Shown here: one piece after another, positions 1 to 64,000 of the stretch
Numbering within the stretch: position 1 is the first letter of the stretch
Layout of the letters: every line of letters begins with the position of its first letter
Source of the DNA: Pseudomonadota bacterium
Lineage (GTDB): Bacteria > Pseudomonadota > Alphaproteobacteria > Sphingomonadales > Sphingomonadaceae
Length of the DNA stretch: 64,000 nucleotides
Direction: 5' to 3'
NCBI GenBank assembly: GCA_046731355.1
Contig: JBKPKZ010000090.1
Span: 6,806 to 70,805, forward strand
The notes under the pieces: generated by a model
What the model was told of the DNA's origin: nothing
Seen by the model: only the letters and a program-made list of their open reading frames with translations
Databases searched by the model: none
Made by a program: the position numbers and the translations under genes

Positions 1-197
1 TCCATCATTTCCGGAAAGCCGGTGAGATCCGAAATGTCGCGGACCCGGGATCCAAGCTCGCGCAGCCTCCGCGCAGTTCCCCCGGTCGAGACCAGCTCGA
101 CACCACGCCTGGCCAGACCTTCAGCAAGGCGCTCCAGCCCATTCTTGTCCGAAAGCGAAATGAGCGCCCTTTTGACGGGCACGAGGTCGGTCATCAT
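1..197 (-). CDS. purH: Bifunctional AICAR formyltransferase/IMP cyclohydrolase, N-terminal part (runs off window start)
   Basis: Manual translation, not in ORF track: [65 protein letters not shown]. Contains the PurH signatures RALISxSDK, STGGT and TGFPEM. Confidence 0.95.
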
Positions 198-214
198 GAA
201 TCCTTAAATGTGGT

Positions 215-1867
215 TCAGCTCGATCGGCGGAACTGCCAGGCAACTTCGCCGCCGATAGCCGCGACCTCGCCCTGAATCACCAACTGAGTCGTCGGGACCA
301 TTTGTCCGCGACCGTCGATCATCAGGCTTTCTTCAACGCTCAGGTTCGCCCCTCGGACCCGGAAGTTCCAGGGCGGAGCACCGGGAGAACGAAGGATTGC
401 GCCCATCCCATCGGCGGTGATCGTCGGCTCGACTCCGGGAGCCAGGTGAAAGCGGATCGCGTAAGGCGCGGCATCGCGAATTTTTCGGCGGCCCTTGGCG
501 ATCATCTGATCCGCGCCGCGGATTTCCTTGCCGTCATTGCCGAGCATCAGGCTGCGCTTGTGGACCAGGCCGAAGCCCCGCACATAGCCATCGTGGGTGG
601 CTTCGAGCCGGCTGCAGTCGTTGTCCTCGCTGCGCTCGACGCCGACGTCCTCGACGCCCTTGCCCAGTGAGCCGTCGGGAAGGATCGCCGTCGAATTGGT
701 GTCGGAGATGATGAGCGTGCTGTGGGCCGCCGTGGTCCGCAGTCCCTCGGTCAGATCGGGCGGCAAGGCTGTCGGAAGCTGGCCTGGCCCGCCGCAGTTG
801 ATCACCAGCCGCTGCGATCCGTCCGACATCTCGAAGGCCAGCGTCGATGCGCAACCCGCCGAAGCCATTTTCGGAGGCGGTGGCGGAGCGGCGTCGATGA
901 CGATCACAGTCCCGAGAGCAGACATGCGGTGATAGCCCCAGCCTCGGGCCTGCCGAAGCGGACGGGCGCGAAGTCCACAACCTTCGACGAGCGCATGGAG
1001 CTTTGCAGGATCGCCGGGGTTTCCGCCCTGCCAGCTAGAAAGGGCGCCGTCTCCCATGGTGACTCCGTGGAGCGCCGCGAGTGCCGCCGCAGCGGCTGCC
1101 TCGATGGTGTCGGGAAGGCTCTGCTTCGCCGCAAAATAGGCGGCGCGGAGGAGAGCCAGGCGGTCGACGAGAAGCGCCTGCTGCGTGGGCGTCCGGCTGA
1201 TGAGCCCGCCATCTTCGAACTGGGCGGTTGAAAGCGCTCGCGCCAGTCCCGACTCGCCGCGGGCAACTCGAGGAACGCCGCCTTGAACCAGAAGGCCGGC
1301 GGCCACGAGGCCTGCCCAAGCCGTGATCCGGTCGAGTCCCGGCAGCGCCTTGTCGGCATTGGCATCGAGGTGGCGCGCCCCGCGAACCAAAGTGTTCAGG
1401 AGCGCCGAGCGGTATCCGCTGTCACGGCTCGACAGGATGTAGGGGGCGTAGGCCATCCAGTAGAGGATGCGCTCTCCCCACAGGTCCGGCCGCCACGAGT
1501 CGTCGACTCGAGTACCGTGCGCGAGCAGCCATCGGCCGGCGAGCGCCTCGGCGACCCGCGCACCCTTCTCACGGGAAGCCGCAGCCGAGAGGTCGCGCAG
1601 CCAGGAAAAGCCCTGGAGGGAATCTGCCGCGGGATTGCCGACCCCCAAGGCGGCGAAGTCGAGTTCGTTGAGGCCGATCACCTCATTGCCCAGCACGAAC
1701 CGTCCGCCGAGCAAGGCTTCGCCTCGCTGACGGTCGCCCTGCACGTGGTCGCGCGGGACGGCGACGAGCTTGAGCGGCTGCCGTCCTGAGGCGAACAGGC
1801 GCGACAGCAAGGGACGCCTGGCGAGCTTTCGAACGACGGCATTCTGGGCCGCGTTGTCGGCGCTCAT
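215..1867 (-). CDS. Heparinase II/III-like family protein
   Basis: 560-aa ORF; likely start MSADN at 1867, overlapping the rpe stop (ATGA). C-terminal LVINCG and RTTAAHSTL motifs; typical alphaproteobacterial position between rsmB/rpe and purH. Confidence 0.8.
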
Positions 1868-2526
1868 TCGTCTCCCCTGAGCGCCTTGATGTTGCATGCG
1901 TAAGAGCCCAAACCGCCGCGGAAAACGGCCGTTCCGGCGACGAGCGCAGTCGCTCCGGAGTCGACCGCCTGGCGGGCCGTTTCAACATCGATCCCGCCGT
2001 CAACCTCGAGCTGGACGTCGAGATTCTCCTTGGCGATGCGGTTAGCGATCACCTCGATCTTGCGGAGCTGGCTGGTGATGAACTTCTGGCCGCCGAAACC
2101 CGGATTGACGCTCATCACCAGGACGAGGTCGATTTCTTCGAGAACGTAATCGAGCATTTTCGCGGGCGTCGCCGGGTTCAGCGACACGCCTGCCTTCTTG
2201 CCGAGACCCTTGATCCGCTGGATCGTGCGATGGAGATGCGGCCCGGCCTCCGGATGGACGGTGATGATGTCGGCGCCGGCCTCGGCAAAGGCGTCGAGAA
2301 ATGGATCGATCGGCGAGATCATCAGATGGACGTCGAACGGCTTGGCCGATTGCGGGCGAAGCGCCTTCAGAACGGCCGGGCCAATGGTGATGTTCGGCAC
2401 GAAATGGCCATCCATGACGTCAACATGGATCCAGTCGGCTCCCGCCTCATCGATCGCGCGGACTTCCTCGCCGAGCTTGGCGAAGTCGGCGGAGAGGATG
2501 GATGGCGAGATTATCGGGCGGCCCAT
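1864..2526 (-). CDS. rpe: Ribulose-phosphate 3-epimerase
   Basis: [35 protein letters not shown] and EVDGG motifs. Confidence 0.97.
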
Positions 2527-2541
2527 GGGTCCGATTAAACG

Positions 2542-3804
2542 CTAAGTTGCTGTCCGGACAAGGCGCGCGGCGAAGAAGCCGTCGAGACCGCCCTCGCTTT
2601 CGAGCAGGCCGGGGAGGATTCGGACCCAGCCACGCTCATGCGACGTCACGAAGTCAGGGAGCTCGCCGCTGCTCGGCGGGTCGATTTTGAATTTGGGATT
2701 GGAATCGAGGAAAGCGGTTACGACCGTCTCGCCTTCCTCCGGCTCGAGCGAACAGACGGCATAGACGAGGCACCCGTCCGGTTTGAGCCATCCGGCCGCA
2801 CGTTCGAGCAATTGCGCCTGCAGCTGTGCGCTATGACGGATGATATCCGCTCGGGCTCGGTAGAGAACCTCGGGATGACGGCGAAATGTGCCGGTCGCAG
2901 AGCAGGGCGCGTCAAGCAAAATGCAATCGAACTGCTTGTCGGGCGACCACCTTAGCGCGTCGGCCGGGACGAGTTGCGCATCGAGCCCCGTTCGCTGGAG
3001 ATTTTCGCGGAGGCGCTCGAGGCGAGTCTCCGACTGATCGACTGCGGTCACTCGATGTCCGGCGGCCGCGATCTGCATCGTCTTGCCCCCCGGTGCGGCG
3101 CAAAGGTCGAGGACCTCGCCCGCGTCTGCCTTTATCAGCCGGGCGGGCAGCGATGCGGACAGATCCTGCACCCACCAGCGGCCCTCGCCGAAATCTGGCA
3201 GTTCGGAAACGGCTCCGGAATCGTGCAGCCGGACATGACGAGCGGCGAGCGACCTGCCTCCGGTTCGCTTGGCGAACCCAGCCGAATAGCCATCATCGAC
3301 GAAGGTGAGGTCGAGCGGGGGGCGATGCGTGATCAGCCTCCTTGCCGCCGCCACGGTGTCCTCTTGCCAAGCCTCGCTCCAGCGGCGCTCGACGGGCTCC
3401 GGCAGAAACGGCGCGTCCATCGCCGGCACTCCGCGCCTAAGAAGAGTGCCGAGAACGCCGTGCACCAACCGACGCGGTCCGCCATCCACCAACGGTAGCG
3501 CGGTCGCGACAAGAGCATGCTCCGGAGTTCCGAGTCCCACTTTCTGAGCCAGCGCGAGGCGGAGCACCATGCGCGCCTTGCTGTCGTCTGGAAGCTTTTG
3601 CTTAGTTGCGCTGTCGATCAGGGCATCGATGTCCGGCAGGCGCCGGAGCACTTCGCCGGAGATCGCAATCGCGAGCGCGTGGTCGGCGGGCTTGAGCTTT
3701 TTCTCCGCCTGCGCGGCCGAATCGAGCGTCCGTCCTCGCCGGAGGACCGCATCCAGCATTTGCAGAGCAGCTCGTCGGGCGGGAAGACCTTCAACGCTTG
3801 GCAT
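2542..3804 (-). CDS. rsmB: RsmB/NOP family SAM-dependent rRNA m5C methyltransferase
   Basis: DLCAAPGGKT SAM motif, LLDAPCSATG and YAVCS catalytic Cys motifs, NusB-like N-terminus. Start taken at MPSVEG (3804). Confidence 0.9.
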   Translation of the reverse strand: MPSVEGLPARRAALQMLDAVLRRGRTLDSAAQAEKKLKPADHALAIAISGEVLRRLPDIDALIDSATKQKLPDDSKARMVLRLALAQKVGLGTPEHALVATALPLVDGGPRRLVHGVLGTLLRRGVPAMDAPFLPEPVERRWSEAWQEDTVAAARRLITHRPPLDLTFVDDGYSAGFAKRTGGRSLAARHVRLHDSGAVSELPDFGEGRWWVQDLSASLPARLIKADAGEVLDLCAAPGGKTMQIAAAGHRVTAVDQSETRLERLRENLQRTGLDAQLVPADALRWSPDKQFDCILLDAPCSATGTFRRHPEVLYRARADIIRHSAQLQAQLLERAAGWLKPDGCLVYAVCSLEPEEGETVVTAFLDSNPKFKIDPPSSGELPDFVTSHERGWVRILPGLLESEGGLDGFFAARLVRTAT

Positions 3805-3832
3805 TATGGGTCCCAACGCTCATCTTCGTTCC

Positions 3833-4000
3833 ATGTCCAAGGCCAACCGCCCCAAAGCGCCCGATTATTTGTCCAAGTCGCCGCCTATTCCGAAGCCGAT
3901 GCCAGCCGAGGAAGCCACGTCTCCCGACGGAGAAGAAGAACGGCTCGATCCCACGCGCTACGGCGACTGGGAGAGGAAGGGCATCGCGATCGATTTCTAG
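3833..4000 (+). CDS. DUF1674 family protein (SDHAF4-like succinate dehydrogenase assembly factor homologue)
   Basis: 55 aa MSKANRPK...DPTRYGDWERKGIAIDF. The C-terminal PTRYGDWE..G..IDF motif is diagnostic. Confidence 0.9.
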   Translation: MSKANRPKAPDYLSKSPPIPKPMPAEEATSPDGEEERLDPTRYGDWERKGIAIDF

Positions 4001-4986
4001 TGCGCCTCGGGCCGGGGTGGTCGGGAGAGCAGCTCCTGAAGCACCTGGTCGACGTTTGCTCGGCCCGACAGCAATTTGTCGACCGCGGCGACGACCGGCA
4101 TGTCGATGCCCATCTGCTCCGCCAGCCGCGCCAGTACCGGGGCGGTGAACGCTCCTTCCGCAACCGTCTTGCGGTCGGTCATCAGCTCGGCGGGAGAACG
4201 GCCCTCGCCGATGCCCTTGCCGAGCGAGAAATTGCGCGAGCTGGTTGATGAGCAGGTGAGAACGAGGTCACCGAGGCCGGACAGGCCGGTGAGCGTCTCA
4301 CGTTTCGCGCCGTTCGCCTGGCCAAACCGGGTCATTTCAGCGAACCCGCGTCCGATCAGGGCGGCCCTTGCGTTCTGGCCGAGACCTTTGCCGTCGACGA
4401 CGCCGCAGGCGATCGCAAGCACGTTCTTCACCGCACCGCCGATCTCGGCGCCCGCCACGTCGTCGCTCAGATAGATCCGAAAGGTCGGGCGGGCGATCCG
4501 GTCACGCAGCGCTTCGGCGAGCGCCTGATCCTCGGCGGCGAGCGTGACTGCGGTTGGCAATCCCGCTGCGACTTCGTGGGCGAAAGTCGGACCCGAAAGG
4601 ACTGCGATCGGAGCGCCGGGCCGGGCTTCGGACGCCACGCTGTGAAGCAGGGAGCCGCTTTGCTCTTCGATACCCTTCGAACAGAGGATCAGCGGCCTGT
4701 CGGCCTTCGGAGCCGCTTCGAGCACCGCTCTCATATGCTGTGCCGGCGTAACCACCAACCACGCGTCGCACTCCAGGAGATCAGCCAGCTCGCCGGTTGC
4801 GCGGACGCTCCGGTCAAGTTTCGATCCACGAAGGAACACCGAGTTTTCGTTGACCGAATTAATCGCGTCGACGACTTCCGGCTCGCGAGCCCAGAGCAAA
4901 ACGTCGCGGCCGCCGCTTGCGCCGACCTGCGCCAATGCCGTGCCCCATGCGCCGCCGCCGATCACGCCGAGACGATCATAGCTCAT
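3997..4986 (-). CDS. gpsA: NAD(P)H-dependent glycerol-3-phosphate dehydrogenase
   Basis: GGGAWGTALA, LSGPTFA, GGAVKNVLAIACG, GLSGLGDLVLTCSS...SRN. Start MSYDRL at 4986 overlaps the tsaD stop. Confidence 0.97.
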   Translation of the reverse strand: MSYDRLGVIGGGAWGTALAQVGASGGRDVLLWAREPEVVDAINSVNENSVFLRGSKLDRSVRATGELADLLECDAWLVVTPAQHMRAVLEAAPKADRPLILCSKGIEEQSGSLLHSVASEARPGAPIAVLSGPTFAHEVAAGLPTAVTLAAEDQALAEALRDRIARPTFRIYLSDDVAGAEIGGAVKNVLAIACGVVDGKGLGQNARAALIGRGFAEMTRFGQANGAKRETLTGLSGLGDLVLTCSSTSSRNFSLGKGIGEGRSPAELMTDRKTVAEGAFTAPVLARLAEQMGIDMPVVAAVDKLLSGRANVDQVLQELLSRPPRPEAH

Positions 4987-6014
4987 GCCTTCACTCCCGC
5001 GCCCCGGACCTTGTCGGCGGCTGGATCGAGCGGCCAACGCGCCCGAGCTGGAGCGTCCAGCGCGTCGGTAAGGCCGCGGGTGAAGCGCTCGGCCCCGGCC
5101 CAGGCGATCATCGCCGCATTGTCCGTGCAGAGCCAGCCAGGAGGGACGCCGAACCGGCGGCCCTGGTCGCCCGCGAGCTCCTGGAGAGCAGTACGGATCG
5201 CCCGGTTCGCAGCGACACCGCCGGCGACGACCAGCGTTGGCGAGTCGCTCCGCTCAAGCGCGAGCCGAGTCCGGTCGACCAGGCAGTCGACCACTGCTTG
5301 CTGGAAAGAGGCGGCGACATCGGCGGACTTGTAGGCGCTCGATGCCACGGCCCGCTGGACTGCGCTCTTGAGACCAGCAAACGAAAAGTGCGGCTCGCCG
5401 GAGCCGACCAGTGGCCTCGGAAGGGGGACCGCGTTCGGATCGCCATCGACCGCAAGCTCTTCGATCGAAGGGCCCCCAGGATAGGGGAGCCCAAGCAGCT
5501 TCGCTGCCTTGTCGAACGCTTCACCCGCCGCATCGTCGATCGTGGTCGCCATCCGCCGATAATCGCCGACCGCGCGGACTTCGAGCAGCTGGCAGTGCCC
5601 GCCCGACACGAGCAGAAGCAGGTACGGGAAGTCGAGATCGGGATCGACGAGGCGCGGGCTGAGCGCATGGCCCTCGAGGTGGTTGACCGCGACGAGCGGT
5701 TTGCCGGTCCCGAGCGCAAGTCCTTTGCCGGCAAGCAGGGCGACCATCACTCCGCCGATCAGCCCCGGCCCCGCGGTTGCAGCGATTGCGTCGACGTCCG
5801 CCACGGTCTTTCCGGCGTCCGTCAGCACCTGGCGCACGAGATTAGGAAGGATCTCGACGTGCGCACGGGCGGCGATCTCCGGAACGACGCCGCCGAACGG
5901 TCGATGCGCTTCGTTCTGTCCGACCACCGCATGGGCGAGAATCTGCCGATCGCTCGTTACGAGCGCCGCTGCAGTATCGTCGCAAGAGGATTCGAGGCCG
6001 AGGATCAGCGCCAT
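4983..6014 (-). CDS. tsaD: tRNA threonylcarbamoyladenosine biosynthesis protein TsaD
   Basis: LGLESSCDDT, GGVVPEIAARAH, VNHLEGH, LLVSGGH, DDAAGEAFDK, CTDNAAMIA. Confidence 0.98.
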   Translation of the reverse strand: MALILGLESSCDDTAAALVTSDRQILAHAVVGQNEAHRPFGGVVPEIAARAHVEILPNLVRQVLTDAGKTVADVDAIAATAGPGLIGGVMVALLAGKGLALGTGKPLVAVNHLEGHALSPRLVDPDLDFPYLLLLVSGGHCQLLEVRAVGDYRRMATTIDDAAGEAFDKAAKLLGLPYPGGPSIEELAVDGDPNAVPLPRPLVGSGEPHFSFAGLKSAVQRAVASSAYKSADVAASFQQAVVDCLVDRTRLALERSDSPTLVVAGGVAANRAIRTALQELAGDQGRRFGVPPGWLCTDNAAMIAWAGAERFTRGLTDALDAPARARWPLDPAADKVRGAGVKA

Positions 6015-6084
6015 TTGTCGCGCCTTTGCCGCACGCGGAGGCGCTCGGCTAGTGGGGCCGCCGGTTTGGGGCTAGCAGGACCTC

Positions 6085-7005
6085 ATGCACCGTTCTCCGA
6101 TTCTAGGCACGCGCGGGTCGCCGCTGGCCCTTGTCCAAGCGCACAAGGTCGCTTCGGCGTTGGAGGTCGCAAATCGCTGGACAGCGGACTACGTCCAGAT
6201 CCAGGTCGTCGAGACGACGGGCGACAGGGTACAGGACCGGCCACTTGCCGAGATCGGCGGGAAACAGCTGTGGACGAAGGAACTCGACCGCGCGTTGATG
6301 GACGGGGAAGTCGACTTCTGCGTCCATTCGCTGAAGGACGTGGAGGCAATCCGGCCCCGCGAGATCAATATTGCCGCGGTCAGGCCGCGCGGCGACGTGC
6401 AGGATCGGCTGATCGGCGCCGATTCCATCGATGCGCTTCCCCGAGGGGCGGTCGTTGGAACCTCCTCGCCGCGTCGGAAGGCGCAGCTTTTGTCGCTTCG
6501 CCCGGACCTCCAGATTGTCCCGTTGCGGGGGAATGTTCAGACCCGCCTCGCCAAGCTGGAGGCGGGCGAAGTGCAGGCGACCTTGCTCGCAGGAGCCGGC
6601 CTTCGGCGGCTTGGAATGGGCGCTGTCGGGACGCCGATCCCCCTCGACGTCATGCTCCCGGCGCCGACGCAGGCAGTGATCGCGATTGAATGCCGCGCGG
6701 ACGATGCAATGACCGCCTCGATGCTGACAATCATCGATGACCGCACCACCCATGCTCTCATCCGCGCCGAGCGCGCATTCACGGCCGCGCTAGGCGGAAG
6801 CTGCCATTCGCCGGTTGCGGCCTATGCCGAGATCGTCAACGGCAAGGCCCACCTCCGCGCGCAGATCCTTTCCGAGGATGGCCGCGAACAGGTCCGCGAC
6901 GAAGCTGTTTTCGAATGTGGCGACCACGAGACGCCAAGGCGGCTTTCACAGTCGATGCTCGAGAAGGCGCCCGATTCCATCCGTTCGCTGTTCGGCGCGA
7001 GATGA
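6085..7005 (+). CDS. hemC: Hydroxymethylbilane synthase (porphobilinogen deaminase)
   Basis: LGTRGSPLAL, TTGD, VHSLKD, GTSSPRR, LRGNVQTRL, LGGSCHSP (cofactor Cys). Confidence 0.97.
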   Translation: MHRSPILGTRGSPLALVQAHKVASALEVANRWTADYVQIQVVETTGDRVQDRPLAEIGGKQLWTKELDRALMDGEVDFCVHSLKDVEAIRPREINIAAVRPRGDVQDRLIGADSIDALPRGAVVGTSSPRRKAQLLSLRPDLQIVPLRGNVQTRLAKLEAGEVQATLLAGAGLRRLGMGAVGTPIPLDVMLPAPTQAVIAIECRADDAMTASMLTIIDDRTTHALIRAERAFTAALGGSCHSPVAAYAEIVNGKAHLRAQILSEDGREQVRDEAVFECGDHETPRRLSQSMLEKAPDSIRSLFGAR

Positions 7006-7664
7006 GACGCGTCTTCGTCTTCCGGCCGGAGCCGGCCTCGAGACGGACGATCTCCAAGGCGCGGGAGCTCGGCCTCGATGCCGTGTCGATCCCGCTGTTC
7101 GACCTCGAGAAGCTGGACTGGTCGCCACCTGACCCAAGCAGCTTCGACGGGCTCCTCCTGACCAGCGCGAACACAGTGAAAATGGGCGGCGACAGACTGG
7201 ACCGGTACCGCGGCTTGCCCGTTCACGCGGTCGGCGAAGGAACCGCGGTCGCCGCCGAGGTCGCCGGTCTCGGCATCGCGACCGTTGGCGGCGGCGGGAT
7301 CGACCAGCTGCTTGCCGACGTCGATCCCGAGGCACGCCTCCTTCACCTTTGCGGCGAGGATCGCCGCCCGCCGTCGATCACCGGGCGTTCGATCACAATT
7401 GTGCCCATCTATCGGGCATCCGAGAGGGAAGAGGTCCAAGGGCTGGAGGATCTCGAGGGCCAGGTCGCCGTCCTGCATTCGCCCCGGGCCGCTCGGCGCC
7501 TTGCGGAGCTCGTCGATCAGGAATGCCGATCGACGGTCAGGATCGCAGCCCTCAGTGGCCCAACCGCCGAGGCCGCGGGCGAAGGCTGGGAGGCTGTCCG
7601 GATCGCCTCTTCGCCCAATGACACGGAGCTTCTGGCCCTCGCGGCCCGGCTGTGCGAGACTTGA
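7002..7664 (+). CDS. hemD: Uroporphyrinogen-III synthase
   Basis: Start MRRVFVFRPEP overlaps the hemC stop (ATGA); LLTSAN, AVGEGTA, VLHSPRAA motifs. Confidence 0.92.
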   Translation: MRRVFVFRPEPASRRTISKARELGLDAVSIPLFDLEKLDWSPPDPSSFDGLLLTSANTVKMGGDRLDRYRGLPVHAVGEGTAVAAEVAGLGIATVGGGGIDQLLADVDPEARLLHLCGEDRRPPSITGRSITIVPIYRASEREEVQGLEDLEGQVAVLHSPRAARRLAELVDQECRSTVRIAALSGPTAEAAGEGWEAVRIASSPNDTELLALAARLCET

Positions 7665-7672
7665 GCTTGAGC

Positions 7673-8476
7673 ATGGCTACCGCATCGAACCGCGCCGGGC
7701 CGGGATGGGGCACCCGGTTGCTTCTCGGACTTGCACTCATCCTCGCCGGCGCAGTGGGCGCCGCCTGGGCGTTGGCGCGCTATGACGGAGCTGCGCGCTT
7801 CCTCGGAGTTGCTCCGAAGCCCGAGGCCGCCGTCCCGGCTCAAAAAGTAATTTCCACCCCGGAAGCGGCACAGGATCCTGAGGACGCGGGGCCTCCGTCG
7901 GAAGAAATTTCGCAGATCCAGGACCGCCTCTCGCGTGTCGAAACCACGACCCAGAGGGTCGAAGGCTCGGCTGGACGGGCCGATGCCTTGCTCGTCGCCT
8001 TTGCCGCCCGCCGTGCAATCGATCGAGGGGTGGCGCTCGGCTATCTCGAACCGTTGCTGGTGGACCGGTTCGGCCAGAGCCATGCACGCGCAGTTGCGAC
8101 CATCGTTACCGGCTCTCACTCGCCGATCCGCCTGAGCGAGCTCATCGACCAATATCGCGTGCTTGGTCCGCAACTGCGCTCAACCGCTCCCGAAGAGAGC
8201 TTCTGGACCCAGTTCAAGCGCGAGTTCGGCTCGATCATCGAAATCCGCCATGCGGATCGGCCATCGACCCAGCCCGACGCGCGCTACGCAAAGGCCTTGA
8301 CCCAGCTTCAGGACGGCGAGGTCGATTCAGCCTTGGCCGAAACGATGCGACTCCCAGGGGCCTCCTACGCACAGCCGTGGATTCGGCAGGCGCGGCAGTA
8401 CGTCGCCGTCCACCGGGCCTTGGACGAGATCGAGTCGGGGGCGCTGCTCGCTAGGAGCCCTCCCCCGGCCACTTAA
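7673..8476 (+). CDS. COG4223 / mitofilin-domain inner-membrane protein (alphaproteobacterial Mic60-like)
   Basis: N-terminal TM helix, coiled-coil middle, C-terminal ...AQPWIRQARQYVAVHRALDEIE resembling the mitofilin domain; directly follows hemC-hemD. Confidence 0.7.
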   Translation: MATASNRAGPGWGTRLLLGLALILAGAVGAAWALARYDGAARFLGVAPKPEAAVPAQKVISTPEAAQDPEDAGPPSEEISQIQDRLSRVETTTQRVEGSAGRADALLVAFAARRAIDRGVALGYLEPLLVDRFGQSHARAVATIVTGSHSPIRLSELIDQYRVLGPQLRSTAPEESFWTQFKREFGSIIEIRHADRPSTQPDARYAKALTQLQDGEVDSALAETMRLPGASYAQPWIRQARQYVAVHRALDEIESGALLARSPPPAT

Positions 8477-8598
8477 AGGGTTGGCAAATCGGTCCCCGGA
8501 TGCGATTCCTGTGGACGCGCCGGGTGGAACAGCCTGCGTTCAGCAAGACGTGCTAAGCTGCTGGCGCTGTGGGATTTTGGTGGGGGAGACGTACCGTC

Positions 8599-9705
8599 AT
8601 GACGTCACACTGGCTCAGCCTTGGCCTTGCGATCGTAGCGCTTGGCCAGTCCGGATCCAGCACGATCGTTCAGGCCGCGGGCCCGGCAGCAGCACCTGCT
8701 GGCCGAGTGGATCGCACCGCCCAGCCAGTTCACGCGCAGCCCGTCCGCGCGGCCCAGGCTCCACAATATCTCGCAGACCGCGTCGACCAGCTGGGCAAGG
8801 GCTTCAACGGCCGGGTCGGCATTGCCGTCCGCTCGGTCGATGAAGGCTGGAGCACGTCCTGGAACGGCAATGAGCTGAACCCGCAGCAGAGCGTCAGCAA
8901 GCTCTGGGTGGCGATCACTGCGCTCGATGCCGTCGACCGGGGCCGGGTCAGCCTCGGCGACCAGGTCACCATGGGCCGGGGCGACCTTACGCTCTTCCAC
9001 CAGCCGATCGCTTCCAAGATCCTCGGCGGCGGAACCACGATCACGCTCGGCGAGCTGATGTTTCAGGCGCTGACCAAGAGCGACAACACTTGCAACGACA
9101 AGCTGATGCGCTCCGTCGGCGGACCGGAAGCCGTACGGTCGATGCTCCGCACCAAGGGGCTCGATTCGATCCGCTTCTATGAAGGCGAGCGCTCACTTCA
9201 GAGCCGAATCGCCGGCCTGACCTGGAGCCCGAGCTATTCGATTGGCAACGCTTTCTACGAAGCGCGCGATGCGCTTCCGATGTCGGTGCGCAGGGCCGCG
9301 TTCAACCGCTATGTCGAGGACCCGTACGACGGTGCCTCCGCGAACGGGATCACCTACGCTCTTGCGAAGCTGAAGCGCGGCGAGCTTCTGTCGCCTCCGT
9401 CGACGGCAAGGCTACTCCGAATCATGAGTCAGACGTCCACCGGGCCGAACCGTTTGAAGGGCGGTCTCAAGGCCGGCTGGTCGCTCAGCCACAAGACCGG
9501 GACAGGGCAGATCCTCGGCGCGACTCAGGCAGGTTACAACGATATTGGAATTCTGACGGCGCCCGACGGACATAGCTATTCGGTGGCGGTAATGATCAAG
9601 AAGACGTCGGTGCCGCTGCCGGTCCGAATGACGCTGATGAACAACGTCGTTCGCGCAACCATCGCCCAGCACGAAATGCGCTACAGCCCGGTCGCCTCGT
9701 TGTAG
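8599..9705 (+). CDS. Class A beta-lactamase-like serine hydrolase, exported
   Basis: Signal peptide; SVSK (SxxK), SDN and KTG motifs; candidate E166 in YEGER followed by a long insertion. Confidence 0.88.
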   Translation: MTSHWLSLGLAIVALGQSGSSTIVQAAGPAAAPAGRVDRTAQPVHAQPVRAAQAPQYLADRVDQLGKGFNGRVGIAVRSVDEGWSTSWNGNELNPQQSVSKLWVAITALDAVDRGRVSLGDQVTMGRGDLTLFHQPIASKILGGGTTITLGELMFQALTKSDNTCNDKLMRSVGGPEAVRSMLRTKGLDSIRFYEGERSLQSRIAGLTWSPSYSIGNAFYEARDALPMSVRRAAFNRYVEDPYDGASANGITYALAKLKRGELLSPPSTARLLRIMSQTSTGPNRLKGGLKAGWSLSHKTGTGQILGATQAGYNDIGILTAPDGHSYSVAVMIKKTSVPLPVRMTLMNNVVRATIAQHEMRYSPVASL

Positions 9706-9753
9706 GGGGAAAGTCCGGCCAAAGCCGGAACGGAGTACGATTCCCGGAAATGC

Positions 9754-9828
9754 TGGAGCGGGCGAAGGGATTCGAACCCTCGACCCCAACCTTGGCAAGG
9801 TTGTGCTCTACCCCTGAGCTACGCCCGC
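9754..9828 (-). tRNA. tRNA-Gly (GCC)
   Basis: Reverse complement GCGGGCGTAGCTCAGGGGTAGAGCACAACCTTGCCAAGGTTGGGGTCGAGGGTTCGAATCCCTTCGCCCGCTCCA; 75 nt, GCC anticodon, TTCGAA loop, encoded CCA. Confidence 0.98.
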
Positions 9829-9939
9829 TCTGAGCTTGAGCCGCTGGTGAGCCGGATGGCCTTCTCCGCGGCAGGGTGGCGGGCGCCTAGCATGGGCCAG
9901 ACGATTCCCGCAAGGGCTGACGCCAAGCTTTCCGCAATG

Positions 9940-9968
9940 CTTGTGGCGAGCGCCTCGTCCGACCATAT
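9940..9968 (+). promoter_or_regulatory. Putative RpoH (sigma32) promoter of the cnoX-LON operon
   Basis: CTTGTG-N16-ACCATAT resembles the alphaproteobacterial RpoH consensus CTTGnn-N16-CCTATAT; ybbN/cnoX is a known heat-shock gene. Confidence 0.6.
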
Positions 9969-10007
9969 GGGGCGCTTCCTCGGCGGCTGTATGGGAGAAC
10001 GAAGAGC

Positions 10008-10916
10008 GTGGCGACCCTCGGCATGAGCGAAGCGGAACGCGAAGCGGTCGAACGCCTTCAGCGCGACGTCATCGAACCCTCGATGACCAGCCTGGTCATC
10101 CTCGACTTCTGGGCGGAGTGGTGCGGACCCTGCAAGCAGCTGTCGCCGATGCTCGACAAGATCGCCGCCGACTATGCCGACAAGGGCGTCAAGCTGGTCA
10201 AGATCGACGTCGACCAGGAAAAGGTCATCGCCGCGCAATTCCAGATCCAGTCGATCCCGACCGTCTACGCCTTTTTCAAGGGCCAGCCGGTCGCCGACAT
10301 CACCAATTACCGCACCGAGGGGCAGCTCAAGCGGATCGTCGACCAGCTGATCACCCAGCTTGGAGTGAAAGGCGAAGCCCATCAGCAGCAGGCCGAGATC
10401 GAGCCTTTGATCGCGATGGGCGAAGGCGTGCTGGCCGAGGGCGATGCGCCGCGCGCGGTGTCCATCTTTCGGCAAATTCACGAGATGGCGCCTGACAATC
10501 CGGCGGTCATCGGCGGGCTTGCGAGGGCGCTCCTGGCTTCGGGACAGGCGGATGAGGCTCAGGCCGTCGTCGAGGCCGCGTCCGGAGAAGCCGCGAATCA
10601 TTCGGACGTCAGTCGTGCCAGGGCTGCGCTCGAGCTTACTCAGGCGGCACCGGATACCGATACCTCGGAGTTGGAATCGCGGATCGCGTCGAACCCCGAT
10701 GACCTGGAGGCCCGCTTCGAGTTCGCAGGTGCGAAAATGGCTTCCGGTGACCGCGATTCAGCAGCCGATGCCCTTCTCGAAATCATTGGGCGCGACAAGG
10801 AGTGGAACGAAGGCGCGGCCCGCGCTCGCCTGCTCCAGCTGATCGAAGCGCAGGGCCTCGAAGACCCATGGGCGCGCTCACAGAGGCGGCGGCTTTCCGC
10901 CGTCCTTTTCACATGA
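10008..10916 (+). CDS. cnoX: Thioredoxin-TPR chaperedoxin (YbbN/CnoX)
   Basis: DFWAEWCGPC intact CxxC, IQSIPTV, helical TPR C-terminus ending RRRLSAVLFT. Confidence 0.92.
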   Translation: MATLGMSEAEREAVERLQRDVIEPSMTSLVILDFWAEWCGPCKQLSPMLDKIAADYADKGVKLVKIDVDQEKVIAAQFQIQSIPTVYAFFKGQPVADITNYRTEGQLKRIVDQLITQLGVKGEAHQQQAEIEPLIAMGEGVLAEGDAPRAVSIFRQIHEMAPDNPAVIGGLARALLASGQADEAQAVVEAASGEAANHSDVSRARAALELTQAAPDTDTSELESRIASNPDDLEARFEFAGAKMASGDRDSAADALLEIIGRDKEWNEGAARARLLQLIEAQGLEDPWARSQRRRLSAVLFT

Positions 10917-11548
10917 GCGGCAAACGGCCGCTCCGGCTGCCCATCTTTCCCTTGCCCGGAGCGATCCTCTTTCCGCGATCGCAACTTCCGCTTCACATCT
11001 TCGAGCATCGCTATCGCGAAATGGTCCGCGACGTACTCGAAGGTCCGGGCCGGATCGGAATGATCCAGCCTCATGCGCCCGAGGACGAAGGGGCGCCGCT
11101 CTATCCGGTCGGCTGCGTCGGTGAGATCGTCGGCGTCGAGGAACTGGACGATGGGCGGTACAACATCATCCTCCTCGGCTGGAACCGCTTCCGCTTGATC
11201 GCCGAAGCCGACATGGAAACTTCGTACCGGAACGCGGACGTGGACGCGGGAGTGTTCAACGACGAGGAACCACCGCCGCTGTCGCTCACCTTGCGAGCGG
11301 AGGTTGAGCGCGAAGCCCGAAGGCTGGGCGATGCCATGCGGCTGACCGTGGACTGGCAGGCGGTCCGCCGGCTCGACGACGAGATGCTGGTCAACGCCAT
11401 CGCCCAGGTCGCGCCGTTCGACGTCGGGGCCAAGCAAGCCTTGCTTGAAGCGGCGACCCTCGACGATCGCGCGGACCTCTTGGTCCAATTGATGCAGTTT
11501 CAACGCGCCGCGGTCAGTGGCGCCGAAATCCAGCCGACTCTCCAGTAG
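10913..11548 (+). CDS. LON peptidase substrate-binding domain protein
   Basis: LPIFPLPGAILFP...LPLHIFEHRYREMV; ATG at 10913 overlaps the cnoX stop; no AAA or protease domain. Confidence 0.9.
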   Translation: MSGKRPLRLPIFPLPGAILFPRSQLPLHIFEHRYREMVRDVLEGPGRIGMIQPHAPEDEGAPLYPVGCVGEIVGVEELDDGRYNIILLGWNRFRLIAEADMETSYRNADVDAGVFNDEEPPPLSLTLRAEVEREARRLGDAMRLTVDWQAVRRLDDEMLVNAIAQVAPFDVGAKQALLEAATLDDRADLLVQLMQFQRAAVSGAEIQPTLQ

Positions 11549-12763
11549 CTAGATCGGAAGTCCGCGAAGAAGCAGCGGAAGTTCGCCGCTGGTACCCCGC
11601 GCTTCGCTCATCAAGCGATTCTTGATCGGGCTCAGCCGGTCAATCATCCCCATTCCGAAGCGGCGGACCGCAGACGCGGTCTTGCCCGGTATTCCATAGA
11701 CCCGCGTCAGGCTGTCCGTCGCGAACGCAACAGAAAGCGCATCGAGCGAGCGCCAGCGCTGATAGCGGTCGAGCAACTGCTTGTTGCCGAGGTCGAGGCC
11801 GAGCCGGGCGCCTTCGACAAGCACTTGGGCAAGCGCCGCGGCATCGCGAAAGCCGAGGTTGAGACCTTGGCCGGCAATTGGGTGGATCGCGTGGGCGGAG
11901 TCTCCAACCAGCGCCAGTCGTTCGTCCGTCATTCGCGCGGAATGATGAAAGCCGAGCGGGTAGGTCGATCGTGGTGCGGCCAGCTCGATCTTCCCGAGAA
12001 ACCCGCCCATCGCCGCCTGCGCCTCGGCGGCAAACTGCTCGTCGGTCAGCGACATCCAGCCGTCGGCGTCTTCTTTGGGCACCGACCAGACGATGGCAGA
12101 GCGGTGGCCGTTCTGATCGTCGGTCATCGGGAGGAGCGCGAACGGGCCGGTCGGATAGAAGATCTCGTAGGCAATGTTGGCGTGCGGAAGCTCGTGCCGG
12201 AGCGTCGAGACGACCGCCATGTGATCGTATTTCCAGCGCGCCATCGGAATTCCCGCGGCTTCGCGCATCGGCGAATTGCGGCCGTCGACGGCGGCAAGAA
12301 CGGGGGCGCTCAGCTTGCGGCCGTCTTCCAATGAAACGACGACGCCGTGTGTTCCCCGCTCGACCGACCGCGGCTTAGACTTCCACATCAGCCAGAGGTT
12401 CCGGCCCATTTCGGCCCGCGCCTGAAGCGCCGCCCGCAAGTGGCGATTCTCGTGCATGACTCCGAGCGGCTCGTCGTCGTCCGGCTCGAAAGCCAGGCCG
12501 CCAGGGTTCAGTCCATCCGCTACCTGGATCGTCCGGATCGGGCAGCCAGGCTCGGGGAAGTGATCGGCAACCCCGATAGCCTCGAGCATCCGCATCGAGC
12601 TCGAGGAGACCGCGCTTGTGCGGCCGTCGAACCGCAGCGTCGCTCGTCCCTCGGGGTCGGCGGGGTCGATCAGGATTGCGGATAGACCACTCGAATCGAG
12701 CGCGGACGCGAATGCGAGGCCTATTAGGCCGCCTCCCAGGATCAGAACGTCTGCGCGGTCCAT
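11549..12763 (-). CDS. UbiH/UbiF/COQ6 family FAD-dependent hydroxylase
   Basis: DVLILGGGLIG, AVDGRNS, LVGDSAHAIHPIAGQGLNLGFRD. Start MDRADV at 12763. Confidence 0.93.
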   Translation of the reverse strand: MDRADVLILGGGLIGLAFASALDSSGLSAILIDPADPEGRATLRFDGRTSAVSSSSMRMLEAIGVADHFPEPGCPIRTIQVADGLNPGGLAFEPDDDEPLGVMHENRHLRAALQARAEMGRNLWLMWKSKPRSVERGTHGVVVSLEDGRKLSAPVLAAVDGRNSPMREAAGIPMARWKYDHMAVVSTLRHELPHANIAYEIFYPTGPFALLPMTDDQNGHRSAIVWSVPKEDADGWMSLTDEQFAAEAQAAMGGFLGKIELAAPRSTYPLGFHHSARMTDERLALVGDSAHAIHPIAGQGLNLGFRDAAALAQVLVEGARLGLDLGNKQLLDRYQRWRSLDALSVAFATDSLTRVYGIPGKTASAVRRFGMGMIDRLSPIKNRLMSEARGTSGELPLLLRGLPI

Positions 12764-12866
12764 CGGGATGCGCACTAACCTTCCGTCGCATCGACGCCAA
12801 GGCATCGCTTGACCCGGGAGTCCGCGAAGATGCATTCTGCACAAGGATTTGGGTGGGGATTGATCA

Positions 12867-15200
12867 ATGGCGACCGCGGCGGTGCGGGTCCAGAAACGGG
12901 AGCTTGAGCCCCATTGGCGCGACACGCTGCGCGCGTCGGTGAAGCGGCTTATCCTGCGTACGTGGGGGGCGCTGCTGTTCGGTCTGTCGGTCGCGACCGC
13001 GCTCGCTCTCGCGACGCACAACACCACCGATCCCTCGTTCAGCACCGCCGCGGGCGGACCGCCGTCGAATTGGATCGGCAGCTTTGGCGCCTATGCCAGC
13101 GACGCCCTCCTGCTTCTGTTCGGTATGGGCTCTGTCCTGTTCATCCCGGTGATCGCGCTTGCCGGACTTCGCATGATGAGGCTGGAGCCAACGGGAAGAA
13201 TCGGCCGGGCGTTATTGGTATCGGGGCTTGGAGCGATTCTCATTGGCGTTGCACTCAGCCTCACCAGCGCATCCGCCGTTTCCGGCCTTCCGGGCGGCTG
13301 GGGCGGAGCGATCGGCCTCGGCGCGGCCTACGGCGTCGATTCGGCGATCGACCTCATCCAGAACCAGGCAATTGCCGGTCCGGTCCGGCTCGTCGCGCTC
13401 GTGCTCTTCGCCTTCGCCGGGCTGGTGCTGGGTTACCTGGCGCTTGGCCTCCAGGCGACCGAGCGGGCCTTTGTTACCGGCCTGTTCCGCCGCGATGCGC
13501 GGCCGAAAGTGGTCGCTCCGCGCCGCACGACGGAACTTTCGGAAGATCGTCCGTCAAGTGCCGCTCCACCCAAGTCGCGGCCTGCCGTGTCCGTCGCCGA
13601 ACCGCCGAAGCCAGTCCTAGCCGCCGGCCAGTTGCGGGGGAGCAGGCGGCCGTCCGCGGCCGCCCAGCAGAGCCTGGCCCTTGGCGACAATTACCAGCTT
13701 CCGACGCTCGACCTGCTTGCCGCGGCTCCGGAGAAGGGCAGCTCCAAGATCGACCGCGCCGGCCTCGAACGGAACGCGCGCCTGCTGGAAAGCGTGCTCG
13801 AGGACTTCCACGTCCGCGGTGACATCGTTGAGGTTCGCCCCGGACCGGTCGTCACCATGTACGAGCTGGAGCCGGCGAGCGGGATAAAGGCAAGCCGGGT
13901 CATTCAGCTCGCGGACGATATCGCGCGCAACATGTCGGCACTGTCCGCCCGAGTCGCGACCATCCCTGGCCGAAGCGTCATCGGCATCGAGCTTCCAAAC
14001 TCGAAGCGCGAGAGCGTCAGTCTTTCCGAGCTGATCGGCAGCCAGGCCTTCGAAGATCAGAACATGTCGCTGCCGCTGATCCTCGGCAAGAATATCGCGG
14101 GCGACCCGGTCATCGCTGATCTCGCGCCCATGCCGCACCTGCTGGTTGCGGGCACCACCGGCTCCGGCAAGTCGGTCGGTCTCAACTGCATGATCCTGTC
14201 CCTCCTCTACCGTATGTCTCCGGAAGAGTGCCGTTTGATCATGATCGACCCGAAGATGCTGGAGCTGAGCATCTACGACGACATTCCTCATTTGCTCGCG
14301 CCGGTCGTCACCGAGCCCGGCAAGGCGATCCGCGCGCTCAAGTGGACGGTCGAGCAGATGGAAGAGCGCTATCGCATGATGGCCAACCTCGGTGTTCGTG
14401 CACTGCCGAGCTTCAACCAGAAGGTCCGCGACGCGAAGGCCAAGGGCTCCAAACTCGGGCGTCGGGTACAGACCGGCTACGACGCCAGCAGCGGCCAGCC
14501 GCTCTACGAGGTCGAAGAGCTCGAATATGACGTCCTTCCCCAGATCGTGGTGGTGGTCGACGAACTCGCGGACCTGATGATGACGGCCGGCAAGGAGGTC
14601 GAGTTCCTGATCCAGCGCCTCGCCCAGAAGGCGCGCGCGGCCGGAATTCACCTGATCATGGCGACCCAGCGGCCGTCGGTCGACGTCATCACCGGCGTCA
14701 TCAAGGCGAACCTGCCGACCCGCATAAGCTTCCAGGTCACAAGCAAGATCGATAGCCGCACCATTCTCGGCGAGCAGGGCGCGGAACAGCTGCTTGGCAA
14801 GGGCGACATGCTCTACATGCCAGGCGGCAAGCAGATCATCCGAGTCCATGGCCCGTTCGTCAGCGACGAAGAGGTCCGCTCGGTTGCCGAGCATTGGCGG
14901 AGGCAAGGTGTGCCCGACTATATTCAGGCGGTCACCGAGGAGCCCGAGGACGGCGGCTATTTGTTCGACGGGCAGCCGAGCGGCGAAGACGATGCGGAGA
15001 CGCAGCTTTTCCGCAAGGCCGTCCAGATCGTCGCCGAAAGCCAGAAGGCTTCGACCTCCTATCTCCAGCGTCAGCTTCGCGTCGGCTACAACAGCGCGGC
15101 AAGGCTCATCGAGCGGATGGAGAAGGAAGGGCTGGTCGGCCAGCCGGACCATGTCGGACGCCGGGAAGTGCTGATCGACCCTGACGGGCACCCGATCTAA
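12867..15200 (+). CDS. ftsK: DNA translocase FtsK
   Basis: N-terminal TM domain, GTTGSGKS Walker A, VDELADLMM Walker B, ATQRPS, gamma domain LQRQLRVGYNSAARLIE. Confidence 0.98.
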   Translation: MATAAVRVQKRELEPHWRDTLRASVKRLILRTWGALLFGLSVATALALATHNTTDPSFSTAAGGPPSNWIGSFGAYASDALLLLFGMGSVLFIPVIALAGLRMMRLEPTGRIGRALLVSGLGAILIGVALSLTSASAVSGLPGGWGGAIGLGAAYGVDSAIDLIQNQAIAGPVRLVALVLFAFAGLVLGYLALGLQATERAFVTGLFRRDARPKVVAPRRTTELSEDRPSSAAPPKSRPAVSVAEPPKPVLAAGQLRGSRRPSAAAQQSLALGDNYQLPTLDLLAAAPEKGSSKIDRAGLERNARLLESVLEDFHVRGDIVEVRPGPVVTMYELEPASGIKASRVIQLADDIARNMSALSARVATIPGRSVIGIELPNSKRESVSLSELIGSQAFEDQNMSLPLILGKNIAGDPVIADLAPMPHLLVAGTTGSGKSVGLNCMILSLLYRMSPEECRLIMIDPKMLELSIYDDIPHLLAPVVTEPGKAIRALKWTVEQMEERYRMMANLGVRALPSFNQKVRDAKAKGSKLGRRVQTGYDASSGQPLYEVEELEYDVLPQIVVVVDELADLMMTAGKEVEFLIQRLAQKARAAGIHLIMATQRPSVDVITGVIKANLPTRISFQVTSKIDSRTILGEQGAEQLLGKGDMLYMPGGKQIIRVHGPFVSDEEVRSVAEHWRRQGVPDYIQAVTEEPEDGGYLFDGQPSGEDDAETQLFRKAVQIVAESQKASTSYLQRQLRVGYNSAARLIERMEKEGLVGQPDHVGRREVLIDPDGHPI

Positions 15201-15294
15201 GGTCTTGCCAACCTGAACGACCGGGAACCGGCGGGTTCAGTCCGCATTCAATGGCGGATTGCCAAACGGCCCGTAAATTCCCAGGAGTTTGAAG

Positions 15295-15906
15295 ATGAGC
15301 TTTCCGACTACACTCGCGCGCGCCCTTGCGCCCGTCGCGATCGTCGCTTTGGCAGCCTCTGCCCAGGCGCAGACGGGCGACATCGAAAAAGTCCGGACGC
15401 ACCTCGCTGCCGTTCAGTCGATGACCGCCAATTTCGTCCAGACGGACTCGAGAAACCATGTCGTCCGCGGCACGCTGCAGTTGAAGCGCCCCGGCCGGAT
15501 CCGCTTCCAATACGAAGGCAACGACCTCCTCCTCGTCGGCAACGGCAGCAAGCTGACCTTCGTCGATTATGAGGTCGGCCAGAAGAACAGCTGGGACCTG
15601 AACAAGACGCCGCTCGGGATCCTTCTGTCGGCCAACCCGGACATCAACCGCATCGCCAAGATCGTTCCCCAGAAGGACGACCGCCTCCTCCTGGTCCGCG
15701 CCCGCGATGCCCGCCGTCCGGAGTTCGGCACTCTGTTGCTGGCCTTTGTCCGGACGCCGTCGGCGCCGGGCGGGCTGTTGCTCGAAGGTTGGACCGCCGT
15801 CGACGCGCAGAACAAGAAGACGACCATCAAGCTCGACAACCAGCGCTACAACGTGGCCGTCCCCGAGAGCGCTTTCACCTTTGCGGAACCCAAAAAGCGC
15901 AAGTGA
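15295..15906 (+). CDS. lolA: Outer-membrane lipoprotein carrier LolA
   Basis: Signal peptide, MTANFVQ, LKRPGRIRFQY, TPLGILL; follows ftsK; CAGGAG RBS 7 nt before the ATG at 15295. Confidence 0.9.
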   Translation: MSFPTTLARALAPVAIVALAASAQAQTGDIEKVRTHLAAVQSMTANFVQTDSRNHVVRGTLQLKRPGRIRFQYEGNDLLLVGNGSKLTFVDYEVGQKNSWDLNKTPLGILLSANPDINRIAKIVPQKDDRLLLVRARDARRPEFGTLLLAFVRTPSAPGGLLLEGWTAVDAQNKKTTIKLDNQRYNVAVPESAFTFAEPKKRK

Positions 15907-15924
15907 CAAAAAACGTAGCGATCT

Positions 15925-15950
15925 GAAACTATTCATCGCGGCGACAGGTT
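15925..15950 (+). promoter_or_regulatory. EcfG/SigT-like promoter candidate upstream of the putative sRNA
   Basis: GAAAC-N17-GGTT on +; the overlapping minus strand reads GGAAC-N17-AGTT (15952-15927). Confidence 0.4.
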
Positions 15951-15956
15951 CCATTT

Positions 15957-16090
15957 GATAAACGAGACACCGATCCGGCGGATTTAGCCTGGGGTTTCCC
16001 CCTGTTACCCACGGCCTTCGCTTGATCCCTTGCGTGACGAACGCTTGGTCGGCCCTCGCTCCATGCCCCCGGAGCGGGGGCCTTTCCTTT
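15957..16090 (+). ncRNA. Putative small RNA (or xth leader) with C-rich loops
   Basis: 217-bp lolA-xth gap with consecutive hairpins carrying UUCCCCC, UCCC and GCCCCC loops, ending in a 12-bp stem plus U-rich tail. The 5' end is inferred from the promoter candidate. Confidence 0.5.
16051..16090 (+). terminator. Intrinsic terminator-like hairpin
   Basis: GGCCCTCGCTCC-ATGCCCCC-GGAGCGGGGGCC (12 bp, one G-U) followed by TTTCCTTT. Confidence 0.65.
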
Positions 16091-16123
16091 GCGTGAAATG
16101 CAGAACGGGCTAAGCGCAGCGAC

Positions 16124-16918
16124 GTGTCCAAGACCATCAAGATCGCCTCCTGGAACGTGAACTCGGTCCGCGCCCGCCTCGGCATCGTCGAGCGCCTGTT
16201 GCGCGAGGAACAGCCGGACGTTCTGTGCCTTCAGGAAACGAAGGTCACCGACGACATCTTCCCCGCCGACCTGTTCAAGAAGAAGGGCTATGTGCACCGG
16301 GTCCTCAAGGGCCAGAAGATGCACCACGGCGTCGCGATTTTGAGCCGCGTCGAGCTTCGCGATTCGGGAAGTCACGATTGGCAGGACAACGGCGAAGCGC
16401 GCCACATCGGCGTTCGCCTCCCGTGCGGCCTGCGGCTCGAAAACGTCTACGTCCCCGCCGGCGGCGATATTCCCGACCGCACCGTCAATCCGAAGTTCGG
16501 TCAGAAGCTCGACTTCATCGAGCGAATGACGCGCTGGTCCGAGGGACTGAGGGAGCCAACCCTGATTGTGGGCGACTTCAACGTCGCGCCCCTGGAATGC
16601 GATGTCTGGAGCCACAAGGCCCTGCTCGATGTGGTCAGCCACACGCCGATCGAGGTCGATGCGCTCGCCCGACTCCAGCAAGCGCATGACTGGGTCGACA
16701 TCGGGCGCCGGTTCGTCCCAGCGCCCGAGCGCAACTTCACCTGGTGGAGCTACCGCTCGCCCGACTGGACCAAGAACGATCGTGGCCGCCGCCTCGACCA
16801 CATGTGGGTGTCGCCGGATGCGTCGGAGAGGGTGGTTACGCACCGCGTTCTCGAGCCCTGCCGTAGCTGGGAGCGCCCATCGGACCACGTGCCTCTGATC
16901 TGCGAGATCGCTGTTTGA
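16124..16918 (+). CDS. xth: Exodeoxyribonuclease III / AP endonuclease
   Basis: SWNVNSV, LCLQETK, NVYVPAG, GDFNVAP, FTWWSYR, RRLDH, SDHVP. Confidence 0.97.
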   Translation: MSKTIKIASWNVNSVRARLGIVERLLREEQPDVLCLQETKVTDDIFPADLFKKKGYVHRVLKGQKMHHGVAILSRVELRDSGSHDWQDNGEARHIGVRLPCGLRLENVYVPAGGDIPDRTVNPKFGQKLDFIERMTRWSEGLREPTLIVGDFNVAPLECDVWSHKALLDVVSHTPIEVDALARLQQAHDWVDIGRRFVPAPERNFTWWSYRSPDWTKNDRGRRLDHMWVSPDASERVVTHRVLEPCRSWERPSDHVPLICEIAV

Positions 16919-17973
16919 GCCGCCCCGGCCTGGTCGAACGGGCCATTGCCGCGCTGCGGACCGGCCGCGCGGTCACGATCGAAAGTGCCAATCCATTCTC
17001 GTTCGTCTCGATTGAGACGGCAACTCCTGAAATGCTCCGGCTTCTCGACCCCGAGGCCAAGGCGCCCCTTCTGCTGAGCGGACGGCGCGCCGCGGCCTTG
17101 TCGCTTGCCAACGAGCGCGATGCCGCCGACCCGGCCAAGCCTGTCCTCGTCGCACGCGAAGCCTGGCTCGACGGTGACGCCGCACTGACCCTTGCCGACC
17201 CGGCGCAGGATTTCGCGCGTGCGCCGATCGGACCGCTTCACCCGTTGCATCTTGATGCACCCGATGTTGCCGGCGCCGCGCTTGGACTTGCGCGCGCGGC
17301 CGGACTCCTGCCGGCCCTGTGGATCGTCGATTCAGCTGACGGCGCCTCACCCATTCCGCTCGAACTTCTCGCCGACCAGGAGCTGCGTCCCGATGTAACG
17401 CTCGTATCCCGAGCCAAGCTGCCTCTCGATCACATGCCCGACACTCAGATTTTCGCGTTCCGGGGCTCGGACGACGGCCAGGACCATGTCGCTTTGCTCG
17501 TTGGAGCGTTTGGCGGAAAGCCGGCTCTCCTCCGCCTGCATAGCGAGTGCCTGACCGGGGACGTGTTCGGCTCGCTCAAGTGCGATTGCGGACCGCAGCT
17601 CAAGGAAGCGCTTCGCCTCATCGGCGAAGCTGGCGGCGGTGTCCTGCTCTACCTTCGGCAGGAAGGCCGGGGAATTGGGCTCGCCAACAAGCTCCGCGCA
17701 TATGCATTACAGGATCGCGGTCTGGACACGGTCGATGCGAATTTGCGTCTCGGCTTCGCGGACGATGAGCGGGACTACGCTCACGCAGCGGCGATCCTTC
17801 GCAAGCTCGGGATCGAGGAAGTCCGGCTGCTCACCAACAATCCCAACAAGGTGGCCGCGCTCGAGGCGGAAGGAATCAAGGTCGTGGAACGTGTTGCGCA
17901 CCACATGCCCGCCAACCCGCACAATGCCGATTATCTAGCAGTCAAACGAGGAAAGAGCGGGCACCTGCCCTAG
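16915..17973 (+). CDS. ribA: GTP cyclohydrolase II with degenerate RibB-like N-terminal domain
   Basis: RLHSECLTGDVFGSLKCDCGPQL, YLRQEGRGIGL, LLTNNPNK. The N-terminus resembles DHBP synthase but lacks the DDEDRENEGD motif. Confidence 0.93.
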   Translation: MSRPGLVERAIAALRTGRAVTIESANPFSFVSIETATPEMLRLLDPEAKAPLLLSGRRAAALSLANERDAADPAKPVLVAREAWLDGDAALTLADPAQDFARAPIGPLHPLHLDAPDVAGAALGLARAAGLLPALWIVDSADGASPIPLELLADQELRPDVTLVSRAKLPLDHMPDTQIFAFRGSDDGQDHVALLVGAFGGKPALLRLHSECLTGDVFGSLKCDCGPQLKEALRLIGEAGGGVLLYLRQEGRGIGLANKLRAYALQDRGLDTVDANLRLGFADDERDYAHAAAILRKLGIEEVRLLTNNPNKVAALEAEGIKVVERVAHHMPANPHNADYLAVKRGKSGHLP

Positions 17974-19394
17974 CCCACAAGTCCGGTCGCGACCGCTAAG
18001 CCGAGGAACAATAGGAAGCCCATCGAATCCGTCATCATCGTGACGAAGATCGAAGAGCCGACCGCGGGATCGACTCCGAACCGTTCAAGCGTGAGCGGAA
18101 CCAGCGAACCGACCGTACCTGCAACGAGGATGTTGGCGCACATCGCCACAGCAATAACAGCGCCGAGCAACGGATTGTGGAACACCAGCGCCACTCCAAC
18201 GCCCAGGATCAATGCAACGGTGCCGCCATTGAGCAGGGCCACGCGCATTTCGCGCCCAACCGCGCGCCACCGGTTGGAGCCGGTCAGCTGATTGGTCGCA
18301 AGGGCGCGGACCGTGACCGCCAGTGTCTGCGTGCCGGCATTGCCGCCGACTCCCGCAACGATCGGCATCAGCGCGGCGAGGATGACCAGCTGCGCGATCG
18401 CGCCCTCGAACAGGCTGATGATCGTCGATGCGACAAGCGCCGTTCCGAGGTTTGTGATCAGCCAGCGGACACGGCTCTTGTAGCTTTCGATCACCGGCTC
18501 GTTGATGTCGCCTTCATCGCCTGCGCCGGAGAGGAGGAGCACGTCCTCGCCCGCTTCTTCCTGGATGATGTGCACGATGTCGTCGACGGTGATCATTCCG
18601 ACCAATCGGCCGTCGTCGTCCACGACTGCCGCCGAAACGAGCGCATATTTCTGGAAGCGGAGCGCGACGTCTTCCTGGTCCATGTCGACCGGGATCAGGG
18701 TTTGCTCCTTCGTCATGATGTCGCCGACAAGCGTCGTTCGAGGCTTCCGAAGGATTGTCGACAGCTTGCAGGTGCCAACCGGGTGGTGGTCGGGATTGAC
18801 GACGAAAACCTCCCAGAAATCGTCCGGAAGATCGCTTTCGGAGCGGAGGTAATCGATGACCTGGCCGACTTTCCAGTGCGCAGGAACGGCGCACAGGTCG
18901 CGCTGCATCAGGCGGCCGGCGGATTCTTCCGGGTAGCTCAGGGCCTCCACGACCGCTGCGCGATCGTCGGGCTCCATCTTCTCGAGGACGGCCTGCTGGT
19001 CTTCTTCGTCGAGATCCTCGATCAGGGCTACGGCGTCGTCCGTCTCCATCTGGCCCGCGAGGTCGGCGACCTGCTGCGGCTCCATCTCGTCGATCAAGTC
19101 CTCGCGGACGTAGTCGTTGAGCTCCGCGAGCACCTCCGGGCTGATGATCCCGGCGAGCGCCTTGACCAGCCCTTCGCGCTCGTCGCGGCGGGCAAGCTCG
19201 ATCAGGTCGGCGACGTCGGCGGGGTGAAGCGGCTTGACCAACTCGCGGGCGGTCTCGTCATCGCCGAGTTCGACGGCGTCCAGGACTTCGTCGACGAACT
19301 CAGGACGAAGCCGAGACTCCTCGTCCATCACCCGGTCATCGTGATAATCGAGATCCTCAGGGGCCGCGGTGGCGAAGTTCTCGCTCTCGCTCAT
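17970..19394 (-). CDS. mgtE: Magnesium transporter MgtE
   Basis: Acidic N-domain, CBS pair, GRLVGMITVDD, MPIVAGVGGNAGTQ, DPAVGS...TMMTDSMG. Confidence 0.96.
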   Translation of the reverse strand: MSESENFATAAPEDLDYHDDRVMDEESRLRPEFVDEVLDAVELGDDETARELVKPLHPADVADLIELARRDEREGLVKALAGIISPEVLAELNDYVREDLIDEMEPQQVADLAGQMETDDAVALIEDLDEEDQQAVLEKMEPDDRAAVVEALSYPEESAGRLMQRDLCAVPAHWKVGQVIDYLRSESDLPDDFWEVFVVNPDHHPVGTCKLSTILRKPRTTLVGDIMTKEQTLIPVDMDQEDVALRFQKYALVSAAVVDDDGRLVGMITVDDIVHIIQEEAGEDVLLLSGAGDEGDINEPVIESYKSRVRWLITNLGTALVASTIISLFEGAIAQLVILAALMPIVAGVGGNAGTQTLAVTVRALATNQLTGSNRWRAVGREMRVALLNGGTVALILGVGVALVFHNPLLGAVIAVAMCANILVAGTVGSLVPLTLERFGVDPAVGSSIFVTMMTDSMGFLLFLGLAVATGLVG

Positions 19395-19509
19395 GCCTTG
19401 AACCCCCAGCCTTGTCCCGTGGCGCCGTCCTATTGCCGCGCCCGCACTGGCGCAACCCGCTTGGGCCGCCTAAATCGCCGCCACTTCCTATTTTTGCTGG
19501 AGCTTTACG

Positions 19510-19974
19510 ATGGCCGACGACGAACGCCTTGTTTTCCACCTTTCGAGCGGCGGCGACGTCGTGATCAAGCTACGGCCCGACCTCGCGCCCGGCCACGTCG
19601 AGAGGATCAAGGAGCTGACCAAAAGCGGCTTTTACGACGGCGTTCCGTTCCACCGCGTTATTCCGGGCTTCATGGCCCAGGGCGGCGATCCGACCGGGCG
19701 CGGTACCGGCGGTTCCGATCTTCCGAACCTCAAGGCTGAATTCTCGGATGCTCCGCACACTCGCGGTGTTTGCTCGATGGCCCGAACCCCCGACCCGAAC
19801 AGCGCCAACAGCCAGTTCTTCATCTGCTTCGACGACGCTCGCTTCCTCGACAAGCAATATACTGTCTGGGGCGAAGTCGAGAGTGGCATGGAGCATGTCG
19901 ACGCGCTTCCCAAGGGCGAGCCGCCGTCGGAACCGGGCAAGATCGTGAAGGCCGAGATCAGGCCGGCGAACTGA
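19510..19974 (+). CDS. Cyclophilin-type peptidyl-prolyl isomerase
   Basis: FYDGVPFHRVIPGFMAQGGDP, SMAR, SANSQFFIC, YTVWG. Confidence 0.96.
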   Translation: MADDERLVFHLSSGGDVVIKLRPDLAPGHVERIKELTKSGFYDGVPFHRVIPGFMAQGGDPTGRGTGGSDLPNLKAEFSDAPHTRGVCSMARTPDPNSANSQFFICFDDARFLDKQYTVWGEVESGMEHVDALPKGEPPSEPGKIVKAEIRPAN

Positions 19975-19977
19975 AGC

Positions 19978-20733
19978 GTGAAAGCGGTCACGCTGATCAC
20001 CGGTGCCTCCTCGGGACTGGGCGTCGAGTTCGCGCGGCAGCTTTCGAAAAAGGGACAGAGGCTGGTCCTTGTCGCTCGGCGCAAGGACCGCCTCGACGCG
20101 CTCGCGGCTGAGCTTGGCAACGCTCGCGCGGTCGCCATCGACCTCTCCAGGCCCCACGCGGTCAGGACATTGGTGGATGACTTGCGCAATGCGGACGAGC
20201 AGGTCGAGATTCTGATCAACAATGCAGGCTTCGGCCTTCGCGGGCGTTTCGTCGAGCTCGACGCGTTGCGCGAACGCGAGATGATCGATCTCAATATCGG
20301 CGCGCTGACGGATCTGTGCCGGGCAATCGCGTCCCAGATGGTGGATCGGAAGTCGGGCGCGATCCTCAATGTCGCCTCGACGGCGGCCTTCCAACCCGGA
20401 CCCAACATGGCCGTCTACTTCGCGACCAAGGCCTACGTGCTCTCGTTCACCGAGGCGCTTCACGAAGAACTGAAGCCGCATGGCGTGAAGGTCAGCGCGC
20501 TCTGCCCAGGACCGACGCGGACCGAGTTCGGCGAGGTCGCGGGCATCAAGACGCTGGGCCAGTTCGACCGGCTGGCGATGGAGTCCGAGCCGGTCGTCCG
20601 GGCTGGTCTTGAGGGCCTCGAATCCAATGAAGCGGTCGTGATCCCGGGAGCGACGAACAAGATCGGAGCATGGTCGACCCGCCTTGCGCCACGCTCGGTG
20701 GTCCGGCGGATCGCCGGTTCTCTGAAATTCTGA
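19978..20733 (+). CDS. SDR family oxidoreductase (DltE/YqjQ-like)
   Basis: TGASSGLG, LINNAG, NVAS, YFATK (YxxxK), LCPGPTRT. Confidence 0.93.
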   Translation: MKAVTLITGASSGLGVEFARQLSKKGQRLVLVARRKDRLDALAAELGNARAVAIDLSRPHAVRTLVDDLRNADEQVEILINNAGFGLRGRFVELDALREREMIDLNIGALTDLCRAIASQMVDRKSGAILNVASTAAFQPGPNMAVYFATKAYVLSFTEALHEELKPHGVKVSALCPGPTRTEFGEVAGIKTLGQFDRLAMESEPVVRAGLEGLESNEAVVIPGATNKIGAWSTRLAPRSVVRRIAGSLKF

Positions 20734-20765
20734 AGGGGTTTTCTTCGGGGACATCACCACCACAT

Positions 20766-20790
20766 TGAACCCAATCCCGCCGCGACCGTT
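20766..20790 (+). promoter_or_regulatory. EcfG/SigT-like promoter candidate of the CDC48 gene
   Basis: TGAAC-N16-CGTT, 33 bp upstream of the GTG start. Confidence 0.5.
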
Positions 20791-20822
20791 ACGCTAGCGG
20801 CACGAAATGAGAGGAAGGTTGC

Positions 20823-23141
20823 GTGGCCGATACCGATACCCTTGAGCGGACCACCACGGTAAAGGTGCAGGTCGCCAACCTGCCACCGGCCGATGGCGGA
20901 CGAGGCTTCGCGCGCCTTTCTGTCAGCCTGATGAAATCGCTCGGACTCAACGAAGGCGACGTGATCGAGATCGTCGGCAAGCGCACGACGACGGCTCGGA
21001 TCCTGCGGCCCTATTCCGATGACGCCGGGCTCGACATCATTCGCCTCGACGGCCTGCAGCGTTCGAATGCCCGCGTCGGTTCGGGCGACTATGTCGAGGT
21101 CAAGAAGGCGCAGTCGAAGCCGGCGACACGTGTCGTCTTCGCGCCTGCGCAGGACAACATCCGCCTTCAGGGGTCGGCAACGGCATTGAAGCGCAGCTTC
21201 GCCGCGCGGCCCTTGGTCGAGGGCGATGTCGTCGCCACCACCGGCCACCAGCGGATCGATTCCAACCTTCCTGAAGAAGTCCGGCAGATGCTGAGCGCTC
21301 CTGCTTTCGCGCTTCAGGAAGTGCGTCTCCAGGTCGTCACCACGACGCCCAAGGGAATCGTCCACGTCGATTCCAACACTCAGATCGAGCTTCTCCCGGA
21401 GTTCGCGAAGGGTGACGGCGAGCGCCGAGCGGACGTGACATATGACGACCTCGGCGGAATGCGCGACACGATCGACGCCCTCCGCGAGATGGTCGAACTT
21501 CCGCTTCGCCACCCCGAGCTTTTTCAACGTCTCGGCGTCGATCCGCCCAAGGGAGTCCTCCTCCACGGCCCGCCCGGCACGGGAAAGACCCGGCTCGCCC
21601 GAGCGGTCGCGAACGAAAGCGACGCACGATTCTTCCACATCGCCGGCCCCGAGATCATGGGGTCGGCCTACGGCGAGAGCGAAAAGAAGCTACGCGAATT
21701 GTTCGAGCAGGCGTCCGAGCAGGCTCCGTCGATCATCTTCATCGACGAGATCGATTCGATCGCTCCAAAGCGGAGCCAGGTGACCGGCGAGGCGGAGAAG
21801 CGCCTCGTTGCCCAGCTTCTCAGCCTGATGGATGGCCTTGAGCCACGCCAGAACCTCGTCGTCATCGCCGCCACCAACCGACCGGAGGCGATCGACGAAG
21901 CGCTCCGTCGCCCCGGCCGCTTCGATCGCGAGATCGTCGTCGGCGTTCCCGACCAGAAGGGCCGTCGCGAGATCCTCGGCATTCACACGCGCGGCATGCC
22001 GCTCAGCCCGAGCGTCGACCTCGACGAGTTGGCGCGGCAGACCTACGGTTTCGTTGGCGCCGATCTAGCCGCGCTGACCCGCGAGGCGGCGCTCGAGGCC
22101 GTTCGCCGGATCATGCCCAAGCTCAACCTGGAAGAAGAGACCATCCCGACCGACGTGCTCGACGACCTGTCGGTCGAGCCGAGCGATTTCATCAATGCGT
22201 TGAAGCGGGTTCAGCCTTCCGCGATGCGCGAGGTGATGGTCGAGACTCCATCGGTCGGTTGGGATGACGTCGGCGGGCTTGATGCCGCGCGTGACCGGCT
22301 TCGCGAAGGCGTTGAGCTGCCGCTCAAGCACCCCGATGCATTCCGCCGCTTGGGCATTCGGCCTGCCCGCGGCTTCCTGCTTTACGGCCCCCCGGGAACC
22401 GGCAAGACACTGCTGGCCAAGGCGACCGCGCGGGAGAGCGAGGCTAACTTCATCGCCACCAAGTCCTCGGACCTGCTCAGCAAATGGTACGGCGAAAGCG
22501 AGCAGCAGATCGCACGGCTGTTCGCCCGTGCGCGGCAGGTGGCACCGACAGTCATCTTTATCGACGAGCTGGACAGCCTCGTCCCGGCGCGCGGTGGCGG
22601 ACTTGGTGAACCACAAGTGACGGAGCGCGTAGTCAACACGATCCTGGCCGAAATGGACGGGCTCGAAGAGCTCAACAATGTCGTTCTGATCGGCGCGACC
22701 AACCGCCCCAACCTGATCGATCCGGCGCTGCTTCGGCCGGGCCGTCTCGACGAGCTGATTTACGTCGGCACGCCGGATACGGCCGGCCGTCGGCGAATCC
22801 TCGCGATCCACACCGAGGATATGCCGCTGGCGCGCGATGTGGACCTGGAATCGCTCGCACAGCGAACGGAGCGGTTCACCGGCGCCGATCTCGAAGACCT
22901 CGTCCGTCGTGCCGGCCTCACTGCGCTTCGTCGCGGGCTCGATGCCAACGAAGTGACGAAGGCCGACTTCGAGGCGGCGCTCGCGGAGACGCGCGCGTCG
23001 GTCACGCCGGAAATGCTCGAGGAATATGACCGCATCCAGGAGACCCTGAAGAGCGAGGCCGTGCGTCCGACCGGAATCGGCTTCGTCCTTCCGGGCATGC
23101 TCCGCTCCCGTGGCGGAGAGGGCAAGGGTCCCTCGACCTAG
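20823..23141 (+). CDS. CDC48/VAT/p97-family double AAA+ ATPase
   Basis: 772 aa; N-domain (DxGRGFARL...[11 protein letters not shown]), two GPPGTGKT Walker A, IFIDEID/IFIDELD Walker [11 protein letters not shown] and [10 protein letters not shown] arginine fingers, KWYGESE D2 pore loop. Confidence 0.95.
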
Positions 23142-24436
23142 AGCGCCGGAAGCCTACTCCTCGACCAGATAGCGAGTGCAAGAAGCAGTCCGGCGGAGAC
23201 TGCGAACGGCAGGTTTGGGCTCACGAGATATAGCGCCATTCCCAGTGCCGGCGCAGCCACCCAGCTGATGCCGTTGGCAGCGGTGATCAGCCCCGCGACT
23301 CCGCCTTGCTCGCTCATCGGGACCGCCAGCGAGGCGCCACCGGTGAATCCTGGCCGAGTGAAGCCGAAGCCGAGCGATGCGAGACCGAACGACAAGGTGA
23401 TACCATAGAGATCGCGGGCGACGACTGCGCCCGCGAGCCCGATCGCAGCGACAAGGGAGCCCCACAAGATCAACGCTCGAGGCTTCAGTGCCAGCCTCGG
23501 GATCAGGCCCCACTGCGCAGCGAGCGTCGCCGACGCGCCGGCCATCATCACGATTGCGATCGAAGCCTCCGATCCGTGCGGCTCGAGATGCAGTCGGTCG
23601 ATCACGAAGAAGCCGATGCAGGTGAGCGTCGCCGCCTGGGCATGACCAGCCGCGACGCCCGCAAGAATCCACGTCCGCACTCGGGAATCCTTCCAGCTCA
23701 GCCTCTTGCTCCTAGGCGACGTCGCTGCGACGACGCTCGCTCCGGTCGGCTGCGACGCTCCGGAGGGGTAGCTCATCGCCGCGCCCCGACCGAGGCGCCG
23801 GCCATAACGGTCGTTTGGAAGCCAGAGCAGCACTGAAACGAACACCGCGATCGCGATCAGCGCGAATGCGAACATCGGTCCGGCCAGCCCGACGAACGGC
23901 AGTACGAACAACGGCGCCACTGCCGGGCCGATAATCGTTCCGAGGCCGAACGACGAGGACAGCGCCGAAAGGGCAGCGACCCGTCCGCTTCGACGGGTCT
24001 TGGCGGCGAGGTACGCCTGGGTCGCCGACGGAGTGGCGCTTCCGAATGCGCCATAGATCGCCCGGAACATGCCGAACAATGCAAACGTCACTCCGCCCCC
24101 GACCACCCCGACGAGACCAAGGTGCAGTACCGTTCCGCAAAGCAGGGTGGAGACGATAAATCCGGTCAGGCCCAGCAAAGTCAGCGCTTTCCGGCCATGG
24201 TGATCGCTCTTTTCGGCCCAGAACGGCGCGAGCGCCACCCACAGGACCGCGGACCAAGTGTACGCGACCGCGACCCAGAAATCGGAAATGCCGATCTCGC
24301 GGCCGATTGCGGGCATGACCGATTGAAGCGCGGTATTACCGGACGCGGCAACCAGCATGGCCGCGTAGAGCAAAAGGAAATGGGTGCGCGTCAGCGCGGT
24401 CGTTCCGATGCGTGGCCTGGCAAGTTCTTGACGCAC
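23138..24436 (-). CDS. MFS transporter (DHA1/TetA-like)
   Basis: About 12 hydrophobic segments; SDHHGRK motif A after TM2; GLGTIIGPAVA motif C-like. Confidence 0.88.
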   Translation of the reverse strand: MRQELARPRIGTTALTRTHFLLLYAAMLVAASGNTALQSVMPAIGREIGISDFWVAVAYTWSAVLWVALAPFWAEKSDHHGRKALTLLGLTGFIVSTLLCGTVLHLGLVGVVGGGVTFALFGMFRAIYGAFGSATPSATQAYLAAKTRRSGRVAALSALSSSFGLGTIIGPAVAPLFVLPFVGLAGPMFAFALIAIAVFVSVLLWLPNDRYGRRLGRGAAMSYPSGASQPTGASVVAATSPRSKRLSWKDSRVRTWILAGVAAGHAQAATLTCIGFFVIDRLHLEPHGSEASIAIVMMAGASATLAAQWGLIPRLALKPRALILWGSLVAAIGLAGAVVARDLYGITLSFGLASLGFGFTRPGFTGGASLAVPMSEQGGVAGLITAANGISWVAAPALGMALYLVSPNLPFAVSAGLLLALAIWSRSRLPAL

Positions 24437-24534
24437 CTCGAGCTTCTAGCGTCCGCCGGGCGCGGGCTTCCAGCCGAGAAATCAGCTGTACGGCTTGGCC
24501 ACGAGCCGCCTTTGCCGCTAGTCCAACACAGCCG

Positions 24535-25443
24535 ATGGATATCTACCTCCCGATCGCCGGCCAGTCGGTCAACGCCTTGCTGATCATCGCGCTCGGCGGA
24601 ATCGTCGGCATCCTCTCCGGCATGTTCGGCGTCGGCGGCGGCTTTCTAACGACACCGCTTCTGATCTTTTACGGAATCCCGCCCTCCGTGGCCGTTGCAT
24701 CCGCAACCACGCAGATCACTGGAGCGAGCGTGACCGGGGCGATGGCGCACATGCGACGAGGCGGCGCCGACGTGCAGATGGCCGCGATCATGATCATTGG
24801 CGGCCTCATCGGATCGCTGGTTGGCGCCGCAATCTTCCGCGCCCTTCAGGCCAGCGGACAGATCGATGTGGTGATCGGCGGTCTCTACGTACTGCTGCTC
24901 GGCTACATCGGGTTCCTGATGCTCAAGGATGCACTGACGGCCCTTGGCTATGTGAAGACGAAAGCGCCGGAGAAGAGGCCCCGGCACAACCGCTGGGTCG
25001 CGGCGCTTCCTTTAAGATGGCGATTCTACAAGTCGGGTCTCTACATCTCTCCGCTGGCGCCTTTCGCGCTCGGCTTCGGCGCGGGCGTCCTGACGATGCT
25101 GCTCGGCATCGGCGGCGGCTTCATCCTCGTTCCGGCGATGATCTACATCCTCGGAATGCCGGCTCGAATTGTCATCGGAACGTCGTTGGTGATCATCCTC
25201 GTCATCGCGGCGGGCACGACGATGGTGCACGCGCTGACGACCCGCGCGGTCGACATCGTGCTTGCCGGCTTGCTGCTGCTCGGCGGTGTCATCGGCGCGC
25301 AATACGGCGCGGTCCTCGCTACCCGAATGAAGCCGGACTACCTCCGCCTCGCCCTGGCGGTCGTCATCCTTCTTGTAGCGGGCCGGATGCTCCTCGGCCT
25401 CACCTGGCGGCCGGACGACATCTTCACCGTGGAGTATCTGTGA
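24535..25443 (+). CDS. TauE/SafE (TSUP) family membrane protein
   Basis: MDIYLPIA start; duplicated G(M)FGVGGGF and LGIGGGF..VP...AIGTS halves. Confidence 0.92.
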   Translation: MDIYLPIAGQSVNALLIIALGGIVGILSGMFGVGGGFLTTPLLIFYGIPPSVAVASATTQITGASVTGAMAHMRRGGADVQMAAIMIIGGLIGSLVGAAIFRALQASGQIDVVIGGLYVLLLGYIGFLMLKDALTALGYVKTKAPEKRPRHNRWVAALPLRWRFYKSGLYISPLAPFALGFGAGVLTMLLGIGGGFILVPAMIYILGMPARIVIGTSLVIILVIAAGTTMVHALTTRAVDIVLAGLLLLGGVIGAQYGAVLATRMKPDYLRLALAVVILLVAGRMLLGLTWRPDDIFTVEYL

Positions 25444-26204
25444 GGCCGGTGGCTGCCGTAGCGCTGGCCACGGCGTCGCTGGCGTTGATGGGGCAAGCCA
25501 AGCCTGTACTCGTCCCTGACGTCTCGGCGCGGCGAATCGAAATCCGGTACAGCTTCACGGGCGCGCAGCTGCTTCTGTTCGGTGCGATCCTCTATCCCCG
25601 CGGCCGCATTCCGGCGCATGACCCGGACATTGCCGTTGTCCTTCGCGGGCCGGTCCAGCCGATCCTGGTGCGTGAGAAACAGAAAATTGCTGGCATCTGG
25701 ATGAATGCGGATTCGGCCCGATTCCGCTCGGCGCCGTCCTATTACGCAGTGGCCTCGTCGAAGCCGATCTCCAAGCTCCTCGATGAGCGGACGGCCGGAA
25801 TCTACGAAGTGGGGCTTCAGAACCTTCAACTGTCTCCGGGCTCGGGCGCCGTTCCGGAGCGTGCACGGCATTTCGAAGCGGGACTGATCGACCTCAGAAA
25901 GAAGCGCGGAGTCTATTACGAAGACCCGCGCGGCGTGGAAATCACGGAGGGCGTACTCTACCGCGCGCGCATCACCATCCCTAGCCAGGTTCCGGTCGGC
26001 ACCTATTCTGCCGAGACCTTCCTGATCCAGGACGGGCGAGTCCTCGCCGTCGCCACTCGCGACATCTACATCGGCAAGACCGGTTTCGAGCGCTGGGTGT
26101 CGCTCGTCGCCCGGCGCCATGAGGGACTTTACGGTCTAGCGGCGGTGATCATGTCGCTGGGTCTCGGCTGGGCGGCCGCCGTCGTCTTCCGCCGCCGCTT
26201 CTAG
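25440..26204 (+). CDS. TIGR02186 family transmembrane protein
   Basis: GTG overlaps the TauE stop; I.I.YSFTGAQLLLFGAI, REKQKIAGIWMN, C-terminal TM; the usual partner of this TauE subfamily. Confidence 0.85.
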   Translation: MRPVAAVALATASLALMGQAKPVLVPDVSARRIEIRYSFTGAQLLLFGAILYPRGRIPAHDPDIAVVLRGPVQPILVREKQKIAGIWMNADSARFRSAPSYYAVASSKPISKLLDERTAGIYEVGLQNLQLSPGSGAVPERARHFEAGLIDLRKKRGVYYEDPRGVEITEGVLYRARITIPSQVPVGTYSAETFLIQDGRVLAVATRDIYIGKTGFERWVSLVARRHEGLYGLAAVIMSLGLGWAAAVVFRRRF

Positions 26205-26265
26205 CCTAAGGCAAATCTTAACCGCTCGCGCTTACTAGACTTGCTCCAGATCTAGTTAACGCGAG

Positions 26266-27963
26266 TTGGGGCGGCATAATATGGACGAACAACCGAACCT
26301 GCAGAATTTCGTCAATGAAATCAGCAGCTTCAGTGATGATGGAAGCGCGCCCAAGGCGACTTCACCGGCTGCGGCGAACCTTCAGGCCATTGGCGAAGTG
26401 CTCGAAATCGCGGGCTCCGGCTCGCGAATCCGCATGGATAATGCGGCGCTTGCCGCGAACGCCAATCACTCCGATCCGTCCGTCGCCATGTCCGGCCAGG
26501 TCGGTAGCCAGGTAAAGATGGCGGTCGGCAACAGCTGGCTCATCGCCAACGTGCGGACGATGAAGGGTGAGAATAACGAGGTCATCGCGGCGATCGACTT
26601 CCTCGGCGAAGGCGCGCGCGATTCGCGTGGCGGAATGAGCAATTTCCGCCGTGGTGTGACTCGCTATCCGATCCCCGGCCACAAGGTGCTTCCGGTAACG
26701 ACGCAGGACCTTCGCTCGGTGTTCGCGGCCGACGACAGCCCCCATATCGAGATTGGAACCGTCTACCCGACGGATGACATTCGCGGTGCGCTCTACGTCG
26801 ACCCGATGCTGTCGAAACACTTCGCGGTGCTGGGATCGACCGGTACCGGTAAGTCGACCTCGGTTTCGCTCATCCTTCACCGAATCTCGGAGCTGAGCCC
26901 CGAGGGTCACATCGTGATGATCGACCCCCACGGCGAATATTCGGCAGCGTTCAAGGATTGCGGCGAGCTGTTCAACGTCGACAACCTCCAGCTTCCGTAC
27001 TGGCTGATGAACTTTGAAGAGCATTGCGAAGTCATATTGACGACGCATGGCTCCGAGCGTCAGCGCGATGCCGACATCCTGGCCAAATGCCTTCTCGCCG
27101 CCCGTACCAAGGGCAAGAACATGGAGCAGTTCGGCAAGGTCACGGTCGATTCACCTATCCCTTACCTGCTCGCCGATTTGAGCGGCATCATCGTCAACGA
27201 AATGGGCAAGCTCGAACGGGCCGGGGACACGCTTCCCTATCAGCGCCTGAAGACGAAGCTCGAAGAGCTGCGGGCCGATCCGCGCTACACCTTCATGTTC
27301 TCGGGCATGCTGGTTTCGGACACGATGGGCGGCTTCCTTGCCAAGCTGTTCCGACTGCCGAGCCACGGCCGTCCAATCTCGATCGTCGACGTGTCGGGGG
27401 TTCCATCCGAAATCACCTCGGTCGTGGTTTCGGTGCTCGCGCGAATGGTCTTCGACTATGCGATCTGGTCGCGCACCGAGCCGCAGCGTCCGATCCTTCT
27501 GGTCTGCGAAGAGGCCCACCGCTATGTCCCGAAGGACGAGAACGGCGGCGCCCAGGCCGTCCGCAAGATCCTCGAACGTATCGCCAAGGAAGGCCGTAAG
27601 TACGGCGTGTCGCTGGGCCTGATCACGCAGCGTCCGTCCGACTTGGCGGAAGGCGTCCTGTCACAGTGCGGTACCATCATCTCGATGCGTTTGAACAACG
27701 ACCGGGACCAGGCCTGCGTTCGGGCGGCGATGCCGGAAGGTGCGCGCGGTTTCCTCGACGCCATCCCGGCGCTTCGCAACCGAGAATGCATCGCCTGCGG
27801 CGAGGGTGTCGCGATCCCGATCCGAGTCCGGTTCGACGATCTCGAGCCGGAAAAGCGCCCGGCCTCGGCCGACCCGAGCTTCGCAGCCCTGTGGCGCGAA
27901 ACGGGCGGCGAGGACGGAATCATCCAGCGCACCGTCAAGCGCTGGCGCGGTCACGGCCGCTAA
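26266..27963 (+). CDS. HerA/DUF87-type FtsK-HerA superfamily ATPase
   Basis: N-terminal HAS-barrel-like region, VLGSTGTGKS Walker A, LVCEEAHRY Walker B, EGRKYG, ITQRPS. The start may be ATG 26281. Confidence 0.88.
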   Translation: MGRHNMDEQPNLQNFVNEISSFSDDGSAPKATSPAAANLQAIGEVLEIAGSGSRIRMDNAALAANANHSDPSVAMSGQVGSQVKMAVGNSWLIANVRTMKGENNEVIAAIDFLGEGARDSRGGMSNFRRGVTRYPIPGHKVLPVTTQDLRSVFAADDSPHIEIGTVYPTDDIRGALYVDPMLSKHFAVLGSTGTGKSTSVSLILHRISELSPEGHIVMIDPHGEYSAAFKDCGELFNVDNLQLPYWLMNFEEHCEVILTTHGSERQRDADILAKCLLAARTKGKNMEQFGKVTVDSPIPYLLADLSGIIVNEMGKLERAGDTLPYQRLKTKLEELRADPRYTFMFSGMLVSDTMGGFLAKLFRLPSHGRPISIVDVSGVPSEITSVVVSVLARMVFDYAIWSRTEPQRPILLVCEEAHRYVPKDENGGAQAVRKILERIAKEGRKYGVSLGLITQRPSDLAEGVLSQCGTIISMRLNNDRDQACVRAAMPEGARGFLDAIPALRNRECIACGEGVAIPIRVRFDDLEPEKRPASADPSFAALWRETGGEDGIIQRTVKRWRGHGR

Positions 27964-28010
27964 GACTGGCCAGGCGTGGCTCCTCACCGGGAGCCACGCC
28001 ACTTTAAAGC

Positions 28011-28415
28011 TTACCGCCCAACCGAAATCGTGATTGCGGCTGCCGCGATTTGGGAGGATCCGGTCGATGCGATGTCCTCAGCACGCTGGACCGCTCGGGC
28101 GATCTGTGGACGCGCATCATTCCAGGCATGGTTCGAGCATCTCATCATGCCGGCCTTGAACCCGAAGCTTCCGCTGTCGCCAAGGTTGGCCTCGGTGCAG
28201 ACGTCACCGATCGCGAAATTGACCCGGTCGTTGAGAGTCGTGACGCCCGCCGGCAGAGCCAGGTCAAGGTCGGCGTAGCTGACGTGGCGGACGACGAGCT
28301 CGGTCGGAGCCGTGACAAGGACAGGACTGTCCTTGGCATTCGCCGAAGTTGGCAGGAACAGGCCACCAGCCCCTAGGGCGGCGGCGGTGAAACTCGAAAG
28401 TATAAGCTTCCTCAT
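28011..28415 (-). CDS. UrcA family secreted protein
   Basis: Signal peptide MRKLIL...ANA; VSYADLDLALPAGVTTL...VC motif with two Cys. Confidence 0.85.
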   Translation of the reverse strand: MRKLILSSFTAAALGAGGLFLPTSANAKDSPVLVTAPTELVVRHVSYADLDLALPAGVTTLNDRVNFAIGDVCTEANLGDSGSFGFKAGMMRCSNHAWNDARPQIARAVQRAEDIASTGSSQIAAAAITISVGR

Positions 28416-28638
28416 TGAGTTCCATCCCATCTGGTCCGCTTGTGGACGGGCACCCAATGGTCCAGCCGAGATTGGAGCGCATTTCGTTTTCGGCAGACTC
28501 GGCCGGGCATTAGACGAGTGAGAAGCCGATTCGACGAACGCCGTCGTATCCGCTGATGAATGGCCAGAGCGGCACCTATGGAAGACGAAGTTGTGCTCCC
28601 CTATGGTGCGCCCTTAACGCAGGGGGACAAGTTACACC

Positions 28639-29406
28639 GTGAATTGGAAGTCTCCAGACCTTCCCGACCCGCAGGGCTATGCAGCGGTCTTCGAGAAGCG
28701 CGCGGCCGAATATGACTATGCGATGAGGTTCGCTCCAAGAGCGCGCGACGCGGAATTCACGGCATTGCTGGAGCCACTGTCCGAACTTTCGCCAGGACTC
28801 GTTTGCGATATTCCTGCGGGCGGCGGCTATCTGGCGCCCTATCTCCGTACGGGCTTCGAATATCTCGGCGTTGAGCCCACCAGCGAATTCCTCACGGCCT
28901 GGCCGGCCGAGCTGAAGAAGGTCAGTTCCGGAATGACGGACGTGCCGCTTGCCGACGGGTCGGTCGATTATATCGTCAGCCTCGCGGGGCTCCACCATGA
29001 GCCCGACCTTCGTCCCGTGTTCGGTGAGTTTCGTCGGATCGTTCGGGACAGCGGCCGCGTGATTGTCTCGGATGCTGCGGCCGGCACCGCTCCGGCATCG
29101 TTCCTCAACGGCTTCGTCGACGAGAATAATCCCCTCGGACATGACGGGCGCTTCCTCGACGAGACGACGGCATCGCTCCTGGTGGCAGCCGGCTTTGCCA
29201 TCCGCGAGGACCGCCTGGTCGACGTCCCCTGGTCGTTCGGAAGCATGACGGAAGCCGGCGAGTTTTGTCGTCACCTCTTTGGAACCTCGTCGCTCGACGC
29301 GGATGAAGTCGCTCGGGTCCTGGATCGGGAAATTGGCTTCGATTGGTCGGATGACCGACCGCATCTCAAGTGGAAGCTGCGCCGGATCATCTGCGATCCA
29401 GCCTAG
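28639..29406 (+). CDS. Class I SAM-dependent methyltransferase
   Basis: DIPAGGGYL motif I, VPLADGSVD, LAGLHH, GGRV-like SGRVIVSD. Confidence 0.85.
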   Translation: MNWKSPDLPDPQGYAAVFEKRAAEYDYAMRFAPRARDAEFTALLEPLSELSPGLVCDIPAGGGYLAPYLRTGFEYLGVEPTSEFLTAWPAELKKVSSGMTDVPLADGSVDYIVSLAGLHHEPDLRPVFGEFRRIVRDSGRVIVSDAAAGTAPASFLNGFVDENNPLGHDGRFLDETTASLLVAAGFAIREDRLVDVPWSFGSMTEAGEFCRHLFGTSSLDADEVARVLDREIGFDWSDDRPHLKWKLRRIICDPA

Positions 29407-29412
29407 CCGCGA

Positions 29413-30993
29413 TCAGGGAACCAGGACGGTGTCCTTGGGCTGGGCCAGCATCTGCGGATAGTCGAGCGTGTAGTGAAGCCCGCGGCTTTCGTGCCGCGAC
29501 AGGGCCGAGCGGATGATCAGGTCAGCGACCTCGACGAGATTGCGCAGTTCGATAAGATCGGGAGTGACCCGAAAGTGCTTGTAGTAATCGGCGACCTCCT
29601 GCCGCAGCAGGTCGATCCGGTGCTTCGCCCGCTCGAGCCGTTTGGTCGTCCGGACGATCCCGACATAATTCCACATGAACCGCCGGATCTCGCCCCAGGT
29701 CTGGGTGATCACGACTTCTTCGTCGCTGTCGGTGACCCGGCTTTCATCCCATGCGCGGATCTTCGGCACCTCGGCGAGAATGTCCCAGTTCTCGTTGATG
29801 TGCTTTGCTGCGGCTTCACCGAAGACGAGGCATTCGAGCAGGCTGTTGGAAGCCAGTCGATTGGCGCCATGCAGGCCAGATTGAGTCACCTCGCCGGCTG
29901 CATAGAGCCCGGGCGCATCGGTGCGGCCATCAAGGTCGATCACCACTCCACCACAGGTGTAGTGCTGGGCGGGGACGACCGGAATCGGCTCCCTGGTGAT
30001 GTCGATGCCGAGGCCGAGCAGCTTGTCGTAAATGTTGGGGAAGTGCTCACGGACGAAGGCCGGGTCCCGGTGCGAGATGTCGAGGTGAACGAAGTCCAGG
30101 CCGAACCGCTTGATCTCATGGTCGATGGCGCGAGCCACGATGTCGCGCGGAGCAAGTTCCGCCCGCTCGTCGAAGCGGGCCATGAAGCGCTCTCCGGTGC
30201 CGGGGATCTTCAACTGTCCACCTTCACCTCGAACGGCCTCGGTGATGAGGAAGTTCTTGACCTCCAGATTGTACAGGCAGGTCGGGTGGAACTGCATGAA
30301 CTCCATGTTGGAGATCCGGCAGCCCGCTCGCCACGCCATTGCAATTCCGTCGCCCGTCGCTCCCCGCGGAGCGGTCGAGAAGAGATAGGCTCGCCCTGCC
30401 CCGCCCGTTGCCAGAACGGTCGCCCGGGACGTGAGCGCTTCGACCCGCTTCTTCGTTCGGTTGTAGGCGTAGAGGCCGTGCACCGCGCCGCTGGTCGAGA
30501 AGCTGGTCGCGTGACGTCCGGTGATCAGATCGATGGCGACCATGTCGGGAACAAGCGTGATGTTCGGATGCTTGAGTGCCGCTTCTTCGAGAGCCTGCTG
30601 AACCGCCGCCCCGGTCGCGTCGGCGACGTGGACGATACGGCGATGGCTATGACCGCCTTCGCGCGTCAGGTGGAGCGCGCTTCCCTCGGTCGCGAACGGA
30701 ACGCCGAGCTCGATCAGTCGTGCGATTGCGCGCGGCGCAGATTCGACGACATGTTCGACGACCTTCGGATCATTGAGTCCGACACCGGCGATCATCGTGT
30801 CGTTGATGTGGGAGTCGAAGCTGTCGCCCTCTTCCAGCACGGCGGCGATTCCGCCCTGCGCCCAGCCGGTCGCGCCCTCTCCAAGAGCGCCCTTGGCGAT
30901 GACGGCGACCTTGCGATTTTCCGCGAGGTTGAGCGCGGCGGTCAGTCCGGCCGCGCCGGAGCCGACGATCAGGACATCGGCCGTGGCGCTCAT
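29413..30993 (-). CDS. nadB: L-aspartate oxidase
   Basis: GSGAAGL, WAQGGIAA, EGGHSHRRIVH, QFHPT, HYTCGG, GLHGANRLASNSLLE, RHESRGLH. Confidence 0.98.
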   Translation of the reverse strand: MSATADVLIVGSGAAGLTAALNLAENRKVAVIAKGALGEGATGWAQGGIAAVLEEGDSFDSHINDTMIAGVGLNDPKVVEHVVESAPRAIARLIELGVPFATEGSALHLTREGGHSHRRIVHVADATGAAVQQALEEAALKHPNITLVPDMVAIDLITGRHATSFSTSGAVHGLYAYNRTKKRVEALTSRATVLATGGAGRAYLFSTAPRGATGDGIAMAWRAGCRISNMEFMQFHPTCLYNLEVKNFLITEAVRGEGGQLKIPGTGERFMARFDERAELAPRDIVARAIDHEIKRFGLDFVHLDISHRDPAFVREHFPNIYDKLLGLGIDITREPIPVVPAQHYTCGGVVIDLDGRTDAPGLYAAGEVTQSGLHGANRLASNSLLECLVFGEAAAKHINENWDILAEVPKIRAWDESRVTDSDEEVVITQTWGEIRRFMWNYVGIVRTTKRLERAKHRIDLLRQEVADYYKHFRVTPDLIELRNLVEVADLIIRSALSRHESRGLHYTLDYPQMLAQPKDTVLVP

Positions 30994-31916
30994 GCCGCCT
31001 GTTCGCTCACCAGGCTCAGGAACACGTCCTCGAGGTCCGGGTCACGCGTCCGAACGTCGACGATCGAGAAACCCTCGCGCTGGACTGCGGCGAGGACGTC
31101 GCCGGCATTGCACTTGTCCTTGCGATAGGTGATCTCGATCGTCCGCTCGTCGAGCAGGCGGATGTTTTCGAAGCAGGAATGGCTCGGCACCGAATCGAGG
31201 TCATGGTCGAAGCTGACCACGACCACTTTCTCCTGCGCCTTTGCGACCAGGCTGCGGGTCGGCTCATTGGCCACCACCTTGCCGTGGTTGATGATCGCGA
31301 TCCGGTCACAAAGCTCCTCCGCCTCCTCGAGGTAATGGGTGGTAAGGACGACCGTGACGCCCTGCTGATTGAGCTGCCGGACATAGGCCCAGAGCTGGCG
31401 GCGAAGTTCGATGTCGACTCCGGCCGTCGGCTCGTCGAGCACCAGGATCGGCGGCGAATGGACCATTGCCTTGGCGACCAGCAGCCTGCGCTTCATTCCG
31501 CCCGACAAGGTCCGCGAATAGGCGTCCGCCTTGTCGGTCAGGTGCATGGCGGCGAGCAGCTCGTCGGTCTTCCGCTGTTCCGGCCGAATCCCGTAAAGGC
31601 CGGCCTGGATTTCAAGCGCTTCCTTCGGAGTGAAGAAGGGATCGAAGAGAATTTCCTGGGGAACGATGCCGATCGAGCGCTTTGCGTTGCGCGGATGCTC
31701 ATCGATGTCAAAGCCCCAGATCGAGACCTTGCCGCTGGTCTTCACGACGAGCCCGGCGAGAATGTTGATCAGGGTCGATTTCCCCGCGCCGTTCGGGCCG
31801 AGAAGGCCGAAAATCTGTCCGCTCGGAACGTCGAAACTGACGTCGTCGAGCGCCCGTTTCCCACCCGCATAGGTCTTTGAAAGCGATTCGATGCGGATTG
31901 CCGCCGACGTATCCAT
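30990..31916 (-). CDS. ABC-2 type transporter ATP-binding protein (YadG-like)
   Basis: GPNGAGKST, LSGGMKRR, LDEPT, TTHY. Start MDTSAA at 31916; no permease gene adjacent. Confidence 0.92.
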   Translation of the reverse strand: MDTSAAIRIESLSKTYAGGKRALDDVSFDVPSGQIFGLLGPNGAGKSTLINILAGLVVKTSGKVSIWGFDIDEHPRNAKRSIGIVPQEILFDPFFTPKEALEIQAGLYGIRPEQRKTDELLAAMHLTDKADAYSRTLSGGMKRRLLVAKAMVHSPPILVLDEPTAGVDIELRRQLWAYVRQLNQQGVTVVLTTHYLEEAEELCDRIAIINHGKVVANEPTRSLVAKAQEKVVVVSFDHDLDSVPSHSCFENIRLLDERTIEITYRKDKCNAGDVLAAVQREGFSIVDVRTRDPDLEDVFLSLVSEQAA

Positions 31917-32036
31917 CTGGGCCGCATAGCGGCGAGGCGCCCCAACCGACAAGCAAGCCGGAAGGGGAGGGAGTAAACGCTCCGTTTACCCTGTCCGTCA
32001 GACGCGTCTTGAGGAAAGAAGGTTACCAGCGTCTTT

Positions 32037-32558
32037 GTGGGTCTTGGACGCTTCTTTACCTTGCTGGTCGCGGGAGTGCTGCCGATTGCGGCGGAGGCGC
32101 CCGTATTCGCTGCGCCCAGGGCGGCATTTCCACCCGCACAGGCGACCGTCGACATTCGCCAGCCAGCGTCCGTTCGGTTGATGAACGATCTGAATTTCGC
32201 CTACCTCACCGTTACTGCGGGGGGCACGGCCGTCGTGGATCCCGATACGGACACGATGACTACGACCGGCGGTGTCGTCCGGATCGCCGGAACGCCTTAC
32301 GCGGCCCAGTTCGAGGCGGTGTCGCCGGTGAAAGGCGTGGTGCACATCCGTGCACCCAAGACTCCAGCGACACTGACCCGCGTCGGCGGGACCGAAACGA
32401 TGACGGTCACGAATTTCGTCGTAAGCGGAAGCGGCACCCGCAATGCCAACGCAAGGGAACCCTTTGCCTTCAAGGTCGGCGGGACTCTCAATGTCAACGC
32501 GAATCAGGTCGAGGGGCTCTACACAGGAACGTTTACTGTCGACGTCCAATATCCGTAA
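32037..32558 (+). CDS. DUF4402 domain secreted beta-sandwich (pilin-like) protein
   Basis: Signal peptide; DLNFA near the N-terminus; C-terminal FKVGGTLNVNANQVEGLYTGTFTVDVQY. Confidence 0.8.
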   Translation: MGLGRFFTLLVAGVLPIAAEAPVFAAPRAAFPPAQATVDIRQPASVRLMNDLNFAYLTVTAGGTAVVDPDTDTMTTTGGVVRIAGTPYAAQFEAVSPVKGVVHIRAPKTPATLTRVGGTETMTVTNFVVSGSGTRNANAREPFAFKVGGTLNVNANQVEGLYTGTFTVDVQYP

Positions 32559-32632
32559 TCGGCGTAAAGGCATTCCTCATCCATCTGACCGTTCGCATTG
32601 AAGCCGCGTCGGCCGGTTGCTACCTGAGTCGC

Positions 32633-32851
32633 ATGGAACAGTCCGCAAAAGCCGCGAATTCGCTGCCGCCGCCAGAAGTGTTCAAGGTCAAGACCTTGCA
32701 GGTCGCCTGCGACGGATCGGGGGAGATATCGCCCGCGCTGGGGCATCCGCGGGTCTTTTTGCGCATGGAGCCGGACCTCGGCTTCGTCGAATGCGGATAT
32801 TGCGACCGTCGTTTCGTCCTTGAGGGGGGACCTGCGGACAAGCCGGCATGA
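32633..32851 (+). CDS. zf-CHCC zinc-finger protein (NDUFS6-like)
   Basis: VACDG...LGHPRVFL...VECGYCDRRF (C-H-C-C ligands), 72 aa. Confidence 0.9.
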   Translation: MEQSAKAANSLPPPEVFKVKTLQVACDGSGEISPALGHPRVFLRMEPDLGFVECGYCDRRFVLEGGPADKPA

Positions 32852-34272
32852 CCGGACCAGATCCGCGCCGGTTCCTCTACCGAAGCCTCGATCCGGACGG
32901 CGCGAAGCTCCTTGCGGCAAGGCATCTCTCGTCCTGTGACGATGGCGAGCTTTACCTTCAATATTCGGCGAGCGAGGCGTTCGGCTTCGACGATGGCCGG
33001 CTAAAGACCGCGGACTACAACACCGCGTCGGGCTTCGGCCTAAGGGGTGTGTCCGGCGAGACCACGGCTTTCGCCCACGCCAATGAGATCAGCGAAGCCG
33101 CGATCGACCGAGCGGCCTCGACTCTGAAGCTGCTCGACCCGGCGACAGGACAACCCGCGCCACCGCCGCTGCGCACCAACCAGGCGATGTACACGGCGGA
33201 CGACCCGCTTTCGGCCATCCCGTTTGCCGAAAAGGTCGCCCTCTGCCAGCAGATCGATGCCGCGGCCCGCGCCCGCGATCCACGGGTTGCGCAGGTCGCC
33301 GTCTCTCTTGCGGCGAGCTGGAGCGTGATCGACATCGTCCGTGCCGACGGCTTCGTTGCCCATGACGTACGTCCGTTGGTGCGCCTCAACGTGCAGATCG
33401 TCGCCAAGGACGGCGACCGTCGCGAGACCGGTTATCATGGGCTTGGCGGCCGTTATCTCTACGACGATCTGTTCAAGCCCGAGACCTGGAACCGAGCAAT
33501 CGACGTCGCTCTCGCTCAGGCGCTGACCAACCTTGAATCGGTCGCGGCACCGGCCGGTGAGATGCCGGTCGTGCTCGGCCCCGGCTGGCCGGGCGTGTTG
33601 CTTCACGAGGCCGTCGGTCATGGCCTGGAGGGCGACTTCAACCGCAAGGGCACGTCCGCCTTCTCCGGCCGAATTGGCCAGCGAGTTGCGGCGCCGGGTG
33701 TAACCGTCGTCGATGATGGAGCCATCGGCAGCCGTCGCGGGTCGCTGACCATCGATGACGAAGGTACGCCGACCCGCCGCAACATCTTGATCGAGGACGG
33801 CGTCCTCAAAGGCTATATCCAGGACCGGCTCAATGCGCGGCTGATGGGAGTTGAGCCGACCGGCAATGGCCGCCGCGAGAGTTTCGCCCACGCACCGATG
33901 CCCCGCATGACCAATACCTTCATGCTCGCTGGGAACGACAATCCGGGCGAGTTGGTCGAGCGGGTCAAGGACGGCATTTACGCCAGGAGCTTCGGCGGTG
34001 GGCAGGTCGACATCACCAGCGGCAAGTTCGTCTTCTCCTGCACCGAGGCTTACCGGATCCGCAACGGCAGGATCGCGGAACCGATCAAGGGAGCGACCCT
34101 GATCGGCGACGGGCCGACCGTGCTCACCAAGATCAAGGGGATCGGCAATGATCTCGAGCTCGACGAAGGCGTCGGAATTTGCGGCAAGGGCGGCCAGTCC
34201 GTTCCTGCGGGCGTCGGCCAGCCAACGCTGCTGATCGACGGGCTCACGGTCGGAGGAACGGCGACCGCGTGA
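32848..34272 (+). CDS. tldD: Metalloprotease TldD
   Basis: LLHEAVGHGLEGD zinc motif, GRRESFAHAPMPRMTNT, GGQVDITSG, CGKGGQSVP. Confidence 0.96.
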   Translation: MTGPDPRRFLYRSLDPDGAKLLAARHLSSCDDGELYLQYSASEAFGFDDGRLKTADYNTASGFGLRGVSGETTAFAHANEISEAAIDRAASTLKLLDPATGQPAPPPLRTNQAMYTADDPLSAIPFAEKVALCQQIDAAARARDPRVAQVAVSLAASWSVIDIVRADGFVAHDVRPLVRLNVQIVAKDGDRRETGYHGLGGRYLYDDLFKPETWNRAIDVALAQALTNLESVAAPAGEMPVVLGPGWPGVLLHEAVGHGLEGDFNRKGTSAFSGRIGQRVAAPGVTVVDDGAIGSRRGSLTIDDEGTPTRRNILIEDGVLKGYIQDRLNARLMGVEPTGNGRRESFAHAPMPRMTNTFMLAGNDNPGELVERVKDGIYARSFGGGQVDITSGKFVFSCTEAYRIRNGRIAEPIKGATLIGDGPTVLTKIKGIGNDLELDEGVGICGKGGQSVPAGVGQPTLLIDGLTVGGTATA

Positions 34273-34811
34273 CCCTCACCGACTGGCGCCACGACGTCCT
34301 GACCTTCTGGTTCGGCCTCGATCCGAAGCAGTGGTGGAAAAGCGATCCGCTCGTGGACGATGAGGTTCGGGAACGCTTCCAGAAGCTCTGGTCCCGCAAG
34401 CGAGAGCTTCCGGTCGAATCATTCCTCGACGACCCGCTGACCGCGCTCGCCGCGGTGATCCTGTTCGACCAATTCCCTCGCAACATGTTCCGGGGGGATG
34501 CCGAGCAGTTCGCGACCGACCATCTCGCTCTGGCAATCGCGAAGGCCGCTGTTGACCGTAGCTTCGCCGATCAGCTCGAGAAAGTGGAACGCGTGTTCCT
34601 CTACATGCCGTTCCAGCATAGCGAGTCGCGCGCCGACCAGAACCGGTCGATCCAGCTCTTCACGACGCTCGACGACGACTATCATCTCGGCTTCGCGAAA
34701 AAGCATCACGACGTCATCGCTCGCTTCGGCCGCTTCCCCCACCGCAACGCGATGCTCGGACGTGCGCCGCGTCCCGACGAAGTCGCCGCAGGCGACGTGG
34801 TACCCTGGTGA
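34269..34811 (+). CDS. DUF924 family protein
   Basis: VLTFWF, ILFDQFPRNMFR, FLYMPFQHSES, RFGRFPHRN..LGR. Confidence 0.92.
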   Translation: MTLTDWRHDVLTFWFGLDPKQWWKSDPLVDDEVRERFQKLWSRKRELPVESFLDDPLTALAAVILFDQFPRNMFRGDAEQFATDHLALAIAKAAVDRSFADQLEKVERVFLYMPFQHSESRADQNRSIQLFTTLDDDYHLGFAKKHHDVIARFGRFPHRNAMLGRAPRPDEVAAGDVVPW

Positions 34812-35002
34812 GCCTGGTCGAGCTCGCCCGTTTCGATAATCGCATCGAAGCCGAGGTCGCTCGGCTCAATCTCGAAGCGGAGGGCATCGACGCAGTCCTG
34901 TTCGATGCAGAGATCAGCCACTTCTATGGCGGTTGGTTCCTGCCGATCCGGCTGATGGTGCTCGATGAACAGCTCGAAGACGCTCGAGCGGTCCTCGCCT
35001 AG
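34808..35002 (+). CDS. DUF2007 (putative signal-transducing) small protein
   Basis: 64 aa, EAEVAR..LEAEGIDAVLFD...IRLMV; coupled to the DUF924 stop. Confidence 0.8.
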   Translation: MSLVELARFDNRIEAEVARLNLEAEGIDAVLFDAEISHFYGGWFLPIRLMVLDEQLEDARAVLA

Positions 35003-35403
35003 AGCAGGTGAGCGATCGGTGTCGGATCGACCCCGACGCTTGCAAGCCTCCGCTCGATCTCCTCGCGCGGCATTCCTTCATCGTTTTTCGCGAGTGCCCA
35101 GGCGAGCGACGAGCGGGTCCCGCTTCGGCAGAATGCGAGCATCTTGCCCTCCGTGGCTCTGATCGCGTCCTGCATTGCCTCCGCGTCCGCAGGACCGATA
35201 CCGCGGATGATCGGGATCGATCGGTAACCGAGCCCTGCGGCCTGGGCCGCTTCCTCGATCTCGGCTCCCAGGGGCTGATCGGGGTCTTCCCCGTCAGGCC
35301 GATTGTTGACGATCATCGTGACGCCCTGCGCGGCAAGTTCGGCCACGTCGCCGGGAGCGATCTGTCCGCTGACCAGCACCTTGTCATCGAGCTCTCGCGC
35401 CAT
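34999..35403 (-). CDS. TIGR01244 / Blh-like sulfurtransferase (PTP-like fold)
   Basis: VSGQI, IVNNRPDGE, FCRSGTRS (Cx5R). Start MARELD at 35403. Confidence 0.88.
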   Translation of the reverse strand: MARELDDKVLVSGQIAPGDVAELAAQGVTMIVNNRPDGEDPDQPLGAEIEEAAQAAGLGYRSIPIIRGIGPADAEAMQDAIRATEGKMLAFCRSGTRSSLAWALAKNDEGMPREEIERRLASVGVDPTPIAHLL

Positions 35404-37171
35404 CCGAACCTTCCTCCTGCGCCGCGACTGCCGCGAGCATGGCTTCTCCGTAGCGGGCAAGCTTCACTGCACCAACTCCCTGCACGGTGCCAAGTTGTGC
35501 AAGGCTTCGAGGCCTCGACGCCGCGATCTCGCGCAAGGTCGAATCGTGGAAGATGACGTACGGAGGAACCCCGGCTTCCGAAGCAAGCACTCGGCGGGCC
35601 TCCCGTAACGCGTCGAAGAGTGGATCTGCCGGTCCCTCGTAACGTTTCCTGGCCTGCCGCCGGCGCGGCGCGGGAACGACGATCGTTAGCTCTTGCTCGC
35701 CCTTGAGTATCGGCTTCGCTCCGGGACCGAAGCTCAGCCCGCCATAGGCGTCGGAGCGCAGAGCGTCGCGAGCAATCAGCGCCCGGGCCACCGGCCGCAC
35801 CAGCGCGAGCTCCTCAGCATCAGCGATGCCGAAGACCGACAGCCGGTCATGTCCGAAGCTTCGCACCTTTTCATTGTCGTTACCTGCAAGCACGTCCGCG
35901 AGATGTGCGACGCCGAAACGCATCTCGGTGCGGAAGGCCGCCGACAGCAGCTTTCGCGCAACTTCGGTTGCATTGATCGTCTTCGGAGGATCGATGCAAT
36001 TGTCGCAATTGCCGCAGGTCTCGGGTGGATCCTCTCCAAAATGGCGCAGCAGGATGGCGCGCCTGCAGCCCGATGTCTCCACGAACGCGGCAAGCGCGTT
36101 GAGCCGTTCGCGCTCGCCGGGACGGCGGTCGGGCTCGACCTCCTGCTCGATTCGACTTCGAGCTCGGGCGAAGTCCTCCGCGCCCCAAAAGAGCCAGGCC
36201 TCGGCCGGCTCACCGTCACGGCCGGCCCGGCCCGTTTCCTGGTAGTAAGACTCGATCGACTTGGGGATTCCGGCATGGGCGACGAAGCGCACGTCGGGCT
36301 TGTCGATGCCCATTCCGAACGCGACTGTTGCAGCGATCACCATCTCCTCCGATTCGACGAAGGCCGCCTGGTTGCGAGCGCGCACCGAAGGATCGAGCCC
36401 GGCGTGATAGGCGCGCGCAGGCCTGCCGGTCGCAGCGAGCTGCTCGGCTATACGTTCCGACTTGTCGCGGCTGGGAGCGTAGACGATCCCCGGGCCCGTC
36501 TCCCCGGCGAGCAGGCGTTGGAGCTGCGCACTCAAACCGTCGCGCGGGCGGACGTGATAACGGATGTTCGGCCGGTCGAAGCCGGCAAGGATGAGCCCCT
36601 CCTCGGGAATCGAGAGCTGCGCCAGAATGTCGGCGCGCGTTCGACTGTCGGCAGTCGCCGTCAGCGCCAGACGCGGAACGTCGGAATGCTCTTCGAGAAG
36701 CGGCCTCAGCTGCCGGTAGTCGGGGCGAAAATCATGCCCCCACTCGCTGACGCAATGCGCTTCGTCGATCGCGATCAGCGAGAGGCTCACCTGGTTGACG
36801 GTGCGGCGGAACGCCTCGCCGGTCGCCCGTTCGGGAGCAACATAAAGCAGGTCGAGTTCGCCCGACTTGAAGCGCCGGACGGTCTCTTCGCGATCGCCGT
36901 CGGCGGACGTCAGCGAGGCCGCTCGAAGTCCGATCGCGTTTGCGCTTCGAATCTGGTCGTGCATCAGCGCAATCAGCGGCGAGATGACAAGCGCGGTGCC
37001 CTGCCGTGCAACGGCTGGAAGCTGGTAGCAAAGCGACTTGCCGGCTCCGGTCGGCATCACCGCCAGGGTATGGCGGCCCGCGAGCACTCGCTCGACGACG
37101 TCCTCTTGAACCCCGCGGAAATGATCGAAACCGAAGACCGAGTGAAGGATTTCCGGAACGCTGCTCACCAT
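35384..37171 (-). CDS. recQ: ATP-dependent DNA helicase RecQ
   Basis: MPTGAGKS, IDEAHCVSEWGHDFRP, QETGRAGRDG, CRR...CGNCDNC zinc domain, HRDC (PPYVIFHD). Confidence 0.97.
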   Translation of the reverse strand: MVSSVPEILHSVFGFDHFRGVQEDVVERVLAGRHTLAVMPTGAGKSLCYQLPAVARQGTALVISPLIALMHDQIRSANAIGLRAASLTSADGDREETVRRFKSGELDLLYVAPERATGEAFRRTVNQVSLSLIAIDEAHCVSEWGHDFRPDYRQLRPLLEEHSDVPRLALTATADSRTRADILAQLSIPEEGLILAGFDRPNIRYHVRPRDGLSAQLQRLLAGETGPGIVYAPSRDKSERIAEQLAATGRPARAYHAGLDPSVRARNQAAFVESEEMVIAATVAFGMGIDKPDVRFVAHAGIPKSIESYYQETGRAGRDGEPAEAWLFWGAEDFARARSRIEQEVEPDRRPGERERLNALAAFVETSGCRRAILLRHFGEDPPETCGNCDNCIDPPKTINATEVARKLLSAAFRTEMRFGVAHLADVLAGNDNEKVRSFGHDRLSVFGIADAEELALVRPVARALIARDALRSDAYGGLSFGPGAKPILKGEQELTIVVPAPRRRQARKRYEGPADPLFDALREARRVLASEAGVPPYVIFHDSTLREIAASRPRSLAQLGTVQGVGAVKLARYGEAMLAAVAAQEEGSDGARAR

Positions 37172-37205
37172 TCACCCATAGCGTCCGGGCTGGTCCTGTC
37201 TAAGA

Positions 37206-39026
37206 CTACTCCGCTGCCTCCGCCGTTTCTTCCAGCACGCGCTCGGCCGCCTGGCGATACCAGAGATCGGCGTACAGCCCGCCTTTCTCGAGCAGCTCCT
37301 CATGCTTGCCCAGCTCAGCCACGAGGCCGTTCTCGAGCACCGCGATCCGGTCAGCTCCGACAATGGTCGATAGACGATGCGCGATGATGATGGTCGTCCG
37401 GTTGCGGGCGATGCGTTCGAGCGTTTCCTGGATCGCTTGCTCGGTTCGGCTGTCGAGCGCGCTGGTCGCCTCGTCGAGGACGAGAATCGGCGGGTTCTTG
37501 AGCAAGGTTCGAGCGATGGCGACGCGCTGCTTCTCGCCGCCAGAGAGCTTGAGGCCGCGCTCGCCGACCATGCTTTCGTAGCCTTGGGGGAGCGCCTTCA
37601 CGAACTCGTCGATGGCTGCGCCCTTTGCGGCATCTTCAATCTCGCCTTTCGACGCTTCGCCACGGCCGTAGGCGATGTTGTAGCCGATTGTGTCGTTGAA
37701 CAGCACCGTATCCTGCGGAACGATTCCGATCGCCGAGCGAAGGGAACGCTGGGCGACATCGGCAATCGGCTGGCCGTCGATCAGTATGCGCCCCTCGGTG
37801 GGGTCGTAGAAACGGTACATCAGCCGTGCGAGCGTCGACTTGCCAGCGCCGGACGGGCCGACGACGGCAAGGCTGGTGCCGGCCGGGATGTCGAGATCGA
37901 TCCCCTTGAGGATCTCGCGGCCCGGCTCGTAGCCGAAGCGCACGCCTTCGAAGCGGACGTTCCCGCGCTTCACTTCGAGAGTCGACGCATCGGCCCTATC
38001 GACAACTTCGGCAGGAGTATCGAGCAAGCCGAACATCGCCTCCATGTCGATCAGTCCCTGACGGATTGAGCGATAGACCCATCCGAGCATGTCGAGCGGC
38101 CTGAAGAGCTGCATCAGGAGCGAATTCACGAGCACCACGTCACCCGGAGTGAACTGCCCGCGGCTCCAGCCCCAGACGGTGAAGATCATCGCCCCGGCCA
38201 TCATCAGATTGGTGATGAAGCTCTGGCCAATGTTGAGCCATGCGAGCGACGTCTCGTTGCGAACCGCGGCCTTCGCGAAGGCCCCTATGGCCTCGTCGTA
38301 GCGCTTCGCCTCGCGCTCCTCCGCTCCGAAATATTTGACGGTCTCGTAGTTGAGCAGCGAGTCGACCGCGCGCCCGATCGCCTTGTTGTCGACCTCGTTC
38401 ATGTCGCGCTGGATCTGGGCTCGCCAGTCGGTAACCTTGCGAGTGAACGCGATGTAGATTGCGACCATCGCCAGCGTCGCCGCGACCAGGCCGGCGCCGA
38501 ACTTCACGAAAAAGATGATGCAGATTGCGGCGAGCTCGATTGCCGTCGGAGCGATGTTGAAGAGGATGAAGTAGAGCATCATGTCGATGCTCTTGGTCCC
38601 GCGCTCGACGATCTTTGTAAGCGAGCCGGTGCGTCGCTCCAGGTGAAAACTCAGGCTGAGGTCGTGGATGTGGCGGAACACCTGACCCGACAAACGGCGG
38701 GCGGCGTTCTGTCCGACCTTCTCGAACAGGGCGTTGCGAAGATTGTCAGCCAAAACGCCCGCGAACCGGGCGACGGTGTAAGCGACGACGATCATGGCCA
38801 CGACGCCGAACGCGACATGCGGCCCGGACATCCGGTCGATTACCGCCTTGTAGGCAAAGGGCATCACCAGGGTCGCTGCCTTGCCGGCAAGAACGAGGAC
38901 GACCGCCGCTACGACGCGCGCCTTCAGCTCGAACTGACCTCTGGGCCACAGCATCGGCAAGAAGCGAACGAGCGTATTGAAGCCAGGGTTCGACTTTTCC
39001 TGTTGTTGAGCTCCGTCCGCCATCAA
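37206..39026 (-). CDS. atm1: ABCB half-transporter, Atm1/HMT1 type
   Basis: TMD with FHLERRTG and SLLNYETVK; NBD GPSGAGKST, VPQDTVLFN, LSGGEKQR, LDEATS. Confidence 0.92.
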   Translation of the reverse strand: MMADGAQQQEKSNPGFNTLVRFLPMLWPRGQFELKARVVAAVVLVLAGKAATLVMPFAYKAVIDRMSGPHVAFGVVAMIVVAYTVARFAGVLADNLRNALFEKVGQNAARRLSGQVFRHIHDLSLSFHLERRTGSLTKIVERGTKSIDMMLYFILFNIAPTAIELAAICIIFFVKFGAGLVAATLAMVAIYIAFTRKVTDWRAQIQRDMNEVDNKAIGRAVDSLLNYETVKYFGAEEREAKRYDEAIGAFAKAAVRNETSLAWLNIGQSFITNLMMAGAMIFTVWGWSRGQFTPGDVVLVNSLLMQLFRPLDMLGWVYRSIRQGLIDMEAMFGLLDTPAEVVDRADASTLEVKRGNVRFEGVRFGYEPGREILKGIDLDIPAGTSLAVVGPSGAGKSTLARLMYRFYDPTEGRILIDGQPIADVAQRSLRSAIGIVPQDTVLFNDTIGYNIAYGRGEASKGEIEDAAKGAAIDEFVKALPQGYESMVGERGLKLSGGEKQRVAIARTLLKNPPILVLDEATSALDSRTEQAIQETLERIARNRTTIIIAHRLSTIVGADRIAVLENGLVAELGKHEELLEKGGLYADLWYRQAAERVLEETAEAAE

Positions 39027-39081
39027 TTCCCTAGGTAGGAGTGCGGATGGCGCCCCGCAAACGACATGTGCGAAAATGGTC

Positions 39082-39107
39082 GGAACCGTAGCCTTGAGTC
39101 GACTGTT
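39082..39107 (+). promoter_or_regulatory. EcfG-like promoter candidate
   Basis: GGAAC-N17-TGTT, 33 bp upstream of the 83-aa ORF. Confidence 0.5.
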
Positions 39108-39139
39108 GCGCGGATAGGTCTCTAAGGTGATTTTTCCGA

Positions 39140-39391
39140 ATGGAAGCAGTCTATTACGTGATTGCCATCCTCGGCTGCCCGGACGGGTCGACGCAGTGCA
39201 CGCAGGTGGTCACGGTGCCCACCCACTATGCTTCGCAAGAGGCTTGCTCGGCAGGAACGCAACAGGCGCTCATCGCCAACGACGACTTGGATTTTCCGAC
39301 CCTCATAGCCGAGTGTCGAGAGACCAAGGCGCCCTCGAGCGCAGCCCAGGACAAACCCGAGAAGCTGCCCGCTTCCGCGAAGCGCGGCTAA
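39140..39391 (+). CDS. Hypothetical small Cys-containing protein
   Basis: 83 aa MEAVYYVIAILGCPDGSTQC...EACSA...IAECRE; fills the gap after atm1; four Cys suggest a disulfide-bonded exported protein. Confidence 0.7.
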   Translation: MEAVYYVIAILGCPDGSTQCTQVVTVPTHYASQEACSAGTQQALIANDDLDFPTLIAECRETKAPSSAAQDKPEKLPASAKRG

Positions 39392-39422
39392 CCGCGCCCA
39401 CACCGCTCCTCGTCCAATCGCA

Positions 39423-39450
39423 GGAACCTTGCCGCTTCGGCGGCGGTTTT
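39423..39450 (+). promoter_or_regulatory. EcfG-like promoter whose spacer is a UUCG hairpin
   Basis: GGAAC-N17-GGTT; spacer contains GCCGC-TTCG-GCGGC, followed by GGTTTT. Confidence 0.55.
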
Positions 39451-39477
39451 GAATCCCGTTCGCCCGTGATGGAGTAA

Positions 39478-40335
39478 GTGATGTCCGACGTGATCGAACC
39501 GATGGTCCAGGAGGACCAGCTTCCCGGCCACGAAAGCCGGCTCGAGCCCAAGCCCGATTGGCAGCCCCGTTATTCCGGTTCCGACCGGCTGAAAGGAAAG
39601 GTCGCGCTCGTCACGGGTGCGGACAGCGGAATCGGTCGCGCCGTCGCTGCTCTGTACGCGCGCGAAGGCGCCGACGTCGCGATCCTTTATCTGTGCGAGC
39701 ATGACGACGCGGCGATGACCAAGGAAATCGTCGAAAAGGAGGGCCGGAAGGCGATCACCATCGCCGGCGACCTCGGAAGCAAGGCGTTCTGCGAGCAGGC
39801 GATCCGCCAGACGGTCGAGCAGCTGGGGGGCCTCGACGTCCTCGTCAACAACGCCGGCGAACAGCATTACGACGAGGACATCACATCCATCACCGAGGAG
39901 CAGCTTCGGCGCACCTTCCAGACGAACATCTTCGGGATGTTCTTCCTGACGCAGGCCGCGATGCCTCACCTCAAGCAAGGATCGGCGATTGTGAACTGCA
40001 CGTCTGAGACCATGTACAAGGGCTCGCCGGGCCTGCTCGATTACAGCGCGACAAAGGGCGCGATCACCGCGTTCACCCGCTCCCTTGCCAAGAATCTGGT
40101 GGAAAAGGGCATTCGCGTGAACGCCGTGGCGCCGGGACCGATCTGGACACCCCTCAATCCCTCAGGCGGCCAGCCACCGGAGAAGATCCCGCAGTTCGGC
40201 AAGAGCACTCCGATGAAGCGGCCGGGCCAGCCCAACGAGGTCGCCCCGTCCTTCCTTTTCCTGGCCTGCGAGGATTCCAGCTACATGACTGGGCAGGTTC
40301 TCCACCCGGACGGGGGAAACACCACGTCGAGCTAG
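39478..40335 (+). CDS. SDR oxidoreductase, general-stress YhdF/YghA type
   Basis: LPGHESRLEPKP N-terminal extension, TGADSGIG, VNNAG, YSATK, RPGQPNEVAP. Confidence 0.92.
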   Translation: MMSDVIEPMVQEDQLPGHESRLEPKPDWQPRYSGSDRLKGKVALVTGADSGIGRAVAALYAREGADVAILYLCEHDDAAMTKEIVEKEGRKAITIAGDLGSKAFCEQAIRQTVEQLGGLDVLVNNAGEQHYDEDITSITEEQLRRTFQTNIFGMFFLTQAAMPHLKQGSAIVNCTSETMYKGSPGLLDYSATKGAITAFTRSLAKNLVEKGIRVNAVAPGPIWTPLNPSGGQPPEKIPQFGKSTPMKRPGQPNEVAPSFLFLACEDSSYMTGQVLHPDGGNTTSS

Positions 40336-40341
40336 TTCCGA

Positions 40342-40380
40342 TTGGCGAAACGTCCCAACTTTCGGTGAAAAACACGCGAA
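40342..40380 (+). promoter_or_regulatory. Tandem enhancer-like sites (PspF UAS-like)
   Basis: TTGGCGAAACGTCCCAA and TCGGTGAAAAACACGCG, centred about -109 and -89 from the predicted sigma54 start. Confidence 0.45.
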
Positions 40381-40432
40381 ATTATTGGTGCGCGGTATAG
40401 ACCTACATTGAAAATACACGATAATTTTGAAT

Positions 40433-40448
40433 TGGCACGCTCCCTGCA
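40433..40448 (+). promoter_or_regulatory. Sigma54 (-24/-12) promoter
   Basis: TGGCACG-CTCC-CTGCA with exact GG-N10-GC spacing, after an AT-rich tract. Confidence 0.75.
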
Positions 40449-40497
40449 TTGAATGATGCACGGATCCAATCAGGGATCTCAAAAGGGAGTTTCAACA

Positions 40498-40608
40498 ATG
40501 TTCGCCATTTTCGCACCGGGTCGTGAAACCGCCTCTGCTTTTGCAGCCGCTTTCATCACCGCCATGCTGTTCGTCAGCTCGGCCACCAGCGTTCTTCCGA
40601 TCGCCTAA
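40498..40608 (+). CDS. Small hydrophobic peptide (36 aa), absent from the ORF track
   Basis: MFAIFAPGRETASAFAAAFITAMLFVSSATSVLPIA*; AAGGGAG RBS about 9 nt upstream; one TM-length hydrophobic run. Confidence 0.6.
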   Translation: MFAIFAPGRETASAFAAAFITAMLFVSSATSVLPIA

Positions 40609-40633
40609 CCTTCAAGTCGACAGGGAAACTGAA

Positions 40634-40819
40634 GTGAACCAACGTTTTGTGCTCAACCGGTCCCAAGGCAAGGTGATGGGCGTCGCCGCCGGCCTTGCCG
40701 ACTGGACCGGAATCGATGTTCTGATGGTCCGCCTCGGACTGGTTGCCGCTTTGCTGATGACCGGACCAATCGTGATCCTGTTCTACGTTCTCACGGGGTG
40801 GCTCGCCTCCGACCGCTAA
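40634..40819 (+). CDS. PspC domain-containing protein
   Basis: MNQRFVLNRSQGKVMGVAAGLADWTGIDVLMVRL...YVLTGWL; matches the PspC pattern R...K..GV.AGLA...D..VR. Confidence 0.88.
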   Translation: MNQRFVLNRSQGKVMGVAAGLADWTGIDVLMVRLGLVAALLMTGPIVILFYVLTGWLASDR

Positions 40820-40901
40820 GGGCGCGTCGACGGAGCGGGCCATTCCGACCTATTCTGCCACCGCCGAATCAAACCGGGTCCGCAAGCAGCGGCAGGAGGC
40901 G

Positions 40902-41855
40902 ATGATGGCGGGTGAACTGGCGGTCGTGCTTAGCGGGGGAGGCGCGAAGGGCGCTTTCCAGGTCGGGGTCCTCGACGAACTGATTACCAATCGTGGAGTA
41001 AAGATCGACATTGCCGTCGGCACGTCCACCGGGTCGATCCAGGCCCTTGCCGTGGCCCAGGACGACATCCCGAAACTTCTCCAGATGTGGCTCGGCCTCA
41101 AGGGCAGTTCGGACATCTATTCGAAAAAGCCTCTCGGCATTGTCGGCGGCGCCATTGGCGCCGATTCGATTTACGAAGCCAAGGGACTCAAGAAGCTCCT
41201 CAAGCAGAATGCAAACGATGCCAAGCTTCGCTCGACCGGGAAGAAGCTGCGCCTGGGCGTCGTCAATCTCGGAACGGGCGAGTTCCGGCCGATCGACGAG
41301 CGAACCCCTGGCATCCACAATTGGGTCTATGCGAGCTGCGCAATGCCGGTCTTCTTCGACCCGCTGACGACCAGCGATGGCGGGCAATGGGTGGATGGCG
41401 GAGTGCGCGACGTGACTCCTCTGGGGACGGCGCTCGAGCTCAACCCGCGAGGAGTCATCGTGGTCCGTGCAGGCGCCAAGCCTAGGCCGGCTGTACCGAA
41501 ATCCTACGAAAACCTGATCGAGATCGGGCTTCGCGCGGTCGACATCCTGCAAAAGGAGGTCTCCGCGAACGACCTCGCGAACGCGGCATTGATCAACGAC
41601 CTCATAGCCGCCCGGGAAGCCCAGCTGAGGGCGCTGCAGGCGGCGAACGTTGATCCGGTGAGCATGACTGCAGTGCTTCGCCCGTTGGACGTCAAGCTTG
41701 CCGAATACCGTTTTGCGCCGATTCGGGTGATCGAGCCGGAAAAAGACTATCTGGACACGCTGAAATTTGATCCGGCGAGGATCCGGGAAGCAATCGAGGG
41801 CGGCAGGCAGGCCGTCGAACGCGAATGGCATGCAATTGAGCCGCTACTGACTTAG
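40902..41855 (+). CDS. Patatin-like phospholipase
   Basis: SGGGAKG, GTSTG nucleophile elbow, DGG acid motif. Confidence 0.92.
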   Translation: MMAGELAVVLSGGGAKGAFQVGVLDELITNRGVKIDIAVGTSTGSIQALAVAQDDIPKLLQMWLGLKGSSDIYSKKPLGIVGGAIGADSIYEAKGLKKLLKQNANDAKLRSTGKKLRLGVVNLGTGEFRPIDERTPGIHNWVYASCAMPVFFDPLTTSDGGQWVDGGVRDVTPLGTALELNPRGVIVVRAGAKPRPAVPKSYENLIEIGLRAVDILQKEVSANDLANAALINDLIAAREAQLRALQAANVDPVSMTAVLRPLDVKLAEYRFAPIRVIEPEKDYLDTLKFDPARIREAIEGGRQAVEREWHAIEPLLT

Positions 41856-41863
41856 GCTGAGGA

Positions 41864-42295
41864 ATGTCGGACGCAGACCCGTTCCAGCTTCAACGGTTCG
41901 TCGACGCGCAGGAGCGAAGCTTCGAGGTCGCCTTGGCCGAGCTTCACGCGGGCAGGAAGCAAAGCCACTGGATGTGGTACATTTTCCCGCAGCTGGCGGG
42001 ACTGGGCCGCAGCCCAACCGCCCAATTCTACGGGATACGATCGCTCCAGGAGGCCCGTGCCTATCTTGCGCACCCGGTCCTGGCCCAGCGTTATCGCGAC
42101 GCGGTCGATGCCATACTCGGCTGGTCGGGACGCAGGAGCGCCGACGAGATCCTTGGAAGCGTCGACGCAATGAAGCTTAGGTCCAGCCTCACGCTTTTCG
42201 AGAATGCGTCCGGCGATCCCCTTCTCGCGGACTCGATCGGGGCCTTCTTCGATGGCCCCGACGATGCGACCTTAAGTCTTCTCAAGAGAAGCTAA
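41864..42295 (+). CDS. DUF1810 family protein
   Basis: DPFQLQRFVDAQ, GRKQSHWMWYIFPQ, EARAYLAHPVL, MKLRSSLTLF. Confidence 0.9.
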   Translation: MSDADPFQLQRFVDAQERSFEVALAELHAGRKQSHWMWYIFPQLAGLGRSPTAQFYGIRSLQEARAYLAHPVLAQRYRDAVDAILGWSGRRSADEILGSVDAMKLRSSLTLFENASGDPLLADSIGAFFDGPDDATLSLLKRS

Positions 42296-42825
42296 AGCGG
42301 CTCCGCGCAACCGCGTCTTTCCTCACCTCCGACTTCGACAATGGCCATGAGCGGGAAACTCCGATCGGACATTCCGTCAGAGCAACCCTCATGAGCTTCG
42401 ATGGTGAGCTTGAACGACTCGTCGTCGAGCACGCCCTCCCATTGGTTGGCGGCTGCGTCATAATGCGTCCAGACGCGCGTCCCCACCTGATTTTCGGGGG
42501 TGCTATACGTGACGCAGCGGCCGTCGACCTCCGCTCCCCAGAACGGTTCGGTCCCGACCGCCCGGAGCCGCTTCCTTGGAAGCTCTCCCCCATCCTGGGT
42601 CCGGCAGGCGCCCGCGGATTTTGCCGGCGGCAGAACCGAGGAATTTTCGGCGGTGAAGTCCCGATCGTCGATACGCATGGCGTGCGATGTAGCCGTCTCC
42701 GCGGATCGTTCATCTTCACCAGCTCTCGATCCTGTGTCCGAGCACGCGGCCATCATCGCCAACGAAGCCATGAATAGAGCTGGCCGCACGTCGAAGCCTT
42801 TCGAGTTGCCGTTCTCGCCCCGCAT
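42292..42825 (-). CDS. COG3650 family lipoprotein
   Basis: Lipobox-like AMMAAC, GTEPFWG, CSDGMSDR...RGCA. Exact start uncertain. Confidence 0.8.
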   Translation of the reverse strand: MRGENGNSKGFDVRPALFMASLAMMAACSDTGSRAGEDERSAETATSHAMRIDDRDFTAENSSVLPPAKSAGACRTQDGGELPRKRLRAVGTEPFWGAEVDGRCVTYSTPENQVGTRVWTHYDAAANQWEGVLDDESFKLTIEAHEGCSDGMSDRSFPLMAIVEVGGEERRGCAEPL

Positions 42826-42860
42826 TGGGTACAGCGCACAGGAAATCGAAGGAGAGTCGC

Positions 42861-43385
42861 ATGCGCAAGTGGCTAATCGGACCGGTCTTGGCAGCGGTCG
42901 CCGCTAGCCCGGCCGCGGCAGCGCTTCCGGAAGGGACCAAGGCGCCCGACTTCACCACGACCGGCGCAGTCGGCGGCAAGGCGTTCAAGCTCCACCTCGC
43001 CGACCAGCTCAGGAAAGGGCCCGTCGTCCTGTACTTCTTTCCGAAGGCTTTCACTCAGGGATGCACCCTTGAAGCGCATGCCTTCAGCGAGGCGTCCAAG
43101 GACTTCAAGAAGGCCGGTGCCCGAGTGATCGGAATGTCCGCCGACGATCTGCCGACGCTTCAGAAATTCTCGGTCGAGGCGTGCCGGAGCGCCTTCCCGG
43201 TCGCGACTGCTACCCCCGACGTGATCAAGGCTTACGATGTTTCACTCAAACAGAAGCCAGGCCTTACAGACCGGACATCTTACGTGATCGGCAAGGACGG
43301 CAAGATCGCTTTCGTCCACTCCGATCTCAACTGGAGCGAGCACGTATCCAAGACGCTGGCCGCGGTTCAGTCACTCAAACGCTAG
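42861..43385 (+). CDS. Exported peroxiredoxin (BCP/PrxQ-like)
   Basis: Signal peptide; LYFFPKAFTQGCTLEA (PxxxTxxC); DRTSYVI. Confidence 0.9.
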   Translation: MRKWLIGPVLAAVAASPAAAALPEGTKAPDFTTTGAVGGKAFKLHLADQLRKGPVVLYFFPKAFTQGCTLEAHAFSEASKDFKKAGARVIGMSADDLPTLQKFSVEACRSAFPVATATPDVIKAYDVSLKQKPGLTDRTSYVIGKDGKIAFVHSDLNWSEHVSKTLAAVQSLKR

Positions 43386-45154
43386 CGCTTCACCCGCCAC
43401 ATCTTGAACGGAGAGTCCTTTGGCAAGGCGACCGGATCCAGCCAGGCTGGAACCTTGCCTTTGATTAGCTGGCCGTAGAAACCGTTTGGCGCTTCCGAGC
43501 GGAAGATCGTCGCCGTCGACATGTTCGGGCAAATCAGCAGATAGTCCGAGCGATATTTGCCAATGATCGTATGCGCCTGGGCTTCGTTGCCGCGGAATGC
43601 CTTCATGACGTCACCGATCTGCTCGCCGTTGCGGTGGTAGGGGCCGGTCACCGCGTCGTGGTGGGTTACGGTGATCAGCCTCGGCCCGAGGTCGACGAAA
43701 GTGAAGACCATTCCCTTCGGCTGCTGGGCGACCGCCTTCATCCCCCACAGGGAGGTGCACTGGCGGTTGGCCTTGTCGACGGCGAGCTCCGCGGGCGTCT
43801 TCTTCTTCACTGGGTAGAATTGACTCGCGAACGGAACGGCCGCGCCGAGGCCGAGCACGATCAAAAGGAACGTGCCGAGCACCCGAACCGCCGCAAGCCT
43901 GGAGCCCCAGGTCCACGGCACGGCGACCAAGATCAGTGCCGTGGCTCCAGCCACTCCGAGGACCTGCGCCGCGGGGCCGGTTCGGGTCTGCCAGAGGAGG
44001 AGCAACGCAGCCGCGAGAAGCGGAGCTGCGGCGGCGAGGATGCGCCGGAGCAACTCCGGATCACGCCACTTGGTCCATGCGAGAAGGAGCCAGCCGATTA
44101 TCCCCGTCGCCGGGATCGCGCTGACTCCGAGGGCGGTCTGCCAGCCATGGCGATAGATCGGACGTGCCTCACGAACATGGCTAAGCCACAATTGCTGGAC
44201 CTCGGGCGACACGCCTTCGAGCCGCGACAGGCAGTGCGGCCACATCAATGCGTGGAACGCCGCCACGGCGCCTCCCGCCAGGGCCGCAAGTACAAGACGC
44301 TTCTTCCAATCGCCCGGCGAAAGAAGGGCCAATCCGAACAGGAGCGCCGAACCGAGCAGAGCGTCGGAGAGCCAGACCGGTGACAGGGCATCGCATACGG
44401 GCAGCCGGTTTGCGTATGACGCGAAACCGACGAAACCCAGAGCCGCCCCGCCCCCGAAAGCGGCCGCAAAGGTCGATACGCGCCGACGTTCGCCGGTATC
44501 GCTGACCCAGAACAGGGCCGTCGCCGTGGCGCCAATGGCGATGTAGATCAGCATTTCGAGGCCGATCCACAACGACATTGCCGAGGCGATCCCGGCGACC
44601 GCGCCGCCCCTGGCACGCTTCGGATCCGCCAGTCCGGCAAAGGCCAGCGCAAGCAATGCAAGCTGCCATCCGTGATGATCGATCCGCGCCGGCATGAACA
44701 TGCCCATGGCCGAGCCCGCGAAGAACAGGGCGACAAACGCCAGCGGGTAGGCCCGGCGGTCGACGAGCCGCCGAACGGTCAAAGCCAGGGAAAAGAGCAG
44801 AAGCAGGAGCGGGAGCATCGGCGCGATCGCGATCGCCGCCTGCTCCGCATGAGGCCCGCCAATCAGCGGTCGAAGCGCGAGGATGATCCCGGCGATCGGC
44901 AGGTCGACGAGCCGCGACCAGTGAATGTTGGCACCATAGGGCGGGTTCAGCCGATACTGACGAAGATCGAACCAGTCCTGACCTCCAAGGAGTGCGCGGA
45001 CCTGGCTCATCCGAAGATTGTCGTCGGTATCGGGGAGCTGGAAATAGTGGATCGCGGTCCAGCGATTGATCACGAAATAGACACACAACGCTAGCCAGGT
45101 GCCGACCACAACCCATTTCCAGTAGCGGTCGACCAGTTCGAGAACGCGATCCAA
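43382..45154 (-). CDS. STT3/AglB-like GT-C glycosyltransferase (oligosaccharyltransferase fold)
   Basis: Multi-TM N-domain with DTDD...R, WFD...PPYG.NIHW, IDHH, VREARP and WQTR; soluble C-domain with FVDLG at the WWDYG position. Confidence 0.75.
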   Translation of the reverse strand: MDRVLELVDRYWKWVVVGTWLALCVYFVINRWTAIHYFQLPDTDDNLRMSQVRALLGGQDWFDLRQYRLNPPYGANIHWSRLVDLPIAGIILALRPLIGGPHAEQAAIAIAPMLPLLLLLFSLALTVRRLVDRRAYPLAFVALFFAGSAMGMFMPARIDHHGWQLALLALAFAGLADPKRARGGAVAGIASAMSLWIGLEMLIYIAIGATATALFWVSDTGERRRVSTFAAAFGGGAALGFVGFASYANRLPVCDALSPVWLSDALLGSALLFGLALLSPGDWKKRLVLAALAGGAVAAFHALMWPHCLSRLEGVSPEVQQLWLSHVREARPIYRHGWQTALGVSAIPATGIIGWLLLAWTKWRDPELLRRILAAAAPLLAAALLLLWQTRTGPAAQVLGVAGATALILVAVPWTWGSRLAAVRVLGTFLLIVLGLGAAVPFASQFYPVKKKTPAELAVDKANRQCTSLWGMKAVAQQPKGMVFTFVDLGPRLITVTHHDAVTGPYHRNGEQIGDVMKAFRGNEAQAHTIIGKYRSDYLLICPNMSTATIFRSEAPNGFYGQLIKGKVPAWLDPVALPKDSPFKMWRVKR

Positions 45155-45181
45155 GCTTGCCTCTTTTTAAAGGGTTCCCTG

Positions 45182-45203
45182 CTGTAGCGGGGCACGGCTA
45201 CAG
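45182..45203. promoter_or_regulatory. Palindrome in the divergent promoter of the glycosylation locus
   Basis: CTGTAGC-N8-GCTACAG, perfect 7-bp arms, in a 68-bp intergenic gap. Confidence 0.45.
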
Positions 45204-45222
45204 AGCAAGCAGACCGCCTTCC

Positions 45223-45630
45223 ATGATTTCCTCGCTTCATCCTGACCGCCGCCGCCTCCTCGGCCAGCTTTTGCGCTTTGGCGTAAGCGGCGCCGCCGCC
45301 ACTGCGCTTGGCGTCGGAATCTACGCGATCGTTGCGCTGGTCCTGCGGTGGCACCCCCAGCTTGGAAATTTCCTCGCCTACGCGATCGCGGTTGCCAGCG
45401 GCTATTTCATGCACAGCTTCTGGAGCTTCAAAGGCCATGGGTCCGAGCGGACGCACGCAACGAAGGTGCGGTTCGTCACCGTTTCGATCATCAGCTATGC
45501 ACTCAACAGCTTCTGGGTTTGGTTGCTGTTCAACCATCTCGACCTCGGACGAGCCGCGCCGATCCTCCCAATGCTGTTCGTTACGCCGCTGGTGACGTTC
45601 ACGCTCAACCGCCAATGGGTTTTCCGGTGA
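45223..45630 (+). CDS. GtrA family lipid-linked sugar flippase
   Basis: About 135 aa, 4 TM; LRFGVSG, Y.MHSFWSF, RF, FTLNRQWVF. Confidence 0.9.
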   Translation: MISSLHPDRRRLLGQLLRFGVSGAAATALGVGIYAIVALVLRWHPQLGNFLAYAIAVASGYFMHSFWSFKGHGSERTHATKVRFVTVSIISYALNSFWVWLLFNHLDLGRAAPILPMLFVTPLVTFTLNRQWVFR

Positions 45631-46358
45631 TGGACAGGTCCGTCTACGATTCCATGGCCGAATTGGACGAACGCCATTGGTGGTATGTCGCCCGCCGCAA
45701 GGTCCTCGCAGCGCTGATCCGACGCCGCGTGCGGCCGCCGGCGAATGCGCGCGTCCTGGAGATTGGCTGTGGAACGGGTCACAATCTCAAGATGCTCGGC
45801 GAGTTCGGGACCGTCGACGGCCTCGAGATCGATGAGGCCGCCCGGAGCTTCGCCGAGAAAAGGGCCGGCCACGAGATTTACTCGGCTCCGCTTCCCGAGC
45901 TCGCCGGGATTCCCGAGCACAATTACGATGTCGTCGGTGCCTTCGACGTCATCGAGCACATTCCCGACGACGTGGGAGCAATGGCATCCATCGCCCGCCT
46001 TCTCAAACCCGGCGGGAAGCTGGTGATGACCGTCCCCGCGCATCCATGGATGTGGTCGGCGCACGACGTCGTGAACCACCACCAGCGGCGCTATTCCAAA
46101 GCCTCTTTGAAAAGACTGATCGAGGCGTCGCCGTTCAAGCTGGAAGCGATCGGCTATTTCAACAGCCTTTTATTCCCCGTGGCGGTTGCCGAACGGCTCG
46201 CATCGAAGGCGCTAGGCAAGGACGACTCGAAGTTGTCGCTTCCGCCGGCGCCGATCAATCAGGCTTTGGAGCGAACCTTTGCCGTCGAGCGCGGCTTGAT
46301 CGGCCGCGTGCCGCTGCCGCCGGGGCTTTCGCTGTTCGCGGTGGCTTCCGCGACATAG
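45630..46358 (+). CDS. Class I SAM-dependent methyltransferase (HWW-type)
   Basis: MDRSVYDSMAELDERHWWYVARR, LEIGCGTG, FDVIEH, LKPGG, H.RRY; coupled to gtrA. Confidence 0.9.
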   Translation: MDRSVYDSMAELDERHWWYVARRKVLAALIRRRVRPPANARVLEIGCGTGHNLKMLGEFGTVDGLEIDEAARSFAEKRAGHEIYSAPLPELAGIPEHNYDVVGAFDVIEHIPDDVGAMASIARLLKPGGKLVMTVPAHPWMWSAHDVVNHHQRRYSKASLKRLIEASPFKLEAIGYFNSLLFPVAVAERLASKALGKDDSKLSLPPAPINQALERTFAVERGLIGRVPLPPGLSLFAVASAT

Positions 46359-47308
46359 CCTAGCTGGCCAGCGCGAGCTTCACCGCCAGCAACCTCCTGC
46401 ACGATGTATAAAGGCCGGCCCTTCACCTCATTGTAGAGGCGGCCGATATATTCGCCCATCAGTGCAAGGACGAACATCTGCACTGCACCGAGCACCACGA
46501 CGACCAGCATGAGCGAGGTCCAGCCCTGAATGTTGCGGCCGGTGAACCAGGCATAGGCGATGTAGGCGATCATCAGCAGCGAGCCGAGCGAGAGAGCGAG
46601 ACCTGCATGGCTCGCGAGCTTCAGCGGCGCCGACGAGAAACCGGTGAGTGCGTCGAATGCGAACCGGAGCATCTTGCGGAACGGATATTTGGTCTCGCCG
46701 GCGAAGCGCTGATCGCGGTCGTAAGCGAACGGCACCTGCCGAAATCCAATCCAGGCGACCATTCCCCGGATGAACCGGGACTGTTCGGGCATCGCCAGCA
46801 AAGCCGCCAGCGCGCGGCGGCTCATCAGCCGGAAGTCGCCGGTGTCCACCGGAATATCGATCTCGGTCGCCCGGGACAGCAGTCGATAAAAACCGTGCGC
46901 CGTAGCTCGCTTGAACGCCGTCTCTCCCGCTCGACTTCGGCGCACCCCGTAGACCACGTCGGCCTCCTCCTCGCGCATTGCCTCGAGCATCGCCGGCAGC
47001 AATTCCGGCGGGTCCTGAAGGTCCGCGTCGATGATCAGGATCTTCTCGCCGCGGCAAAGATCGAGGCCGGCTGTCAGCGCCAGCTGGTGGCCATGATTGC
47101 GCGAAAGGTTGACGCCCAGGACATGGCCGTCCGTGTCCGCGAGTTGCCGTATGACCGGCCAGGTGCGATCCCGCGATCCGTCGTTGATCAGGACAAGCTC
47201 GTAATCTTCGCCGACCGCGGTGCGCGCGGCCGCAGTCAGGCGCCGGTACAGTTCCGGAAGGCAGGCTTCTTCATTGAAGCAGGGAATTACGACGGAAAGA
47301 GCGGTCAT
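46259..47308 (-). CDS. GtrB/ArnC-like GT2 polyprenyl-phosphate glycosyltransferase
   Basis: VIPCFNEE, NDGSRD, LSRNHGHQ.AL.AG, IDADLQDPP, DTGDFRL, GETKY, two C-terminal TM, LMGEYIGR. Confidence 0.92.
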   Translation of the reverse strand: MTALSVVIPCFNEEACLPELYRRLTAAARTAVGEDYELVLINDGSRDRTWPVIRQLADTDGHVLGVNLSRNHGHQLALTAGLDLCRGEKILIIDADLQDPPELLPAMLEAMREEEADVVYGVRRSRAGETAFKRATAHGFYRLLSRATEIDIPVDTGDFRLMSRRALAALLAMPEQSRFIRGMVAWIGFRQVPFAYDRDQRFAGETKYPFRKMLRFAFDALTGFSSAPLKLASHAGLALSLGSLLMIAYIAYAWFTGRNIQGWTSLMLVVVVLGAVQMFVLALMGEYIGRLYNEVKGRPLYIVQEVAGGEARAGQLGYVAEATANSESPGGSGTRPIKPRSTAKVRSKA

Positions 47309-48873
47309 CTGTCGATACGATAGAGTATCGACCCATGTCCTTTCCAGAGCAGTGTCATTCCCCGTGTCAGTTCGGGATTGAAGGCGGGAATGTCGATCAG
47401 CCAGACATAGTCGAATTTGTCGCGCGGAATGGCCTTCAGCGCCTTGTTGACTGTCCAGCGCTTCTTGCCTTTGCCGACAGCGCACCAGTCGGGGAACACC
47501 ATCTGCGACGGGTCTTTCCGGAATACGCCGGCGTCGGTGTAGGTGACCCGCATCAGGTTGGTCCCATCGATCTGCCACTGATCGTTCGAGAAACCCTGTC
47601 GGCGGGCCATGATCATTCCCGGCAAATGGCTGTTGCGCGGCAATGCCCAAACGCGCCTGCAATCGCGGCCGACGAGCGAGACGACGCGGGCGCCTTCGGG
47701 CAGCTCGTTCAGCGCTTCGAGTTTCGCCTGCTGGTCGTCCGCGGCGATCGCCATGCTCCACGTTACCCCGGCAAGGCGGATCACGAGCAAGGCCGATCCG
47801 ATCAACGCGAGCGCTCGCGCCGTGGGAAGGTGGGTGTCTTCGCGAAATCGGATCGCCAGCGGAATCAAGGCGATCATGTACGGAGCCAGCCGCATGTCCG
47901 CGTAGGCTGAGCCGAACACCGTCCAGGGGAGGATCACGAAGCTGACTGCCAGGACGAGCGCGGAAAATGCGAGGTTACGCGAGAAGGCGAGCTTCCGGCT
48001 GGCAACCGTGAACACGAAGAGAATCGGGATCACCGAGATTGTTGCGATGTCGAACCAGCGCCAACGGTCGCGAACCGCCGAGTAGATCCATTCCCACTTG
48101 AGCTTCCAGTAGAACCAGGCCCGGGTCATGTCGCCGTGGGTCTCGTACCGCCACAGGAACATGGCGACGACCGGCAGAGCCAGCACCGAGGCGTGCGCGG
48201 CCGCATTGACGATCGAACGGAACCAGCCGCGCCCTTCGTCATGCTGTCGGACGGCCTCCGCCGAAAAAGCGAGCAGTCCCAAAGTGCCCCAGCCGAACGT
48301 GTGCGCGAAGAAGACCACGAACGAAATCGGCACGAACAGCATGGCGCGGAGCCTCAGCCGTCCCTGTCTGGCAAGTCGCAGCCAAAGGCCGAAAGCCAGG
48401 AACGCCAGCGCCATCGACAATGCAAAATTGACGAACCCGAAGACGAACGGGTGATTGTAGACCAAGAGCAATGAGAAGATCGCGGTCGGCGGCAGGCGAT
48501 GGTGCACTTCGCGAGCGACCAGCAGGAATCCCGCGGTCGTCAGCGCCGGGATCGACAGGATGATCAGCTTCACTGCGGGTTCGAGACCGAGGGTCGGCCC
48601 GAGCAGCTGCACGAGACCGTCCACTCCGAGATTGCCGATCGGCGCCCAGTCGTACTGGTAATATTGGCGAAGCCACGGGGAGCTGCCGACGTCGAGCTGG
48701 ACCCGATAGCGTCCGATGTGCCCGAATAGATCAACCAGCGGCGCGTCCTGCGGATAGAGCAAGGGAACGACCGAAAGCAGGATCAGCAACGCCGCAAACC
48801 ACCGCGTCTCCCACCAGTGGCGGTGAGACGTTACCGGCGGTTCAACCGCAGCATGCAGCGCGAACGTGCTCAT
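47305..48873 (-). CDS. Polytopic membrane protein, probable GT-C glycosyltransferase
   Basis: 10+ TM; acidic first loop PLVDLFGH..R; FGFVNF; soluble C-terminal domain; coupled to the GtrB-like gene. Confidence 0.65.
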   Translation of the reverse strand: MSTFALHAAVEPPVTSHRHWWETRWFAALLILLSVVPLLYPQDAPLVDLFGHIGRYRVQLDVGSSPWLRQYYQYDWAPIGNLGVDGLVQLLGPTLGLEPAVKLIILSIPALTTAGFLLVAREVHHRLPPTAIFSLLLVYNHPFVFGFVNFALSMALAFLAFGLWLRLARQGRLRLRAMLFVPISFVVFFAHTFGWGTLGLLAFSAEAVRQHDEGRGWFRSIVNAAAHASVLALPVVAMFLWRYETHGDMTRAWFYWKLKWEWIYSAVRDRWRWFDIATISVIPILFVFTVASRKLAFSRNLAFSALVLAVSFVILPWTVFGSAYADMRLAPYMIALIPLAIRFREDTHLPTARALALIGSALLVIRLAGVTWSMAIAADDQQAKLEALNELPEGARVVSLVGRDCRRVWALPRNSHLPGMIMARRQGFSNDQWQIDGTNLMRVTYTDAGVFRKDPSQMVFPDWCAVGKGKKRWTVNKALKAIPRDKFDYVWLIDIPAFNPELTRGMTLLWKGHGSILYRIDR

Positions 48874-49040
48874 CCGGTTTTGTGTGACGCCTCGGTGACG
48901 AAAGCGGTGCCTACTAGTGGACGCGCTGTCTTTGTCCATGAGGTTTGACAGGCCGCGATCGGCGAGCCGCCCGCCCATTCAAGCGCGATACAGCTTTAAG
49001 CCGTTAATCCAATGCAACTTTCTGTGAAGGAGGCATTCGA

Positions 49041-49655
49041 ATGAAGACGCTTCTGATCGGCGGAGCGGCGCTCTTGGCGTCCGCAGCGGCGCTTGCCCAG
49101 GTTGCACCTGTTACTCCGGCGCCGGCCCAGCGCGCCGAGCGAGTCCAGACTCGCGCCGAAGTCCAGGCCAAGGTGACGGAACATTTCGCAAGGGTCGATG
49201 CCAACCATGACGGCTCGATCACCAAGGTCGAAGCCGATGCCGCGATGCAGGCGTTCCATGCGAAATCCGCCGAGCATGCGAAGGATCGACGGGACGATCG
49301 ACGCGACAACGTCTTCGAGCGCCTCGACGCAAATCGCGATGGCGCCGTGAGCCGGTCGGAATGGGACGCTGGCGCGGCTCAGCGCGAGCAGCGGATCGCC
49401 TCGCGCGACCGAAATGGCGACGGACGTCCGGACGCCCGCGGGCCCGGGCACGGCGGAATGCGCGAAATGGGCGGCTTTGGCGGTCGCATGTTCGAGATGG
49501 CCGACGCCAACAAGGACGGCCGGGTGACGCTGCAGGAGGCTCAGGCCGCTGCGCTCCAACATTTCGACATGGCCGACGCCAACCGCGACGGTCAGGTCAC
49601 CCCGGACGAGCGCCGCCAATTGCACGAGCGCATGCGCGCCCAGCACCGCGGCTAA
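49041..49655 (+). CDS. Secreted EF-hand calcium-binding protein
   Basis: AAGGAGG RBS, signal peptide, loops DANHDGSITKVE, DANRDGAVSRSE, DANKDGRVTLQE, DANRDGQVTPDE and degenerate DRNGDGRPD. Confidence 0.9.
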   Translation: MKTLLIGGAALLASAAALAQVAPVTPAPAQRAERVQTRAEVQAKVTEHFARVDANHDGSITKVEADAAMQAFHAKSAEHAKDRRDDRRDNVFERLDANRDGAVSRSEWDAGAAQREQRIASRDRNGDGRPDARGPGHGGMREMGGFGGRMFEMADANKDGRVTLQEAQAAALQHFDMADANRDGQVTPDERRQLHERMRAQHRG

Positions 49656-49675
49656 GAGAGGCCCAAGCAAGGTGA

Positions 49676-49710
49676 AAGGGCCCGGCGGTTTCGCCGGGTC
49701 CCTTCTATTT
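49676..49710. terminator. Bidirectional intrinsic terminator between the EF-hand gene and cfa
   Basis: AAGGG-CCCGGCG-GTTT-CGCCGGG-T-CCCTT hairpin between convergent genes. Confidence 0.75.
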
Positions 49711-50979
49711 CACAGGTGCGGGAGCCGCAGCCCTCTTCCGTGACGAATTCACCTTCGCGGGCAGATCGTCGATCCCTCGGTACCGCGCCTCAGCTTCGAT
49801 CATGTAATCGCGGGTAATCGGAAGTGCCCTCCGATCCCGCACGTACTGGACTTGGAAATTGCAAGCCGCTCCGCTCTCGAACATCACGATCCCACCGGCG
49901 AGATAGAATTCCCACATGCGGAAGAAACGCTCGTCATACATCTTCACGATCTTCGCCCGCGCCTTCGTCGCCCGCTCGAGCCAATGACGCAGCGTGTATG
50001 CGTAATGGAGCCGAAGAGTCTCGACGTCGCTGACGATCATTTTCACCTTCTCGCTCGCTGAGCACATCTGCGACAAGCTTGGGAGGTGATAGCCGGGGAA
50101 GATCCATTTATCGGTGAAGGGATCAGGCGTTCCAGCGCCGCCCAGCTTGCCGATCGTGTGCAGCAACATCACGCCATCGTCGGTCAGAAGCTCACGGCAT
50201 TTGGCATAGAATTGGTCATAGTGGGCGGCACCGACATGCTCGAACATTCCGACCGAAACGATCCGGTCGAAGCGCCCTTCGAGCAGTCGGTAATCGATCA
50301 ATTCGAACTTTACATGGTCTGAGACGCCGGCTTCCTTCGCGCGGCGACGCGCGACCTTCAACTGCTCGTCCGACAATGTGATCCCGAGTACGTCGACGCC
50401 TGCGACCTTGTGCAGGTAGATTGCCATTCCGCCCCAGCCGCAGCCGATATCCAGCACGCGCTGACCTCGTTTTAGATCGAGCTTGGCGGCGATGTGGGCC
50501 TTCTTGTCGGCCTGTGCCTGCTCGAGGCTGTTTTTCGGGTCGGTGAAGTAAGCGCAACTGTATTGCAGGTCATCGTCGAGGAAGAGCGCATAGAGCTCGT
50601 TGCCGATGTCGTAATGGTGAGCGACATTCTTGTGTGACTTGCGAACGTCGTTGCGACGGAAGAGCGATGCGAGCTTGCCCATCTTGCCCTTTCCCAGCGC
50701 CTTGCGACGTCCCTGCTCCCAAGGCTTCGCACCGACGATCAACTCGAGCAGATCGAGAATATTCCCATCTTCAATCGTTAGTCGGCCGTCCATGTAAAGC
50801 TCGCCGAAACGAAGCCGCGGGTTCCGGAAAAGGTCGAGCGCCGCGCGCTTGTCGTGAAGCTTCACCGTGATGTGCTTGCCGCCACCTGGACCGTGCGTTT
50901 CTTGCCGTCCGTCCGGCTGAATCAAGGTGATTCTGCCGACGGGAAGAATTTGCTCGATGAACCGGCCAAGCAGCGACAT
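49705..50979 (-). CDS. cfa: Cyclopropane-fatty-acyl-phospholipid synthase family methyltransferase
   Basis: NVAHHYDIGN, QYSCAYF, LDIGCGWGG, VSVGMFEHVG, YAYTLRHW, RMWEFYL. Start MSLLG at 50979. Confidence 0.93.
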   Translation of the reverse strand: MSLLGRFIEQILPVGRITLIQPDGRQETHGPGGGKHITVKLHDKRAALDLFRNPRLRFGELYMDGRLTIEDGNILDLLELIVGAKPWEQGRRKALGKGKMGKLASLFRRNDVRKSHKNVAHHYDIGNELYALFLDDDLQYSCAYFTDPKNSLEQAQADKKAHIAAKLDLKRGQRVLDIGCGWGGMAIYLHKVAGVDVLGITLSDEQLKVARRRAKEAGVSDHVKFELIDYRLLEGRFDRIVSVGMFEHVGAAHYDQFYAKCRELLTDDGVMLLHTIGKLGGAGTPDPFTDKWIFPGYHLPSLSQMCSASEKVKMIVSDVETLRLHYAYTLRHWLERATKARAKIVKMYDERFFRMWEFYLAGGIVMFESGAACNFQVQYVRDRRALPITRDYMIEAEARYRGIDDLPAKVNSSRKRAAAPAPVK

Positions 50980-51043
50980 ATGTGAGCACCTCCGATTGAA
51001 GGATGTGCCACGAGGCCTCCCTCGCAGCAACGGCCGGGCGCGA

Positions 51044-52747
51044 TCAGTCATAGACTCCATTGAAGAGAGAACGGTCGTCCGAACCCGGCCTGATTTTTCC
51101 CTCGTAGTCGCCGATGGGCAGAAGGAGGGCTCCCGTGGGCCCCTCCACCAAACGGATCGAGTTGGTACCCCTCTCCAATCGGACCGGAAATCCCCGCGAT
51201 TGGCCATCGACCTCGATACGTCCGAAAACGTGCTTCCCCGTAACTGAGTAAAGCGCATACAATCCGCTAATCGGCACCTTGAATTGCGTCGCATCTCCAA
51301 GATGGAGCTTGCGCCCGGCCATCCTCACGTTCGGTGCAACACTAACGTAGCTTTCGCCGATCAGCGGGCCGACCACCGAATTGATCGCATCCATGCGATA
51401 CGACCAGATGATCACCTTGGGGGGCGTACTGGCAAAGACTTTATAGGCCACCGATCGATCTCCCTCCCGAAGGGTGATCAGAACGCCATGCCGATCGAGC
51501 CAAATAATCGAAGGCTGGGGTCGGTTTGGGAGCATTGCGACGCCATCGAAATAGGTCTCGTTCCTTGCCAAAAGCGCCTCGGCACGGTCCACAATTGCGA
51601 GTTGTGCTTCGTTGTTGAGTCCAAGGTAACGAATGTTCCTAGCGAAGCTTCCAGCCACGGCTACGACCAGGACTGCGGCTGCGGCTGGGAGGTAGACCGG
51701 CTTATCCGAAAGGGCATCGAAGGGTTGAAGCGCCCACAATGCCATGAAAGGCAGCGCCATGACGAACACGTAAGGCCAAGGCTGGTTGTGCGAGAAAATC
51801 AGCACCGTCACAACAAGTGAGAATATCAACGCAATGCGATCTGATGAGCGGATCTGCCGGATCCGGATGGTGGCGAGGGCCATCCCCGCGAAACAGAAGG
51901 CATAGAGCAGCGCATTGCGCCCAAGGGTCTGAGCAACGAAATTTCGCAGACCCCCATATTCTGCAGCGGTCTGTGAAGAAGCCACCGGAAGCGGGCCAAG
52001 GAAGAGATGTTGAAATACCGGAAGCGGGTGCCATCCACCAAAATAGAGGCAATAAAGTGAGACGGCGAAGAGCCAGCCCAGTATCAACCAGAATCCGCGA
52101 GCTATTCCGCGCCGAAGGTGCCGCTCAAGTCCTGCATCACCGACTAGGGCCAACCCCAAGGCAAGATTGAAATAGACGGCCTTCTGGGTTGCAAGGAATG
52201 CCAGCCCGCTAAGCAGTCCCGCAGAAACGAGGCGCCACGGCCGGCTTTCGGAGCGAATTGCAACCAGGAGCGCCGCCGCCCCAAAGAACGTTGCCAAGGG
52301 CTCCGCCCGAGTTTCGAAGATGCGCTCGATGAAATCGGAGAACGACAAGAGTATCAGAAGGATCAGAGCGCTGCGCATCCTCGATTGACCAAGCGAGCGC
52401 GCCGAGGCGTAGATGAGCGCGAGCGTGGCGCACCCGAGCAGTGCAGTCTGGAGCCGACCAATCAGCAGCATCGACTGGGCGTCCCAGCCGATCAGGTGGG
52501 CCAATTTGAAGAAGATTGCATAGCCAACCGCTTTGGCTGGCCAAATCGTCTCGAAGAGTCCGTTGGACAGATATTGCGCCCACCCAAACTGGACGAACTC
52601 GTCCATCACGAAGCGGCGGTTCCAGGCGAGAACAAAAAGGAGGGCTATTTTCGACGCCAGCAGAATGCCGATCGCCGGACCGGCGTACCGATCCTTGAGG
52701 CGGACTGGGAGGCTCACACCGTCAACGTCGATCAGGGTCCTGGGCAA
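51044..52747 (-). CDS. ArnT/PMT-like GT-C membrane glycosyltransferase
   Basis: Acidic DE after TM1 (RFVMDEF), ETRAEP, ATQKA, NQPWPY, many TM plus a soluble C-domain. Confidence 0.7.
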   Translation of the reverse strand: MPRTLIDVDGVSLPVRLKDRYAGPAIGILLASKIALLFVLAWNRRFVMDEFVQFGWAQYLSNGLFETIWPAKAVGYAIFFKLAHLIGWDAQSMLLIGRLQTALLGCATLALIYASARSLGQSRMRSALILLILLSFSDFIERIFETRAEPLATFFGAAALLVAIRSESRPWRLVSAGLLSGLAFLATQKAVYFNLALGLALVGDAGLERHLRRGIARGFWLILGWLFAVSLYCLYFGGWHPLPVFQHLFLGPLPVASSQTAAEYGGLRNFVAQTLGRNALLYAFCFAGMALATIRIRQIRSSDRIALIFSLVVTVLIFSHNQPWPYVFVMALPFMALWALQPFDALSDKPVYLPAAAAVLVVAVAGSFARNIRYLGLNNEAQLAIVDRAEALLARNETYFDGVAMLPNRPQPSIIWLDRHGVLITLREGDRSVAYKVFASTPPKVIIWSYRMDAINSVVGPLIGESYVSVAPNVRMAGRKLHLGDATQFKVPISGLYALYSVTGKHVFGRIEVDGQSRGFPVRLERGTNSIRLVEGPTGALLLPIGDYEGKIRPGSDDRSLFNGVYD

Positions 52748-53855
52748 GAGCCAGGAGCCTTTGCGCCATTTTGCGCCAATCGTAGCTCTCTCGTGCGTAA
52801 CGAGCCATCTCCGCCCTGTCCTCAGGTGTTAATTTGAAGGAATCAATGGCTTCGGCGCATCGTTGCGCCGATGCCTCCGGCTTCCAAAGATCGATCTCTA
52901 TCCCGCGCAGCCATTTCGCCGCCCGAGGGTCCGCTTGATTTGCCGGGGCACCGCAGATCACCGGCAGACCGCACGCCATCGCCTCTTGGATAACCAGCGG
53001 ATATCCTTCGCCCACGCTGGGCAGGACTAGAAGGTCCGCCCAGCGACAGAGCGTCGCAATGTCTTCCTGTGACTGAGGTCCAACGTCATGGACGTTGGGA
53101 AGCCCCCACTCGCTCGGCCTGACCGGGCCGGCACCCGCGAGTATAATCTCCAGATCGGGACGCGATCGAGCGAGTGCTCGCACTACGCTGAGTCCCTTCT
53201 TCTCGACATAGCGGCCAACGAACAGCAGGCGTCGCGTCGCCTTGCTGTCATCGATACCTGGCAGGGCGTCGGGTACCCGTTTTCCCTCGGGATGGAATAT
53301 CGCCTGATCCACGCCATTGAACAGAAGCTCGCTTCGCTGCCGGGGGGACGCTCCAAGAAGTTCCTGCCGGACCGTATTGCTGATGAACACCCTCTCGTCT
53401 GCCGCCCACAGCATCGGCCGTGTAACGATGAAGTTCGCCGCGCGCACCAGCCCGCGCAGGAGAGGCGACGAGAATGGGATGGCCGCGATGTGCTGGACCA
53501 AGATCGTTCGTTTTCCTCGAACTTTCGCCATTAGCATGGCGAGGATGGATGTGACGTAGAGCGCGTCGTGAATGACCACAGCGTCACTACGCCGCACCTG
53601 CTGCGACAGTGTCCGAACACCGGTGATCCGGGGTATAGGCATCGGAAGCCCGGTCATCTTCTCGATCGGATTTACGCACCTCAGCGGCGCTGGATCGATT
53701 GGACTTTCAGGCGGAGCGTCGGCATCGCTCGCCGCCCAAACGGGCATTGCACCCAGAATAGCGAACTGACGACAAAGGTGTCCGGCGACCCTTTCGATGC
53801 CGCCGCCATGAGCCTCGAAGAAGTGAGTGACCGTTAGAATGCGCAATCTTCGCAT
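52722..53855 (-). CDS. GT4 family (GT-B) glycosyltransferase
   Basis: HGGGIER, NGVD, LFVGRYVEKKG, EGYPLVIQEAMACG (Ex7E). Confidence 0.92.
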   Translation of the reverse strand: MRRLRILTVTHFFEAHGGGIERVAGHLCRQFAILGAMPVWAASDADAPPESPIDPAPLRCVNPIEKMTGLPMPIPRITGVRTLSQQVRRSDAVVIHDALYVTSILAMLMAKVRGKRTILVQHIAAIPFSSPLLRGLVRAANFIVTRPMLWAADERVFISNTVRQELLGASPRQRSELLFNGVDQAIFHPEGKRVPDALPGIDDSKATRRLLFVGRYVEKKGLSVVRALARSRPDLEIILAGAGPVRPSEWGLPNVHDVGPQSQEDIATLCRWADLLVLPSVGEGYPLVIQEAMACGLPVICGAPANQADPRAAKWLRGIEIDLWKPEASAQRCAEAIDSFKLTPEDRAEMARYARESYDWRKMAQRLLALAQDPDRR

Positions 53856-53901
53856 ACTCCTGACGCATTACCGCGAGCGGTCGCAAGGCCCTCGCCACGG
53901 C

Positions 53902-54957
53902 CTATCGGGCAGACCCTCCGTCGGGGTTGGCCGCTGTTCCGAGAAGCAAGTCCTGTACCGCCATGATCCGTCCGTAGGGATACAGGGTGTATCGCCCGGT
54001 CGCATATTCAGTCGCTACCTGCTTCAATCGAAGGAACGGATTTCGCGAGAGGCTGGCCCGAGCAGCCACATGATTCCGTCGCTCAACGAGTGAGCGTTTG
54101 AATTCGGGGTCAGCCGGCAAGAACCTATTGCCTCCCAACCGCTCATCCATTGCAGACAATGCTGCTGAATCGCTCCAGCTCCGCTGGGGGATGAAGAATT
54201 TCAGCGCAAGCGGCCTGCCCACGCCAAGCTGCTGCCTTTCGTGCAGGCGATAGGCGATCAGCTTTTCCTCGATGATTGAAATGTGTCCAACGGCAGCGAT
54301 CAGGACGGCAATCCAGCGGTCGTGATGAAAGGTCGGAGCGCCGGTCGGAATTGGAAAGACTAGCGATTTGAACTTTGACCGGAAGGCCATCGTCGCGCCG
54401 GTCGTGAAAGGAAGGCCGAAGAGCAAGTTGTAGCGCCGGGGACCGGTCAGATCTCGTTTCCGTTCCGCGGTGAGCTTGCTGCGCGTCCACAAGTCGCCCG
54501 GAAGCGACGCGCCATTCTCGTCGATCAAATCGGCGTTTGTGAGCACCACTCCCAGTTCAGGATCTGCCGCAAATGCCGATTCTAGCGTCGACAGCTTTTG
54601 CGGCCGCCAGACATCATCCTGGTCGCAAAGCGCGATGACGTCCCCGGAGCAGAGCTCGATCGCCTTTTCGAAGTTCTTGATCGATCCGAGCCGCTCGTCG
54701 TTGACGACCACTTTCATGGAGCAAGGCGAGCGCTCGACATACTCGTGCAAGAGTTGAGCGGTCCGGTCGGTGGAGCCGTCGTCGCAGATGATGATTTCGT
54801 CAGGAAGTCGCGACTGCGCGAAGATGCTGTCCAACTGTTCGCAAAGAAATCGCCCGCCATTGTAGGTCGTCATGGCGATGGAAATCTTCACGGGATCGGC
54901 ATTCTCGATCGGGACGGATACTTGCGGCGAGGCTTCAGAACCCGTGCCGTTCATCAA
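53902..54957 (-). CDS. GT2 family glycosyltransferase (rhamnosyltransferase-like)
   Basis: ISIAMTTYNG..FL.EQLDSI, DDGSTD, LCDQDDVW...KL, GATMAF, HDRW, YRLH. Confidence 0.9.
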   Translation of the reverse strand: MMNGTGSEASPQVSVPIENADPVKISIAMTTYNGGRFLCEQLDSIFAQSRLPDEIIICDDGSTDRTAQLLHEYVERSPCSMKVVVNDERLGSIKNFEKAIELCSGDVIALCDQDDVWRPQKLSTLESAFAADPELGVVLTNADLIDENGASLPGDLWTRSKLTAERKRDLTGPRRYNLLFGLPFTTGATMAFRSKFKSLVFPIPTGAPTFHHDRWIAVLIAAVGHISIIEEKLIAYRLHERQQLGVGRPLALKFFIPQRSWSDSAALSAMDERLGGNRFLPADPEFKRSLVERRNHVAARASLSRNPFLRLKQVATEYATGRYTLYPYGRIMAVQDLLLGTAANPDGGSAR

Positions 54958-56167
54958 GATTATCCAGCAACAGCTTCAGAACGAAGCCCGACATAACCAT
55001 CACCACGCCCGCCACGGTCGCAGTGGTCGTTACGAAGACCAGATGTACCGAGCGCTCCATGGATCCGCCGACGAAGAGCCATCTGAAGGCAAGCAATGCG
55101 TCGGTAATCAGGCCGCCGATCGTCAGAAGGCTCCCAATCGCGACAAGCCATTCCAACGGGCGGCCGCGCTTCAGCCAGGGCACAACCTGGCCGCGTGTCA
55201 TCGGATGATAAATGGCGATCGCCACCTTCGCGAGCATGCCGAGGAGGATTGCTGACAATCCAATCAGAGTCGCCATCGCGGACAAGGCGACGAAGTGGAT
55301 ACCGAAATACTGGCCGACAACCACGACAGGTCCTCCAGCCAAGGCCGATAGTCCAAAAATACCGGTCAGCAGCAGGAGAAGGCCGGGGACCAGGTAAATG
55401 GTGTCGGGCGCATGGGCGATAATCAGCCGAAGGTGTCGCCATCCGTCGCGAAACGAACGGAGGTGTGGAGGTCGGTTGCGCTTGTCGGGATAGAGCTTGA
55501 TCGGAACTTCGCCAATCTTGAGGCCTGCCCGGTGAGCATTGATCACCATTTCGGAAGCGAACTCCATCCCCGGCGACCGCGCTCCCATCCTGTCAAATGC
55601 CTCGCGAGAGAAGCCGCGCATACCGCAATGGAAATCACGGATGGGGGAGCGATGGAGCCATCGAGCGACAGCCGAAAGAACCGGGTTGCCGAGATAGCGA
55701 TGAAGCGGCGGCATGGCCCCCGGCTCGATTCCACCCGCAAAGCGATTGCCCATCACAAGCTCGGCGCCACCCTCCAAGGCGTCGATAAAGGCGTCGAGCT
55801 GACTCCAGTCATACGAGTCATCTGCGTCTGCCATGATGAGATACTTGCCGCGAGCCGCTCCAACTGCAGCACTGATAGCCGCGCCATAGCCCTTGATCGG
55901 CTGATGAACGACGCGGGCTCCCAGGGATTCCGCGAGCTCGACCGATCGATCAGTCGAGCCGTTATCGCCTACGACCACCTCACCGGCGATACCGCGGCGC
56001 TCAAATGCGTCGAATGCCTTCTGGATACAGATTCCGAGGGTGAGCTCTTCGTTGAGGCATGGGATGATCGCCGACACGAGGGGCACAGGGACAGGTTCCC
56101 GCCTTGGACCGCTGGGGACCGCCCGGACCGCCGTGGAATTCGACCTCGCCCCCATCGTGCCACCCAC
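54935..56167 (-). CDS. GT2 DPM-synthase-like polyprenyl-phosphate glycosyltransferase with C-terminal TM bundle
   Basis: IIPCLNEE, DNGSTDRS, GYGAA, MADADDSYD, VMGNRF, DFHCGMR, GMEFASEM, SFRDGWRHL. Start 56167 or 56155. Confidence 0.88.
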   Translation of the reverse strand: MGGTMGARSNSTAVRAVPSGPRREPVPVPLVSAIIPCLNEELTLGICIQKAFDAFERRGIAGEVVVGDNGSTDRSVELAESLGARVVHQPIKGYGAAISAAVGAARGKYLIMADADDSYDWSQLDAFIDALEGGAELVMGNRFAGGIEPGAMPPLHRYLGNPVLSAVARWLHRSPIRDFHCGMRGFSREAFDRMGARSPGMEFASEMVINAHRAGLKIGEVPIKLYPDKRNRPPHLRSFRDGWRHLRLIIAHAPDTIYLVPGLLLLLTGIFGLSALAGGPVVVVGQYFGIHFVALSAMATLIGLSAILLGMLAKVAIAIYHPMTRGQVVPWLKRGRPLEWLVAIGSLLTIGGLITDALLAFRWLFVGGSMERSVHLVFVTTTATVAGVVMVMSGFVLKLLLDNLDERHGF

Positions 56168-56299
56168 TTCCCGCGCCGACCGTCATCCACTCCAAGACGA
56201 GGCGCACGATCAGCGCGATTTTGCGGCCCCACGACCGAATAAGCAAGCAAAGGTAATCAAAGATTTAACCAAGAGCCGAAACGCTCCTGGACCGACAGG

Positions 56300-57475
56300 C
56301 TAGGCCGCCTCGCGACTACGCCTCTTCTTTTCGGCGGCCGTCTTCAGCTGGCCGCAGGCGGCATCGATGTCGCGGCCTCGCGGGGTGCGGACCGGTGCGG
56401 AGATTCCTGCCTCGAACACGATATTGCTGAATGCCTTGATCCGGTCGCCGGTCGAACATTCGTAGGGCGCTCCCGGCCATGGATTGAACGGAATCAGGTT
56501 CACCTTTGCCGGAAGCCGGTACTGGCGGATCAGGCGAACGAGTTCACGAGCGTCCTCGTCGCTGTCGTTCTTGTCCTTCAGCATCACATATTCGAACGTG
56601 ATTCGACGCGCGTTGTTCGCGCCCGGATAGGCGGCGCAGGCTTCGAGCAATTGTTCGATTCCGTACTTGCGGTTTAGCGGGACGATCTCGTCGCGAATTT
56701 CCTTGGTCACCGCGTGCAGTGACACGGCGAGGTTCACTCCAATCTCGTCGCCCGCGCGCTCCATCATCGGGACCACGCCGCTGGTCGAAAGCGTGATCCG
56801 GCGCTTCGACAGGCCCAGTCCGTCGCCGTCCATAACGATCTTCAGCGCGTCGCGGACATTGTCGAAATTGTAGAGCGGCTCGCCCATGCCCATCATCACG
56901 ATGTTGGTGAGCATTCGACCTTCGGGCTGGCTCGGCCATTCGCCCAGCGCATCGCGCGCGAGCATGACTTGGCCGACGATCTCCGACGGCTCGAGGTTTC
57001 GTACGAGCTGCATCGTGCCGGTGTGGCAGAAGCGGCAGTTGAGCGTGCAGCCGACCTGACTCGACACGCAAAGCGTCCCGCGATCGGCATCCGGGATGAA
57101 CACCATCTCGAAGTCATGGCCGTCGTGGGTCTTGAGCAGCCATTTGCGGGTTCCGTCGGAGGAGACCTGCGCCTCGACGACCTCAGGCCGGGTGATCGCG
57201 AACCGCTCGGCGAACCAGGGTCGCTGGGCCTTGGCGATGTCGCTCATCGCGTCAAAGTCGGAAACTCCGCGATTATAAATCCAGTGCCAGACCTGCTTGG
57301 AGCGAAGCTTCGCCTGCTTCGGCTCCAGTCCCGAATCCTCGAAGGCCGCGCGAATCCGGTCCTTGGGCAGGCCGACAAGCTCTTGCCTGCCGTCGGCGCG
57401 CGGGGTCTCGGCCCGCGGCACGGGCACAGGATCGACGGGGCCGGGAATCGGCATGATGGCGGTGTCGGCACTCAT
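56300..57475 (-). CDS. rlmN: Dual-specificity RNA methyltransferase RlmN
   Basis: [15 protein letters not shown] radical-SAM motif, [29 protein letters not shown]. Confidence 0.98.
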
Positions 57476-57490
57476 GGAAGGCTTATCTAC

Positions 57491-57991
57491 TTAGGGATTG
57501 CGGCCTGATTTTGCCAGATTGGCCAATCCACACCTCGCGGCGGCCGCGTCGATCGCCGTGGCCGCGCCCTCGAGCAAATAGCGATCCGCGAACCGGCCAC
57601 CTGCTTGATCGCGCGATTCGACGCGCATCCCGCCGGCTGACCGAGCCGCTTCCATGATCGCCGCTTCCTGGGCTGAATCGCGGCTCCACGCCCAGCCGCG
57701 TCCCGTCGCGAGCAGAAATGGCTGGTTGCCGACGGTCAGGATAACCGACGAGCCTGCCCGGGGCATCCGGCTGAGCTGCGCATAGAATTGCCCGTGTCGT
57801 GGACCGCCCGAATCGAATGCAAAGCCGGCGCGGGCCTGAACCTTGCCCTTTTGAGCGATCCGGAGCGCCCGCGAGGCGGCCTCGCAATTGCCGCTGCGAT
57901 CTAGAGCAACCCACTGCCCGCCCGCGAACAGTAGCTGCGCCGCCGATGCCGGCGCCGCAAAAACAAGAGTGAGGGCGTAAAACCAGCGCAC
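57491..57991 (-). CDS. Secreted hypothetical protein (IalB-like)
   Basis: Signal peptide, two Cys, Y.L.G...AIDAA..C ending; usual position upstream of rlmN. Confidence 0.65.
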   Translation of the reverse strand: MRWFYALTLVFAAPASAAQLLFAGGQWVALDRSGNCEAASRALRIAQKGKVQARAGFAFDSGGPRHGQFYAQLSRMPRAGSSVILTVGNQPFLLATGRGWAWSRDSAQEAAIMEAARSAGGMRVESRDQAGGRFADRYLLEGAATAIDAAAARCGLANLAKSGRNP

Positions 57992-58010
57992 GAGGCAAGA
58001 CTAGCCGCGC

Positions 58011-58664
58011 TCAGCCTTCGAACAAGGCCGTTCCGATTCGGACCGCCGTCGCCCCGAGCATGACTGCTGACTTGAAGTCCCCGGACATGCCCATGCTGAG
58101 ACCCGCTACGCCATGGTCCTCAGCAAGCTTGGCGAGCAAGGCGAAAAAGGGCGCGGCCTCGACGCCGAGCGGCGGGATCGCCATCAGTCCGGCGAGCGGG
58201 AGCGGGGTTGATCGGACGGCTTCGACCAGCGAGCCGACTTCGCCGATCGGGCAACCCCCCTTCTGCTCCTCGTCGCCGATGTTCACCTGAACGAAAACGG
58301 AGGGAGACCGGTCCTCCTTCACCGCTTCCTTGGTCAAAGCGTCGAGCAGCGACGGTCGATCGACCGAGTGGATCACGTCGAACAATCTCACCGCTTCGGC
58401 CGCCTTGTTCGACTGAAGCCGGCCGATGCAATGAAGCCGAACGCCTGGATGGCGCGCTAGCAGCGAAGGCCACTTCTCCAATGCCTCCTGAACTCGGCTC
58501 TCGCCGAAATCCCGCTGCCCAGCGGAAACCAGCTCTTCGACCTGTTCGGCCGATCGCGTCTTGCTGACGGCGATGAGCTGTACTTCCGCCGCCTCGCGCC
58601 GGGCCAGTTTCGCAGCGGCGGCAATCTCGTCGAGAATTTTCCGGCGTCGCTCTGCAGCACTCAT
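58011..58664 (-). CDS. yggS: PLP homeostasis protein YggS
   Basis: LIAVSKT, FGESRVQE, IGRLQSNK, GLMAIPP, LSMGMSGD, VRIGTALF. Confidence 0.95.
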   Translation of the reverse strand: MSAAERRRKILDEIAAAAKLARREAAEVQLIAVSKTRSAEQVEELVSAGQRDFGESRVQEALEKWPSLLARHPGVRLHCIGRLQSNKAAEAVRLFDVIHSVDRPSLLDALTKEAVKEDRSPSVFVQVNIGDEEQKGGCPIGEVGSLVEAVRSTPLPLAGLMAIPPLGVEAAPFFALLAKLAEDHGVAGLSMGMSGDFKSAVMLGATAVRIGTALFEG

Positions 58665-58687
58665 GATCAGGGGCTATAGGAACCGGC

Positions 58688-59251
58688 ATGACTGGCCGCC
58701 AGAGACCTTTGCCGCGCGCCTGGCTGATGACCGACGAGCGCGTGGGCGAGCAATTGTGGGAAGCGATCGATCGGCTGCCGATCAAGCATGCCGGGATCGT
58801 GTTCCGGCATTACTGCGCGCCGCCTGATGTCCGGGCAGCGCTCGCGGGCAGGATCGCGGATATCTGTCATCGCCGAGGCCTGACCCTTGCAATCGCCGCC
58901 GACTCCGATCTGGCGCGCTCGCTAAGCGCGGATCTCGTCCACAATCCGATCGAGGTTCCGACCGGCCTGCCCTTCTCGCGAGCCGTGCATTCGATCGACG
59001 AGGCCGCGATCGCCAAGGCCGACGGTGCCGCACTGGTGTTCGTGTCGCCGGTTTACCCGACCAGCTCCCACCCCGGTCGAAGACCGCTCTATCGCCCGCT
59101 GGCGTCACGAATCGCGAAGGCGGCGGGCGCACCGGCAATTGCCCTGGGCGGCATGAACGCGCTGAAATTCGCTCGGCTGGAGCGCGAGGGCTTTTACGGC
59201 TGGGCTGGGATCGACGCCTGGCTCAACGTCGACGGCGCTTCTAGAATTTGA
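58688..59251 (+). CDS. Thiamine-phosphate synthase (TMP-TENI) family protein
   Basis: WLMTDER, VFRHY, VSPVYPTSSHPG, IALGGM; short ThiE/TenI-like barrel. Confidence 0.75.
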   Translation: MTGRQRPLPRAWLMTDERVGEQLWEAIDRLPIKHAGIVFRHYCAPPDVRAALAGRIADICHRRGLTLAIAADSDLARSLSADLVHNPIEVPTGLPFSRAVHSIDEAAIAKADGAALVFVSPVYPTSSHPGRRPLYRPLASRIAKAAGAPAIALGGMNALKFARLEREGFYGWAGIDAWLNVDGASRI

Positions 59252-59954
59252 ATGCGGTTCCGACGTAGACCGCCTGGCTGTCTCGGCGGTTGTCGCTCAC
59301 GACCGCATTCCGGTCGCGTTCGACGTTGTAGCGGACGCCGCCGGTGAGGGCGATGCGCTGGCTGATGTTGTACGCACCGCCGACATCGAGCGAGTAATTC
59401 TCGCGGTCCCGAAGCGCCGGAATCCGGTCGTCACGCTCCGCGCCGACCGCAACACGGCCGGTGAAGCGCTTGAGCGAGTAGCTGACGCCGACAATCGCGC
59501 TTTCCTTGTTGCCGATCGCCGGATTGTTGGACTCGGTCTTGGCGACGTCGCCGGAAACGGCGAAGCTGCGCCAGCCCACGGCCATGCCCAGGTTGTAGCT
59601 CGCGGGCGTGAGCGCCGTGATCGAGGAAGCCGAACCAGCGTCGGCAGTACGAGTGCGAAGCTCGGCATCCGGACGTGCGCGAATCGCGACTCGGACCTGC
59701 GACGGGCGGCTCTTGGCAGCGGCAGGAGTGAACTTGAAATCGGTCAAAGACAGGCCGCGGCTGCCGACTGACGCGGCGAGCTTGGGATCGGCCCCGGCAG
59801 GAGTGAAATTGGAAAGCGGGTCGAAGCTCAGTGCAACGACGGGAGCCTTCTTCTTTGCCGTAAGCGGAGCAGCGATCGCGGGCGACAAGAGAAGACCCAC
59901 CGCGGATACCGCGGCGAGCAGCTTTGCGCTCCCTGACCGACCGAGACTCGGCAA
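59241..59954 (-). CDS. Outer-membrane beta-barrel protein (small porin-like)
   Basis: AGGAGG RBS then TTG at 59954; signal peptide; alternating beta strands; ends VYVGTAFKF with terminal Phe. Confidence 0.75.
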   Translation of the reverse strand: MPSLGRSGSAKLLAAVSAVGLLLSPAIAAPLTAKKKAPVVALSFDPLSNFTPAGADPKLAASVGSRGLSLTDFKFTPAAAKSRPSQVRVAIRARPDAELRTRTADAGSASSITALTPASYNLGMAVGWRSFAVSGDVAKTESNNPAIGNKESAIVGVSYSLKRFTGRVAVGAERDDRIPALRDRENYSLDVGGAYNISQRIALTGGVRYNVERDRNAVVSDNRRDSQAVYVGTAFKF

Positions 59955-60033
59955 GTACAATCCTCCTGTTTCGACTCCGATATAGTCGTGCGAACCTGAA
60001 GGTTCCATGACGGGAATCGATTCCGTACCGTTC

Positions 60034-60049
60034 TGTTGCAGTGGCAACA
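60034..60049. promoter_or_regulatory. Palindromic operator candidate in a GANTC-rich divergent promoter
   Basis: TGTTGC-AGTG-GCAACA, extendable to TTCTG...CAGAA. Confidence 0.5.
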
Positions 60050-60136
60050 CAGAATCCTTCGATTCGCGCTGCTTGCCCCTGCTCCGACAGTATCTATAAC
60101 GCCCGTTCGTCCGAGTTCACCTCAAGAGGATTCCCG

Positions 60137-60571
60137 ATGCTTCGCCTGAAGACCGCCACTGCTGCGCTTCTCGTCATCGCCGTGGCCGCGCCAGGCTGTT
60201 CCCGTAACCGCGACGTGCCCGTCGAGCTTGCCCCGTCCCGAATGACGACGATCGGCGTGAACGCCTACCTCTGGCGAGCGGCGCTGGACACCCTGTCGTT
60301 CGCGCCCCTGCTCCAGGCCGACGCAAACAGCGGCGTGATCATCACCGACTGGTATTCGAATCCGCAGTCACCGGGAGAGCGGGTCAAGGTCACCGCCACG
60401 ATCCTCGACCAGGACCTTCGCGCCGACGCGCTTCGAGTCACCGCTTCGCGCCAGGTCAACCAAGGCGGAGCATGGGTCAATGCGCCCGTCTCGGCCGCGA
60501 CCGTGCAGAAGCTCGAGGACATCATCCTAACCCGTGCCCGCGACATCCGCCGCACGACCGTCAGGGGATAA
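60137..60571 (+). CDS. DUF3576 family lipoprotein
   Basis: Lipobox-like [34 protein letters not shown]; precedes leuS. Confidence 0.88.
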
Positions 60572-60581
60572 GGCTGAGCAT

Positions 60582-63101
60582 ATGACCGGCCGTTTCGATC
60601 CGGCCGTTGCGGACGTCCGCTGGCAGGCCCGGTGGGACGAGGCACGCAGCTTCGTCGCCGACACCGCGAGCCCTAAACCGAAGACGTACGTCCTGGAGAT
60701 GTTTCCCTATCCGTCGGGGCGCATCCACATGGGCCATGTCCGTAACTACACGATGGGCGACGTACTCGCGCGATTCCGCCGGATGCAGGGCTGCGAGGTG
60801 CTACATCCGATGGGCTGGGACGCCTTCGGAATGCCGGCCGAGAATGCCGCGATGGAACGCAAGGTCCATCCCGGCGAATGGACTCGCCGGAACATCGCGA
60901 CGATGCGGGACCAGCTCAAGAGGCTGGGTTTCGCGCTCGACTGGAGCCGTGAGCTCGCGACCTGCGAGCCCGACTATTACGGGCACGAGCAGGAGCTGTT
61001 CCTCGACCTCTACGAGGCGGGACTGGTCTATCGCAAGGAGAGCGAGGTCAATTGGGACCCGGTCGACTGCACCGTGCTTGCCAACGAGCAAGTGATCGAT
61101 GGCAAGGGCTGGCGCTCAGGCGCCCCCGTCGAACGGCGGCGGCTTGCCCAGTGGTTCCTGAAAATCACCGACTTCGCGGAGGACCTGCTGCAGGGGCTCG
61201 GTGAGCTCGACAACTGGCCCGACAAGGTCAAGCTGATGCAGGAGAACTGGATCGGCAAGAGCCGCGGCCTGCAGTTCCGATTTCGACTTGCCAAGGGGGA
61301 CTCCAACGCTGAGTCCGTCGAGGTCTTCACGACCCGCCCGGACACGATCTTCGGTGCAAGCTTCGTCGCTATCGCGCCGACTCATCCGATTGCCGAAGCG
61401 CTCGCGAACCGCGATCCCGCGCTCGCCGAGTTCATTGCGGAATGTCGCAAGGGCGGCACCAGCGCGGCCGAGATCGAGACCGCCGAGAAGCAGGGCTATC
61501 GCACCTCGATCGAGGCGATCCATCCGCTCGATCCCAACTGGCGCCTGCCCGTCTACATCGCGAACTTCGTGCTGATGGAATATGGCACGGGCGCGATCTT
61601 CGGAGTCCCCGCCCATGACCAGCGCGACTTCGAATTTGCAAGCAAGTACGGGCTCCCGGTCAAACGCGTTGTCGCTGCCTCTGCCGACGAGGCTGGCCAG
61701 CCGATCGTCGGTGAAGCCGAGCCGATGGACGGCATCGCGGTCAATTCCCAGTTCCTCGACGGACTGACCACCGAGCAGGCAACGGCCGAAGTCATTCGAC
61801 GGGCAGAGTCAGGCGGCTGGGGGGTTGGGACGACTGCCTATCGCCTTCGTGACTGGGGCGTCTCGAGGCAGCGCTACTGGGGCACGCCGATTCCGATCAT
61901 CCACTGCGAAGCCTGCGGTGCGGTTCCGGTACCCAGGGACCAGCTCCCAGTCGTGCTTCCCGAAGACGTGACCTTCGACCTGCCCGGCAATCCGCTCGAT
62001 CGCCACGATAGCTGGCGCAGGGTCCCCTGCCCTTCGTGCGGTGGGGAGGCGCGTCGAGAGACCGACACGCTCGACACTTTCGTCGATTCGAGCTGGTACT
62101 TCATGCGCTTCGCGAGTGAGCCGGCCGACAAGCCGTTCGATCGCAACGAGGTCGAGCAGTGGCTTCCGGTCGACCAGTATATCGGCGGAGTGGAGCACGC
62201 GATCCTGCACCTGCTCTACGCGCGCTTCTGGACACGGGCGCTCAACCATCTCGGACGTATCGGCATGGCAGAGCCATTCAAGGGCCTGTTCACGCAAGGC
62301 ATGGTCACGCACGAGACCTACCGTGCTGGGGATGGAAGTTGGCTGAGCCCCGATGAAGTACGCCGGGACGGCGACGATTGGATCCACGTCGAAAGCGGGG
62401 TCCCGGTCACGCTCGGCCGCGTCGAGAAGATGTCCAAGTCGAAGCGCAATACGATCGACCCCGAGCCGATCATCGCTCGCTACGGTGCCGATGCGGTTCG
62501 CTGGTTCATGCTGTCGGACAGCCCGCCCGAGCGCGACCTCGAATGGTCCGAGGGCGGAATCGAGGGGGCCGCCCGGTTCGTCCAGCGCGTCTGGAGGCTG
62601 GCGACGACCGATACCTCGGCCCAAGGCGTGGACGAAGCGCTCGAGCGCAAGCTCCACAAGGCGATCGCTGCCGTTACCGAGGCGCTCGACGGCCTGCAAT
62701 TCAACAAGGCGGTCGCGCAGTCCTACGAACTGGCCAGCGCCATCGAGAAGGCGAAGCCGTCGGCTACGCGCTCGGACGCGATCCGCACCCTGGTGCGGCT
62801 GATTGCACCCGCTGCTCCTCATCTTGCCGAGGAAGCGTGGGCTGCGCTGGGCGAAACAACCATGGTGGTCGATGCTTGCTGGCCAGAGTTCGATCCTGCG
62901 TTGCTCGTCGAGGATCAGGTCACGCTTGCGATCCAGGTAAACGGCAAGCTCCGCGATACTCTGAATGCCCCGCGCGGACTTGATCGAGGTGCTGCGGAGG
63001 CACTCGCGCTCGCTTCGGAAAAGGTGCAGCGTCTGCTCGAAGGCAATGCGCCTCGGAAGGTGATCGTCGTGCCCGACCGGCTGGTGAATATCGTCGCATG
63101 A
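60582..63101 (+). CDS. leuS: Leucine--tRNA ligase
   Basis: [13 protein letters not shown], editing domain, [28 protein letters not shown]. Confidence 0.98.
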
Positions 63102-63598
63102 AGCGCGTTCTCGTCCTCGCGGCGGCTACGCTGGCGCTCGGCGGTTGCCAGCTTCGGCCGCTCTACGCGGGCGGTTCATCGGGCGCGGTCGCGACCACCC
63201 TTTCATCCGTCACCGTGACCCCGATCGAAGGCCAGGTCGGCTGGCTGGTCTACAACAAGCTCAGGGATCGCCTGGGAGCGGCAGGCACGAGCACGGTGCG
63301 CTATCGCCTCGAGGTCCAGCTCGATGACGACATCATCGGGCTTGGCATTCGCGGGGACCGCGCAGTCACTCGTGAGCGGCGTACACTCAGGGCTCGCTAC
63401 CAGCTCGTAGATGTCTCCAACGGATCGGTAGTTCTTGATTCGACGGCCGGGTCCGACGCCGGAATCGACGTCGTCAGTTCGGAATATGCGACCGTCGCTG
63501 CGGAGCAGACTGCCGCGGAGCGATTGTCGGAAGCCGTTGCCGACCAAATCGTGACTCGGCTTGGGCAGTTCGCCGCGCGAGCTCCCTCGGCGCAGTGA
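63098..63598 (+). CDS. lptE: LptE family outer-membrane lipoprotein
   Basis: Lipobox LGGC, .RPLY, between leuS and holA. Confidence 0.88.
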
Positions 63599-64000
63599 AA
63601 GCCGCCAGGGGAAGCATCGGCCGCTCGGTCGACGAGCCCGATCGGGAAATCCGCTTCTATCTCTTCCACGGGGCGGACGAGGCGCAATCCTCCGCGCTGG
63701 GCGATCGGCTGGTCGCGGCGCTGAAGGCCACGAAGCTCTCGATGACGGGGGCTTCCCTTCGCGGCGACCCGGCGCACCTCGCCGACGAGGCTTGCGCCAT
63801 CGACATGTTCGGAGGCGCGAAGGTCATCTGGCTCCAGCCGGCCGGCGACGAGATCGTGGATTCGGTTGAAGCGCTTCTGGACGCACCCGCGACCGAAAGC
63901 CCGGTCGTCGCGATTGCCGGGAAGCTGGGCAAGACGTCCGGCCTGCTCAAGCTGGCGGAGGGGCACGGCCTGGCGCTGTCGCACGTGTCCTACGAGCTGG
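63595..64000 (+). CDS. holA: DNA polymerase III delta subunit, N-terminal part (runs off window end)
   Basis: Manual translation [32 protein letters not shown]...DPAHLADEA.AIDMFGG; follows lptE. Confidence 0.9.
   Translation, partial: MKAARGSIGRSVDEPDREIRFYLFHGADEAQSSALGDRLVAALKATKLSMTGASLRGDPAHLADEACAIDMFGGAKVIWLQPAGDEIVDSVEALLDAPATESPVVAIAGKLGKTSGLLKLAEGHGLALSHVSYEL

Follow-up and report, generated by a model that had tools for sequence, protein, structure and literature searches.

Cdc48, p97 and VAT are known as partners of the proteasome and of the ubiquitin system, and the question addressed here is what role such a protein plays in bacteria without either. The gene concerned, cdc48 of a soil sphingomonad, lies in a window of 64,000 nucleotides (the whole stretch of DNA analysed). 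An earlier sequence-only reading of the locus had described an archaeal-type unfoldase that carries no proteasome-docking C terminus. We found no functional study of any non-actinobacterial bacterial Cdc48 in the literature.

A Cdc48/VAT-family ATPase in a sphingomonad

It is near certain that the gene product is a Cdc48/VAT-family ATPase. The NCBIfam model TIGR01243 ("CDC48 family AAA ATPase") matches it at 926.8 bits (cut-off 802.65 bits) over model positions 2-730 of 733, and Pfam recognizes CDC48_N (PF02359, 85.8 bits), CDC48_2 (PF02933, 42.2 bits), two AAA modules and two AAA_lid_3 domains (Table 1). Alignment to the Thermoplasma VAT identifies the Walker B motifs as IIFIDEID (D1) and VIFIDELD (D2), and the arginine-finger motifs are RRPGRFD and LRPGRLD. 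Walker A, Walker B and the arginine fingers are invariant across 43 aligned relatives. Pfam, TIGR01243 and the VAT alignment thus agree with the sequence-only reading on a full N-D1-D2 architecture with both ATPase modules intact, and the two pore loops that it had named, GSAYG in D1 and KWYG in D2, are borne out by the translation and the VAT alignment. KWYG is found in all 43 sequences. In the D1 loop M279, G280, S281 and Y283 are kept in at least 90% of them and G284 is invariant. An insertion in the N domain relative to VAT (about residues 141-165, a gap in the alignment) has pLDDT below 50 in the structure model.

FtsH identity was considered and rejected, as TIGR01241 reached only 510.7 bits (cut-off 600 bits) and matched the AAA cores alone. 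FtsH combines a single AAA module with an M41 peptidase, and Peptidase_M41 was absent from the 25 listed of 40 matching Pfam families. The grouping with FtsH-type proteins that the earlier reading had named as fatal to its identification is therefore not what we observe.

The G+C content of cdc48 is similar to that of the neighboring DNA. The gene had been described as sitting after a cyclophilin gene; one does lie upstream (19510-19974), although an SDR gene (19978-20733) intervenes and the two do not adjoin. The MFS gene downstream is convergent and cdc48 is monocistronic. No operon partner was found, and the neighbors are conserved only within some genera. Searches gave no Rfam match in 19000-25000 and no intrinsic terminator in 20500-23400.

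Table 1. Features of the cdc48 locus, in window coordinates.
Feature	Position	Strand	Basis or detail
EcfG-type promoter-like motif, TGAAC (20766-20770)-N16-CGTT (20787-20790)	20766..20790	+	sequence reading
Ribosome-binding site, GAGAGGAAGG	20810..20819	+	3 nt upstream of GTG at 20823
cdc48 CDS, CDC48/VAT-family double-ring AAA+ ATPase	20823..23141	+	GTG start, 772 aa
N domain: CDC48_N residues 15-97, CDC48_2 residues 119-195	20865..21407	+	Pfam
D1 AAA module and lid, about residues 205-470, Walker A GPPGTGKT	21435..22232	+	Pfam, VAT alignment
D1 pore loop-1 GSAYG, residues 280-284	21660..21674	+	translation, VAT alignment
D2 AAA module and lid, about residues 480-747, Walker A GPPGTGKT	22260..23063	+	Pfam, VAT alignment
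D2 pore loop-1 KWYG, residues 554-557	22482..22493	+	translation, VAT alignment
Candidate ClpP-docking tail motif, residues 751-760	23073..23102	+	conservation in 43 sequences, structure model
Variable charged extension, 12 residues	23103..23138	+	tail comparison

Distribution and archaeal descent

Far from being an oddity of one genome, cdc48 is a near-core, single-copy gene of the Sphingomonadaceae. Of 151 family genomes, 105 carry it, one copy in each (TIGR01243 above cut-off), and apart from one TAG in one genome these genes have no internal stops. Outside the family, only 2 of about 398 Alphaproteobacteria genomes sampled gave a match. Homologues are thus present in alphaproteobacteria, as the sequence-only reading had it, but among those sampled almost all belong to a single family. 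The 43 aligned alphaproteobacterial proteins share 64-78% identity with the window's Cdc48, and the gene order MgtE-cyclophilin-SDR-cdc48-MFS is identical in the sole genome of the same genus (G096).

Phylogenetic placement was examined in midpoint-rooted trees composed only of sequences similar to the query, without eukaryotic, Cpa or FtsH rows. In these, the alphaproteobacterial clade (SH-aLRT 100) is nested among archaeal Cdc48, and its sister is a Methanoperedens protein that has an HbYX ending (EMYA). Among the matches listed from a profile scan of genome contigs, most were archaeal Cdc48. Tree placement, the TIGR01243 score and VAT as the best solved match all uphold the archaeal, VAT-type identity proposed earlier. 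The nesting agrees with the published placement: as excerpts of PMC6017811 have it, non-actinobacterial bacterial Cdc48 homologues are sporadic or infrequent and cluster with archaeal ones, so that this part of the picture is not new.

A conserved motif in the C-terminal tail

The absence of a C-terminal HbYX motif was correctly noted from the sequence. The window's Cdc48 ends ...GEGKGPST and, because neither -2 nor -3 is aromatic, it has no HbYX, a pattern given as [LVIMGAPFYW][FY]x and required at the extreme C terminus (PMC3493965, in part). An aromatic residue occupies -2 or -3 in 45 of 65 archaeal relatives, and five haloarchaeal Cdc48 proteins end ...RIGFQ.

The tail appears to be more than HbYX-less, as its conserved IGF points to ClpP as a candidate partner. 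The family tail consensus is P-[ILMV]-G-F-[VI]-x-P-G-M-L, and [ILMV]-G-F is present in 43/43 alphaproteobacterial proteins: G753 and F754 are invariant, the flanks vary, and at position 752 there are 36 I, 3 L, 2 M and 2 V. In the structure model the last D2 helix spans residues 729-747 and the tail (749-772) is disordered, with pLDDT below 50. IGF stands about five residues past this helix and 18 residues from the protein end. Because of the charged extension behind it (about 5-25 residues long in relatives), the motif is internal and not C-terminal. I752-G753-F754 therefore forms, in a tail past D2 that is disordered in the model, an exposed [LIVM]-G-[FL] element as in ClpP-activating unfoldases, and the tripeptide is shared with the docking loops of the same genome, KSMGFGA in ClpX (MGF) and ESIGFGA in ClpA (IGF).

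A second bacterial clade with an xGF tail was found in Chloroflexota/Anaerolineae by a single-protein scan. It is distant from the alphaproteobacterial Cdc48, and 7 of its 8 complete genes encode RPRx[LIM]GF with 5-9 residues behind it. The motif also occurs in single Gemmatimonas and Bipolaricaulota homologues and is missing from eleven other bacterial Cdc48 homologues. Six of nine Chloroflexota xGF loci have a GrpE-like gene and six of nine an Hsp70-like gene, in a tight operon (for the two loci checked, Pfam HSP70 scored 161.9 and 214.4 bits), an arrangement that indicates an Hsp70 partnership rather than one with ClpP. No clpP was found near xGF-type cdc48 genes within the 1.5-6 kb flanks of 70 loci.

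Peptidases and unfoldases elsewhere in the genome

The genome was assembled from a metagenome, in 242 contigs, and is 94.35% complete. A whole-genome search with PF00227 returned one match, HslV (NF003964, 280 bits), with HslU nearby, and no core subunit of a 20S proteasome. The claim that the gene lacks a proteasome context thus holds in the assembly, although a 20S on a missing contig is conceivable because of the completeness value. The genome encodes ClpX, ClpA, ClpB (canonical, 1405.6 bits), HslU (ending ...LSRYVL), Lon and FtsH, and also NepR. A motif search of the assembly for GroEL gave no match.

Predicted interface with ClpP

A complex model of three ClpP copies with tail residues 722-772 gave ipSAE values of 0.70, 0.68 and 0.69, and the best of three controls, an unrelated control peptide, gave 0.30. 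The ipSAE mark used is attained by 116 of 157 solved complexes and by 2 of 215 mismatched pairs. The runs had at least 54% of contacts in common, with partner pLDDT of at least 55. The predicted interface consists of Cdc48 residues 751-755, 757 and 759-760, in which F754 and I752 are placed in the cleft between two ClpP copies, against L56, F57, E59 and Y90 of one copy and F68, Y70, V98, I100, I120, L122, F197 and R200 of the other. The ClpP numbering is offset by 8 from PDB chain 1tyf, so that R200 and E59 correspond to Arg192 and Glu51, residues which, according to portions of PMC7112951, contact the IGF loop of ClpX. The same portions describe that loop as long and its length as important for ClpP binding. 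The passing model may, for its part, reflect recall of solved ClpXP structures.

Promoter and predicted stress control

The stress-sigma-like promoter that had been proposed for the gene was recovered as an EcfG-like motif ending 32 nt upstream of the start codon, inside the span of about 100 nt expected for members of the EcfG regulon, with one mismatch (TGAAC) to the GGAAC consensus. The G096 orthologue has the same motif with N17 upstream, and the remaining intergenic DNA differs. The regular expression NGAAC-N15-18-CGTT matches 0.6-1.3% of background windows. Excerpts of the literature give the EcfG consensus as GGAAC-N16-CGTT (PMC7083833) or GGAAC-N17-20-GTT (PMC6599016). No sigma-70-like site was found in 20500-23400. 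A sigma-32-like motif stands upstream of 26/43 orthologues versus 0.8-1.8% of background windows, figures obtained with an expression composed after seeing the data and on orthologous promoters, which are non-independent samples. It resembles the dnaK and lon promoters of the same genome. The promoter type is thus EcfG-like in this genome and in G096, and sigma-32-like in most of the family.

In the supplements to PMC6599016, the Sphingomonas melonis Fr1 orthologue (Sphme2DRAFT_0793) shows a modest decrease, with log2 values of -0.39 and -0.80 in delta-ecfG and -0.99 in delta-phyR. The delta-ecfG decrease is significant yet below that study's own threshold, and the string given there as the "EcfG motif" also includes a sigma-32-like CCTATCT. 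The regulon supplements for S. granuli TFA were searched for a CDC48 entry and gave none. Contigs from a soil metatranscriptome (X20) cover 20813-21479 with 2-4% differences, and a contig from an RNA run (X19) covers 22970-23182 with one difference. Start, strand and level are unreadable from such contigs and DNA carry-over is possible, and they are therefore only a weak hint that cdc48 is expressed.

Proposed explanation and its alternatives

The explanation we prefer is that of a stress-induced archaeal-type unfoldase docking on ClpP, a statement that we advance tentatively and that, taken whole, falls a little short of being probable. A functional unfoldase of the Cdc48/VAT type, hexameric and archaeal in descent, would have been retained vertically in the Sphingomonadaceae, with its own transcription from a stress promoter (EcfG/general-stress in the genus, sigma-32/heat-shock in most of the family). 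Damaged or selected proteins would probably be threaded through the D1-D2 channel, the main grip on the substrate being the fully aromatic D2 loop. On the flexible tail at the D2 exit face, the proteasome-docking HbYX would have been lost and the invariant internal [ILMV]-G-F would stand instead. The Cdc48 ring would then dock on the ClpP heptamer as a third ClpP-activating unfoldase, of another AAA+ clade than ClpX and ClpA. Family membership, intact motifs, distribution, conservation of the tail and the identity of its motif with the ClpX and ClpA loops of the organism are observed. Induction by stress, activity as an unfoldase and, most of all, docking on ClpP are inferred.

The evolutionary version of this proposal, a Cdc48-ClpP protease in some bacteria whose HbYX was turned into an internal IGF after transfer from archaea, is offered with slightly more reserve. 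The Gemmatimonas and Bipolaricaulota relatives may share Cdc48-ClpP, and Anaerolineae may have gained the motif independently. It tells against ClpP docking that the haloarchaeal ending fits the HbYX pattern: the tripeptide was perhaps inherited from a 20S-docking tail and may now have another purpose, or none.

Some observations count against ClpP docking. The motif is just three residues long, and the linker of about five residues from the last helix is short compared with the long ClpX loop. There is no clpP linkage at the 70 loci, eleven bacterial homologues have no motif, and the genome is already equipped with ClpX, ClpA, ClpB, HslU, Lon and FtsH.

The alternative that survives best, possible but on balance doubtful, is a stand-alone stress unfoldase or disaggregase that works without a peptidase, its tail binding the substrate-binding domain of DnaK/Hsp70, an adaptor or, for regulation, its own ring. 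Hsp70 binds peptides with a hydrophobic core flanked by basic residues, and the tail has this composition (RPRQLGFRL; IGFVSPGMLKPR). In Chloroflexota, genes of the xGF clade share an operon with those for GrpE-like and Hsp70-like proteins, clpP linkage is absent at the 70 loci, p97 and VAT function without a peptidase in many settings, and heat-shock-type promoters are equally compatible with a chaperone role. However, Gly and Phe are strictly invariant in 43/43 proteins and again in the Chloroflexota clade, which favors a shaped pocket over the permissive Hsp70 groove. The motif is, moreover, the same as in the organism's ClpX and ClpA docking loops, the tail exits the D2 face where archaeal relatives have their peptidase-docking motif, a canonical ClpB is already in the genome, and the ClpP complex model passed its controls.

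We consider it unlikely that IGF is a relic of an ancestral archaeal HbYX-type tail with no current partner, in a protein that acts via its N domain and pore only. The five haloarchaeal proteins ending RIGFQ do match the HbYX pattern, and the extension past the motif would block canonical HbYX docking (following parts of PMC3493965). But a useless tripeptide in a variable, disordered tail is not expected to stay invariant over 43 proteins of only 64-78% identity to the window's Cdc48, the closest archaeal sister ends EMYA and not IGFx, the haloarchaeal clade is far off in the tree, and a second, separate clade of bacteria has the motif as well.

Still less credible is docking of the ring on HslV, as an alternative to HslU. 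HslV is the sole proteasome-fold peptidase found in the genome and is homologous to 20S beta subunits, but the organism's own HslU ends quite unlike the Cdc48 tail, no linkage was seen, and HslV is not known to have an alpha ring bearing HbYX pockets. Finally, the notion that cdc48 entered the assembly by contamination, or was imported from archaea recently and is non-functional, prompted by the 242-contig metagenome assembly, is effectively refuted by a G+C content that matches the surroundings, a gene order in common with G096, presence in 105/151 family genomes with a single internal stop among them, and catalytic motifs that are all invariant.

Significance

New here are the invariant [ILMV]-G-F tail, its match to the ClpX and ClpA loops encoded in the same genome, its recurrence in Chloroflexota, the complex model and the promoter types. 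The gene is near-core in a family that can be cultured and manipulated genetically (Sphingomonas, Sphingopyxis, Novosphingobium), its predicted induction condition is heat or general stress, and the three-residue tail motif provides a handle, since mutating it should tell the hypotheses apart. If docking on ClpP is true, the ClpP system would gain a new activator, a horizontally acquired archaeal machine would have been rewired to a bacterial protease, and peptidase-docking elements would be exchangeable between AAA+ clades via small tail changes. If it is false, the invariant tail would still mark some partner site.

Comparison with known systems

The best solved match is Thermoplasma acidophilum VAT (PDB 5g4f, 5vc7; 745.9 bits to 5g4f over residues 13-741), with which the window's Cdc48 shares the N-D1-D2 order and the Walker, arginine-finger and D2 loop motifs. 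The D1 loop reads MGSAYGESE here and MSKYYGQSE in VAT, and the D2 loop SKWYGESE and SKWVGESE, respectively. Unlike VAT, the window's Cdc48 has an N-domain insertion of about 17-25 residues, an internal IGF with an extension and no HbYX, and it belongs to a bacterial host, with a bacterial stress-type promoter and no 20S found in the genome.

Eukaryotic p97/Cdc48 is similar in domain order (about 640 bits to p97 structures) and in its partly non-aromatic D1 loop, given as KLAG for p97 in the sequence-only reading. On the other hand, the window's gene is bacterial with a stress-type promoter, and the acidic C-terminal ...LYG tail that p97 carries is absent.

The ClpB-DnaK disaggregase is likewise a double-ring AAA+ system. 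It resembles Cdc48 in stress induction, which for Cdc48 is inferred, and in that the distant Chloroflexota Cdc48-like clade is encoded beside Hsp70-like and GrpE-like genes. Cdc48 differs in having no M-domain and in belonging to another AAA clade, and the canonical ClpB is encoded separately in the genome.

Actinobacterial Cpa is also a bacterial double-ring relative of Cdc48. According to sections of the primary report (Ziemski et al., 2018; PMC6017811), it constitutes a separate clade and interacts with the 20S of actinobacteria, and its deletion alters the proteome under starvation. In the window's genome, by contrast, no 20S was found, and cdc48 is frequent within one family.

The ClpX-ClpP and ClpA-ClpP systems (E. 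coli ClpXP, PDB 6PPE) have [ILM]-G-F where a hexameric unfoldase faces the peptidase, and the complex model of Cdc48 would use the same inter-subunit ClpP cleft, with contacts to the equivalents of Arg192 and Glu51 (described in portions of PMC7112951). Unlike ClpX and ClpA, the window's Cdc48 belongs to the classic AAA clade and not to the HCLR clade, and it carries in a C-terminal tail the motif that those two have in a loop inside the large domain.

Cdc48 in the host genome

The window's cdc48 gene encodes a protein in which Pfam recognizes CDC48_N and CDC48_2 along with a pair each of AAA cores and AAA lids, and which scores 926.8 bits against the CDC48 family model NCBIfam TIGR01243 (cut-off 802.65). 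Matches bearing NCBI or UniRef names are called "CDC48 family AAA ATPase". The AAA cores alone account for matches to the models of PAN, FtsH and the Pup-proteasome ATPase. FtsH (510.7 bits, cut-off 600) and the Pup-proteasome ATPase (395.2 bits, cut-off 504.75) do not reach threshold; the two PAN subfamily models (578 and 554 bits) exceed their cut-off of 500 yet lie far under the CDC48 score. The closest solved structure is Thermoplasma VAT (5g4f, 745.9 bits), followed by p97 (about 640 bits). Residue-level alignment to VAT confirmed every motif listed in the sequence-only reading: both D1 and D2 have GPPGTGKT as Walker A, the Walker B motifs are DEID (D1) and DELD (D2), and the loops read GSAYG in D1, against KYYG in VAT, and KWYG in D2. 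The N-D1-D2 architecture with two intact ATPase modules stands, as does the absence of a C-terminal HbYX (proteasome-docking) motif, the protein ending in ...GKGPST. In an AlphaFold2 model built with 43 relatives as input (mean pLDDT 76.3), two long segments fall below 50: an N-domain insertion at 141-165 with no counterpart in VAT, and residues 749-772, the tail beyond the last D2 helix (729-747).

The nearest named relatives of the host assembly (2.65 Mb, 242 contigs, 94.35% complete) are Sphingomonas daechungensis, at 94% identity, and, at about 85%, Sphingomicrobium assemblies. The genes run GTP cyclohydrolase II, MgtE (minus strand), cyclophilin, SDR, cdc48 and MFS (minus strand), an order shared by the one other genome of the genus compared (G096). 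The cyclophilin previously placed before cdc48 is indeed upstream, but the SDR gene is the immediate neighbor. At its 3' end the convergent MFS transporter gene (23138-24436, minus strand) runs into the cdc48 stop codon, with an overlap of 4 nt (23138-23141), and no intrinsic terminator was found between the two. A PF00227 search of this 94.35% complete genome finds hslV alone, adjoined by hslU, and no 20S proteasome, in line with the lack of proteasome context first remarked. The genome also encodes ClpB, ClpA, ClpX-ClpP-Lon, FtsH and RpoH; Cdc48 is an addition to an already complete bacterial AAA+ set. Both the original observation and its interpretation were sound.

Features of the cdc48 locus and of the loci compared
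Feature	Position or loci	Strand	Remarks
cdc48 ORF	20823-23141	+	GTG start, 772 residues
Ribosome-binding site GAGAGGAAGG	3 bases before GTG of cdc48	+	sequence read
EcfG-like motif TGAAC-N16-CGTT	ends 32 nt before cdc48 start codon		upstream of cdc48; sequence read
565-aa ORF with P-loop GSTGTGKS	26266-27963	+	downstream of two membrane-protein ORFs
Sigma-32-like motif	L008-L046, L130, L131		upstream of cdc48 orthologues; regex match 26/43
AAA/GrpE-like/Hsp70-like cluster	L244-L249, L252	same strand	Chloroflexota/Anaerolineae contigs

Distribution and phylogeny

TIGR01243 is matched above its cut-off in 105 of 151 Sphingomonadaceae genomes, always by one copy each. Among 94 genomes from other families of the order its occurrence is sporadic (e.g., 1/27, 0/27, 0/12), and two of these families have shorter forms without the N domain. 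Four such genomes (G553, G570, G576, and G596; loci L165 and L166) encode two-ring AAA proteins of 618-646 aa that match the model only at positions about 174-677, and thus lack the Cdc48 N domain. In a sample of 401 alphaproteobacterial genomes there were two matches only outside Sphingomonadaceae, at 914.6 bits and, below the cut-off, 794 bits.

Sequences collected by similarity to the query went into two maximum-likelihood trees, of 55 and 63 rows (LG+G4, quick search of IQ-TREE). In both, the Sphingomonadaceae proteins and one other alphaproteobacterium form one clade (SH-aLRT 100), joined in the second by a Gemmatimonas homologue and three metagenome proteins. In these midpoint-rooted trees, which hold no Cpa, p97 or FtsH rows, the clade is nested among archaeal Cdc48, as the archaeal-type assignment had proposed, and its sister is a Methanoperedens protein with an HbYX-type end (...EMYA). 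This agrees with Ziemski et al. (2018; PMC6017811), which places the infrequent bacterial homologues outside actinobacteria within the archaeal cluster and proposes horizontal transfer.

Predicted promoters

The predicted stress-sigma-like promoter corresponds to the EcfG-like element upstream of cdc48, which recurs as TGAAC-N17-CGTT at the same place in G096, where the remainder of the intergenic region differs. The EcfG consensus is given as GGAAC-N16-CGTT for Sphingopyxis (PMC7083833) and GGAAC-N17-20-GTT for S. melonis (PMC6599016). The host encodes NepR, and TTGAAC-N16-TTGTAC lies upstream of nepR (contig C38; L243, about 1330-1400); its -35-like TTGAAC resembles the cdc48 element. EcfG promoters of this host may use TGAAC instead of GGAAC.

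In the majority of other genera, a T run closes the gene upstream of cdc48 and is followed by [CTA]T[CT]G-N16-18-C[CT][CT]A[TG]NT. This sigma-32-like regex, composed after inspection of the data, matched 26 of 43 cdc48 upstream regions versus 0.8-1.8% of random windows, shuffles and other upstream regions; the EcfG regex matched 4/43 (background 0.6-1.3%). The sigma-32-like motif resembles the host's dnaK (CTTG-N17-CCTATAT) and lon promoters, and also RpoH promoters of S. meliloti that PMC4843759 cites, namely CTTGAA-N15-16-CCTATAT and CTTGCC-N15-16-CCTATCT. For the S. melonis Fr1 orthologue Sphme2DRAFT_0793, the PMC6599016 supplements report log2 changes of -0.39 (low stress) and -0.80 (stress mix) in delta-ecfG and -0.99 in delta-phyR, significant yet under the authors' threshold, and list an "EcfG motif" that includes CCTATCT. 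The supplements on the S. granuli regulon yielded no CDC48 entry. We infer that cdc48 is probably a stress-regulon gene whose sigma factor varies by genus. The presence of EcfG-like elements in the host and G096 and of sigma-32-like ones in most of the family suggests that, within this one family, a promoter for one stress sigma factor was exchanged for that of another.

The C-terminal tail

The motif P-[ILMV]-G-F-[VI]-x-P-G-M-L lies about five residues past the last helix in each of the 40 Sphingomonadaceae proteins inspected at first, and a variable charged extension comes after it. The core tripeptide [ILMV]-G-F (xGF) is I752-G753-F754 in the host protein. In a 43-row alignment G753 and F754 are invariant while residues on both sides vary, and position 752 is mostly I (36 rows), with three rows having L and two each M and V. 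The motif also occurs in several 50%-cluster representatives and in the tails of a Gemmatimonas (...RRIGFAAALAQE) and a Bipolaricaulota (...RQVGFTPAEEK...) homologue. Twelve bacterial homologues outside Pseudomonadota divide into two with an internal xGF, two with an aromatic end and eight with neither. The xGF motif is absent from ten of these (Flavobacteriaceae, Chlorobiaceae, two Synergistota, Peptococcaceae, Syntrophaceae, a cyanobacterium, Dadabacteria, and two Chloroflexota), from one Sphingomonadales genome of another family, and from the short AAA proteins of the four genomes named above.

Among 65 archaeal relatives, 45 have an HbYX-like aromatic at -2 or -3 and 20 have none. Five of the 45 contain xGF; all are haloarchaeal, of one clade (L170, L175, L176, L186, and L189), and end in ...RIGFQ, which satisfies the published HbYX pattern [LVIMGAPFYW][FY]x> (PMC3493965). 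This end is an HbYX variant with Gly-Phe, and its tripeptide equals that of the ClpX IGF loop. Since xGF can thus form an HbYX variant, the tail motif may go back to an ancestral tail and need not be an innovation.

Possible ClpP docking and its alternatives

The host's own ClpP-docking loops, KSMGFGA in ClpX and ESIGFGA in ClpA, share [IM]-G-F with the Cdc48 tail. An [ILMV]GF within the last 30 residues occurs in 1.6% of the host's ORFs of at least 100 codons. According to Fei et al. (2020; PMC7112951), side chains of ClpX IGF-loop Ile268, Phe270 and Val274 pack in inter-subunit ClpP clefts, the same pockets that acyldepsipeptides occupy, and ClpP Arg192 bonds to the backbone of the loop while also forming a bridge to Glu51 in the next subunit. 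We made one complex prediction, of three copies of the host's ClpP (residues 1-205, 30-row alignment) with Cdc48 722-772 (43-row alignment). It gave ipSAE values of 0.70, 0.68 and 0.69 (controls 0.00, 0.30 and 0.00), passing a mark met by 116/157 solved complexes and 2/215 mismatched pairs; the three runs had at least 54% of contacts in common and partner pLDDT of at least 55. In the model, Cdc48 residues 751-755, 757 and 759-760 make confident contacts with L56, F57, E59, S60 and Y90 of one ClpP copy and with R30, L31, E34, I36, D66, F68, Y70, A96, V98, I100, G117, M118, I120, L122, D194, E195, F197, R200 and P201 of the adjacent copy. Since ClpP residues 10-199 align to 2-191 of PDB chain 1tyf (offset 8), R200 and E59 correspond to Arg192 and Glu51. 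The pass may be recall of solved ClpXP complexes, and what it indicates is compatibility of the tail with the canonical ClpP pocket, not binding. Against docking are the shortness of the motif, the haloarchaeal HbYX-variant ends, and the lack of any clpP near xGF-type cdc48 among 70 loci. We put docking on ClpP a little short of an even chance. Across 40 family genomes, ClpP scores against TIGR00493 tend to be higher in genomes without cdc48 than in those with it, probably through shared ancestry.

A stand-alone or Hsp70-linked unfoldase is a tentative alternative, possible but well short of even. Its evidence comes from a phylogenetically distant Chloroflexota/Anaerolineae clade (clade B), in which two genes come directly after the cdc48-like one, the first GrpE-like (about 215-275 aa) and the second a divergent relative of Hsp70 (about 690-710 aa), each in 6/9 loci compared. 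Pfam scores at two loci were 161.9 and 214.4 bits for HSP70 and 27.1 and 25.0 bits for GrpE (cut-off 25.8); no CDC48_N was detected in the one double-ring ATPase tested (L245). The cluster may constitute an AAA-Hsp70 chaperone operon, and its GrpE-like and Hsp70-like members point to an Hsp70 partnership and against ClpP. Seven of eight complete clade B genes have [KR]PRx[LIM]GF with 5-9 residues after it; the motif is absent from a Myxococcales relative, and one further locus is incomplete. That the tail motif is vestigial we judge improbable, and docking on HslV, the genome's sole PF00227 protein, slightly more so.

Comparison with known systems

Our literature searches turned up nothing on a Cdc48-ClpP link or on the function of non-actinobacterial bacterial Cdc48. 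Already on record are the gene's annotation within an established family and its archaeal affinity. What appears new is its near-core status and family-wide retention in Sphingomonadaceae; the putative heat-shock- and general-stress-type promoters; an invariant ClpX-like tail motif where HbYX would stand, with a passing but memory-prone model of its predicted ClpP contact; and the recurrence of the xGF tail motif in Chloroflexota.

Follow-up and report, generated by a model that had tools for sequence, protein, structure and literature searches.

A predicted glycosyltransferase family of the STT3/AglB lineage in Sphingomonadales, with a rewritten acceptor pocket and linked GtrA and GtrB-type genes

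What is the function of an oligosaccharyltransferase (OST) scaffold that no longer reads sequons? To our knowledge, a WWD motif and N-X-S/T glycosylation are taken as the defining marks of STT3-type enzymes, and the bacterial ones are known essentially as PglB. The question is opened by one gene in the 64,000-nucleotide stretch of DNA analysed here (below, the window), whose host is a Sphingomicrobium-like soil alphaproteobacterium. A preliminary description had assigned an STT3/AglB homologue with a rewritten WWDYG motif to nucleotides 43382..45154 of the minus strand, and a real open reading frame has exactly these coordinates: it encodes 590 amino acids, starts with TTG at 45154 and ends, stop codon included, at 43382. 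Translation places all of the motifs listed (H78, IDHH, E329, R391, FVDLG and the rest) at the residues given for them; the label "D43/D44" was wrong in that residue 43 is Thr, the acidic residues being D42, D44 and D45. The protein is predicted to span the membrane with many helices over about residues 12-450 and to end in a small periplasmic domain (about residues 455-590), in which the stretch A..II.KY..DYLLIC ends at C542.

This gene has more than 4,300 homologues of conserved length. The family comprises at least 4,239 clusters (50% identity, E ≤ 1e-3), with at least 593 matches among species-representative genomes, and ranges over the Sphingomonadales and, sporadically, the Rhizobiaceae. 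Conservation was counted in a 109-sequence family alignment that reaches down to 26% identity: D44, R48, H78, W79, R81, D159, H160, E200, D255, R391, H507 and R508 are invariant (109/109), and D42, D45, H161, E329, C254, C308 and C466 are kept in at least 90% of the sequences. The homologue count, the conserved length and the invariant residues put the gene and its motifs far beyond chance.

No Pfam or NCBIfam model captures the family. The target protein has no Pfam match at E ≤ 1, and its match to NCBIfam TIGR04154 (archaeo_STT3) is weak and collinear (11.8 bits, where the cutoff is 450; E 0.054). Among 75 family members scanned, STT3 (PF02516) was the commonest sub-threshold Pfam match, being found in seven of them (best E 2.3e-4) and above threshold in none. 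The literature searched yielded no paper on the family and no experimental data for any member. Close homologues and plasmid-borne copies carry the public names AcrB/AcrD/AcrF family, MFS permease and DUF805, which would make the protein a transporter or scaffold rather than a glycosyltransferase. Those families have no Pfam or NCBIfam support here, transporters were non-significant in the Foldseek search (E > 0.05, TM about 0.1), and the invariant charged residues coincide with OST catalytic motifs (below); a transporter or scaffold identity is contradicted by the fold search, the family models and the motif match alike, and we regard it as very improbable.

The AlphaFold2 model of the target (pLDDT 96.8, pTM 0.95) has a GT-C fold with an STT3-type transmembrane arrangement and a C-terminal extracytoplasmic domain. 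Its best Foldseek matches in the PDB are STT3B, AfAglB-L and yeast Stt3 (E about 1e-10 to 1e-9, TM(query) 0.64-0.69), for example 6s7t_A at 1.1e-10 and 7e9s_A at 1.3e-10, with 3wak and 8agc_A also among the best, and the top 14 matches are all STT3 or AglB (E 1e-10 to 4e-8, TM 0.60-0.69). DPY19 (8e-8), PglB (1e-6 to 5e-6, TM 0.47-0.56) and ArnT (4e-5) rank lower, so the OST fold proposed in the preliminary description is borne out by this search. The C-terminal domain alone matches 3vu0. Profile comparison points the same way: hhalign aligned the family with true (haloarchaeal) AglBs over 441 columns at 93.7% probability (E 2e-7; 92.9% and E 5e-8 in a global run), with DHH on DHH, V-x-E329-A-x-P on TIGEAQP, R391 on the phosphate-site Arg and F-V-D488-L-G on WWDYG, all in register. 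The family HMM also matches the solved AfAglB-S C-terminal domains 3vgp and 3vu0 (E 0.0032 and 0.023), placing aPlDlGP on WWDYG. Together these three independent lines, the fold, the hhalign alignment and this HMM match, uphold the proposed homology to STT3 and AglB, the catalytic subunits that glycosylate proteins in eukaryotes and archaea, of which the target is a distant relative; by profile comparison the family is homologous to AglB, C-terminal domain included.

Two other GT-C identities were considered and rejected. For an ArnT/PMT_2 (GT83/GT39-type) enzyme, PMT_2 was only a sub-threshold match in 4 of the 75 members, and ArnT 5f15 ranked 22nd (E 3.7e-5, TM 0.44). The tryptophan C-mannosyltransferase DPY19 (7ZLG, 7ZLH) resembles the target in its STT3-like variable module, its luminal domain, the lack of WWDYG and a polyprenyl-monophosphate monosaccharide donor, which is also the donor that we infer for the target. 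DPY19 works without a metal and lacks residues that coordinate one (PMC10154233); a Glu is its general acid/base. It differs from the target in being eukaryotic and in lacking such residues, whereas the target family keeps the D...DHH residues (D44 and D159 invariant, H161 in 106/109), which match the OST metal ligands; the structural match is 8e-8 as against 1e-10 for STT3/AglB, and no WxxW-type recognition is implied for the target.

Are the catalytic residues of an OST present? The candidate first DXD motif, D42-T43-D44-D45 (45020..45031, minus strand, as are all motifs of this gene), lies in external loop 1 (EL1) at the N-terminus of a predicted helix (residues 43-56), and is strongly conserved (D44 109/109, D45 107/109, D42 101/109), as is R48 four residues beyond D44 (109/109). 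D44 is 34 residues from H78, the same spacing as between D47 and H81 of AfAglB, and its distance to DHH also agrees with AfAglB. The global hhalign run, however, pairs AglB GND-AWYHYRQ with family residues G58-Q59-D60-W61-F62-D63-L64-R65-Q66, which puts Q59 rather than D44 at the catalytic Asp. Because of this pairing with residues 58-66 the register in EL1 is ambiguous, and D44 is likely, but not proven, to be the counterpart of AglB D47 (PglB D56). H78 (codon 44921-44923) belongs to the NIHW motif and to I77-H78-W79-S80-R81 (44912..44926) just before TM2, where H78, W79 and R81 are invariant in the 109 sequences; the global alignment pairs it with the Gln of haloarchaeal GQFG, which by spacing is the AfAglB H81 position, and H78 is thus a candidate counterpart of the phosphate-site residue H81.

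I158-D159-H160-H161 (44672..44683) is the second "DXD" in its archaeal Asp-His-His form, aligned to the haloarchaeal AglB DHH (D159 and H160 109/109, H161 106/109). In AfAglB D161-H162-H163 the Asp and the second His are metal ligands and the middle His is near the phosphate (PMC8342417). The TIXE-like motif, H326-V-R-E329-A-R-P332 (HVREARP, 44159..44179), which hhalign aligns to AglB TIGEAQP, lies in an external loop between predicted helices 283-304 and 338-361 (the EL5 equivalent); its family consensus is W323-x3-V-x-E-[GA]-x-P (W323 105/109, V327 86/109, E329 108/109, P332 93/109), the Thr-Ile of TIXE being replaced by a variable residue and Val. Finally, R391 of W388-Q-T-R391 (WQTR, 43982..43993), found in 109/109 and lined up with the Arg in AglB TQVRFDYY, is the counterpart of AfAglB R426, a residue described as "close to the phosphate site" (PMC8342417). 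PMC8342417 and PMC7226087 bear out the AfAglB residue numbers given in the preliminary description (D47, D161/H163, E360), and the description's statement that the catalytic residues are intact holds for DHH, E329 and R391, which are conserved and aligned, and is only probable for D44 as D47. We therefore read the target, with fair confidence in the reading as a whole, as a predicted catalytically competent, periplasm-facing GT-C of the STT3/AglB lineage.

Among the closest known enzymes is archaeal AglB, above all the short AfAglB-S paralogues and AfAglB-L (CAZy GT66; 7E9S, 3WAK, 3VGP, 3VU0). It has the same GT-C fold and small C-terminal globular domain, and shares the DHH form of the second DXD, a TIXE motif that reads E-A-x-P, and a His and an Arg at the phosphate site, all collinear and at near-identical spacing. 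The target differs in being bacterial and below the Pfam STT3 and TIGR04154 thresholds, in the reduction of WWDYG to x-x-D-x-G, in a non-conserved Lys of the DK motif and in an extra invariant [Y/H]-H-R. PglB of Campylobacter lari (3RCE, 5OGL, 6GXC) shares with it a single-subunit bacterial GT-C architecture, the same lineage and a periplasmic Asp/Glu/Arg active site. It is a weaker structural match than AglB or STT3, however, and unlike the target has D-x-D in place of DHH, has WWDYG and MI, and transfers an Und-PP-heptasaccharide onto D/E-X-N-X-S/T.

The acceptor pocket is where the family departs from its relatives. WWD is described as strictly conserved in STT3 proteins (PMC10859629). In OSTs, WWDYG binds the +2 Ser/Thr, and a DK or MI motif completes the Ser/Thr pocket. 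At the WWDYG position the target reads F486-V-D488-L-G490-P491 (43682..43699; FVDLG, residues 486-490, is 43685-43699), both Trp being replaced and the Asp and Gly kept. The rewriting noted earlier is real and family-wide in the 109-sequence alignment and in the HMM and hhalign register: the consensus is [P/F]-[LIV]-D-[LI]-G-P (position 486 P56/F10, D488 96/109, G490 75/109, P491 98/109), with no Trp. At the DK (DxxK) position, D515-V-M-K518 (43601..43612), which aligns to vDAAKFF of AglB-S, the target itself reads DVMK, D515 is kept in 72/109, and residue 518 is R26/A15/E10/K9, so that the Lys is not conserved. In addition, Y506-H507-R508-N509 of the C-terminal domain (43628..43639; within GPYH(RN), 504-509) is opposite a gap in the alignment with AglB-S; this [Y/H]-H-R is family-specific, has no AglB equivalent, and has H507 and R508 in 109/109 and Y54/H54 at position 506. 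It may form part of a new acceptor site. Since the Trp pair of WWD and the DK Lys, which make up the Ser/Thr pocket, are gone and [Y/H]-H-R is invariant, the acceptor is not expected to be a classical N-X-S/T sequon, and the best reading of the alignments is a periplasmic acceptor of another kind.

Could that acceptor still be a protein? The target might be a true protein glycosyltransferase (N-OST or peptide-directed) that modifies proteins of the periplasm or outer membrane with one hexose, by a rule other than N-X-S/T. Its nearest structural relatives, STT3, AglB, PglB and DPY19, all modify polypeptides, and the OST Asp/Glu pair, D47/E360 in AfAglB, which activates the Asn carboxamide (PMC7226087), has conserved counterparts in E329 and, probably, D44. 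Strong conservation is also seen in the TIXE-like stretch, the AfAglB equivalent of which pairs through its backbone with the sequon peptide (PMC8342417), and the Asp of WWD is kept as D488. Against this reading stands the family-wide loss of the WWD Trp-Trp and the DK Lys, and we hold it to be possible but rather unlikely; the neighbouring genes (below) bear on it as well.

Which lipid-linked donor would such an enzyme use? A GtrA-family small membrane protein (45223..45630, plus strand; PF04138 3.3e-20, ATG start at 45223), a putative flippase for a polyprenyl-phosphate sugar, is divergent from the target across a 68-nt intergenic region (45155..45222). Comparison of 17 upstream regions showed that a motif there, GCTTGC-N15-17-CTA[C/A/G]AG, oriented toward the target, is conserved in orthologous loci; it is a candidate promoter for the target, one that a scan with an E. 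coli-type consensus does not call. GtrA is followed, with a TGATG overlap, by a 242-aa class I SAM-dependent methyltransferase (45630..46358, plus strand; Methyltransf_23/11/12/25). On the minus strand are a 349-aa GtrB-type GT2 polyprenyl-phosphate hexosyltransferase with two C-terminal TM helices (46259..47308; Synechocystis GtrB 5ekp at 1e-81 over residues 3-309, ArnC at 1e-46; full-length NCBIfam alignments to PgfS at 1.5e-73 and ArnC at 3e-51) and a second GT-C-fold membrane protein of about 522 aa (47305..48873), whose stop overlaps the GT2 start (ATGA). These overlaps indicate translational coupling for GtrA with the methyltransferase and for the second GT-C with GT2. The second GT-C has no Pfam or NCBIfam match and no detectable sequence relation to the target family; its AF2 model (pLDDT 85.5) matches STT3B best in Foldseek (3.2e-4), then STT3A, ALG9, AftB, Pmt4 and PimE.

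This arrangement is conserved. In 80 Sphingomonadales loci with target orthologues of 46-93% identity, counting partners within 8 kb, GtrA is present in 79 (adjacent and divergent), GT2 in 74, the methyltransferase in 68 and the second GT-C in 39. Homologues 31-35% identical, from Novosphingobium, Shinella and Flavisphingomonas and from a metagenome scaffold, have the same partners beside them, and the methyltransferase also lies next to distant homologues in these three genera. In three-component systems a GT2 makes the polyprenyl-P-sugar, a GtrA-family flippase flips it and a GT-C carries out the transfer; GtrABC (phage and Shigella), ArnC/ArnT, CsbB/GtcA/YfhO and PgfS/PgfM1/PgfM2 of S. mutans follow the same logic, with linked genes as at this locus (see PMC11127046 and PMC8035078). 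Here all three components are present and linked across genomes. The locus differs from those systems in that its GT-C is of the STT3/AglB lineage, not GtrC, ArnT/PMT_2 or YfhO, and in that its module also includes a SAM methyltransferase, which is conserved, and frequently another GT-C unrelated to the first. The linkage to GtrA and GtrB-type GT2 supports the polyprenyl-monophosphate-sugar donor suggested earlier, a linkage type that the target's inferred donor shares with that of AglB, and the monophosphate-site residues of the Dol-P-dependent AfAglB are retained in the family. Because the partners are GtrA and a GtrB-type GT2, and not the Agl oligosaccharide-assembly cluster that AglB has, the donor is probably a monosaccharide rather than an oligosaccharide.

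The same neighbourhood would also allow the target to transfer en bloc an oligosaccharide made elsewhere on undecaprenyl-(pyro)phosphate, with GtrA and GT2 serving the second GT-C. The fold family is one of en bloc transferases, the second GT-C is translationally coupled to GT2, and additional genes of the GT4 and GT2 types are located 4-8 kb downstream. However, GtrA, GT2 and the methyltransferase are still linked in the 41 loci without a second GT-C within 8 kb, GtrA is the immediate divergent neighbour in 79/80, a paralogous subfamily has GtrA co-transcribed directly upstream of the STT3-like gene, and the annotated part of the window (about 35-57 kb) contains no Wzx-type flippase or initiating phosphoglycosyltransferase. 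We consider en bloc transfer improbable. GT2 and GtrA could in principle feed the second GT-C, but since the latter is absent from 41/80 loci the target is the constant partner.

We think it fairly likely, then, that the target is a metal-dependent GT-C of the STT3 lineage that uses a polyprenyl-monophosphate hexose within a multi-component extracytoplasmic system, which could work as follows: at the cytoplasmic face, GT2 would take one hexose from a nucleotide sugar and load it onto undecaprenyl phosphate, and GtrA would flip the lipid-linked sugar. AglP of Haloferax modifies a lipid-linked sugar, and the methyltransferase here might, with low confidence, do likewise. In the target, H78, H160 and R391 would hold the monophosphate, while D44 (or D42), D159 and H161, with E329, would bind a divalent cation. 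An inverting transfer would then move the sugar to a nucleophile presented in the groove that separates the EL5-like loop from the C-terminal domain. Where present, the co-transcribed second GT-C would probably add or extend a sugar on the same product.

As the target keeps the core, has lost the sequon pocket and adjoins genes for making and flipping a lipid-linked single sugar, its most likely place is in an envelope glycosylation pathway that has not been described before. For its acceptor we lean modestly toward a non-protein envelope glycoconjugate, such as an extended glycosphingolipid or a periplasmic or surface glycan; a polypeptide read by a new recognition rule has an appreciable, clearly smaller share of the probability, and anything else a slight one. 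An argument against this lean is that the nearest structural relatives, without exception, have polypeptide acceptors. In the other direction, GtrA/GtrB-type systems of Gram-negative bacteria mostly decorate glycans or lipids, the clusters often contain additional GT-Cs (the second one here, a GT87 in locus L117), which suggests stepwise glycan building, and we know of no reported N-glycoproteome in Sphingomonadales, none having been found in the literature searched. DPY19 and the Pgf system of S. mutans (GT2 here is PgfS-like) do use monosaccharide-P-lipid donors for protein glycosylation. One might tentatively imagine a general, hitherto unrecognised protein-glycosylation system of Alphaproteobacteria with an AglB-derived enzyme, in which a single, possibly methylated hexose would pass from Und-P-hexose to Asn or another side chain of proteins in the periplasm and outer membrane, and [Y/H]-H-R would read the sequon in place of the WWD/DK Ser/Thr pocket; we rate this as doubtful.

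The family is thus very large, bacterial, and unannotated or misnamed AcrB or MFS, with a predicted archaeal-type core in which the acceptor-reading pocket has been replaced. In sphingomonads, which have no LPS, the outer leaflet is made of glycosphingolipids. No enzymes for extended glycosphingolipid glycans were found in the literature searched, in which the known glycosphingolipid glycosyltransferases are cytoplasmic, so the answer for this family would reveal either a periplasmic step in glycolipid or glycan synthesis or a new protein-glycosylation system. Either outcome would correct thousands of annotations and provide a compact, 590-aa single-subunit scaffold for glyco-engineering. If the protein-glycosylation reading were true, STT3-type protein glycosylation would extend well beyond the PglB lineage, and the family would be a natural example of rewired sequon specificity.

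The STT3-like gene is a single 590-codon open reading frame with a TTG start on the minus strand of the window (43382-45154). When its coordinates were checked by back-translation, all of the motifs named in the preliminary description were found at the residues given there, except that 'D43/D44' is wrong: residue 43 is Thr, and the segment reads D42-T43-D44-D45. The others are NIHW (with H78), I158-D159-H160-H161, H326-VRE329-ARP, W388-QT-R391, F486-VDLG-490, GPYH(RN) and a C-terminal DYLLIC. More than 4,300 homologues, nearly all of about 590 aa, and 4,239 clusters (50% identity) found at E<=1e-3 by an exhaustive HMMER search with the target's family show that this is a real gene; its nearest named relatives are Sphingomicrobium and Sphingomonas proteins. 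The public labels carried by some homologues (AcrB/AcrD/AcrF, MFS permease, DUF805) were ruled out by Pfam scans and by the fold search, in which transporters appear only at noise level.

Searches with the target sequence alone were uninformative, so profiles were required: Pfam gave nothing even at E<=1, and a search against PDB sequences returned only noise (bacteriorhodopsin, GH2). NCBIfam pointed weakly to GT-C, with a Leptospira GT-C family at 3.5e-5 and, in collinear coordinates, archaeo_STT3 at 0.054. When 75 family members were scanned singly against Pfam, none had an above-threshold match; STT3 was the commonest sub-threshold match (7 members, best 2.3e-4) and PMT_2 the second (4 of the 75). 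An AlphaFold2 model of the target, built on a 109-sequence alignment (pLDDT 96.8, pTM 0.95), has as its best PDB matches in Foldseek only oligosaccharyltransferase (OST) catalytic subunits, namely human STT3B (6s7t_A, 1.1e-10), AfAglB-L (7e9s_A, 1.3e-10, TM 0.69), 3wak and yeast Stt3 (8agc_A), followed by DPY19 (8e-8), PglB (1e-6 to 5e-6), ArnT (4e-5) and then AftA. The family HMM also reaches two solved structures of the globular C-terminal domain from short A. fulgidus AglB paralogues, 3vgp (E 0.0032) and 3vu0 (E 0.023). For profile-profile comparison the STT3 set consisted of two annotated haloarchaeal AglBs, found by tblastn of haloarchaeal replicons, and two WWDYG-bearing ORFs; scanning viral contigs for a WWDYGxW pattern at the DNA level gave mostly unrelated matches, and only those at loci L083 and L104 were kept. 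Against this set hhalign gave the family 93.7% probability (E 2e-7, 441 columns), and a global run gave 92.9% (E 5e-8). These three independent lines (structure, C-terminal domain and profile-profile alignment) place the target in the STT3/AglB lineage and bear out the OST fold first proposed from the sequence.

Do the catalytic residues of AglB persist in the family? In AfAglB-L, the second 'DXD' motif has the form Asp-His-His and contains D161 and H163; E360 belongs to TIXE, the phosphate site has H81 and R426, and the DK motif has K618 (PMC8342417; PMC7226087). The catalytic residues given in the preliminary description (D47, D161/H163, E360) agree with both papers. By hhalign the DHH of the family aligns with that of AglB, V327-x-E329-[GA]-x-P332 with T-I-G-E-A-Q-P, and R391 with the Arg of TQVRFDYY, while H78 is at a position collinear with AfAglB H81. 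Twelve residues (D44, R48, H78, W79, R81, D159, H160, E200, D255, R391, H507 and R508) are invariant in 109 of 109 sequences, down to 26% identity, and D42, D45, H161 and E329 are kept in at least 90% of them. In the global hhalign run, AglB G-N-D-A-W-Y-H-Y-R-Q is paired with family G58-Q59-D60-W61-F62-D63-L64-R65-Q66, and DTDD falls in an insertion. D42-x-D44 is nevertheless the likelier candidate for the first DXD motif, given its invariance, its place at the N-terminal end of the helix that comes first in the external loops of the AlphaFold2 model, and its distances to other motifs. Thirty-four residues separate D44 from H78, and equally many separate D47 from H81 of AfAglB; D159 follows D44 by 115 residues, and D161 follows D47 by 114. 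Judged from the alignment, the invariant metal-ligand residues would set the target active site apart from that of DPY19, a metal-independent enzyme with no metal-coordinating residues (PMC10154233), and nearer to OST.

The acceptor-reading motifs are another matter. The WWD of STT3 proteins is strictly conserved and hydrogen-bonds the +2 Ser/Thr (PMC10859629). In the HMM alignment with AglB-S, family a-P-l-D-l-G-P falls over S-W-W-D-Y-G-N and r-D-V-i-r-A-F over v-D-A-A-K-F-F, the DK motif. The WWDYG-aligned positions of the 109 sequences read [P56/F10]-[L/I/V]-D(96)-[L/I]-G(75)-P(98), so that both Trp residues are missing family-wide, as the proposal of a rewritten WWDYG had it, and the Ser/Thr pocket is lost. 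The DK-motif Lys is not kept either (position 518 is R26/A15/E10/K9 of 109; the target itself reads DVMK there), and between these two positions stands an invariant [Y/H]506-H507-R508 in a segment missing from AglB-S. With the WWD Trp residues lost, the DK Lys not conserved and a new [Y/H]-H-R present, the early suggestion that the enzyme does not read a classical sequon is well founded. The target is not a member of GT66/STT3 as now defined, since curated models miss it and its family keeps neither WWDYG nor DK/MI.

The gene sits among others that would supply a monosaccharide linked to a lipid phosphate. A GtrA-family gene (45223-45630; PF04138, 3.3e-20) diverges from it across 68 nt; a TGATG overlap couples its translation to that of a class I SAM methyltransferase gene (45630-46358). 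On this pair converges a second, ATGA-coupled pair on the minus strand, made up of a gene for a predicted GT-C of about 522 aa (47305-48873), the 5' member, and a GT2 gene (46259-47308). The GT2 resembles Synechocystis GtrB over its full length (5ekp, 1e-81) and ArnC less closely (1e-46), and carries the two C-terminal TM helices typical of polyprenyl-phosphate glycosyltransferases. The second GT-C, which spans the membrane several times, matches nothing in Pfam or NCBIfam and has 3,816 database homologues at E<=1e-3; its structure, predicted from these homologues (pLDDT 85.5), has a GT-C fold with STT3B, STT3A, ALG9, AftB, Pmt4 and PimE as the best Foldseek matches (TM ~0.4-0.45). Despite that fold it is not detectably a paralogue of the target in sequence (hhalign 5.9%), and with its predicted fold it stands for a further GT-C family without a name. 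Where the methyltransferase (+) and GT2 (-) genes converge, they share about 100 nt at their 3' ends (46259-46358), and no intrinsic-terminator-like site was found in 43200-49200.

The divergent intergenic region (45155-45222) and the corresponding upstream stretches of orthologous loci (17 compared, within L001-L060) share a conserved bipartite motif whose sequence, in the direction of the STT3-like gene, is GCTTGC(C)-N15-17-CTA[C/A/G]AG. It looks like a candidate alphaproteobacterial sigma-70-type promoter; a scan with an E. coli-type consensus does not call it. A 7-bp inverted repeat in this region of the window, CTGTAGC-N8-GCTACAG, is absent from orthologous loci except those of the closest relatives and was rejected as a conserved element.

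Species-representative genomes gave 80 orthologous loci (46-93% identity to the target) in which to follow the arrangement; their hosts are all Sphingomonadales or probably mis-binned MAGs. Carriers of the gene include Sphingomonas sp. Leaf198 and Leaf208, S. parapaucimobilis and S. jatrophae. GtrA adjoins the target orthologue in 79 of the 80, the lone exception ending at a contig edge; 74 of the 80 loci have the GT2, 68 the methyltransferase and 39 the second GT-C. Two MAG contigs, L014 ('Bacillota bacterium') and L076 ('Prosthecochloris vibrioformis'), carry the full Sphingomonadales-type module at 62% and 46% identity, and their taxon names are probably binning or labelling errors in public records. 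The AhpC/TSA peroxiredoxin gene (42825-43385, +), which runs toward the target and reaches 4 nt into its 3' end, over the stop, is linked in only 2 of the 80 loci and so lies outside the system.

Upstream, the window holds genes for a RecQ helicase (35384-37171, -), an MsbA-like ABC exporter (37206-39026, -), an SDR (39478-40335, +) and a patatin-like phospholipase (40902-41855, +). Sphingomonads lack LPS, and the exporter could be a glycosphingolipid flippase. On the other side are genes for an EF-hand protein (49041-49655, +), a CMAS/cyclopropane-fatty-acid-synthase-like protein (within 49705-51300, -), a DUF7056/DUF7055 protein (51044-52747, -), a GT4 (52722-53855, -) and two GT2s (53902-54957 and 54935-56167, -). 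A 224-aa ORF at 48996-49670 (-), low-complexity and Ala/Val/Gly-rich, is almost certainly the shadow of the opposite-strand EF-hand gene. CMAS lies within 8 kb in 18 of the 80 loci, and the Flavisphingomonas module (L118) is likewise flanked by CMAS-like and EF-hand genes; 49041-56167 may be part of a larger envelope-modification neighbourhood.

More distant homologues, at 26-35% identity, make up a paralogous subfamily that was met in Novosphingobium, Flavisphingomonas and a number of metagenomic contigs, with a tight operon of FAD-oxidoreductase, GtrA and STT3-like genes in that order (loci L116, 5893-9797; L117, 5089-8776; L118, 5056-8755; L119, 148-4050; L082, 2361-6239), often beside another GtrA-GT2/GT87-methyltransferase set. 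The FAD-dependent enzyme (~510-540 aa) is PRK07208/amine-oxidase-like and may oxidise a lipid-linked sugar; a DprE1-like epimerase role finds no support, as it belongs to the amine-oxidase/CrtI-like family rather than FAD_binding_4. Flavisphingomonas has both subfamilies within one island, and in the window neither a target paralogue nor an FAD-oxidoreductase partner was found, only the subfamily linked to GtrA, methyltransferase and GT2. In Shinella (Rhizobiaceae), the genes that diverge from the homologue encode a GT2 and a methyltransferase.

In the mechanism that we propose, the GtrB-type GT2 would make undecaprenyl-phosphate-hexose, which the methyltransferase might conceivably modify, by analogy with AglP, which acts on a dolichol-phosphate-linked glycan. 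GtrA would flip the lipid-linked hexose, and the STT3-like enzyme would bind the monophosphate via H78, H160 and R391, hold a divalent cation via D44, D159, H161 and E329, and transfer the sugar, with inversion, to a periplasmic nucleophile. We lean toward a non-protein acceptor, a glycolipid or glycan: GtrA/GtrB systems of Gram-negative bacteria mostly decorate glycans or lipids, the extra GT-Cs in the clusters suggest that the product is built in steps, and an anionic head group could be bound by the new His-Arg pair. We hold a protein acceptor to be the less likely alternative; in its favour, all close structural relatives of the target act on peptides, and the TIXE-like segment and D488 are kept. 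Returning to the glycolipid or glycan acceptor, a solely glycosphingolipid role for the whole family is less likely because Shinella has a copy; the known sphingolipid glycosyltransferases Sgt1, Sgt2 and Cer-GlcAT are cytoplasmic and of other families (PMC13318209).

The target differs from AglB in that its AglB-like catalytic core is set in a Gtr-type three-component system, and it shares its system type with the Gtr-type systems but has a GT-C core of the AglB kind. Full-text literature searches found no description of the family, and we regard it as a large bacterial branch, new among the STT3-lineage GT-Cs, whose acceptor site is rewired. Its function is one that we infer, and a WWD-less AglB relative widespread in Alphaproteobacteria would be surprising to a glycobiologist and is directly testable.
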